A stretch of 63,931 bases of DNA, the filler included, from Collodictyon triciliatum (Eukaryota), in the NCBI GenBank assembly GCA_043381765.1. It is 6 parts of 6 records of this genome, joined end to end, with 100 filler letters (N's around TTAATTAATTAA, not from the genome) between each part and the next. Parts side by side here need not be neighbours in the genome. Positions count along the whole stretch, not along the records: positions 34,391 to 45,733 come from JBHJMP010002424.1; 5 more parts are not named here. The stretch is one strand, 5' to 3'. Position numbers and translations under genes: made by a program. The notes below the pieces were generated by a model. The model worked only from the letters and a program-made list of their open reading frames with translations. It was not told the origin of the DNA and ran no database searches. This document shows positions 1 to 63,931 of the stretch, one piece after another (within the stretch, counting starts at the first letter, position 1; each line of letters begins with the position of its first letter).

Positions 1-193
1 TTTTGTTTGTTTTTTTGTTTGTTTTTTTGTTTGTTTTTTTGTTTGTTTTTTGTTTGTTTTTTGTTTGTTTTTTTGTTTGTTTTTTTGTTTGTTTTTTGTT
101 GTTTTTGTTGTTTTTGTTGTTTTTGTTGTTTTTGTTGTTTTTGTTGTTTTTGTTGTTTTTGTTGTTTTTTTGTTTTTTTGTTTTTTTTTGTTT

Positions 194-225
<32 letters not shown>
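1..225. repeat. T/G low-complexity microsatellite and poly-T at scaffold end
   Basis: (TTTG/TTTTTGTTG)n followed by poly-T, seen directly; it causes the F/V/C-rich spurious ORFs. Confidence 0.95.
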
Positions 226-227
<2 letters not shown>

Positions 228-249
228 TCTTCCTTTCAATTTTGCGCAG

Positions 250-336
250 GATGGTGAAGATGTTGGCTTTGGTTCGCTAGCCATTTTCTGCAAGGGACGC
301 TACTTGGGTGGAATCCCTCATGTTATCGCTTTATGA
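250..336 (+). CDS. Probable terminal exon of an unidentified gene (DGEDVGFGSLAIFCKGRYLGGIPHVIAL*)
   Basis: Long pyrimidine tract ending in ...gcgcag acceptor, then an ordinary-composition frame ending in TGA; convergent with NAT10. Product not recognised. Confidence 0.45.
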   Translation, partial: DGEDVGFGSLAIFCKGRYLGGIPHVIAL

Positions 337-555
337 AATAGGGTTTGATAGACAAGCATAAGAAGGAAAGATGAAAGCGTTCTTAAATGCTTTCTTTTAA
401 CCCTGATTTCTTATGGGCAGCCATCCAATTTCACATCAGAAAACAACCATCCCTTGCGTTCCTAATCATTATTCTAAATGGCCGCATAGTGGAGCGTTTT
501 TTTTTTCAAAATTTTTTTTTATTATTGTTTTGGCTAGTTCTCAGCGTTGGCGCCT

Positions 556-3500
556 TCAATACTTTTTCCCTTTGAAATTGCCTTTCTTTTGCTTGGCAGG
601 CTTGCCCTCGTCCGAGAGTCCATGACGCTTCTTCTCCTGAGTCACAGCCACGTGAAACATCAGGACAAATAAATGGAGCAGTCCCAAAACACCCCAAACA
701 AAAAGCAACAGTAACGCGCATTTCAATTGCGAAAAAGAAAGATTCAAGAAAAGAGAAGAAAAAGAGAAGTATCTCTTAAAGATATTTCCAAATAATTTTA
801 CTTACGCCACTACTCTTAATAGAGATAGATTGCGGTATGCTGGATTTCCCTATTCCTGCAGCGTCCCAATCTTCTTCGCGGCTGCGAATGGCAAATCTGT
901 AGTATATATGAAGGAAAACAAAAATGATTTTATTTGCAGATGAGAATGAGTATAACGCGATTCATCATAATTTTTTCTGTTCTTGAAGATTAGTATTTCT
1001 CATTTTGCCTTTGGAGCTCGCTTGGCATAAGGAGGGACTTCTGCTTCTCTTGAAGCTCCTTGTTGACAACAGCACTCCCAGCTGTGATTGCGCAATGAAA
1101 TTGATAAGCAATCAGATCAATAAAGCACACCTTGCTTCAACTATCTTTTTAATATAAAATACTAGGCATCGCTATAATGAAGTCATTCCATACCGTCCAG
1201 TTCATCATCAAGTGATTCTCTTAGAGGCTATGATGGTATTTGAAAGAAATACATTAAAATCACATGGTTGAATATAGTCCATGGTGTAATATATAATAGT
1301 AAATATGAACGCAGAGCACACACATTTAGCTCAACATCCTTCATTGGTGCAAGCGTTGCTTCGATGCTAGTTCCCACTGATGACTGTACAATTAAAATTA
1401 TATGAGTTCTTTGGAACCATCCATTTCTATTCTGATTCTTCGTCTTATCACATTATTACTCAAACACAAGATTATATTAGCAGTGATCAGAAGATACATC
1501 ATATTTGTGAAAATATTGCCTCGAGTGCATGGTTGAACTTTCGAGTAATCTTTTTAAACAGAGCAAGAATTTGGTTGACCGGAAGACCAAGGTTTTCCTG
1601 AATTAGCATATAAAAAATATGAACATCGGGTGGCGAATTTTCTTCTTGATTCAAGTTTTTCTTCATAATAAGAATATGAAAAAGGACAAGAATAAGGATA
1701 TGAATGAAGCTTCATAGTTAACTTCTACATTACAATATGCAGAAATACGCATATGTCAATCGCAACGATAAAGGAAATTTTCCTGCTGGATATCAACCCA
1801 TCAAACGTATAGTCGTATAATACCTGAATATCCTCGACTGTTCGATGCTGTAGACCCATTCCGAGTAAGATAGCAGACTGGACATAAGATAGCTGGAATA
1901 AAGCCGTTCAACGAAATCAGAAAAAATGCTGCAGTTTGTAAAGTCGCCATCTGTATTCCACATTATCTGTGAAAGAACACAACGATACTCGGTATAGACA
2001 TACATTCATGGAATATCTGCGGGAGAAGTAGTCGCGAGCCAAAGCTGGAAGCATATCCATGATGACATGATAGTCCACCAAGTCTCTTGCATATGCATCG
2101 AGTCTTTTGAGGTCGTACTTACTGAAACGAGCATCAATTTCATCACGTGTCATCTTACATTGTGACTCTCCCTTGTCTAATTCATATAGATTTTAATACA
2201 TACGACTGCTGGTGGTAGGGATAACTCAATTGACTCAAAGCATTTTTGACGATGTCAATAAAGAAATAAATAAATAGCTGATTACAAAAAAATACCATCT
2301 GGTTCGGAAGTAGATGAAGCGTCAATTACACTTAGGCACAGAGCCGCGGGTAGGGTAGAGAAGGAATACGACAGAAGCGAAAGAAACCGTGAATGGAAGT
2401 CTGGTAATACGAAGGGGAGTTAAAAGGTGAAAATAATCACCTAGGAAGAAAAACTTTCAGCGATTGTATAACCCTTTTTTTTTCATACCTTGGACAAAGG
2501 ACTCGAGCCAGTTTTGCTGTTTTAAAAGAGGAGAATATGGTTATTAAAATGATCTTATTTCGGCCATAAATCAAAAGCTGTGAATCCTCCGTTAATAAGG
2601 AAAAGGAATACATATATGAGGTATTTTTAAATCTTTGATAACAAAAAAAAATAAAAATAATAATAACATAGAAGATGACCTCGCAATTTGTGTCCAAATC
2701 ATCCGACTTTAGGCCGTTAATCATAATACAGGTGAATTCACCAGTCAACTCATTCTAAGGAATTTTTTTGTTTCCATTTTTCAGGGTAATTGGTACATTA
2801 ATAAAGACAAACTTAATAGTTGCTGTTATAAAATGATGTATTATAATGCATGAAGCTATTCTATACCTGGGTCTGGCGGACATACACTGGTGAATACGAA
2901 GCCTTCTTCCAGAAATTGTAAAGTGTTTGATTTAAGCCGTACCTGATATAGGTGAATGATGGTTAGGGTGCATCATCTTTGTCTTCAATATTGGCCATCG
3001 CCACAAATAAGTCCAAAAAAAAAAAAAGAAGAAGAAAAGAAAGAAGGGTAGAATCCATACTAATGATACTTACGCAACTCCGATGTAATGTAGCCTCTCA
3101 GGAACCCTTTCGTCTAATTTCTGTAGGAGAGGAGGGAGATTGCGTCGGGGTCGGACAATTTCCTCCAGTAAGCTCTCATCTTTCTCTTGGTCCTAATCAA
3201 ATAAAGAAAATGATGAAAACGGATGTTGTTGCTTTCTTTGTGAGATACATTCTCATGAGCAGAAATGAATGTCTCGAAAGAAGATAACCTTTTTTGATTT
3301 TGATGAACTCGGCCCAGCAACTGCCTTTTTTTTTTTAAAAAAAAAAAAATTAAATAAAATAGAACGATTATTTACTCTCCATAACCAATCGGTCTTCATA
3401 GATTCTACAACTTGAAGTCAAATTGTTCCAGATAAATTGAAAAAAAAAATTCACGACCCAAGAAATACTACTTTTGAATAAAAATGTTCGTATACTGCAA

Positions 3501-6500
3501 ACCTCTTGTGCTTCATCGAGGTTGGTGAGTTCACCCTGATAGTAAGCGGCTAGGAGGTCTAATGCACGCTTGCCGTATCCCATCTAACCAAAAAAATAAA
3601 ATAAATGGTATATATAGTTCAGCAACCTTCTTTTTATTTTTTAGAGCTGCTCATTTCTTCGTCGTTATATTTCTAGCAAACGACATCTCATCAGTACCCT
3701 GTTATAATTTGGATGAGTGGCTATGCGAACAACACGGGCCCCGGAAAGGCTGGCAAAATTGCTATCTTGATACTAGTATGAGAATGGAATCAAATGAGTC
3801 AACTTAGTCTGATCAGCTGGCTAGAAAAGAATAGAGGGTAAATGAAGAGTGTATTTCTGGATGCTGTTAAAAGATTAGAGTACTGAATTTGTGTCCTACG
3901 AAGGAGCTTTCATGGAAAATATATTTTGAGGAATAAGGAGGGAAAGGAGTACTTGTTGCGAAATTGTCCAGGGGATCAAGTCTCCGGACGCTCTTTGTCC
4001 TCGAGAAAGCGAATTAAGAACGGTATGACGAGATATTTTCCCTTCTAGGCAAACTTGAATAACGCAGAGTATATCGGGGATGGAGCTTTGTGAAGGATTG
4101 ACAGGGCCTGCATGCGGGGCCAGAGTAAGTCTATGTAAATCGAGGTGACACAGCACTGGAGATATTACATACCTAGCAGCACAAAGAGTTGATGAGCAGG
4201 CGCGTCTGATAGAAGTTGCAGATCATCAGGGGTGTTCTTATAGTGGCTGGATACGTATCTATTCGAAAAAGATATTTTCATTATATCAGTTATATATGTA
4301 GGCAGTCATAAAGATAGCTGAAATTGCTCTGATATTCTTTTTTTGGATACAAAGTTATTGTAAATTTATCCCTTTTTTTTTTATTTATTTATTTATCGTA
4401 TTTTATTCACTAACAGAGCCATCATGCGTTGTAAAAAGGCCTCAGACGCTTTGTGGTATGAGAAAAGAGCATCCCGATCAACGTAGTATCTTTTCGATTT
4501 TGTAAAGTTTAGAATAAGAAAGAGGCATTTTACAACGAATTAAAGGATTATGAAAGAAAACCACAATTATTGCAATGAGCAAGGACAAGCTATGTGTCTG
4601 AGTTTATACAGTTCGCACGACGATGGGTGAGGACAGCCTCCAGATATCCTGGGAATCAGATTTGTTGCATCAAGACATAATATATCGTATAGCCATCTCT
4701 CAATGCGGTCTCCTGGTCTGTAGCGGATAGGTTCGTTAAGCTCAATCTCACGCAAGAGACGAGCTATTTTTAATTTAATTGAAGACTAAGTTTACAGCTT
4801 AGTTATTTCGAAAAAGTAAAGAACAAAAGCAAATCAAAAGAAGGAAGCAGAATATCAACCAATTTTTTCACTAACTCACAAGACAACAAAAATGATAATT
4901 AAATTCATTTACATAGAATATAAATATGAATAGAATAACAAACATCCAGCAGATGTCTGAACAGATGACCCGTCCGATGCAGTAGACGAAGTACTTTTTT
5001 CCCGAAGTTGCTGAATCAGCTTCAACGACAAGGAACGACCAGTACCTTCATATCTACATTGTTCCGTTTAATTTACAAATGTGTTATTGTAGAATCAAAA
5101 TTCTGGTGACCTGGCGTCTAATTTAATCAATAAAGAAATGAAACCCGTTTATAGTCGAGGCCATAAAGACAAGGTATGGACCCATCAGGTTTTTAACCAG
5201 TGGCAAGGGAATGGCAGCAGCCTATTATTATGATGAATTCTGTAATTGATTCTCCTACTTTTTGTCTATTTCTTTTTTTTTTTATTGAAAAATATCAGGT
5301 TAACAAAGAGCCAAGTCCCTTTCGTAATAGGTGATTATTCTACAAAGTAACCTCTTACTTCATCAATCACAACAAGCTCGGCCTGACCCAACTTTAAGTG
5401 GTCTTGTGGTTGAATATACTGCAAGAGTATGATTGATTTCGTATGACTAAGATTAAAGCTATTCAAATCGGAGAATATATAAAAGAGCGATTCAAAGTCT
5501 TTCAAAGAATTTAAAGAAAGATAGTCGGTTAGTAAATGCATACATATAAACATATGAGAGGAAAATCGGTTGGTCTCGTTACGATTATTACTTGAATAGT
5601 TTGCCTATGTGACCGGAAGATGTTGACCCGAACGACAGCCTTGTTAAACTCAGGATTTGTTGACTGGACGAGTTCATAATCCAAGTGTTCCTGTAAATTT
5701 TTATTGGTGGTGGCTATTGTTAGAACCCGCTCCCTTAAATCTCTTAAATAGCGCGGTGTAAATCGGGGGAAACTAAATAGGATTTCTCTTTCAAAAAATC
5801 AAGTAAAAATTGGTAATGTGTTAAAAATAAGAGAAAAATAAGAGAAAAATAAGAGAAAAATAAGAGAAAAATAAGAGAAAAATAAGAGAAAAATAAGAGG
5901 AAATGATTCAATTTTATTCTTACTTGGTAATCTAGGGCGTCAAATCCTTTGAATATAAACTCAAATAAAGTTCTCAAGTTCTCAGGTGATGGAGAAGTTA
6001 CAAATATATTTGAATAACTACATATCATGTTCAAGAAAATTGAATCGATGATTAGATAAACTAAAAGCTGATGTACATACAGGTAAAAAAAAAAATTAAT
6101 TCAGATAAATCTTGCCCATATGCTACAGCTGCTGCAATTGACACTCCCAGAGCGGCTGATTTACCACGCCCACGTGCTGCAGTCAGTGTGACCTGGCCGA
6201 CAAAACAACGCAAAATTTTAGTAGACAGGTATAGTTTAAGTGCCGAAGCGGTTGGTGTGATTGGCAAATTCTAGAATAGTAAGGATATTCAAAATCGAAT
6301 ATGAATAGAAGTTTAGAAAGAATTACAGTGTTCCTGAGGGTTTTTTCGGAAATCGCCTCAGCAAAAGTAAGAATAGCCTTTGCCTGTAAATTATGGCGTT
6401 AGGGTCAGATCACATTTTGTCTCTAAAGATGAAGCGCCTGCACAAAATAACGACTGAAGTTATAGTCATGAGGAATACCTGATCTATGGTCTTTGCAGTT

Positions 6501-8143
6501 GCCACCAAACTTCCGATTGGCTGCGTGTCTCGAAGCGATTCTTTGAGTTCCTTGAGCTCCTCCGAGTCTCCTTCAGCGACCTCGTTTGTTATGTTTGGAT
6601 TGAGTTAATTTTTTATTCTTGTTGCGGCTAATTTTTTTTTTTTTTAGATAAATGAATGACTCCTAATTTATGCATATCTATTTCACTTTAAAAAGGAAAA
6701 GTTTCGGGAGAAAAAAAATCGGATACGACGAATAGTTCTTACTAGTTCTGTTACTGGCTCAATCTTGAGGGATGCAGATGAAATGGGAAGGATGTTTAAC
6801 TCGTCATCTACATCAAACCATGAGCGGTAATTAATAAGTTGTTACAGATGTTTATCTTATATTTTAAAAAAACGTCTGATGGAAGTGGCATCTTGAAAAT
6901 TATATAAAGTCATACCCAGAACCAAACAATCGCTGCATGAGCTGAGAGAAAGAATAAATCTTTCATTGAATCTTGCAACAACATCCTGATGGGCTTCAGT
7001 TCTCATTCTATCGTGAACATCCTACGTGTGTATCAATTTAACTATTTGAATATTAAACCTAATATATCATACATTTGTTATGCTTGCTTTTCTTCCTCGA
7101 GGAGTTTTCTTAATATGAAATAGCATTAAAACAAGCACACATTAGTGTTACCATAGACATGGAGTAGAGCTGTTTCAAAGATTTCATCGTGCGCAGAAGC
7201 AACACAATAATACCCCCTCCTTCAACCGTTTCCATTGTTCTGGCAAGAATACTGGGCGTTATAGCCTCGAAATCCTTGGAAATAGTTTGCGTATTTTAGA
7301 TGGGTACTTAATCCCTTATTTGAAGATAAAGGAAGATAGAGAAGACGATATTTCAAACAATTCATTTATTCCATTAAAGAGTCAGTACTTTGTACCTCAG
7401 TTGTATTTACAAGTACTTGTATTTTGGTTTTATCATCATCGTTAATTTTTGTAAATATACTGAATACAATTTTGAGAGCTCAATCACCTGCAAAACACAC
7501 ATTCCAAAAGTGTTTCCAAGGATCTTCTGAGTTTCAGAGTAGTAGCAGTACCGAATCGTGGTCGAAGAAATGAATAATTCGAATGGGTCATCTTGGTTGG
7601 GGTCAAGCAAGCCTTTCTTGACCATTTTCTTTATTTGCTCAGCTCTCTTTCTTCGATGACTGGGAGACAAATAAACAAATAAACAAAAAGATTAATAAAA
7701 ATTAGATGGAATAAGGATACTGAATACACTTTAATCGTATGGTGCTATGTAATCAAAAGTGCCCAGCAACGAACCTTGTGAAACCTAGTTCCTTCTTGTA
7801 GCACCATAAGACAGACGGACGACTACGAACGACAGTTTTCGAAAGGATGTAGTGAAGATTGACCACCTGAAAAACAAAGAGATGTAAATGGGTGTCTTTG
7901 TGGAGCTTTCTTCAAGAATCAAGGCCTAACTGCAACATACAAGGATTATTCTCAGAGGGTAGATAAGTACTATGGGTAAAGTGGAGCGAAAGAAGTTTGC
8001 AAAAAGCGCGAAACGGTCACATATGAGTCCTTCCTTACTTGCTCCTTTCCGCGATCCCCAACTATGACAAAAAAGCTGCGATGATGCAACTTGACGCAGT
8101 TTTCGATGAGTGTTCGGATGCGGCTATCGACTTTCTTTTTCAT
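556..8143 (-). CDS. NAT10: RNA cytidine acetyltransferase NAT10/Kre33, complete and multi-exon
   Basis: Spliced frame MKKKVDSRIRTLIENCVKLHHRSFFVIVGDRGKEQ/VVNLHY..., Walker A TAARGRGKSAALG, LVVIDEAAAIP, STINGYEGTGRSLSLKL, GNAT region SGARVVRIATHPNYNRMGYGKRAL, Lys-rich C-terminus ...KKGNFKGKKY* at 556. Confidence 0.97.
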
Positions 8144-9141
8144 TTCCTTCGAGAAAACCTAGGCAATAGACTAGAGAAAAAAAAGGAAAGAGAGAAAAAA
8201 CAAGGCTTGTGAGTCTGGCGGCCCGCACAAAGAAGTGCTTCGCAGTCACTTATCAGCCTATTTTGGCATCGCAGCAAAATGGTGGGAAGGAAAAGCGGAA
8301 GATACGACTGATCTTTGGGATCGTATTGTTCGGAAAGGCTGCTCAGCCTGTTCGCACGTCTTTGAAGTCTTGCTTGTAGTTTACTCGGGATTTGCGGGCA
8401 GGTAAAAAAGAACGACGCTAAGCAACAAGACCATGAAACAAAAACAAATCAAAAAACCCACCTGTGTGGTCTTTTCCAGAATAGGTATATATTCGGTGTA
8501 ATAGGCTTTGGCAGGCGGTTGTGATAGAACCACGGAAGGGTTTTCTGCAAATTGTCCGAGCTCGGCGCTGCACAAGACAAGACAAGGCAATACAATACAA
8601 TACAAGACAAGACAAGACAAGACAACACACAACAGAGATGCAGATGCAAATACCCTTCAAAAATGTATTGTCCAATCACACGATTTCATAATTCGTGGGT
8701 GCAATTCATTTAATGGGCGAACTTTTTTCTTTCAAGCCAGGTAAAATCCGGACGAGTTGCGAATCGCAAGCAGAATCTTTTCCTTCATTTCAACATCCGT
8801 GGGATATGGACGAAGCTTCAACAAATTTGTACGGGTGAGGCCTTCTTGATTTGCCCCAATTCATTTAAACTCCAGAAAGTGAGTCAGTGATAGCGAGGTG
8901 GTTGGGTGGGCGACCCAACTGATTGATTTGTTACGTGGGTAGCAGGGGTTGGATGTGTTGTGGGAGATATCTCACGACATATTCCCACATCTCTCTTCGC
9001 TTGCGGTCAGAGTAGCGAAGAATGCGAGCGTGTTTCAGCAGGCTGTTCGGGAAGCTATATTGCAAGAGGCTCTCAAGCCTGGATACATTGATTTCTCGTT
9101 CGGGCGAATCATTAGAGCGAGAGAATGCCCGCACACCCCAA

Positions 9142-10915
9142 GGAAAGTTCATCTATATAAACATATTCTTGGGTTTTTTTTTATTATCTGAATCTTGAAT
9201 TTGAAATACCTATCTTTTCAAACGATAATGACACCGCCAAGCCGTCTGTTTGTAACATGTATTTAAAATTCTAGTATCTTTGATGAAAGACCCTCTTCTT
9301 CATTTCAAAGAAATCATCCCATAGGGTCTCTTTTCATCCTGAGATATTCTTCAGTAATGTTTTTCTAGACAATACTAATAGACCTATCAAACGTGCAGTA
9401 TCTTGAGTAATATGACATGGTACATAATTAGTTCTTTTAAAGATTGGTTGTAGCAGTTTGGTTCCAATGTCCTCAAAAATGCGATTCATGTAAATCAGAC
9501 ATGGTATGTACTTATTTGAATTGACTTCGATGTCATATTCGATACTATTTACAATATCGCTAGGAATGATGTGATGCAAAGCGTTATACCCCATTCTTCG
9601 TATTGTTCCGGTATTTCGAGTTTCTTGAAGATGGTTTTTTTTTAACTTTCGTAACCCTGTCTTTTTAATAGCTTCCGTAATATTCTCATCTTTAGGAACC
9701 GTTTGATTTATAAAGCGCAGCAAACTCTTTTCAAAATGCTCCTTAATGTTATTATGATAAGCTGTTAACATTTACTTTGCCAAGTACGGTAGTACACGAG
9801 ACAGTCTAACCAACATAAAGCGTTCTTCTCGGGACAAAAGGAATCGAAAATCATTGAGATAAAAAGTCATCAGTCAAATCTCATATATGGATGTTTTAAT
9901 CTTGCGAGTCTATCTTATGAAACTATTCCGACTATCTTAAAAACGCACAAAAAAGAAACATTTTATCGATTGTTGAGACTTGTTGTGATTTCAATGTGTC
10001 ACATCTTGCAAACAGATAAGTGTCGGTAACCAAATTATGACACAATATAACCGTATCGTTGATTTTGTCATAGTCATCCGCATTCTTTACAATCGACTTT
10101 AGAGATGCTTTCACATTTCAATGGCCTGGTTTTCCGGACTTAAGATTCCTAGACTCAAGACGTTTCTTTTCTTCATGTGAAAGTCTTTGTTTTACTTTTT
10201 TTTTCTTTTAGAAAACTACCAAGTTCTCAATTTAATAAAACCTTAGTCAATCAGCCAATTTAATGAAAGAAAAAAAGAAAAACTGCATAAAATCAATTTA
10301 TGTAAAATTAAGCATCTACCGAGACTCTCAAAATGTGCGCATTGCGGCAAACAAACACACAAAGTTTTTTTTTTTTTTTACAAGTGATTTTTGGACAAAA
10401 CGCTGAGAGCCGATTCGGCGAGTTCGAAAGGACGGCCGTATAGCCATTGCGACTGAAAGTCAACATATCGGCCCCAAACAACATGATTACCGATGCAAGT
10501 GTGGATAGTATGCTTTTTTGATATGCATGTTTGGTGGCAGTTTTACAGGGTGGGTTCTATCTGGGCCAAGGAAACGGCTTGTTTGTATTTTTTGAATTTT
10601 TGAGTTTTAATATAACATAAATGAAAATAAAATATAAATTGATTACAGGAATAGTATGAGATTGTTAAGTATTTTTAACCTTACTATGTATACTAATCAC
10701 ACTATTATATTATTCAGGTTGTTTCTTGGATTCGTCAAGGCTCCTGCTTTGTCAATCCAGATTTAATTCTATGGTTGTCTGTGCTATAAATTGCTATATA
10801 TGTGCACACTTTCGTTGCATAAAAAGTGTTGTGCTTAGAAGGGATAAAACCAAGTTCATCGCAACCTTTGTAATGAAGTTAACGCATTTACAGGCTGAAT
10901 GAGACCGAAGAGAAA
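9142..10915 (-). mobile_element. Fanzor element copy A, 3'-truncated and pseudogenised (no RuvC part)
   Basis: Reverse complement aligns continuously by eye with 40900-42788. ATG at 10176. Fragments KASLKSIVKNADDYDKINDTV and MLTAYHNNIKEHF...LLRFINQ. Homology stops after ..EYVYIDELS at about 9142. Confidence 0.9.
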
Positions 10916-11385
10916 ATAAAAAGGAAAAAGGAAAAAGGAAAAAGAAAAGAGAAAGAGAAATAGGATAAAAGAAATAAGATAAAGGAAAGAGGAAAAAGGA
11001 ATAGAAAAAGAAACGGATGAACGAATCAGAGCAACTAATACAGAGCACTATACACATACTTATCTTGTTGCCCGTTGGTCGATGGCTAGAGTTCAATAGG
11101 TCTTTTTTTATTCCCCTTTATTACTATTTTTTTCAATGAGCCCGCTCCGTCTTATTAGTAGGTTGTTGACTCACGGGTCGGTGGCAGCTGGCGTCTTGGT
11201 CGTCGGTGTGTCTCGGTGCATAACCTGTTGTTAAGGATGTAGTCAAGTGACCTTTTCGCTCTCTGCGTTGGCTGCGTCGGCCTTCACGGTTTGCGTACGA
11301 TCAGTAGGCATTCCTTAGGGCAGGGCTGTGGCGCCGATCTCGTCCTTCTCGGGGATCCCTCTTTCCGATCGTGTTTTTTTTTTTC

Positions 11386-11485
11386 NNNNNNNNNNNNNNN
11401 NNNNNNNNNNNNNNNNNNNNNNNNNNNNNTTAATTAATTAANNNNNNNNNNNNNNNNNNNNNNNNNNNNNNNNNNNNNNNNNNNN
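11386..11485. other. Artificial scaffold spacer N44-TTAATTAATTAA-N44
   Basis: Exactly 100 nt with stops in all six frames. Identical spacers at 22843-22942, 34291-34390, 45734-45833 and 57168-57267. Confidence 0.97.
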
Positions 11486-11620
11486 AAACAAGAATAAAAA
11501 AACAAGGATAAAAAAACAAGGATAAAAAAACAAGGATAAAAAAACAAGGATAAAAAAACAAGGATAAAAAAACAAGGATAAAAAAACAAGGATAAAAAAA
11601 CAAGGATAAAAAAAACCAAG
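11486..11620. repeat. (AAAAAAACAAGGAT)n 14-nt tandem repeat at scaffold end
   Basis: Seen directly. Confidence 0.9.
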
Positions 11621-11683
11621 AATAATAAGAAATCATTTGGTCAAAATATAAAAATTAAAGTGAATGAAAGAATCCCGACTAAC

Positions 11684-12759
11684 CTTTAACGGAAGTACAT
11701 CAACATTCTGATTTCCAAAGTAGCACAATTTTTTTCCATTCAAATCAAGCATTTTCCCCTTCATAATACTGAAGAGAAAATAAGAATCAATTCAATTTTA
11801 AGCCAACAGAATATATAATGACTTTAAGAGACACATAAAAATTCTTCACATTATATATTAATATTAAACAGTAATATGAAAAGTTCATTTCTATCTTTTT
11901 GGAGAGATACACTTTTGACTCTGATATATAATAAAGTACCCATTACTAGCCGCAGTATCGGATTGCTTGTAGGGGTTTCCATTATAATCCCAATCTCCAT
12001 TTGAAACTTTCTCATCATAAAATTTATTTGCTCGGACAGAATGGAAAACTCCGATCTGTTTTGAAGGCGGGGTTAAAACCTCTTTTGTTTTTATCAAATA
12101 CAAATAATTGCAACAAAAGCATGAAATTAATAATAATAAAAGGATAATATTTGATAAAATGTTTCAACTAGAGAAAAAAATACCGTAAAGTTTTCTATAT
12201 TTGCAATATAATGCTCATTTTTAGATAGAGTGGAAAAGGGATAGTAGCAGTTATTGGTTTTTGGGTCGCATTTGTATTCCTGAAAACAAATTAAATACAG
12301 TCAAACAAAAAAGAACATCACTGATGAAATTGATTGCTAAAATTACATGAGTAGTTAAGGGACGCAAGATGATAAATTATTTACCTGAAAAGTGACTGTG
12401 TTGGATGTTGTGACAAATATCGCATTAGGCATGTCTGCCGGATAACTATTATGATGAAATGTATCATTGATGAATCATCAATACAAGACAGATTCAACGA
12501 AATCAATAATTGTAGAAGCAAAAGAAGAAAAAGGCGCTAATAAAAAAAAACCTAAATAGTAAAAATGATAGTAAACATGATAATAGCAAAAATAAAGAGG
12601 TATTAACACTCACACAACTGCCTGCCAATCAGCATATTCACAGGGGATAGTACTCGAACTATTGATTGACTGACTGCAATACATCAGATTTGATATGTCA
12701 CTTCTGACAGCTGTATATCCACACTGATTCAGGTCACCAGAGAGTCCAGATGCAGACGG
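11684..12759 (-). CDS. P2X purinoceptor-like channel, ectodomain exons (partial at both ends)
   Basis: Five in-frame GT-AG exons: ...LMYCSQSINSSSTIPCEYADWQAVVYPADMPNAIFVTT...CYYPF...HYIANIENFTIGVFHSV...MKGKMLDLNG. This matches the protist/Dictyostelium P2X pattern C.YWD...VYP...FITT...YIANVENFT...H. Confidence 0.8.
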
Positions 12760-13107
12760 CTTCGTTGAAGTAACAATAAATTAATAAAAAAACAAANNNN
12801 NNNNNNNNNNNNNNNNNNNNNNNNNNNNNNNNNNNNNNNNNNNNNNNNNNNNNNNNNNNNNNNNNNNNNNNNNNNNNNNNNNNNNNNNNNNNNNNNNNNN
12901 NNNNNNNNNNNNNNNNNNNNNNNNNNNNNNNNNNNNNNNNNNNNNNNNNNNNNNNNNNNNNNNNNNNNNNNNNNNNNNNNNNNNNNNNNNNNNNNNNNNN
13001 NNNNNNNNNNNNNNNNNNNNNNNNNNNNNNNNNNNNNNNNNNNNNNNNNNNNNNNNNNNNNNNNNNNNNNNNNNNNNNNNNNNNNNNNNNNNNNNNNNNN
13101 NNNNNNN

Positions 13108-19592
<6,485 letters not shown>

Positions 19593-20202
19593 TGAAGCAC
19601 TGCATTGTCAAGCTGAAGTGTGATGTTGGATATCAGAACATCTATCCACTTGACTCGTCATCAACCTTATATTTATTGTTTTCAATTGTGGGATGGATGT
19701 ATCTTTTTTCTTCTCCAATCTATATGTCTATTTTCTACACAATATGTTATTATCTATGACTTATTTCCATAGAGGCCTTCAATCTATCAAATCAACTTTT
19801 TCAACATGTTCCATTTGCTCTGTGCTATTAGATTATTCCAATAAATCCTGATGTATGGAAAAAAAAAAAAGCTCTTTGAAGCTGGTTGATTCATATCATC
19901 TTCAACAATCTTTTGTATATTATGCTTCCTCTTTTTCTTTTCTTTTCGCTGCTTTGAGGCTTCCAATTCTTGGGGCGTCAGGTCGAAACAGAGCAGAAGA
20001 GCCTTTCGTGGCTAGTCATCGGATTCATTTGCAAGCACGTTGTTCGGTGTTCTTTTATTTTTCTTTCTCTCTTTCTCATTGTGCGTGATTTTATAAAAGA
20101 ATGCCAAAAGAAACCCTGCTAACCGATCTTCATGCGGCACATATTAGCGATTTGCTTGTGTCTCTCTCACTAAACCAGAAAGAACAACATTAACAGAAAT
20201 AC

Positions 20203-35759: not shown

Positions 35760-38700
35760 TTAGAAATATCTAATCGAAGCACTATGACAAGGTAACCTTA
35801 CATAAATGGTATACCTCCTGCTATTACCCACTCAGAGGCAAATTAGTCAAAGAAATGCTGGATATGATAAACAAGGATAGGAGAGGCGAGCTTGTTCGTT
35901 TTAATGATATTCAGAACATTATTTCTTCGATGAAATCCCTCATTCATGAATTACCAGGAAAATCACAATGTATGTCTTGATCATTTAATGTGCGCACAAA
36001 CTGCGCTCAATCATAACTTTTTGAATCAAATTGAAAGCACATTAAAAGATAAAACCGATGCAAAATTATAACAAATATATAATCATATAACATATTCTTT
36101 TTTGAAAATGAAATAAATAGCCTCCTTTATGCCGAGTGTTGGAAGAAAAGTAGTCCTTTACGCTCGAGATTTTGAGGAACCTTTCATGAAAGACACTGAA
36201 AGCGCCATGGTGTCATTGTCTCGAATTTTTATGAATACAGATAGTGTATCAGATTACCTGTGCAAGGTGGACGATTGTTTGGGGCGAGAACTTCATCGCG
36301 CACAAGAATTTTTGCAACCCACAATAATTCCAAAGGTAATCCTCGATAAAAATAACTAATGGCTCGTAGTATGACCGTAGCCATTTTTAATTTTTTAAAC
36401 AACTTTTTTTTATTCTGATATATCTTTTTAATCTTTTTATGAATTACCCATTTCAGTTGAGAGGCATCATTCTACAACAACTGATTGGATCACAAATGCA
36501 CCGCATATCAGACCAACTGAATATGATTTTTGCTGAAGATAGACAAATTGGTAATGTCTCCTGAAAGTTAAAAAACTTCAAAAAATGCAAAAAAAATTCT
36601 CCATCAAATAGATCAAATTTCATCGATTCAACAGACTAATAAATATTTTCACTTGGTATTCAATAAAGATCTGTCTAGAATATACACGCTTTTCAAATAT
36701 AATACATCGTGGCTGTCCATCTTGGGTGAAAAATTTGAATCCTATCTTATCGGAAAGAGCTCTACAATTATGGTTGCCTTAAAGCAAACTGAAGTAAGAT
36801 GCCAAAATAAACATAAATCGAAAATTTTGCGTACATGGGCTAAATTAATTTTCTGGAAATTCACAATTCTCTCTCAAAAATGCATAAAAGAATGCCAAGA
36901 CATCGGTTGATTCCCTCATTGCTTTTATTCGAAAAGCGACAGATTACACTGTTGACACATTTCAACGAGATAGTGAAATGAATGTTATTCTTGGAAAAGT
37001 AAGTTTGGATAACTCTATTTTTTTAAATCTGTTATATGTTCCGATAAATTCATTTATACGGCTATACTTGGTAATATATAATTTGTTGGTTTTCTTTCAT
37101 TAGACATGCAGGTTAATGCTGTCCAAATTCGATGCAATATCAGAAACAACATGCAGGCTTCTTGATGAGCTTTTAAGAAAAGGAAAAAGGAAAGTCGATG
37201 AAAGAGAATGGGAAAATCAGCTCGACGGATTCGTAAGGCATCTCATTGAATCCCGAATTCATATTGCCATTTAAATCTCATTCACATCATTGTAAAAGTG
37301 ATGTTCCCTAACAGCTTTTGCGTAATATACAATCATACGATTTAATCATTTTTCTTCTTGATAGCTACTGTTATTCAAATATTTGTCTGATAAAGACAAC
37401 TTCCAAGTTTGTTCTAATTTTATTTATTACATGATTAATTTTTGCTCATTCGTCAGACCTATTTATCTAATTTTTATTTTATTTTCATTTAAAAAATGAC
37501 CAACTTAATACCGATTGGGTAGCACATGTATGGTCGTTTTCTAAGCCGGAGGCTGTTATCACAGCAAAGTATAGGAAATGACCAAGAGAAACTTGTAATT
37601 TCTAAATTGAAGGTATTGCGTGACCTTATGAACTGACACTCCATTTTGCTAAGGGAATGATATATTGATAAAAAAAACAACAGCATTTCTTTAATTTTTC
37701 TTTTGAAAAAAAAAAACCATAACATGATACTATATGAATGATGGATGATTTATGCCTGTATGAGCTAACTTCCTTTTATCGTAGGAAATATGTGGTTACG
37801 ATTACACTGTTAAGTTTCAGAGGATGATATCAGACCTCGATATTAGTACAGACATAAACAACCACTACCGACAAATGCACCCATCATTGCAAAGTAATAA
37901 AATGCATATTTTAATATATCAACCAATTGTTATATATATTTCGATGATATTCCGAAATTTAAGATATCTAGAGCAAGCCTTCCTTTTCTTTTCTTTCCTT
38001 TTCAAAATTAAGAAATAATAAGCGTCGCATTATAGTACGACTTTATATCACCCGAACTAAACTTGTCATTGATTCACTCATGAATGGTTTCTCCATGTGG
38101 AACATATAACCGATGATTTGTAATCGCAGGCGAGTTTTCGGTTTATGTACTGACATCAAATATGTGGCCGCTTTCAGCTACATCACAGCTATCAATCTTA
38201 CCAAAAAACGTTTGTCAACTATTTTAGTTCAAAAGCTTTTATAACTTGAAAAAAATCTTTTTTTTTTTTTTTTACAAGCGCTGCATGATAAAAGATTAGG
38301 AAGAAAATTAGATTTACACCTCCTCAATTCTTATACCTCTATATTAAATAATATTAGATGCAAGACTCGATAGATTCTTTCGAGCAGTTTTACCATAAAG
38401 CACATCCGAACAGAAAATTATTCTGGAACTATCTTCTTAGTAGAGGCGATGTCAAGTTTCAAGGGTATCCGAAACCGTACGAAGTGAACATGTCTGTGCT
38501 TCAAATAAGGTAATCCAAGCGTGAACACGCCATCTCCTTCGCTTCGTTTTCAATTAATGCAATCAACCTCCCCACTTCATTCGTCATAGTAATTGATAGA
38601 AATTATATGAAAAAAACAAACAAAGAGACAAAGAAACAAACTAACAATCTAACAAACTAACAAACAAACTAACAAACAAACTAACAAACAAACTAACTAA

Positions 38701-39839
38701 CAAACTAACAAATTAACAAATTAACAAACTAACAAACTAACAAACTAACAAACTACTTTGAATCGAATAAAGGAAAAAAAAACTAACAAACTAACAAACT
38801 AACAAACTAAAAATCAAACAAAAAAACAAAAAAACAAACAAACAAAAGCAGCTGCTACTTATATTTCGAAAATACTTTTAGTATCCTGATGCACTTTAAC
38901 AAGAATGAAGCGCAGACCCACGGAGTTTCCATCGCATCTTTACATTCAATCACCGGAATCGTGCAAGACTTACTGGTTCAGCAAGTCCAGGCACTTTTGC
39001 AATTAAAAGTTCTCAAGGTAAATTAGCGTTCACCTTTGTGGGTTTTTTATTCCCAAAAACCCTTTAGAATATGTCCAAAAAGGTATGATTAGGAGTTTGT
39101 ATGTCCGATATCCAAAACAAAACAAAACAAAACAAAACAAAACAAAACAAAACAAAACAAAACAAAACAAAACAAAACAAAACAAAACAAAACAAAACAA
39201 AACAAAACAAAACAATCCAGAAAGCAAATGAATCGGACCTATCTCAACCATCCGACATCGTATTACTGAACAGCGATTTTGTCAGGTTCTTGTTAATTAT
39301 GGATTACACTCTTTTGATATATAATTTTCTTAACTGTGAAACAAACAAAAGCGAGCGCATAAAAGTCAAGATTGTTTCGGTACATGAGTCAAGAGAAGAA
39401 AAATTAAAGCAATCAAAACATCTCGAAGCAGATCGTAGATATGTTCTGGAAGTGATTTTTTTTTTAAAAAAAAAACAGAATGACAATTCAAATCCATTTT
39501 GTACTTAAAAATGACACTGGGGTGAATCATAATTTTCTTTTGTATTTGTATAGGCTGTTTGTGTTAGAATAATGAAAACCAGAAAAGTGATGAATTACGA
39601 GGCACTGCTAGCCGAGGTTCGACAAAATAATTGCTTATTTTATGCGGTGATAGCTAGTCTATTACTACATGGTTCGCCTAATATATAATACAAAAATATC
39701 ACATTTCAAGGTCATGAAGCAAGTATCAGACCGATTCCAGCCATCGCGCATCTTGGTCAAACAAATTATCGAGACACTGATTGAAAAGGAGTATTTGTCT
39801 AGAAACGCGGACCCCTCTCTTCTCAATTATGTCGCATAA
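35760..39839 (+). CDS. Cullin-family E3 ligase scaffold (divergent; 5' part missing or in gap)
   Basis: MINKDRRGE, YARDFEEPF, LFKYLSDKDNFQ..YGRFLSRRLL, CGYDYTVKFQRMISDL, VLTSNMWP, FYHKAHPNRKLFW, neddylation domain EADRRYVLEAVCVRIMKTRK...LIEKEYLSR...YVA*. Confidence 0.93.
39113..39214. repeat. Intronic (CAAAA)n microsatellite
   Basis: Seen directly. Confidence 0.95.
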
Positions 39840-40720
39840 AAGAGTCAAAAATAAAACTATATAAATCAAAATCAAAATCAAAATCAAATAATAAAATCAA
39901 ATCGAAAGTACGTCTGAAAAGGGAGTATTTTATTTATTTATCAATACCCGAGAATATCTTTGCCTGAGAAATCGACCAATGAGTAAGTAGTAACAAAAAT
40001 AAAAAAAAAAGTATATCACCGTCTACTACTATGAATTAAAATATCTCTTGCTAGCTTCAACGCTCAATAGTACTTTTTTTTTTATATACCTCCAGCGTCA
40101 CTTTTTGTAATGAACGTTCATGTGCCTGGGTTTGGAATAGACAGGCTCCACTGGTTCTTGGGAATCACCATTGTGATGCTTTTCATCGGTTTTCTCTTGT
40201 GTTGGAAGCACCGCACAAGCCTCATATCTTACTAGATAAAAGAAAACTCTGCAAAATAGATACGACGTCACTGTCGAAATGCACTTTTGTTGACTCATCT
40301 CATGAAATAGTTGCGATTCGCTTGTCTCTAAAACACAGCCAGCACTATGTGACGTGGATTGAAGCCTGGATAATAAAGATTCCAGATTTATATATATTCC
40401 AGAATATTCGAAGCTGCATTTGGCCTTGCGATCGCATCCAACTCGGATTGCTTTGCCCCTGAAAACCCTCTGCCAAAGAGCAGCGATCGGCAGCGGGCAG
40501 GGACAAAGAGAATCCGCAGGGAGGGAAACGCAATAGGCGATCGAAGACATGAGCGTCACTTACGTCACGGCAGAGGAGGCGGCCGCGTTCTTTGTGCAGC
40601 AGAAGCAAGATCAGGCGAATCGGGTTGGTTTGCTCAGCTACTTGAAAGCTTTTGTCTTTTCGAAGTTTGACTGGCCGTATGAGAATAAAAAGCGGCTAAA
40701 GGAATTCCGTCACTCAGCCA

Positions 40721-40900
40721 TTTTCCTTTTTCCTTTTTCCTTTTTCCTTTTTCCTTTTTCCTTTTTCCTTTTTCCCTTTTCCCTTTTCCCTTTTCCCTTT
40801 TCCCTTTTTCCTTTTTCCTTTTTCCTTTTTCCTTTTTCCTTTTTCCTTTTCCCTTTTTCCCTTTTCTTTTTCTTTTTCTTTTTCTTTTTCTTTTCTTTTC
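40721..40900. repeat. (CCTTTTT)n pyrimidine microsatellite abutting the Fanzor element's left end
   Basis: Seen directly. The same unit (AAAAAGG on +) abuts copy A at about 10918-10945. Confidence 0.9.
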
Positions 40901-41190
40901 TTTCTCTTAGGTCACGTTCAACCTGTAAATGGATAAAATTCATTGCAAAGGTTGTGACGAACTTGGTTTTATCCCTTTCAAGGCACAACACTTTTTATAC
41001 AACGAAAGTGTACCCATAGAAAGCAATTTATTGCACAGACAACCATCGAATTAAATCTGGATTGACGAAAGCAGGAGCTTTGATGAACCCAAGAAACAAC
41101 CTGAATCATATAATAGTATAGATAGTCTATATAGTAAATATTAAAAATACTTGATAATCTCTTTCTGTTCCTATAATCAATTTACATTTT

Positions 41191-41293
41191 CCACCTGGCC
41201 AACAAGTAGCGTCCATGTAAACGATGGCTAGCGAACCAAAGCCAACACCCCCCCTCGGTCCTGCACAAAAGTTGAAAGGAAGAATAAAAAAAA
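41191..41293 (+). mobile_element. 103-bp retroposed insertion (SINE or 5'-truncated LINE end) with target-site duplication
   Basis: Absent from copy A. Flanked by ATAATCAATTTACATTTT (41173-41190) and ATAATCAATTTATATTTT (41294-41311). Ends in AATAAA plus an A-run. Confidence 0.8.
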
Positions 41294-41741
41294 ATAATCA
41301 ATTTATATTTTATTTTATATTTTTATATCATATCATTAAAATTCAAAAAGACAAACAAGCCCTTGCGTTGGCCCAGACAGAACCCACACCATAAACCTGC
41401 CACCAAACATGCATTTCAAAAAAAGCATACTGTCCACATTTGCGGCGGTAATCATGTTGTTTGGAGCCGATATGTTAACTTTCAGTTGCAATAGCTATAC
41501 GGCCGTCCTTTCGAACTCGCCGAATCGGCTCTCAGCGTTTTGTTTCATATCACTTGTAAAAAAAACTTCGCGCGTTTGTTTGCCGCAATGCGCATATTTT
41601 GAGTCTCGGTAGATGCTTAATTTTACCTGAATTGATTTTTTGCAGTTTATTTATTTGACCAATAGACTGATTGACTAAAGATTTATTAAAATTGAAAACT
41701 CAGTGGTTTTCTAAAGGAAAAAGCAAAACGAAGACTTTCAG

Positions 41742-43691
41742 ATGAAGAAAAGAAAGCGTCTTGAGTCTGAGAATCTAAAGCCTGTAAAACCACACTATCA
41801 AAATGTAAAAATGTCTCTAAAGTCGACTGCAAAGAATGCGGATGACTATGACAAAATCAACGATACGGTTTTATTGTGTCATAATTTGGTTACCGAAACT
41901 TGTCTGTTTGCAAGATGTTACACACTGAAATCACAACTCCCAACAACCGATGAAATGAAAGTTTTTTTTGTACGCTTTGAAGACTGTTGGAATAGTTTCA
42001 CAAGATAACCCCGCAAGATTTAAAACATCCAGATATGAGTAAAGATATGATGATTTTTTATCTCAATGATTTTCGATTCCATTTGTCCCGAGAAGAACGC
42101 TTTCCGTTGGTTGGACTGTCTTATGTATTACCGTACTTGGCGAAGCAAATGTTAACAGCTTATCATAATAACATTAAGGAACATTTTGTAAAGAGATTAC
42201 TGCGCTTTATAAACCAAACAGTCTCTAAACATGAGAATATTACGGAAGCTATTAAAAAGGCAGAGTTGCGAAAGTTAAAAAAAAAAAAAAACCATCTTCA
42301 AGAAACTCGAAATACCGGAACAATATGAAGAATGGACTACAACGCATTTGCATCGTATCATCCCAGCGATATTGTAAATGGTATCGAATATAACGTCAAA
42401 GTCAATCCAAAGAAGTACATTCCATGTCTGATTTACATGAATTGCATTTTTGAGGACACCGGAACCAAACTGTTTCAACCAATCCCTACAAGAACTAACA
42501 ATATACCATGGCATAATACTTTAAATAACGCATGTTTGATAGATATGTTTGTATCAACTGGAAAAACATCATTATTGAAGAATATATCAGGATGCAAAGA
42601 GACCCAATGGGATAAGTTCTTTGAAATGAAGAAGAGGGTCATTCATCAAAGAGACTACAATTTTAAATACATGATACAAACAGACGGCTTGGCGGTGTCG
42701 TTATTGTTTGAGAAGAAAGTTATTTCAAATTCAAAATTCAAATATAATCGAAATACCCAAGAATATGTTTATATAGATAAACTTTCCGAAGAGCATTTAT
42801 ATTTATTAGCGACAAAAAAAATAAAAATAAAATAGTTGGAGTAGACGCAGGCAAGTTTAATTTGGTTTACATGGTGGATGAGACAGGTAAGAAATTACGT
42901 TACACAACACACCAAAGAAGACATGATAGCAAATCTCTTAAAAATCACAAAATACTCTTGCGCGAGAAAAAAAAGTACAATGATTTCAGGGATATATATG
43001 GCAACAGATTTACAAAGTGCTATTTCTTTTGGTGCCATGACTTTTGAAGAGAATCAGCGGTTTAAGACATCAAGAGTATCTTTAATCGATTTAGAGAGAA
43101 CTAAGTAAACACATTTCATGCACGGTCGATTATGAAAAATTTCGAAAGTATATATCTATGAAATCAAGATACCAGATAGAATTATCCAGATTTTATGAGC
43201 ACGTAACTTTTCGAAAGATGAGATGGAGACAGTATGTTAATACAAAAAGAAGTGGACAATTGTTTACGGACCGAATCTAAAAGAGATTTGGCAAGGATGT
43301 CGTACTGGCGTATGGAGACTGGAGCAGAAAATCTCCGGTGAAACATTTTATGCCGACAATCGAAAGAGGATTACGAAAAATACAATCCAAACGTTTTGAA
43401 ACAGTTAGTGTAAATAAATTTAGAACCTTCAAGATGTGCTGCAACCGCGAAAAAGAACTGGAATGAATGAAACTGAAAGGAATACAAAAAAAGGTGTATA
43501 GATGTCTCATGTGTAAAGTATGCAATCGCTCAGAAAGCAAACAAACTGTATTCTTGACAAGGGACTTTAACAGTGCTAATAATATACTTAACAAAGTTCT
43601 TTTTATCCTTCAAAAAAAGCATACATATTTCCCTAAAAAACAGGCTGTCAGGTGTTTCCTGGCGGACTTCACCACTACACAATCTTTGTGA
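41742..43691 (+). pseudogene. Fanzor (TnpB-derived RuvC RNA-guided endonuclease; Fanzor1/giant-virus-like type) pseudogene
   Basis: Basic N-terminus MKKRKR, YMIQTDGLAVSLLF, RuvC-I IVGVDAGKFNLVYM (D at 42844), LRYT..QRR, LAYGDWS...MPT..RGLRK, RuvC-II SVNKFRT (expected E is K at 43416), C-terminal CC..R/CKVC, RuvC-III TRDFNSANNIL (D at 43563). Several frameshifts and stops. Confidence 0.92.
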
Positions 43692-43750
43692 AAAAAGTGG
43701 TGAGACCTTGGATACTAGCGCACCAGGTTTACCAATGGAAATACGGTATA
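43646..43750 (+). ncRNA. Candidate Fanzor omega-RNA scaffold
   Basis: Nested inverted repeats at the ORF end: TCACCACT(43669-76)/AGTGGTGA(43696-703), CACAA/TTGTG, CCTGG(43658-62)/CCAGG(43723-27), GTGTTTCC(43652-59)/GGAAATAC(43737-44). This position is typical of TnpB/Fanzor omega-RNAs. Confidence 0.6.
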
Positions 43751-43959
43751 CTCCTTTTATTTATAAATACATATTGTTACCAAGCATGTAAATACAGCAG
43801 CAGCTCATGCGCAAATTGGACTGGCGCCGACATCCCCCATTTTCGAGACACCTGCAACTACCACGTGAAACTAAGATTCGAGTGGTCTTCCAAACATTTT
43901 GCATTTATTTTAGCTACAGAGCAGACTTTGTCCGATAAATGAATTGACCATCGAAATCT

Positions 43960-45420
43960 CTACAGATCATTAGCATCAAACCCAACCCTCGATGGGTCAC
44001 GCTTGCTTCCAGAGATAGGAGGTTTGATGCTTGTCGGACGTTTGCTTCCTTTCGCAATATTCTCAAGTACAGGCGGGTGCCCAACTTTGCTTGTTCGAAT
44101 TTCCATGATGTCCTCGTAATTTCGCATCTCGACAGCGTTCTCAGTTGAGGCAAAGGCTCCTGCTGCATTCTCATCCTGAACACAAAATAATAGGATTAAT
44201 ACACATGATTAAATCGTAATCGTAGGGTATCATCTTTTGTTTACTCTTATCATAGAGAAGCAAAATTTATTACAAATCTCATCCAGGTGTATGACATATA
44301 TCACATCGCTTTTTCCATTTCATATTTGATGGTTCACCGTAATCACTCACCAAATCATTCCTGTGTTCGTCATTAGAGGCCCCAAACTTCCTTCTAAATT
44401 CAAGCCGCTCATCATCTATGTGCAGCACCAAATATCGTTATTTTTTGAAATAAAATGAAAATGATATTGAAAATGCCTGATGCAAAGCTCTTGCGTATGG
44501 GTCTTCTTCCATTCGTGCCGACTTCTCTTTGCTTCAGTCTACGTGGTTTTGGTTTTGGTTGTTCTTTTTCTAAAACTGTTTCTGGATTCACATTTTCGAC
44601 AGGAGACGACGGTTCAGCCACTTGAACATACATTTCCTGTTTTATTTATTTTTGAAAAAAAAAATCAATTCAGAGAACACAAGAATCGTAATGCAGAGCT
44701 TACTTTCCCTTGTAAACATGAAAAGCACGTCATAAAAAGGTTTCTATAATAGGTTTATATGGATTTATACGCTAAAGTCATCAGTGCCAACAGCCATATC
44801 TCGCTTCGTATGCTCGGGCTCACGAACTGGTTCATACATAAACAATTTAAAATACGTCAGACATAATTGGTGCACTCAAAACGGCAATAACAATCCATAT
44901 ATTAAATTTATTTCGTCTTTAAGAAAAAAAACTTTCTTTCAAGGTTGTATGCACTAAAGAGGGATTCCCTCATCATTTAATTCCTTAACCATATCACTTG
45001 ATCGTGATTGAGTTCTGGGTCATCCTTTTAGTTCTCTCAACTTGGTCTTCATTCCTGTTGTTTATATTAAATCAATAACTCACTACCTGGTTCTGACTTT
45101 CCAGTCCAGTCTCTTCGCTCAAGCCGTTTCTTTCTACGCTCAGCAAGTTCTGTAGCGGAATAGTTAACAGATTGGTGCGGCTACAGGAAAGACACAGGGA
45201 AAGAGGTTTCATTCTCGTTAAAAAAAAAAAAAAAGAAGAAAGAAGGCAGAATGAATTCGATTTAGACAGTTCTCTGTGCGAGAAGGTTAATCATAAAATA
45301 CTTTTGACATCATTCGCTGGTAAAATATTAGGGTATTGCAGCGATTACCAATCTTTGGTGTCTCAAACGTTGGTATTCATGCAACTCTTCCCTTGCCGTC
45401 GCAAGCATATCTTCAATCTA
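43960..45420 (-). CDS. C-terminal exons of an uncharacterised hydrophilic protein
   Basis: GT-AG bounded exons, e.g. IEDMLATAREELHEYQRLRHQRL, VAEPSSPVENVNPETVLEKEQPKPKPRR and last exon DENAAGAF...VGFDANDL*. No family recognised. Confidence 0.55.
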
Positions 45421-45524
45421 TCAGATAAAAGCATTAATCTGATAAATCATCAAGAGAATTCTGACTGTTTGTCACTAATCATTTCCTTGAAGCAATAAAC
45501 CGCAAAATTCAAAATACGTAGGAG

Positions 45525-45733
45525 AAAGAGAAAAGAGAAAAGAGAACAAAGAGAGAAAAAAAGAGAGAAAAAAAGAGAGAAAAAAAGAGAGAAAAAAAGA
45601 GAGAAAACAAGAGAGAAAACAAGAGAGAGAAAACAAGAGAGAGAAAAAGAGAGAGAAAAAGAGAGAGAAAAAGAGAGAGAAAAAGAGAGAGAAAAAGAGA
45701 GAGAAAAAGAGAGAGAAAAAGAGAGAGAAAAAG
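45525..45733. repeat. GA-rich (AAAAAGAGAGAG)n repeat at scaffold end
   Basis: Seen directly. Confidence 0.95.
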
Positions 45734-45833
45734 NNNNNNNNNNNNNNNNNNNNNNNNNNNNNNNNNNNNNNNNNNNNTTAATTAATTAANNNNNNNNNNN
45801 NNNNNNNNNNNNNNNNNNNNNNNNNNNNNNNNN

Positions 45834-46983
45834 GTGCATATTGCGGGTCATTCTTTTCTCGTGCTCTTCGTCCTCATGGTGCTCTTCTTCCTCTTGTTCT
45901 TCATCTTCATCGTCATGCTCTTCATCTTCCCCTTCTTCCTCTTCGTCATGATGTTCGTCTTCATGCTCTTCTTCCTCTTCCTCTTCACCCTCATCCGAGG
46001 TGATACAGAAGACACCGTTCATGGAACCATCCGCACCGATTACATAGATGCTACTGGAAGACTGAAAACTAGAAAGCTTTTGGGATGGGATATCGTTATA
46101 ATAATGTAATATACAAGTTGCTGAAGAGATGAAAAAAGACACGGCATGGTTGTTGAAATAAAGACGTTACAAATACCTGAGGAATTCCAAAGGATATCAG
46201 CTCCTCGTGGTCTAGGGGATTGAAGAATCCTTCCTCAACCATTTTACTTGTGTATTTTGCTGACTTTTCGCAGTTTGTCATGGTTTTTGACAAAATATCA
46301 GAAACGTCCTCTGTCATGTGCTCTCGAATGTCTGTGGACAATTTCTTTATGCTTGCCAAACCAGAATCGTATGTGAAGAACCTATTAGTTATGACATATC
46401 CCAAATTAGACTTGCTTTCCTGTACATAGTGCCTTTTTTTAACATTCATTCTTAATATGCAGGTTTTTTTTACTCTTACCAAGAAGAATATGTGGACACT
46501 GAAAGAGATACGAGGCTGAGAATCACCAACAGAACACGGACTGAAGTGAACTTCTTCCACCAGTCCTGTTTGGTATTCAGAGAAATGTTGGTATTAAGCA
46601 GGAAAGTACATATATGGTATGAATTGGTATCATTAAGGTTATCACTCTGCCCTTTTACAGAACAGGACATATTAAGCATTATTGGAGGGTTAATTAAGAG
46701 TGAGACAGAATGAATAGGCGCAAAACATAAGTTACTTTCTCCGAGACCAAGGTAACTGGAGTGATATGTTCGTTCTTCCCACTGTCATGCGAAATAACTT
46801 GGACCTCTGTTGTTGTCTGGTCGCTCTGTATGGGCAGTATTTAGATGTGCGGGAATAGCTATTCAAAAATTTTTGGCATATTTTCAAGAATTTGTCTTTG
46901 TGTGTATGACCCGCCGTAATATTTTTTTATTTTAGTGCACACATAAATTTATGAGACGGTACCTTGAATTTGGGCGAAAACAT
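45834..46983 (-). CDS. N-terminus of a TM plus Cache-like extracellular sensor protein (histidine kinase or cyclase type) with His/Glu-rich tract; 3' part off scaffold
   Basis: Spliced frame ...KKFTSVRVLLVILSLVSLSVSTYSSWFFTYDSGLASIKKLSTDIREHMTEDVSDIL...GFFNPLDHEELISFGIPQLSSFQSSSSIYVIGADGSMNGV follows the bacterial TM1-long helix-'IY.g..dG.f.G' dCache pattern. Start codon inferred. Confidence 0.6.
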
Positions 46984-59108: not shown

Positions 59109-61060
59109 AAAATCGATGGTATGTTGATCTCTATAAAATGGCCATAATTTGTGCTTTTTCCTATTCAGAAAGAGTATATTTGCAGACAGTAGAATCTACA
59201 TCTTCCAAGTAATTAAATAAATAGGGTCAACTTGCTTATTTATGAATCTAGGTTTGCAAGATGAAAGGCAGATGTCACGCACAGGTCATGTACTCTTTTT
59301 CTGTGAGTATTTTTTTAACAACACATGTGTCACATTTCAAGATCGAAACCCCGAATTAAAATTACTCCACCTCAGAAGATGGCTTCTGTGCAAATCGTAT
59401 CTACCTCAATTTAACTTATTGAAGTGAATCTATGTGTGTTTTGTTGACTCATTACTATGTATTTTTGTCATGAAGACCGTTTTTCTTATATTACTACAAT
59501 TTTCGCACCGATTATAAAAAAATTCAATTATATGATAAAGTATCAATCTATCAACACTCTGGACTCTGTTTACACAGTATGAGTGATTGATTTCATGATG
59601 ATTTTAAATCTTAAGTTACCAATCTAATAGCACGCTTTCTCAATGATATGTCACAAAAGCCATGGAAAGCAAGGTATACCAATTTCTTTTCATCTACACT
59701 AATATTCTTGTGCTTTATATTAACAAAATTTTATTTTTGAGAATCATGAGGATTTATTGTATTCACATTTAATTCCGCTAAATAATATTATGTTTAACAC
59801 AATATTCAAAATTATTAGGTTTACACTTCAAGGATTATAGAAAAAAGATTATATGGTGCCTTATTTCGGAATCTACATTTAAAGGGTTTTGTCTAAGTTT
59901 AATTTGGAATAATCATCTTTTCAATTGAAAACAATATTTACAGTTTTTATGAAACAATTTACTGTACAACATATTTTCATCTATTGCAATATTGATTTTG
60001 ATTTTATAATTAACTAATAGTTAAAGCAAAAAATTATCACAATATCATGAAGATCTCGTAGTGATGTGCAAAATAGTACCAAATAAATCCAAAGAACATT
60101 TTTGGGCTTAATCTGGTATAAAGAAAGAGTTTAATTAAAATATTACGCACTAAGAAGTTATATAAATTTGTTTTCTTTTCAATTTCAATTTAATTATGAT
60201 ACCATTTTCTTTTTTTTTCGTCCATAAGTACTAATTTCTATAAATTTAAAAAAACGGAAGTTCTAGAATTCATTATTCAAACCAAAAAATTTCTTCATTC
60301 CTTTACCTATTTTGCATATCATTTTAAAATTCATGACTTATACTTAATATGATGAAAAATAGTTGTATTAAGCCGATGAAGTATAATTTATAATTTTGGA
60401 TAGTGCATACCTTTGAAGTAAATGATAGCTATTTGAAAAGAACTTAAAACTAAATTTCAATTTGTTTGAACTCCTTTTTTTGGGTTTCAAAGTATTGCAA
60501 AGCTAATTGTAAAATAGTGAAATTTTTTAGTCAGTCACATAGATGGGTGCAAATTTTGTCGCATATAAAATACAAAAATGTAACCAAATGCTGTTGCTTA
60601 ATTAAATGAACGCATAATTAGACCAATACTTTATTTCTTATTTAATTAAAAAAACAGAAACCAAAATTGACAATTCGAATGAAGTCTTTAACTCAAAAAT
60701 TAATGTATTTCAACGTATAATTTATTTTTTCTTGAATACTGATAGAAAAATCTACATTAAAAATTTTCTCATGATTTACGTTAAATGGAAAAAAAGATGA
60801 GTGATGGTCATTATCTGGACATGCTTTATTGATAACAAAAAAATTTTTTACTTAGAATCTATCGAAAGACAAAAAATGACAAGAATTGCATCATATAATT
60901 AGCAATAATAAATGAATAATAAACTTTTCAATGCGAGATAAACCTGTGTCGGTTCTATAATTATAATATGAAAATATTTACGATTGTTCTAATTTTTGAT
61001 AAATTTACTTTTTAAGCCTCTGTGTGAGCATTTCTTCATTAGATATCGAACCTCATTCAA

Positions 61061-63931
61061 ATGGATGGTGCTGAACCTCTCTGTTTCTGGTGAGCAAAAT
61101 ATCAGTGAGATTCATTAATTTCAAGTTTGAGGTTATTTAATCTTGTAATAGGCGAGATATATTTGCGTCAGAAGAAAGTAAAAGTATCTTGCGACCCAAT
61201 TATTTCTTCGAATGGGAAGGACCTCCTCTCAAAGTAACTGTGACGTATGTTTTACATAATTGATAAAATCTATATTGTGTATTAGTCTCTTGATTGAATT
61301 TATTTGACAGACGCTCAAAGCTCTTAGTTGCAATTGTTGTCATATCTTTCACTTTGGCATCAGTGTCCCCAAACCGGCCCCTCCAAAAGTATGTTTTTAT
61401 TCAAAAAGCGATGCATTTTGGAATATCAACTAAAACAAAGAAAACAGATGCCAGTATACAAGAGATGAGCTACTTTCGATGAAAATCGATGAATCTTTCC
61501 AAATTCTTTTGGGCCATTACGATGAAACATGTCCTTCTCCAAATGAAAATGAAAATTATCAATTAGAAATTATGAATGCAGAAAAACAAGAAAAATATTC
61601 ATACCAAAAGAATGACAAATCTAAATGGAATTATGATATCAAGAAGCCCAATATCGAGGCTGAATTCTGTAATGAAATTCGCTCATCAAAACGAAATGAG
61701 AGTGAGCAATTCGTTTTGAGTAATGAAGTGAGCCGAAATACGGAAGATAGTAATACTGTGAGTCAATATGAACTCCTTGTTCAGCTCTACAAAATACTTG
61801 GAGGTGATGGTTGGTATATGAGCTATGGATGGAATGATATTAACACACCGATTTGTTGGTGGTATAAGATATCCTGTTCTTGGAATTGCCTGTATGAACA
61901 ATATTGGGTAATTTTTTTAAGCCATGACAAATTCATCTCGATTTTAATTATCTTTGAATTGAAAAAAGGAAAAATCGATTTTAATCATAGTATGATTATG
62001 CTTATAGGACAATTCATGTCCCATAGTTGAAATAAGTCTGCTAGGAAATAATCTCAATGGCGATATTGAAGCTGCCTTTAAGATTTTTGAGAGACTCCCA
62101 TTTTTGTATTTCTTGGACTTGAGTTACAACTCCATTTTTGGAAATCTTCCAAACTTCAATCTCCCAAGTATACATTATCTCTACTTCTATGGAAATCGAA
62201 TTGTTGGAACGATTTCAGACTTTCACGGAATGCCGAATATTGTAAATTTCGATATCCAAGGGAATAAATTAGAAGGAACAATACCAAATTTTTCTGGAGT
62301 CCAGTCCCTGAAGATTTTATTAATTGGAATGAGCGATAAACTCACAGGTTCTGATATTTTTTTTAATATTATCATTCTAGATTTTTATTATAATTTGTAT
62401 TTCAGGAACTTTGCCTGATTTCTCGGGATTACCCAATGTTCAGATTCTTGAAATTAGGGGCTGCAAAATTTATGGTTTGTATTTACTTAATTCTAAATTA
62501 TGGAACAAAGCACTAAATTAACATCACAGGAACGGTTCCAAACTTCAGTGGAATTCCCAGTGTCGAAAAAATTGATTTTGGCGGCAACCAGTTGAATGGC
62601 ATGATTTGTGATTATTACACATAAAGTCGATTAAGCACTAATTCTACATCACAGGAACGATTCCAAACTTCAGCGGACTTCCTTATGTTTCTACGATTGT
62701 TCTCACCTACAACCAACTCACTGGTAATATTTATTATAACTGCATATTTGATTTATTTAGTATTAATCCTATACCACAGGAGCGATTCCAAACTTCAGTG
62801 GCATTCCGTACACTAAAGAACTTTTCCTTTTCTACAATCAACTGACTGGTAAGCATTGTAAATACTGCATAATAAATTAATTAAGCTCTAACATTGTACC
62901 GAAGGACCAATTCCAAACTTCAGTGGTATTCCAAATACTAAAGTATTGGGACTTTTCAACAACCAAATTGAAGGTAATCTTTATTTGCTAATTTCAATTA
63001 CTCCAGATATAAATACTCACTTTATTACAGGAACGATTCCAAACTTCAGTGGCATTACTTATGTTTCAGATATTTATCTTGGAATAAATAGATTAACAGG
63101 TAATTCATTATTTCTTATATTATGGATGAAAGCTAACGTTACATAACAGGAACTATTCCAAACTTCGATGGCATTCCAAGTGTGAGGCTGATAGATGCTC
63201 CCAATAACTATCTGACAGGCAATTTTCAATTTTTTTAGAATAGAATTGTTACTAGCATTAACTCTATACTTCAGGATCAGTTCCAAACTTCAGCGGAATT
63301 CAACATGTCTCCAATATTTTACTTGGAATAAATCAACTAAATGGTAACTTTGAAGTTTATTATGAATGAATTTTTGATGAAATACTAATTAAATATCCCA
63401 GGAACAGTTCCAAACTTCAATGGAACCCAATATGTCACAGAATTTAAATTGTCATCCAACAAGTTGAGCGGTACATTTTTTTTAAAAGTCATAATTTTAT
63501 AAAATTATATGCTAAATTATGATTTATGATAAGGAACAATACCGGATCTCGAATATCTATATAGTATCATAATTTTGGACTTTTCTGATAATCACTTAAG
63601 CGGTAAGCAAATAAAGAATAAAAATTGAATAAAAAAAGGCAGAAAATACTAATTGGAGGAAGAGATATGGTCAGTACATGTTGAATATATATTTCCCTAA
63701 AAGATTTTTTCTAAATTAATAGGCCAAGTTCCAGCCTTTTATAATTGCTTCAATTTAAATGAAATTTCACTATTCAGAAACAATCTGAACAGCTCTCTCT
63801 CTTCGTTATATTTACCGTTTTTGGGAATATTTGATGCCAGCGAGAATCATATTACAGGCACTATACCAAACAACTGGTACATTCCGTCCATAGAGGAACT
63901 TGACTTATCGAACAACGAAATGATCGGAACT
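61061..63931 (+). CDS. Extracellular LRR (receptor-like) protein: hydrophobic signal/anchor, LRRNT cap, plant/protist-type LRRs; runs off window
   Basis: KLLVAIVVISFTLASV, cap LLVQLYKILGGDGWYMSYGW...ICWWYKISC, repeats LxxLxLxxNxLxGxIPNFSG, ten 69-nt single-repeat exons from 62406 to 63602. Start codon inferred. Confidence 0.92.

What the first reader, a model, noticed from the sequence alone, without database searches (positions are those of the whole stretch)
40900..43750. Fanzor RNA-guided nuclease element family in this protist
Seen: a decayed ORF spanning about 1.9 kb with the complete ordered Fanzor motif set (TDG.AVS, RuvC-I VGVDAG, YGDWS..MPT..GLRK, RuvC-II with E-to-K lesion, Cys cluster, RuvC-III RDFNSA.NI), an NLS-like MKKRKR start and a structured 3' end, plus a second copy on another scaffold. 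Known: Fanzors are eukaryotic TnpB descendants guided by an omega-RNA from the element's right end; this motif style is the one I recall from giant-virus-associated Fanzor1. Inference: a probably uncatalogued family with no visible transposase. An active or reconstructable consensus may exist elsewhere in the genome.
Basis: partly seen in the sequence, partly recalled or inferred. Interest (0 to 1): 0.85.

Follow-up and report, generated by a model that had tools for sequence, protein, structure and literature searches.

The report
Dead Fanzor1 transposon copies, giant-virus kin
This is a broken, non-functional copy of a Fanzor1 RNA-guided nuclease gene from a many-copy repeat family in a microbial eukaryote; its nearest relatives ride on mariner-type transposons in giant-virus genomes, so it adds to a known class and is not a new one.

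Summary
Window 41742-43691 (+) is a collinear Fanzor1 reading frame. Against an intact 648-aa metagenome homologue (P0005, 61.8% identity) it has 7 frameshifts and 3 in-frame stops. It has also lost the catalytic RuvC-II Glu (now Lys), the Pro of the DPG motif and one zinc-finger Cys.

A second copy lies at 10915-9142 (-). It is 3'-truncated, 85-88% identical, and carries different stop codons and almost entirely different frameshifts. The two copies diverged neutrally.

A profile of the family matches the solved Fanzor1 structures at E about 1e-102. A model of the intact homologue superposes on SpuFz1 (TM 0.76-0.81).

The closest relatives with DNA in hand sit on giant-virus contigs. There they lie inside elements bounded by terminal inverted repeats, next to a DDE_3 (Tc1/mariner-type) transposase. 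The window has no transposase.

A covariance model built only from viral 3' ends finds a two-hairpin RNA motif at 43636-43726, across the stop codon. This is probably the omega-RNA scaffold.

Contigs from two small public runs hold 561 and 644 pieces 80-100% alike, so the family has many copies.

Verdict: a new member of a known kind, of moderate interest.

The parts
40901..43795 (+). Copy 1 of the repeat element, minimum extent. The left limit is not resolved: it abuts a CTTTTC-type microsatellite that both copies share. The right limit is approximate.
   Evidence: Similarity to copy 2 starts at 40901, or at 40804 if the microsatellite is included. Contig depth of the family in four runs falls from 80-107 (X1, X3) at 43619-43715 to 10-25 at 43716-43812, and to 0 in all four runs at 43813-43900.
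40901..41741 (+). 5' non-coding part of the element. No ORF here has a family match.
   Evidence: It is conserved between the copies at the same level as the ORF. Pfam finds nothing for ORF 41340-41609. A transposase profile finds nothing.
41191..41300 (+). Secondary insertion of a ~105-nt poly(A)-tailed retroposed unit. It is not part of the Fanzor element.
   Evidence: It is absent from copy 2 (110-nt gap). A second copy lies at 214-306 (-). Depth here is 7183-10237 in X1/X3.
41742..43691 (+). Fanzor1 pseudogene. It is collinear with the 648-aa P0005, at 61.8% identity over 639 codons.
42277..42291 (+). A15 run that holds one frameshift. Copy 2 has the same +1 frame offset at this site, in a run 6 A shorter.
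42835..42852 (+). RuvC-I motif VGVDAG. The Asp is kept (GAC 42844-42846). The Pro of the family's invariant DPG is replaced by Ala (GCA 42847-42849).
   Evidence: weak Pfam OrfB_IS605 match at E 0.0044
43278..43280 (+). In-frame TAA, where P0005 has Glu.
43416..43418 (+). RuvC-II catalytic position. It is Lys (AAA) here, where 46 of 46 aligned family members have Glu.
43437..43448 (+). First zinc-finger pair reduced to CCNR. P0005 has CCNC and P0181 has CCSC.
43464..43466 (+). In-frame TGA. The related decayed copy P0181 has Cys at this position.
43563..43565 (+). RuvC-III Asp (GAC) in TRDFNSANNI, kept.
43636..43726 (+). Conserved two-hairpin RNA motif that spans the stop codon at 43689-43691. 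It is the candidate omega-RNA scaffold.
   Evidence: Covariance model R1, built from 4 viral 3' ends without the window, scores 24.6 bits here, E about 0.005. 89% of cells are paired against 41-50% for slid partners, and 14 of 26 pairs show changes on both sides.
43781..43792 (+). CAAGCATGTAAA. It resembles the outer part of the viral right terminal inverted repeat and may be the right terminus.
   Evidence: It is the only match in the window, but 1.85 matches are expected by chance. Only its position, about 90 nt past the stop where family depth ends, gives it weight. No inverted partner was found upstream.
9142..10915 (-). Copy 2. It holds the 5' region and the first ~348 codons, then is cut off at 9142. 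It has lost its ATG and has 7 stops and 4 frameshifts.

Best explanation
Window 40901 to about 43795 is a dead copy of a many-copy DNA-transposon-derived element whose only gene was a Fanzor1 RNA-guided endonuclease. Shown here: the reading frame is a full-length, intron-less Fanzor1 homologue. It is broken by 7 frameshifts and 3 stops. It has lost the catalytic RuvC-II Glu, the DPG Pro and a zinc-binding Cys, so this copy cannot make an active nuclease. A second copy in the window has decayed independently and neutrally. Both therefore descend from a once-intact element. Also shown: the nearest relatives with DNA in hand lie in giant-virus genomes as elements of about 3.3 kb. These have terminal inverted repeats, a divergently oriented DDE_3 (Tc1/mariner-type) transposase and the Fanzor gene ending just inside the right repeat. 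The last ~100 nt of the gene fold into two hairpins that are kept by compensatory changes, and the same motif is found in the window copy. Inferred from what is established for TnpB and Fanzor: when intact, the 3' end was transcribed as an omega-RNA. Its scaffold is these hairpins and its guide is read from the DNA just beyond the right end. The Fanzor-RNA complex, taken to the nucleus by the basic N-terminus, cut empty or excised donor sites next to a transposon-adjacent motif, so that repair restored the element. The host copies, which lack a transposase, were probably moved in trans by a mariner-type transposase encoded elsewhere or by a virus.
For: Fanzor1 identity: phmmer of the pieces against PDB gives GtFz1 2.9e-8, PpFz1 5.2e-8 and SpuFz1 7.4e-5. 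The family profile gives PpFz1 5.8e-103, SpuFz1 2.8e-102 and GtFz1 2.3e-78. The AlphaFold model of P0005 (pLDDT 86) matches SpuFz with Foldseek E 8e-28 and TM 0.76/0.81. Decay: lesions are listed, and D364, P365, E555 and D604 are invariant in 46 of 46 sequences. Independent neutral decay: none of copy 2's 7 stops is shared with copy 1. Differences by codon position are 50:42:48 over 336 codons, with 87 non-synonymous and 21 synonymous codon changes. Most indels are private. Many copies: 561 and 644 contigs in X1 and X3 match at 80-100%. Viral relatives. Terminal repeats and the element limits in L009. The transposase has a DDE_3 match at 1.3e-13 and lies beside the Fanzor gene in 9 of the 13 loci searched (9 of 12 viral loci and 0 of 1 metagenome locus; about 6 distinct elements). 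The terminal-repeat motif occurs as an inverted pair in 5 loci. Neighbours typical of viral genomes. Tree: the window copy pairs with P0005 (support 100) inside a 41-row clade (support 97) that holds 5 of the 8 viral rows. RNA motif. In L003 the stop codon comes earlier, yet the downstream nucleotides stay conserved. That conservation is therefore not due to protein coding.
Against: There is no terminal inverted repeat pair, no target-site duplication and no transposase in the window, so the type of carrier transposon in the host is inferred only from relatives. The RNA motif rests on 5 sequences, 3 of them close kin. The model's E-value is rough (a factor of about 5 either way), and the pair counts were made on an alignment fitted to the model. 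The model did not find the motif in the more distant loci L001, L004-L008 and L013. No RNA of defined ends was seen. The runs with many copies are only guessed to be RNA. Two or three of the 7 frameshifts lie in or beside A8-A15 runs and could be assembly errors. The +1 shift in the A-run is shared by both copies, so their common ancestor may already have been broken there. The direction of transfer between virus and host is not resolved, because the subclades are joined by an open fork.
Confidence: 0.82

Rival explanations
1. The region is a fragment of an integrated giant-virus genome, not a host-resident transposon family.
For: The closest relatives with DNA in hand are on giant-virus contigs. 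The gene has no introns.
Against: The flanks show microsatellites and no dense ORFs or viral domains. Two copies lie in different pieces of the assembly and share only the element itself. Hundreds of contigs 80-100% alike in two runs point to a dispersed many-copy repeat. The viral terminal-repeat motif and the transposase are absent.
Confidence: 0.05
2. The gene is functional. The breaks would then be assembly errors, an unusual genetic code, or programmed frameshifting.
For: Frameshifts at 42278 and 42815 lie in A15 and A8 runs, and the one at 42985 lies close to another A8 run. Both copies share the +1 offset in the A-run and regain the frame 70-90 nt later through different 1-nt deletions.
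Against: TAA and TGA occur in frame in copy 1, and TGA, TAA and TAG in copy 2. The stops align with Glu, Tyr/Cys and Gln in relatives, not with one residue each. Substitutions removed the invariant Glu, the Pro and a Cys. Codon positions differ evenly between the copies. Copy 2 has no ATG and is truncated.
Confidence: 0.03
3. The copies are dead as genes but are still used as RNA. Their transcripts would keep the omega-RNA scaffold and could load an intact Fanzor made elsewhere in the host, or by an infecting virus.
For: The scaffold motif is still recognisable in a copy whose protein has decayed. Contigs covering the whole element occur in two runs that may be cDNA; from recall, one loose end resembles a template-switching oligo.
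Against: The RNA nature of those runs is only a guess. The motif is no better kept than the neighbouring coding sequence: the C-terminal part is 68% identical to P0005 at protein level. No intact nuclease from the same organism was found.
Confidence: 0.1

Closest known systems
Fanzor1 nucleases with solved structures (SpuFz1 8gkh/9ce*, PpFz1 9cf*, GtFz1 9ce*)
   Same: The family profile matches over the full length (E 2.8e-102, 5.8e-103 and 2.3e-78). The fold of the intact homologue matches (TM 0.64-0.81). The split RuvC has the DPG motif and a Glu six residues before the CxxC, which are the features Yoon et al. give for Fanzors (PMC10711439, passages read). There is a structured RNA at the 3' end.
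   Different: Identity to them is only 17-20% in the structural alignment. The window copy is a pseudogene without the catalytic Glu. Its TAM, guide and cleavage activity are unknown.
Mariner/Tc1-borne Fanzor1 elements (PGv-1, PUl-1 and the Fanzor-only PUl-4 of Bao and Jurka 2013; 'Fanzor1c' of Jiang et al. 2023)
   Same: The relatives in giant-virus contigs have a DDE_3 transposase, a Fanzor1 gene and terminal inverted repeats. One metagenome relative, L001, has the repeats and the Fanzor gene without a transposase, like PUl-4. Virus-borne and host copies are intermingled, as those authors described (PMC3627910 and PMC10530073, passages read).
   Different: I could not compare sequences with the named elements, because none was available in the tools. 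Assignment to 'Fanzor1c' is therefore untested. The window copies show no recognisable repeat pair and no TA duplication.
Bacterial IS200/IS605 and IS607 TnpB with omega-RNA
   Same: The RuvC core is the same: there is a weak Pfam OrfB_IS605 match at RuvC-I (E 0.0044), and TnpB and Cas12f structures appear at Foldseek E 1e-4 to 1e-3. The guide-RNA gene overlaps the 3' end of the ORF.
   Different: The N-terminal half is much larger. The host is a eukaryote or a virus. The partner is a DDE transposase, not a TnpA.
Fanzor2 (for example Acanthamoeba polyphaga mimivirus Fz2, 9b0l)
   Same: It belongs to the same superfamily and is also carried by giant viruses.
   Different: The structural match is weak (E 7e-5, TM 0.21-0.27), and no IS607-type partner is present. 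The window's family is not a member.

Membership tests
Fanzor1 | Significant full-length sequence similarity to established Fanzor1 proteins | tested here: met
   The window pieces match GtFz1 at 2.9e-8, PpFz1 at 5.2e-8 and SpuFz1 at 7.4e-5, in collinear order. The family profile matches at about 1e-102.
Fanzor1 | Bilobed Fanzor1 fold (REC/WED plus split RuvC and TNB) | tested here: met
   This was tested on the intact homologue P0005, not on the broken window copy. The model has pLDDT 86. The top 7 PDB matches are all Fanzor1, with E 8e-28 to 1e-23.
Fanzor1 | RuvC D-E-D catalytic triad present | tested here: not met
   In the window copy both Asp are kept (42844-42846 and 43563-43565) but the Glu is Lys (43416-43418). 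The family itself has all three invariant in 46 of 46 sequences. The copy is therefore an inactivated member by descent.
Fanzor1 | DPG motif at RuvC-I and the alternative Glu six residues before the first CxxC (Yoon et al. 2023) | tested here: inconclusive
   P0005 meets both (VGVDPG; E-FRTSKL-CCNC), and P0181 keeps the Glu and the CxxC. The window copy has DAG, Lys and CCNR: the positions are kept but the residues are mutated.
Fanzor1 | Omega-RNA encoded at the 3' end of the gene, up to the right end of the element | tested here: inconclusive
   A conserved two-hairpin motif lies at 43636-43726 and the fold has z = -2.5. No RNA with defined ends was seen and no protein binding was tested.
Fanzor1 | RNA-guided, TAM-dependent DNA cleavage | not testable with these tools
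   This needs biochemistry with an intact family member.
Fanzor1 | N-terminal nuclear localisation signal (common in Fanzors, not obligatory) | not tested
   Basic N-termini are seen (MKKRKR in the window and P0005, MKRKK in L009, MKKKKK in P0178). No NLS predictor was run.
Tc1/mariner (DDE_3) transposon carrying Fanzor1 | DDE transposase in the element | tested here: not met
   The window has no match by tblastn (best E 0.31, elsewhere in the window) or by a profile of 7 viral transposases. Relatives: 9 of the 13 loci searched have one beside the Fanzor gene.
Tc1/mariner (DDE_3) transposon carrying Fanzor1 | Terminal inverted repeats | tested here: inconclusive
   Relatives have 33-50 bp repeats and the motif occurs as an inverted pair in 5 loci. 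The window has only a right-end look-alike at 43781-43792, which is within chance expectation, and no left partner.
Tc1/mariner (DDE_3) transposon carrying Fanzor1 | TA target-site duplication | not tested
   The ends of the window element are not defined well enough, and I did not resolve the exact viral termini either.
Fanzor2 | Close similarity to IS607-type TnpB/Fanzor2 and an IS607 context | tested here: not met
   ApmFz2 appears only at Foldseek E 7e-5 with TM 0.21. It is not among the PDB sequence hits.

The most novel reading that the evidence does not exclude
The family records an exchange of a mariner-Fanzor1 transposon between giant viruses and their protist host. After the exchange, transposase-less Fanzor-only derivatives would have multiplied to hundreds of copies. 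Their relics would still be transcribed and keep the omega-RNA scaffold, so they could programme an intact Fanzor from the host or from an infecting virus. Dead transposon copies would then be a reservoir of guide RNAs in a virus-host conflict.
Probability: 0.1. Interest if true: 0.7.

Novelty: new member of a known kind. Interest (0 to 1): 0.35.

Why it matters
Fanzors are the eukaryotic RNA-guided nucleases now being developed as compact genome editors. Thousands are already catalogued, many in multiple copies and many on Mariner/Tc1 elements or in large DNA viruses (PMC10530073 and PMC3627910, passages read). A decayed copy adds little by itself.

Three things from this locus are useful:

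- It points to an intact, compact (648 aa) D-E-D relative and to a well-populated clade: 3147 cluster representatives at E <= 1e-3 and 537 at E <= 1e-30.
- It links that clade to complete transposons bounded by terminal repeats in giant-virus genomes. Those transposons give the element ends, a conserved 3' RNA scaffold, and hence candidate guide and TAM positions.
- It gives a concrete host-virus pair of related elements with which horizontal transfer of RNA-guided nucleases could be studied.

Tried and rejected
- The window's own genome is not held, so copies could not be counted or their ends aligned genome-wide.
- Pfam and NCBIfam on the broken pieces gave only a sub-threshold OrfB_IS605 match. 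Even the intact relatives get only weak Cas12f1-like_TNB matches, so the Pfam HMMs are poor detectors of this clade.
- Rfam found no family at gathering score in the whole window, and only sub-threshold matches on the retroposed insert.
- A scan of viral contigs with P0005 or P0018 found nothing. The family alignment was too variable for pattern scanning. P0008 and P0011 did work.
- The metagenome-contig scan gave only one distant locus, L001 at 21% identity.
- A terminal-repeat search in the window found nothing convincing. I tried inverted repeats, blastn-short of the 3' end against both upstream regions and the viral repeat pattern.
- A look-alike of the right-end motif in direct orientation just after the microsatellite (near 40919, seen by eye) was judged too weak to use.
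- No listed holder of the stretch is on record as RNA. The reads gave no molecule ends (table 6).
- Alignment of the L013 3' end failed, so it was left out of the RNA model.
- I did not try to name the organism.
- Paper supplements were closed. The Fanzor catalogues in the supplementary tables of PMC10530073 and PMC10711439 may already list this host or this clade.
Full report
**What the window is.** The 63,931-base window is not one contiguous stretch. It is made of pieces of about 11.4 kb joined by N44-TTAATTAATTAA-N44 spacers. The finding lies in the piece 34391-45733.

**The observation.**
- MKKRKR at the start
- QTDGLAVSL
- VGVDAG
- AYGDW...MPTIERGLRK
- VNKFRTF
- CCNR...CLMCKVC
- TRDFNSANNI

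A search of 5.8 billion proteins found one long relative, P0005. It is 648 aa, comes from a 2.6-kb metagenome contig, and is intact, with the same MKKRKR start and the motifs VGVDPG, VNEFRTSKLCCNC and TRDFNSANNI.

I made a frameshift-aware alignment of P0005 to the window DNA. It matches 639 codons at 61.8% identity, collinearly and without introns. It needs 7 frameshifts, near 41955, 42019, 42278, 42366, 42815, 42985 and 43097. It crosses in-frame stops TGA 41956, TAA 43278 and TGA 43464, and ends at TGA 43689-43691, close to the end of P0005. Two frameshifts lie in A15 and A8 runs and a third lies near another A8 run. Those three may be slippage or assembly errors. The stops and substitutions cannot be explained that way.

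**Is it a Fanzor1?** Pfam sees only a sub-threshold OrfB_IS605 match at VGVDAG (E 0.0044), and NCBIfam sees nothing relevant. Comparison with solved structures is decisive.
- The N-terminal piece matches Guillardia theta Fanzor1 (2.9e-8), Parasitella Fanzor1 (4.1e-5) and Spizellomyces Fanzor1 (0.0017).
- The C-terminal piece matches Parasitella Fanzor1 (5.2e-8), Spizellomyces Fanzor1 (7.4e-5) and Guillardia Fanzor1 (0.02).
- An exhaustive HMMER search with P0005 found 3147 cluster representatives at E <= 1e-3, 1703 at E <= 1e-10 and 537 at E <= 1e-30.
- An alignment of 46 of the 151 family proteins in hand (P0005 plus 45 of the 150 representatives listed) has D364, P365, E555 and D604 invariant.
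- The profile of that alignment matches the three solved Fanzor1 proteins over their full length, at 5.8e-103, 2.8e-102 and 2.3e-78.
- An AlphaFold model of P0005 made with this alignment (pLDDT 86, pTM 0.84) has Fanzor1 structures as its seven best PDB matches (E 8e-28 to 1e-23, TM up to 0.76/0.81). Cas12, TnpB and Fanzor2 structures follow far behind, at E 1e-6 to 1e-3.

The family also shows the two features that Yoon et al. give as typical of Fanzors: DPG at RuvC-I, and the 'alternative' Glu six residues before the first CxxC (PMC10711439, passages read).

**State of the window copy.** Both RuvC Asp codons are kept. The Glu is AAA (Lys) at 43416-43418, DPG has become DAG, and CCNC has become CCNR. 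Together with the frameshifts and stops, this copy cannot encode an active nuclease.

**The second copy.** Copy 2 lies at 10915-9142 (-) in the first piece. It is 84.8% identical over 1521 nt by blastn. By global alignment it has 1533 matches, 209 mismatches and 33 gaps.
- It covers the 5' region and the first ~348 codons, then stops abruptly at 9142, where unrelated sequence follows.
- It has lost the ATG and carries 7 stops and 4 frameshifts.
- None of its stops is shared with copy 1, and most indels are private.
- Differences between the copies fall evenly on codon positions (50:42:48 over 336 codons; 87 non-synonymous and 21 synonymous codon changes). The two copies have therefore drifted neutrally since they separated.
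- The one shared lesion is a +1 offset in the A-run at 42277-42291. Each copy regains the frame 70-90 nt later through a different 1-nt deletion. I read this as homopolymer instability and note it as unexplained.
- Apart from the element itself, the two pieces share nothing.

**Copy number and other copies.** No public run holds the whole stretch. I laid four runs on 41000-43900 at 80% likeness or more.
- Two small runs, X1 and X3, gave 561 and 644 contigs. By likeness class (99+ / 95-99 / 90-95 / under 90) these were 80/130/193/158 and 81/148/243/172.
- Two freshwater metagenomes gave 44 contigs (X2) and 29 contigs (X5). X5 included two contigs with no difference from the window.
- Summed depth covers the whole element and falls to 10-25 in X1/X3 (about 1 or less in X2/X5) at 43716-43812, then to 0 in all four runs at 43813-43900. 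This places the right end of the family near 43730-43810.
- At many positions all the contigs differ from the window copy. Where I could check, the majority letter restores the P0005 residue (43363 gives Gly and 43384 gives Leu).
- The runs are only guessed to be RNA. From recall, one loose end resembles a template-switching oligo, which is a hint of cDNA and no more.
- A short NCBI-sourced protein, P0181 (136 aa, 76% identical over the part it shares), looks like a gene model on another decayed copy of the same subfamily. It keeps the Glu, the CxxC, and a Cys where the window has TGA 43464.
- No intact protein closer than P0005 was found.

**Relatives and their carrier.** The ten best representatives that I looked up are all unnamed metagenome proteins. 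Scanning IMG/VR with two of them found loci on giant-virus contigs.
- L009 is 88% identical to P0008 and lies on a 254-kb contig. L010-L012 are 80% identical, on contigs of 57-173 kb. L013 is 49% identical. L002 is identical to P0011.
- The neighbouring genes are a fused mRNA capping enzyme and guanine-N7 methyltransferase, the small subunit of ribonucleotide reductase, HSP70, and SNF2 and ResIII helicases. This fits large DNA virus genomes.
- L009 and L010 share only a 3.3-kb block (6631-9952), bounded by inverted repeats of 33-50 bp.
- Inside the block, a 346-aa ORF on the opposite strand has HTH and DDE_3 domains (1.3e-13). This is a Tc1/mariner-type transposase.
- The Fanzor gene ends about 20 nt before the right repeat.
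- This transposase lies beside the Fanzor gene in 9 of the 13 loci searched. L001, L005, L007 and L013 have none. L010-L012 are one element, and L004 and L008 are nearly the same element.
- The repeat motif CAARGGTGTAAA occurs as an inverted pair in 5 loci. One of them is L001, where it bounds a Fanzor-only element of about 2.25 kb.
- A FastTree of 96 rows pairs the window read-through with P0005 (support 100) inside a 41-row clade (support 97) that holds 5 of the 8 viral rows. The nearest labelled rows are the L003/L009/L010 viral group. The fork joining the subclades is open, so the direction of transfer is not resolved. Rows outside 560-800 aa were left out.

This arrangement is already in print. 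Bao and Jurka described mariner elements that encode Fanzor1, Fanzor-only elements with mariner repeats and TA duplications, and viral and host Fanzors that intermingle (PMC3627910, passages read). Jiang et al. report up to 122 copies per genome, a preference of 'Fanzor1c' for Mariner/Tc1, and N-terminal nuclear localisation signals in about 60% of Fanzors (PMC10530073, passages read).

**What the window lacks.** There is no trace of the transposase, by tblastn or by a profile of 7 viral transposases against the six frames. No flanking ORF has a transposon domain. No inverted-repeat pair is visible. The only look-alike of the viral right end is CAAGCATGTAAA at 43781-43792. The number of matches is within chance (1.85 expected per window), but it lies on the right strand about 90 nt past the stop, where family depth ends. 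The 840-nt region upstream of the ATG is conserved between the copies and has no recognisable coding content. A 110-nt poly(A)-tailed unit at 41191-41300 is a later insertion into copy 1.

**The 3' RNA.**
- Alone, 43540-43800 folds with z = -2.5.
- When aligned with three viral 3' ends, two adjacent hairpins line up, with compensatory changes.
- The four viral sequences give the same structure without the window.
- A covariance model built from those four only finds, outside its training set, one hit at E < 0.01 in 205,662 bases: window 43636-43726 (+), 24.6 bits, E about 0.005. This is exactly at the 3' end of the Fanzor frame.
- On the five-sequence alignment, 89% of cells pair, against 41-50% when partners are slid. 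Fourteen of 26 pairs change on both sides, and 0 of 500 shuffles reach the observed covariation.
- In L003 the stop codon comes right after the second hairpin, yet the downstream nucleotides remain conserved. In the window the stop lies inside the second hairpin. The conservation is therefore in the nucleic acid, not in the protein.
- Caveats: there are only five sequences and three are close kin; the alignment is fitted to the model; the E-value is rough; and the more distant loci were not detected.

**Mechanism.**
- *Shown here:* descent from Fanzor1, the inactivating lesions, independent neutral decay, many copies, the mariner-type carrier in viral relatives, and a conserved 3' structure.
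- *Inferred from established TnpB and Fanzor biology* (structures with omega-RNA and TAM-dependent cleavage; PMC11423790, passages read): the intact ancestor made an omega-RNA from its 3' end, with the guide read from the flank beyond the right terminus. It cut TAM-adjacent empty sites and so favoured retention or copying of the element.
- *Inferred without direct support:* the host copies lack a transposase and were probably mobilised in trans.

**Verdict.** The finding is real and correctly interpreted. It is a new member of a well-described kind, not a new kind of system.

Noticed in passing
window 41191-41300 (+) and 214-306 (-): A ~105-nt unit that ends in an AATAAA-like signal and a poly(A) run. 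It is inserted into Fanzor copy 1 and is absent from copy 2. A second copy lies in another piece of the window. Contig depth over it in runs X1 and X3 is 7183-10237, against a few hundred for the rest of the element. It looks like a retroposed, very abundant short transcript or a SINE. It has no Rfam family (best E 0.14).
   Followed up: partly
window 11386-11485, 22843-22942, 34291-34390, 45734-45833, 57168-57267: Spacers of the form N44-TTAATTAATTAA-N44 show that the window is a concatenation of pieces of about 11.4 kb. Distances across them are meaningless.
   Followed up: yes
window 40715-40905, 10916-11385, 14500-14650, 21600-22540, 27389-27500, 56800-57167: Long CTTTTC/CTTTC-type microsatellites recur in several pieces. 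One directly abuts the left limit of both Fanzor copies, which hides the true left end of the element.
   Followed up: partly
window 42277-42291 and copy 2 around 9633-9643: Both copies carry a +1 frame offset in an A-run (15 A in copy 1, six fewer in copy 2). Each regains the frame 70-90 nt downstream through a different 1-nt deletion (42361 in copy 1; the equivalent of 42346 in copy 2). Two independent compensations are unexpected under pure neutral decay.
   Followed up: partly
L001 1971-4215: A metagenome relative at 21% identity. Its Fanzor ORF (2382-4100) is bounded by an inverted pair of the same terminal motif as in the viral elements, and it has no transposase. It is a Fanzor-only derivative of about 2.25 kb.
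   Followed up: partly
L009 7740-7949 (+): A 69-aa basic ORF lies between the transposase and the Fanzor gene of the giant-virus element. I did not check whether it is conserved in the other loci.
   Followed up: no
window 32135-32932 (+) and 48202-49239 (-): Probable host coding sequence: an open frame with a Rieske-like CPFHGW motif (named by eye, not searched), and a 345-aa frame that looks coiled-coil. The region 28000-34000 is GC-richer (0.43-0.49) than the rest (about 0.35).
   Followed up: no
window 57716-58000 / 58835-59113 and 62479-63423: An inverted repeat pair about 285 nt long at 74% identity, and a diverged tandem array with a period of about 125-150 nt. Neither is related to the Fanzor element.
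   Followed up: no

What the first reader, a model, noticed from the sequence alone, without database searches (positions are those of the whole stretch)
43646..43775. Nested-hairpin candidate omega-RNA and putative guide at the Fanzor 3' end
Seen: an 8-bp perfect stem TCACCACT/AGTGGTGA enclosing CACAA/TTGTG, an enclosing CCTGG/CCAGG pairing and an outer GTGTTTCC/GGAAATAC pairing (the last two share bases and may be alternatives), overlapping the ORF's final codons. After about 43750 the sequence becomes AT-rich flank. Known: TnpB/Fanzor omega-RNAs overlap the gene end and take their guide from the adjacent flank. Inference: scaffold about 43646-43750, guide about the next 15-20 nt.
Basis: partly seen in the sequence, partly recalled or inferred. 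Interest (0 to 1): 0.75.

Follow-up and report, generated by a model that had tools for sequence, protein, structure and literature searches.

The report
Dead Fanzor1 transposon's guide-RNA scaffold
This is the decayed folded tail of a many-copy jumping gene that once encoded a Fanzor RNA-guided DNA cutter; the tail matches the guide-RNA region of related giant-virus elements, but this copy is dead and its end lies ten bases further right than first proposed.

Summary
All named stems are present, but only the 8-bp stem 43669-43703 and its inner stem belong to the family fold; the two outer pairings do not. The stretch is the 3' tail of a broken Fanzor1 gene in a family with hundreds of copies; no intact copy was among the 68 scored. 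Conservation ends at 43760 (family CTAG, then T), not 43750. The family-majority tail folds strongly (z -6.3). The genome's copies show no covariation, but a model built only from them finds the tails of giant-virus-type Fanzor1 elements (9 of 18 loci, E<0.01), with compensatory changes. A 5-bp stem joining a linker to the element's last bases also appears kept. It resembles the base of SpuFz1 stem 2 and puts the scaffold at about 43643-43761, with the guide from about 43762. The element lacks inverted ends, has a Helitron-like 3' end, and shows 11-15-bp target duplications ending in ATAAA, so the guide may overlap the duplication. Expression is untested. The scan noted this family before on other DNA of this genome. 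Verdict: a real but dead new member of a known kind.

The parts
40724..40905 (+). T/C microsatellite inside the element. This copy is cut off here and lacks the roughly 0.75 kb 5' part and the 5' terminus that full copies have.
41191..41295 (.). About 105-bp insert of another repeat, absent from most copies
41742..43691 (+). Broken Fanzor1 gene: several frameshifts and stops; RuvC-I D and RuvC-III D kept, RuvC-II E reads K (43416-18), one zinc-finger C reads R
   Evidence: relatives
43643..43667 (+).
43669..43703 (+).
43704..43718 (+). Linker and 5' arm (ACTAG, 43714-18) of the proposed closing stem, at the same offset after stem-loop 2 as TTTAC in the relatives
43730..43748 (+). Subterminal hairpin, 8 bp with a 4-nt loop in the family, decayed in this copy
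43757..43761 (+). Element 3' end at 43760 (family CTAG, here TTAT) plus first flank base T; 3' arm of the proposed closing stem
43762..43776 (+). Inferred guide (about 15 nt of unique flank); it would start 10-14 nt later if the whole target duplication counted as scaffold
   Evidence: inference

Best explanation
The stretch is the decayed omega-RNA scaffold of a Fanzor1-only transposon family that spread in one burst and then died. In the active ancestor, a transcript running through the gene end and about 15 nt into the flank gave an RNA of about 135 nt: stem-loop 1, stem-loop 2, a 10-nt linker, and a 5-bp closing stem between the linker and the last four element bases plus the first target base, enclosing the subterminal hairpin. 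The guide followed, from about 43762. The Fanzor-RNA complex would cut DNA matching the flank, such as the empty site, and so favour copying the element back. SHOWN: Fanzor1 identity, element end, strong fold, homology and covariation of stem-loops 1 and 2 with relatives, target duplications, inactivity of this gene. INFERRED: the closing stem in this family and the guide start (about 0.6), transcription and processing, and the homing role (from known OMEGA systems).
For: Gene: a copy fragment hits PpFz1 (7e-10) and SpuFz1 (1e-7); the profile of relatives hits only the three solved Fanzor1s; an intact relative P0001 is 64% identical and keeps the QAVG tail that codes stem-loop 1. End: sharp in 30 aligned copies; CTAG in 57 of 78 clean ends. 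Fold: majority tail z -6.3 sense, -3.4 antisense. Homology: a model from this genome's copies alone hits the tail of 9 of 18 relatives at E 1.8e-7 to 8e-3, best off-tail hit E 0.52; the reverse model hits the tail in 12 of 14 own loci, weakly (E 0.006-1.7). Among relatives 12 of 18 predicted pairs show double changes. Closing stem: relatives pair TTTAC with G-TA-AA in 18, 17, 18 and 18 of 18 loci at four core positions, one locus changing both sides; this family has ACTAG at the same +11..+15 offset and CTAG-T at the end, three of five pairs changed on both sides. SpuFz1 has the same layout: linker, then stem 2 closing on the last scaffold base (PMC10432273). The 16-codon overlap is like the 17 of GtFz1.
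Against: No covariation among the genome's own 48 copies (221 of 500 shuffles as high), and the tail is no better conserved than the gene in 19 copies mostly picked by their 5' end (8.8% against 9.4%): expected of dead copies, but no support. The closing stem has a mean pairing probability of only 0.26 in 43 copies and competes with a local stem (43705-43728, about 0.7 in this copy). CTAG is a palindrome and the register at the end is not independently fixed, so the three-pair match could be chance (my rough estimate 5-8%). The 18 relatives include near-identical loci and no test corrects for kinship. The joint alignment is fitted to the structure and holds one spurious row of 14. The loop of the last hairpin is inverted in 15 of 49 copies, which fits a DNA hairpin as well as an RNA one.
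Confidence: 0.78

Rival explanations
1. Same scaffold, but the whole 11-15-bp target duplication counts as scaffold: the guide starts after its ATAAA end, and ATAAA at the left junction is the TAM.
For: Published rule that the 3' duplication is part of the Fanzor1 scaffold and the 5' one part of the TAM (PMC10711439; PMC13565253). ATAAA lies at +4..+17 in 34 of 78 flanks against 5-10 in control windows, and 9 of 14 against 0-1 in a later set. The relatives insert at a similar TT-TA-AA site. This reading avoids targeting the element's own left junction.
Against: The duplication varies in sequence and length (RTAAA ends at +11 in 18 cases, at +12..+15 in 17), so it cannot pair as a fixed scaffold. 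Predicted pairing of the flank motif with the scaffold's TTTAC is 0.006. In SpuFz1 the guide begins right after the closing stem.
Confidence: 0.3
2. The last hairpin, CTAG and A|T site are the end signal of a Helitron-type (rolling-circle) carrier, as in the Fanzor-bearing CRe-1/2/3 elements, and double as the 3' part of the RNA. Compatible with the best explanation.
For: CTAG end with a hairpin about 12 nt before it; T follows in 70 of 78; A precedes the duplication in 5 of 5 best cases. CRe-1/2/3 have 7-19-bp duplications (PMC3627910). The genome holds a Rep-helicase gene with a long open frame. Loop inversions suggest a DNA hairpin.
Against: The 5' end reads TTTGCAGG, not TC. No asymmetric inverted repeat was found. 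Duplications occur on full-length copies, whereas CRe copies with a complete 5' end have none. No shared ends with the three Helitron loci, although the best one lacks its 3' end.
Confidence: 0.35
3. The folds are only DNA-level transposon end structures or chance, with no RNA role.
For: No covariation within the genome.
Against: Stem-loops 1 and 2 are kept with double changes in relatives whose ends are unrelated inverted repeats of an IS630/Mariner-type transposon, so they travel with the Fanzor gene and not with the transposase. The fold is stronger on the sense strand.
Confidence: 0.08

Closest known systems
Fanzor1 omega-RNAs of SpuFz1, GtFz1 and PpFz1 (PMC10432273; PMC11423790)
   Same: At the gene's 3' end and element right end; overlaps the last codons (16 here, 17 in GtFz1); stem-loop, linker, closing stem next to the guide; no pseudoknot needed; about 119-nt scaffold, between SpuFz1 (90 nt with guide) and GtFz1 (150 nt).
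   Different: No inverted repeat in the scaffold; the target duplication is long and variable rather than short and fixed; dead in this copy; never tested.
Giant-virus-type Fanzor1 elements with an IS630/Tc1-mariner transposase (loci L101-L105, L171)
   Same: 44-47% protein identity to P0001; homologous stem-loops 1 and 2, linker and closing stem.
   Different: They have 20-bp inverted ends, a TA-type site and a DDE_3 gene; the 3' half of the tail has no clear sequence likeness.
MCi-2 of Mucor circinelloides and CRe-1/2/3 of Chlamydomonas reinhardtii (PMC3627910)
   Same: Fanzor1 elements without terminal inverted repeats and with long duplications (11-12 bp with a one-sided AT motif; 7-19 bp).
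   Different: Here the motif is ATAAA at the far end of the duplication; no Crypton remnant or Helitron2 repeats were seen; the carrier is unclassified.

Membership tests
Fanzor1 omega-RNA | Adjacent gene is a Fanzor1 (RuvC D-E-D with E next to the C4 zinc finger, RD motif) | tested here: met
   across copies D 32 of 36, E 37 of 46, D 40 of 48; this copy has lost the E
Fanzor1 omega-RNA | Conserved stretch at the element's right end followed by a variable flank | tested here: met
   end at 43760
Fanzor1 omega-RNA | Conserved secondary structure with covariation | tested here: met
   met against relatives; not seen among own copies
Fanzor1 omega-RNA | No pseudoknot at the scaffold's 3' end | tested here: inconclusive
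   The closing stem is nested unless the local stem 43705-43728 also forms, which would make a pseudoknot; relatives give a nested stem
Fanzor1 omega-RNA | Expressed as a small RNA running about 15 nt into the flank | not testable with these tools
   no RNA holder listed
Fanzor1 omega-RNA | Binds Fanzor and guides TAM-dependent cutting | not testable with these tools
   needs an experiment
Helitron1 | 3' hairpin, CTRR end, A|T site | tested here: met
Helitron1 | 5' TC end and no target duplication | tested here: not met
   5' end TTTGCAGG; duplications in 5 of 19 at score 8 or more against 0.9% of mismatched pairs
Helitron2 | Asymmetric terminal inverted repeats and a 5' hairpin | tested here: not met
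   best inverted match 7-13 nt and different in each of 5 copies; the compared 5' stretch did not reach the extreme 5' bases in all five, and a 5' hairpin was not tested separately
IS630/Tc1-mariner (carrier of the nearest relatives) | Terminal inverted repeats and TA duplication | tested here: not met

The most novel reading that the evidence does not exclude
The Fanzor1 cassette moved from an inverted-repeat transposon of giant-virus type into a carrier with Helitron-like 3' ends and 11-15-bp duplications. It kept stem-loops 1 and 2 and rebuilt its guide-adjacent stem by three compensatory changes to fit the new end. The guide then begins inside the target duplication, against the published rule, so the complex would match the element's own left junction over 10-14 nt. 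Either duplication length is held below the cutting threshold, or the nuclease takes part in making the duplication.
Probability: 0.25. Interest if true: 0.7.

Novelty: new member of a known kind. Interest (0 to 1): 0.4.

Why it matters
This copy itself does nothing. The comparison gives a covariation-backed fold for a clade of Fanzor1 RNAs that has no Rfam match, including intact giant-virus-type elements that can be tested as they stand. It also poses an open question: where the guide starts in Fanzor elements with long, variable target duplications, and how such elements avoid cutting their own left junction. I saw no treatment of this in the listings of five paper searches or in the passages read; supplements were not seen.

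Tried and rejected
Rfam: 0 matches at E<=5 in 41000-44500. Pfam on seven window fragments: only a weak OrfB_IS605 hit below cut-off. Expression: no RNA holder listed; two contig-only runs of guessed type hold many copies of the family with no cover from 43778 on, which says nothing on RNA. An exact tail pattern found nothing in viral or prokaryote contigs; P0001 alone found no viral locus; its own DNA could not be obtained. RNAalifold on own copies recovered stem-loop 1 but missed stem-loop 2 and gave a weak consensus. In one search two of my four helices were out of register (44% and 63% paired); only helices 1 and 3 count. One search had helix ends off by one, corrected. The duplication test was run three times with the 5'-edge rule revised after viewing the data (p 0.001, 0.002, 4e-5); a later batch of 20 loci gave one full-length copy, ambiguous at 6 of 11. 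Right flanks inherited from a parent copy: no clear excess of similar pairs (72 against 71 at 9 of 12; 5 against 1.7 at 11 of 12), not supported. Retrotransposition: rejected, as both ends are fixed and there is no tail at the 3' end. A Fanzor cut as source of the duplication: published cut sites lie 14-21 nt from the TAM, which does not fit the motif's place. Two subfamilies behind the loop inversion: no linked column among 1015. Host lineage from a neighbouring gene: uninformative.

Full report
Observation. The region folds better than shuffles (z -2.5). In the window copy the 8-bp stem and its inner stem form with probability 0.96 and 0.88, the two outer pairings with 0.00 and 0.01, and an unnoticed stem at 43643-43667 with 0.80. 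Rfam has no match.

The gene. The frame from 41742 to 43691 is broken by frameshifts and stops. A fragment from a sister copy matches the solved Fanzor1s PpFz1, SpuFz1 and GtFz1, and a profile of 27 relatives matches only these three. An intact 648-aa relative, P0001, is 64% identical and shares a 33-aa insert and the QAVG tail. Catalytic positions are mostly kept across copies (D 32 of 36, E 37 of 46, D 40 of 48), but this copy reads K at the E and R at one zinc-finger C. A search of the genome with P0001 gave 1130 candidates; of the 68 scored, none was full-length and free of stops.

The element. The tail gave 354 candidates, 40 scored at 84-89% besides the window itself. In 30 aligned copies conservation ends sharply at CTAG followed by T, window 43760; CTAG ends 57 of 78 clean copies (15 more loci had no clean end) and T follows in 70 of 78. 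Full copies are about 3.6 kb and begin with TTTGCAGG and a GTTT repeat; the window copy is cut off at a microsatellite near 40724. A tree of 49 copies is star-like with end branches of about 0.08: one burst, then decay. No inverted ends were found. Of 19 full copies tested (3 of 22 dropped for short flanks), 5 carry a clear duplication of the right flank at the left end, against 0.9% of mismatched pairs (permutation p 4e-5; the edge rule was revised twice). ATAAA lies at +4..+17 in 34 of 78 right flanks, against 5, 10 and 5 in control windows and 11.8 in shuffles, and in 9 of 14 of a later set. Its end falls at +11 most often and up to +15, and the same motif often stands just before the 5' end. 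I read the target as A|T-N5..9-RTAAA, duplicated.

The fold. The majority tail of 48 copies (51 found, three dropped for mis-called ends) folds at -50 kcal/mol, z -6.3 sense and -3.4 antisense, into stem-loop 1, stem-loop 2, and a 5-bp ACUAG/CUAGU stem that encloses the last hairpin. The copies show no covariation (221 of 500 shuffles as high), and the tail is not more conserved than the gene. That is what dead copies of one parent give, but it is not support.

Relatives. Loci at up to 47% protein identity over full length came from metagenomes and viral contigs. The best are elements with 20-bp inverted ends, a TA-type site and a DDE_3 transposase. Their tails covary: 12 of 18 predicted pairs have double changes in 15 sequences. 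A covariance model built only from this genome's copies hit the tail in 9 of 18 of these loci at E below 0.01, with the best off-tail hit at 0.52; the reverse model hit the tail in 12 of 14 own loci, weakly. In the alignment UCACCA/UGGUGA stands against UGACCA/UGGUCA and the inner CACA/UGUG against CCCC/GGGG or CCUC/GAGG. The fitted joint count agrees but leans to the model and holds one spurious row. After stem-loop 2 the relatives have TTTAC at +11..+15, able to pair with the last element base, the TA and the next A's in 18, 17, 18 and 18 of 18 loci at four positions, one locus changing both sides (p 0.003, kinship not corrected). This family has ACTAG at the same offset with no gap and CTAG-T at the end: three of five pairs differ on both sides. 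I put chance at roughly 5-8%, and the mean pairing probability in decayed copies is only 0.26.

Mechanism. SpuFz1's scaffold is stem 1, a 6-nt linker, and stem 2 closing on the last scaffold base, with the guide next and the far part of stem 2 dispensable (PMC10432273: passages and sections 8 and 10 read). The three solved Fanzor1 RNAs run 75-150 nt and vary after the first stem (PMC11423790, passages). By that analogy the scaffold here spans about 43643-43761 and the guide about 43762-43776. Transcription, binding, cutting and homing are inferred from known OMEGA systems (review PMC13565253, passages), not shown. Published work places the 3' duplication in the scaffold and finds no pseudoknot in Fanzor1 (PMC10711439 and PMC11832414, passages). 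A variable 11-15-bp duplication cannot be a fixed scaffold, so either the guide overlaps it and matches the element's own left junction, or the guide starts after ATAAA and ATAAA is the TAM. The data do not decide this; I give about 0.6 to 0.3.

Carrier. The 3' end meets Helitron1 marks (hairpin, CTAG, A|T), but the 5' end and the duplications do not, and no Helitron2 repeats were found. The genome holds a Rep-helicase gene, with no shared ends in the three loci seen. The closest described cases are MCi-2 and CRe-1/2/3 (PMC3627910: passages, section 12 and parts 3-4 of the text; PMC10530073 and PMC10288648, passages). I leave the carrier unclassified. Supplements of these papers were not seen and may list this family or its RNA.

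Verdict. A real, decayed Fanzor1 omega-RNA scaffold; a new member of a known kind; boundaries and fold corrected. Earlier notes of this scan cover the same family elsewhere in this genome. Interest 0.4.

Noticed in passing
window 43730-43748 and the same hairpin in 49 copies: The 4-nt loop of the last hairpin reads GAAA in most copies and its reverse complement TTTC in 15 of 49, scattered over the tree (12 changes, shuffled mean 12.9) with no linked column: repeated micro-inversion between perfect arms. The last 30 bases are also twice as diverged as the rest.
   Followed up: partly
window 9142-11385, minus strand: A second copy of the family, 85% identical, lacking its last kilobase and so the tail.
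   Followed up: partly
window 41191-41295 and 214-306; L191 2022-2111: A roughly 100-bp repeat that lies inside this copy, elsewhere in the window and at another place in copy L061; very deep in the laid contigs, so probably a high-copy small element.
   Followed up: no
L179/L189 (G000:C6377): Helitron Rep-helicase with an open frame of 1194 codons running off the contig; possibly a young Helitron.
   Followed up: partly
L101-L105, L171, 3' tails: Intact giant-virus-type Fanzor1 plus IS630/mariner elements with a well-covarying tail of about 150 nt and an invariant TTGATTTT linker; ready test cases.
   Followed up: partly
L062, L068, L079 (and L209): Internal-deletion derivatives of 1.3-1.5 kb; three share one breakpoint, so shortened copies also moved.
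   Followed up: no
5' region of full copies, e.g. L065 337-360: An 18-nt stretch about 80 nt inside the 5' end resembles the 3' side of stem-loop 2 (16 of 18 in L065); chance or a remnant repeat.
   Followed up: no
L004 and L011; L003 and L029: Pairs of copies whose right flanks stay alike for 30-60 bases: segmental copies or read-through past the end.
   Followed up: no
window 32135-33744, plus strand: Intron-split host gene with a Rieske domain; a sterol desaturase type is my recollection, not tested.
   Followed up: no

What the first reader, a model, noticed from the sequence alone, without database searches (positions are those of the whole stretch)
62349..63722. One-LRR-per-exon cassette array with invariant DNA core and hypervariable face: candidate receptor-diversification system
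Seen: ten consecutive 69-nt (23-aa) exons at 62406, 62530, 62655, 62780, 62905, 63031, 63150, 63275, 63402 and 63534, all phase 1-1, separated by 50-63-nt introns (period about 125 bp). Some introns are themselves paralogous (aagcactaa...acatcacag). TTCCAAACTTC is identical, including silent sites, in eight exons, while the xxLxLxx positions differ almost completely (EKIDFGG, STIVLTY, KELFLFY, KVLGLFN, SDIYLGI, RLIDAPN, SNILLGI, TEFKLSS). Two cassettes use weak GC donors. Known: a comparable design in Ectocarpus LRR-ROCO genes was linked to exon shuffling and proposed immune function. Inference: any exon can be skipped, duplicated or swapped in frame, giving a combinatorial recognition repertoire.
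Basis: partly seen in the sequence, partly recalled or inferred. Interest (0 to 1): 0.72.

Follow-up and report, generated by a model that had tools for sequence, protein, structure and literature searches.

The report
One-repeat-per-exon LRR gene in protist
A freshwater protist gene for a surface leucine-rich-repeat protein builds ten of its repeats from ten equal 69-base exons, a real and tidy modular design that is already known from brown algae and shows no clear sign of being a repertoire-generating system.

Summary
Ten 69-nt exons, all phase 1-1, each encode one 23-residue LRR. They are separated by introns of 50-63 nt, and two of these have GC donors. The 11-nt core occurs 9 times in the window against 0.07 expected. 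Spliced contigs of run X2 join five cassettes in genomic order at 100% identity, including one junction at a GC donor.

The array is the middle of a larger gene: start at 61061, a hydrophobic signal/anchor exon, an N-terminal domain with an LRRNT-like cysteine cap, five LRRs in one exon, the ten cassettes, then at least three more LRRs running off the window. Its nearest named relatives are Diphylleia rotans transcripts, for this gene and for the neighbouring NAT10 gene. The host is therefore probably a collodictyonid (CRuMs).

The exon register matches the 72-nt 'type I LRR exon' of brown algae, but there are no spare, intronic or reverse-strand cassettes. The units are old (60-70% alike), and the 'hypervariable face' is ordinary repeat-to-repeat LRR variation. 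One divergent contig lacks one cassette. The silent-site invariance of the core is real and unexplained. Verdict: a new member of a known kind, of modest interest.

The parts
61061..61089 (+). Predicted exon 1 with the start codon
   Evidence: It is the only in-frame ATG that opens the frame through exons 2 and 3, and it has a GT donor at 61090. No RNA joint was seen, so this exon is inferred.
61152..61244 (+). Predicted exon 2 (cytosolic N-terminal tail)
   Evidence: It has an AG acceptor and a GT donor, and the frame stays open. A 9-letter loose end of an X16 contig before 61311 matches the end of this exon. This is weak support.
61311..61388 (+). Exon 3: hydrophobic signal peptide or signal-anchor segment
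   Evidence: The highest 19-residue Kyte-Doolittle window of the model lies here (residues 43-61, mean 1.8). The joint 61388|61448 has GT..AG ends in an X16 contig. Diphylleia homologues carry a signal peptide at the equivalent place.
61448..61907 (+). Exon 4: N-terminal domain ending in an LRRNT-like cysteine cap
   Evidence: HMMER gave 135 hits at E<=1e-3. Four short ORFs end at the same exon boundary, and two hits are Diphylleia transcripts. Cys, Trp and Gly columns are invariant in alignment A1. The homologues give sub-threshold LRRNT_2 matches at the aligned place. The window's own exon gave no Pfam family at E<=0.01. The joint 61907|62008 is seen in an X2 contig with 0 other letters.
62008..62347 (+). 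Exon 5: five LRRs without introns; holds a ninth copy of the core at 62147
   Evidence: Pfam gives LRR_4 at 1.2e-8 and LRR_1 at 1.2e-7. The best solved relative is the FLS2 ectodomain, 4mn8_A, at E 5.8e-30. The exon aligns with Diphylleia P0216 at 38% over 94 aa.
62406..62474 (+). LRR cassette 1 (divergent core)
   Evidence: It lies in X2 record 11 at 100% identity, spliced to cassette 2.
62530..62598 (+). LRR cassette 2, followed by the GC donor at 62599
   Evidence: The joint 62598|62655 is seen in X2 record 11.
62655..62723 (+). LRR cassette 3
   Evidence: The joint is seen in X2 record 11.
62780..62848 (+). LRR cassette 4
   Evidence: The joint is seen in X2 record 11.
62905..62973 (+). 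LRR cassette 5 (AAG acceptor)
   Evidence: The joint 62848|62905 is seen in X2 record 11.
63031..63099 (+). LRR cassette 6
   Evidence: Splice sites and frame only. No RNA joint was seen.
63150..63218 (+). LRR cassette 7, followed by the GC donor at 63219
   Evidence: Its last 41 nt are present in X2 record 12, joined to 63402.
63275..63343 (+). LRR cassette 8, absent from the divergent contig (record 12)
   Evidence: Splice sites and frame only. It is bypassed by the joint 63218|63402.
63402..63470 (+). LRR cassette 9
   Evidence: The joint 63470|63534 is seen in X2 record 12, with 3 other letters in this exon.
63534..63602 (+). LRR cassette 10 (divergent core)
   Evidence: It is joined on both sides in X2 record 12.
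63723..63931 (+). Last visible exon: at least three more LRRs without introns; runs off the window
   Evidence: The frame is open to the last base. Pfam gives LRR_1 at 2.2e-4. X2 record 12 continues 97 letters beyond the window.

Best explanation
This is the central part of an ordinary, expressed protein-coding gene of a freshwater protist, probably a collodictyonid related to Diphylleia. The gene encodes a membrane-anchored or secreted extracellular protein with at least 18 plant-type LRRs.

Ten of the repeats are encoded by a tandem array of [69-nt exon + ~56-nt intron] units. These units arose by old tandem duplication of one 125-bp unit, and on the evidence available they are spliced together constitutively.

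Because every cassette is phase 1-1 and a multiple of three in length, repeats can be gained or lost in frame over evolutionary time. That would let copies of the family differ in repeat number, and the divergent transcript one cassette shorter is probably such a copy. The differences between repeats on the concave face are the normal make-up of an LRR binding surface.

Shown: the exon structure, the splicing of 8 of 15 introns, the LRR identity, the family relatives and the silent-site invariance of the core. Inferred: the extracellular topology, the binding function (prey, microbe or mate recognition is not decided) and the tandem-duplication origin.
For: - Exon geometry and open frame.
- Splicing: X2 record 11 (352 nt, 0 other letters) joins five cassettes across four introns, one with a GC donor. 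Eight of the 15 joint rows coincide with predicted introns.
- LRR identity: Pfam and plant LRR-RLK ectodomains as the best solved relatives (113 distinct sequences at E<=1e-3, FLS2 at 5.8e-30).
- Collinearity with a relative: the spliced model aligns with Diphylleia transcript P0216 at 29.5% over 349 aa, E 1.8e-40. The homologue's signal peptide ends where exon 4 begins.
- Family: four short ORFs from other contigs end at the same exon-4 boundary.
- Old tandem origin: 125-nt units are 62-72% alike and 84-nt units 61-74% alike. Among the middle eight cassettes, pairwise identity is 78% for nt 1-30 but 44% for nt 31-54. Inter-cassette introns keep residual homology (11 of 55 pairs at z>=3.5) and a branch-like motif at a fixed 17 nt in 6 of 9.
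- No spare cassettes.
- Only one LRR gene in the window: 17 LRR-motif hits fall in the 62-64 kb bin on the + strand, against at most 4 in any other bin.
- Host: the NAT10 exon is 89% identical to Diphylleia rotans. An unnamed hit reaches 83% and the other 118 listed are at or below 75%. NAT10 is recovered as 24 collinear HSPs.
Against: - X2 record 12 joins 63218 to 63402 and so lacks one cassette. I read it as a paralogue or divergent allele because it differs from the window by 3, 1 and 14 letters in its three main pieces. Exon skipping in a second allele is not excluded.
- Only two small runs supplied spliced contigs, and their RNA nature is the index's guess. Four of the nine inter-cassette introns have no RNA joint.
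- Neutral old duplication does not predict the silent-site invariance of the core. In the PNF motifs the codons are CCA 10 of 10, AAC 9 of 10 and TTC 9 of 10. Elsewhere in the gene they are 9 of 28, 15 of 56 and 16 of 28. Neighbouring silent sites (Thr, Gly and the second Pro) vary.
- The C-terminus is outside the window, so a signalling domain cannot be excluded.
- An embedding search pointed instead to clusters whose commonest known phylum is Bacillariophyta (scores 0.90 and 0.80). This is a weak lead against the taxon call.
Confidence: 0.6

Rival explanations
1. Combinatorial receptor diversification. The cassettes are alternatively included, skipped or exchanged, so that one locus yields many binding surfaces, as proposed for brown-algal LRR-ROCO genes.
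For: All ten cassettes are interchangeable in frame. One contig lacks cassette 63275-63343, and the donor it uses sits where the window has a weak GC donor. Brown-algal genes with the same exon register are reported to have several splice variants (passage in PMC11378527).
Against: The only contig identical to the window carries five cassettes in genomic order. The cassette-lacking contig is about 5% divergent, so it probably comes from another copy. There are no spare, relic or inverted cassettes. The 50-63-nt introns leave no room for them. The units are old. Trinity isoforms of the related Diphylleia gene differ in the C-terminal region and by an N-terminal truncation, not by LRR-sized indels.
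Confidence: 0.12
2. The invariant nucleotide core is itself functional at the RNA or DNA level. It could be an A/C-rich exonic splicing enhancer that defines each 69-nt micro-exon just downstream of its acceptor, or a homology anchor for unequal recombination. This is compatible with the best explanation and would be an added layer.
For: Four consecutive silent sites (the third positions of I/V, P, N and F) are invariant in 8 cassettes, while flanking silent sites vary. The core lies at exon positions 7-17. Contigs of another organism's run (X16) match the window only at 24-40-nt core segments at 90% or more. By my arithmetic on table 8, those segments sit at a 69-nt period (record positions 160, 229, 574, 643). 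The nucleotide core is therefore shared across family members. The first and last cassettes of the array have degenerate cores.
Against: The same 11-mer also occurs in the intron-less exon 5 (62147), where no acceptor is near. Preference for particular codons in a conserved motif, or shared ancestry, could contribute. No complementary intron element recurs: one inverted pair, I7, in one unit only. No functional test was possible.
Confidence: 0.25
3. The core is kept uniform by concerted evolution (gene conversion or unequal crossing-over) within the array, not by selection.
For: The central eight units are uniform in the core and the two edge units are divergent, a pattern typical of homogenised tandem arrays.
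Against: Homogenisation should also carry the adjoining intron and the rest of the exon. Those are 44-57% alike in the exon, and the introns are only weakly similar. The longest shared tracts are about 20-25 nt.
Confidence: 0.08
4. The gene is a member of the LRR-ROCO family, a cytosolic candidate immune receptor with ROC-COR downstream.
For: It has the same one-LRR-per-exon register as brown-algal ROCO genes. The C-terminus is unseen.
Against: There is an N-terminal hydrophobic anchor and an LRRNT-like cysteine cap. The nearest relatives are secreted or membrane LRR proteins of Diphylleia, one of which has a cysteine-rich region and several hydrophobic segments after the LRRs. The best solved relatives are plant receptor ectodomains.
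Confidence: 0.03

Closest known systems
Type I LRR exons of brown algae (Ectocarpus and Saccharina LRR-ROCO genes and other LRR loci; Zambounis et al. 2012, PMC3341825; Teng et al. 2024, PMC11378527; passages read)
   Same: Each exon encodes one LRR. The exon begins at the Gly of the GxxP motif and ends after NxLx. The split codon is 1 base + 2 bases, and all exons are equal in length and symmetrical, so they are interchangeable in frame. The LRR consensus is plant-type. In Ectocarpus, 46 of 164 non-ROCO, non-kinase LRR loci also contain such exons.
   Different: The exons are 69 nt (23 aa) rather than 72 nt (24 aa). The introns are 50-63 nt and hold no relic or reverse-strand LRR exons, which are the evidence for 'dynamic shuffling' in Ectocarpus. 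The visible architecture is extracellular (anchor + LRRNT-like cap) rather than LRR-ROC-COR. The host is probably a collodictyonid (CRuMs), not a stramenopile. Cassettes form only the middle of the LRR domain, flanked by multi-LRR exons.
Plant LRR receptor-like proteins and kinases (FLS2, GSO1, ERL1, BRI1, PGIP)
   Same: The GxIP-type LRR consensus is shared. These are the best solved-structure matches (FLS2 4mn8_A at E 5.8e-30). There is a cysteine cap before the first LRR.
   Different: The repeats are 23 rather than 24 residues. Pfam LRRNT_2 was not reached by the window's exon. No kinase or C-terminal TM is visible. The anchor is at the N-terminus. The exon-per-repeat structure is not the rule in plant genes (recalled).
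Vertebrate glycoprotein-hormone receptor genes (LH/FSH/TSH receptors), with one LRR per exon and all introns in one phase
   Same: An LRR ectodomain is built from single-repeat exons of similar size and identical phase, taken as evidence of origin by exon duplication (cited in PMC11378527; otherwise recalled).
   Different: The LRR class differs. The introns are long and the exons are not of strictly identical length. The genes are single-copy, conserved hormone receptors.
Diphylleia rotans LRR transcripts (EukProt EP00002: P0216, P0180, P0003)
   Same: They share the N-terminal domain, the cysteine cap and the 22-23-residue LRRs with a G-T-I-P-N/D-F start. P0216 is collinear with the model over 349 aa.
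   Different: Identity is only 25-38%. P0003 repeats the [cap + few LRRs] module several times and ends in a cysteine-rich and multi-hydrophobic region. Their gene structures are unknown to me.

Membership tests
Leucine-rich repeat proteins (Pfam LRR clan) | Tandem repeats with LxxLxLxxN/CxL recognised by LRR profile models | tested here: met
   Exon 5 gives LRR_4 at 1.2e-8 (35.4 bits against a cut-off of 27) and LRR_1 at 30.9 bits against 20.6. The last exon gives LRR_1 at 21.2 bits against 20.6. The cassettes were not scanned as a joined protein, but their consensus is read directly.
Plant-specific (PS) class of LRRs | 24-residue unit LxxLxLxxNxLxGxIPxxLxxLxx | tested here: inconclusive
   GxIP follows NxLx in 10 of the 11 units of 23 residues. 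The unit is 23 residues, not 24. The class definition is recalled.
Plant-type LRR ectodomain with LRRNT_2 cap | A Pfam LRRNT_2 (PF08263) match before the first LRR | tested here: not met
   The window's exon 4 gave 0 families at E<=0.01. Homologues P0216 and P0180 reach only 19.5 and 17.8 bits against a cut-off of 20.7 at the aligned motif. The cap is therefore LRRNT_2-like, not a scored member.
Brown-algal type I LRR exon arrays | Each LRR on its own exon, starting at the Gly of GxxP, with symmetrical phase | tested here: met
   compared with passages of PMC3341825 and PMC11378527.
Brown-algal type I LRR exon arrays | Exon length of 72 nt (24 aa) | tested here: not met
   All ten exons are 69 nt.
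Brown-algal type I LRR exon arrays ('dynamic shuffling') | Inactivated or reverse-strand LRR exons inside the introns of the LRR domain | tested here: not met
   The 23-nt core with up to 3 mismatches gives 7 matches, all on the + strand in cassette exons. All 11 introns show no similarity to cassettes on either strand (z<=1.6).
Brown-algal type I LRR exon arrays | Alternative splicing giving different LRR combinations | tested here: inconclusive
   One identical contig carries 5 of 5 consecutive cassettes. One contig about 5% divergent lacks one cassette.
ROCO proteins | A ROC-COR tandem domain after the LRRs | not testable with these tools
Dscam-like mutually exclusive exon clusters | Only one cassette of the cluster is present in each mRNA | tested here: not met
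   X2 record 11 holds five consecutive cassettes in one contig.

The most novel reading that the evidence does not exclude
A deep-branching predatory flagellate (collodictyonid, CRuMs) has evolved, independently of brown algae, a diversifiable surface-receptor family. Each 69-nt LRR micro-exon carries a nucleotide-level conserved 5' core, shared across family members and species. The core would serve as a splicing or recombination anchor, so that cassettes are added, dropped or alternatively included in frame. The divergent transcript lacking one cassette would be the first glimpse of that.
Probability: 0.12. Interest if true: 0.6.

Novelty: new member of a known kind. Interest (0 to 1): 0.3.

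Why it matters
Arrays with one repeat per exon are the textbook substrate for exon duplication and shuffling. In brown algae they have been proposed as a route to receptor diversity. Finding the same register (exon starting at the Gly of GxIP, codon split 1+2) in a probable collodictyonid would mean one of two things. Either this gene design is much older and more widespread than the stramenopile examples, or it arises repeatedly.

The locus is also a compact natural test case for how 69-nt exons separated by ~56-nt introns are recognised. It has a fixed branch-site distance, two GC donors that work, and a patch of silent-site invariance next to each acceptor.

In my searches, no paper that mentions Diphylleia or Collodictyon together with 'genome' also mentions leucine-rich repeats: 12 of 22 papers were listed, and all 12 had 0 occurrences. 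The six papers holding both 'CRuMs' and 'leucine-rich repeat' do not describe such genes; I saw listings only, plus passages of one paper.

Tried and rejected
- Metagenome scan with two cores 100-130 nt apart. These were microsatellite-like or chance matches: 0 of 119 loci matched the spliced model by tblastn at E<=1e-3. This spent the only scan, so paralogues and the gene's 3' end could not be fetched.
- Whole genome: none is held.
- The look-up of sequencing runs: no RNA holder listed. Two runs that the index guesses to be RNA were laid anyway and gave spliced contigs.
- Six of the 15 joint rows have sides of only 21-25 letters and non-GT..AG ends. I set them aside as cross-matches of paralogous transcripts to the core, not as joints of this gene.
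- Tandem Repeats Finder: no array reported.
- Rfam and tRNA scans of the window: nothing.
- Taxon from the Rieske ORF: one distant hit only.
- Diatom lead from the Atlas and a diatom LRR literature search (listing only): not pursued, because the named Diphylleia hits were stronger.
- Introns as decayed cassettes, and the 120-nt intron as a dead unit: no similarity.
- An intron-core RNA pairing: one inverted pair in one unit only.
- LRR-sized isoform differences in the Diphylleia Trinity isoforms: none.
- Earlier findings of this scan: nothing held.
- Mini dN/dS from the divergent contig: 4 synonymous and 7 non-synonymous among the 11 listed differences. This is too few, and of uncertain orthology, to support selection.
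- Structure prediction and fold search were not run, because the spliced protein is not a contiguous translation of the window.
- Supplementary tables of PMC3341825 (exon lists) are closed. They may hold nucleotide-level data on brown-algal cassettes.
Full report
**1. The observation**

Reading the window and cutting it at the stated coordinates confirms ten exons of exactly 69 nt, starting at 62406, 62530, 62655, 62780, 62905, 63031, 63150, 63275, 63402 and 63534.
- Each is preceded by AG.
- Each is followed by GT (8 of 10) or GC (62599 and 63219).
- The introns between them are 55, 56, 56, 56, 57, 50, 56, 58 and 63 nt.

Joined, the exons read as one open frame of 230 residues in perfect LRR register. 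A Gly codon is split one base before and two bases after every intron, which is phase 1-1.

The 11-nt core is exact in eight cassettes and once more at 62147, giving 9 matches against 0.07 expected; 0 of 100 shuffles reach 9. A 23-nt version with up to 3 mismatches is found 7 times, only on the + strand and only in cassette exons.

Tandem Repeats Finder missed the 125-bp period because whole units are only 60-72% alike.

**2. Is it spliced as read?**

No genome is held. Contigs of four public runs were laid on 61000-63931.

Run X2 is listed only as a guessed RNA run. One of its loose ends is a sequence I recognise (recalled) as a SMART-type cDNA primer, and it yields contigs that skip exactly the predicted introns.
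- Record 11 (352 nt, 0 other letters) joins cassettes 1-5 across four introns, including the GC donor at 62599.
- Record 10 joins 61907|62008.
- Record 12 joins 63470|63534 and 63602|63723.

An X16 contig joins 61388|61448.

In all, 8 of the 15 joint rows coincide with 8 of my 15 predicted introns. Five of the nine inter-cassette introns are confirmed. Six rows have sides of 21-25 letters and non-canonical ends; I read them as paralogous transcripts matching only the core.

The remaining row joins 63218 to 63402 and so bypasses cassette 63275-63343. It belongs to record 12, which differs from the window by 3, 1 and 14 letters in its three main pieces, whereas records 10 and 11 are identical to the window. 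Record 12 is therefore most simply a paralogue or a divergent allele with one cassette fewer. Exon skipping in a second allele cannot be excluded.

Lake-water metagenome runs X1 and X3 hold near-identical unspliced pieces.

**3. The whole gene**

The array is the middle of a larger gene.
- 61061-61089: exon 1 with the ATG.
- 61152-61244: exon 2.
- 61311-61388: exon 3, holding the most hydrophobic 19-residue window of the protein (residues 43-61, mean Kyte-Doolittle 1.8).
- 61448-61907: exon 4, an N-terminal domain ending in a Trp/Cys-rich cap.
- 62008-62347: exon 5, five LRRs with no intron.
- The ten cassettes.
- From 63723: at least three more LRRs with no intron, to the end of the window.

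The frame is open throughout in the standard code (633 residues visible). Splitting the LRR region at the Gly of GxIP gives 17 segments, 11 of them exactly 23 residues.

Pfam recognises LRRs in exon 5 and in the last exon. The best solved relatives are plant receptor ectodomains, led by FLS2 at E 5.8e-30.

Only this one LRR gene is present in the window.

**4. Relatives and host**

Exon 5 finds plant RLP/RLK proteins, Bacteroidota surface LRR proteins and one EukProt transcript.

An exhaustive HMMER search with exon 4 gave 135 hits at E<=1e-3. They fall into three groups.
- Giant intron-less multi-cap LRR proteins from metagenome contigs. One is named as a Promineifilaceae MAG protein.
- Four short ORFs (141-155 aa, 31-37% identical) that begin and end at the same exon limits as exon 4. 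These are family members with the same gene structure.
- Two transcripts of Diphylleia rotans.

The spliced model is collinear with Diphylleia P0216 over 349 residues (29.5%, E 1.8e-40). The homologue's signal peptide ends exactly where exon 4 begins.

Independently, the neighbouring NAT10 gene was recovered as 24 collinear HSPs at 797-8143 on the minus strand. One of its exons is 89% identical to Diphylleia rotans NAT10. One unnamed hit reaches 83% and the other 118 listed hits are at or below 75%.

I therefore place the window in a relative of Diphylleia (Diphyllatea/collodictyonids, CRuMs) with about 0.7 confidence. An embedding search instead suggested diatom-rich clusters; I treat that as the weaker lead.

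Draft genomes of Collodictyon and Diphylleia are described in a 2026 preprint (passages read). That preprint had 0 occurrences of 'leucine-rich' in the listing.

**5. Origin and age of the cassettes**

Whole units are 60-72% alike. Among the middle eight cassettes, pairwise identity by segment is as follows.
- nt 1-30: 78%.
- nt 31-54, the xxLxLxx face: 44%.
- nt 55-69: 57%.

Introns keep some homology: 11 of 55 pairs score z>=3.5, all among the eight introns from 62475 to 63401. Much of that lies in the last 20 nt, where a YTRAY motif starts exactly 17 nt from the acceptor in 6 of 9 introns. That is a splice signal as much as a mark of ancestry.

No intron resembles a cassette on either strand, and the 120-nt intron after the array is not a dead unit.

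The picture is an old tandem duplication of a 125-bp [exon + intron] unit. It is not recent or ongoing shuffling.

**6. The 'invariant core, hypervariable face' claim**

The face is not special. The most variable positions (13, 14, 16, 18, 19; entropy 2.5-2.9 bits) are the x positions of xxLxLxx, which differ between repeats in any LRR protein (structural rule recalled). Diversifying selection can only be tested between alleles or orthologues, which I could not obtain. The 11 listed differences of record 12 split 4 synonymous to 7 non-synonymous, which is too few to interpret.

The core is more interesting. Codon usage in the P-N-F motif, compared with the rest of the gene, is as follows.
- CCA: 10 of 10, against 9 of 28.
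- AAC: 9 of 10, against 15 of 56.
- TTC: 9 of 10, against 16 of 28.

Silent sites of the flanking Thr, Gly and second Pro codons vary freely.

Contigs from another organism's run (X16) match the window only at 24-40-nt core segments. By my arithmetic on table 8, those segments lie at a 69-nt period (record positions 160, 229, 574, 643). The nucleotide core is therefore shared across the family.

Candidate causes are an exonic splicing enhancer beside each acceptor, codon preference in a conserved motif, or short-tract homogenisation. None could be tested. The presence of the same 11-mer in intron-less exon 5 argues against a purely splicing role.

**7. Comparison with what is known**

[quoted passage not shown] Shuffling was inferred there from intact or inactivated LRR exons inside introns, often on the opposite strand. 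Also, 46 of 164 non-ROCO, non-kinase LRR loci carry such exons (PMC3341825, passages).

Teng et al. describe the same 72-bp exons, in which nucleotides 3-71 encode 23 residues. That is the same 1+2 split codon. They also report splice variants with different LRR combinations, and they cite gonadotropin-receptor genes as a vertebrate parallel (PMC11378527, passages).

The window's array shares the register, the symmetry and the LRR type. It differs in four ways.
- Unit length is 69 rather than 72 nt.
- The introns are minimal and hold no relic cassettes.
- The visible architecture is extracellular.
- The lineage is different.

It is not Dscam-like, because several cassettes co-occur in one mRNA.

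**8. Verdict**

The mechanistic reading as a combinatorial repertoire generator is possible but unsupported; I give it about 0.12. The best reading, at about 0.6, is an ordinary member of a lineage-specific family of extracellular plant-type LRR proteins. Part of its solenoid was built by old tandem exon duplication, and that design allows in-frame gain and loss of repeats over evolutionary time.

It is a new member of a known kind of gene architecture, in a poorly studied deep-branching lineage. The silent-site invariance of the core is a small unexplained residue.

Noticed in passing
window 797-8143 (- strand): A NAT10 (RNA cytidine acetyltransferase) gene split into at least 24 short coding pieces. 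One exon is 89% identical to the Diphylleia rotans transcript; an unnamed hit reaches 83% and the other 118 listed hits are at or below 75%. This is the main evidence for the host lineage.
   Followed up: yes
window 55974-56617 (- strand): Two exons of a Skp1/Elongin-C-like gene. Pfam Skp1_POZ scores 4.8e-5 and 1.1e-3; the resemblance to Elongin C is by eye.
   Followed up: partly
window 28001-34000: An island of higher G+C (0.43-0.49 against about 0.35 elsewhere). It holds a Rieske/KshA_C oxygenase-like ORF at 32135-32932 with only one distant relative in the near-length protein search (33% identity). Its origin is unexplained: host gene, transfer or mis-join.
   Followed up: partly
window 8801-10300 (-) and 41601-43100 (+): Two inverted copies of a dispersed repeat, 85% identical over 1136 nt. 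Each carries an ORF with no Pfam family. Probably a mobile element.
   Followed up: partly
window, 15 runs of N (for example 12797-13107, 35107-35573, 52077-52624): There are gaps or masked stretches, several as paired 44-nt runs. Long purine/pyrimidine microsatellites give poly-K/E/R or poly-F/L/S reading frames. The window is therefore a scaffold with gaps.
   Followed up: no
proteins P0105, P0107, P0111, P0114: Giant (2000-3500 aa) intron-less LRR proteins on metagenome contigs repeat the LRRNT-like Trp/Cys cap 5-10 times. One is named as a Promineifilaceae (Chloroflexota) MAG protein. The cap motif is therefore shared between bacteria and this protist family.
   Followed up: no
window 63850-63871 and 63023-63044: In the intron-less last exon, the coding sequence at an LRR boundary is 86% identical to the intron-end-plus-core of a cassette (family D5). 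Both have ..ACAG|G.., a protosplice-like site. This fits introns lost from, or gained at, the same codon in different repeats.
   Followed up: no
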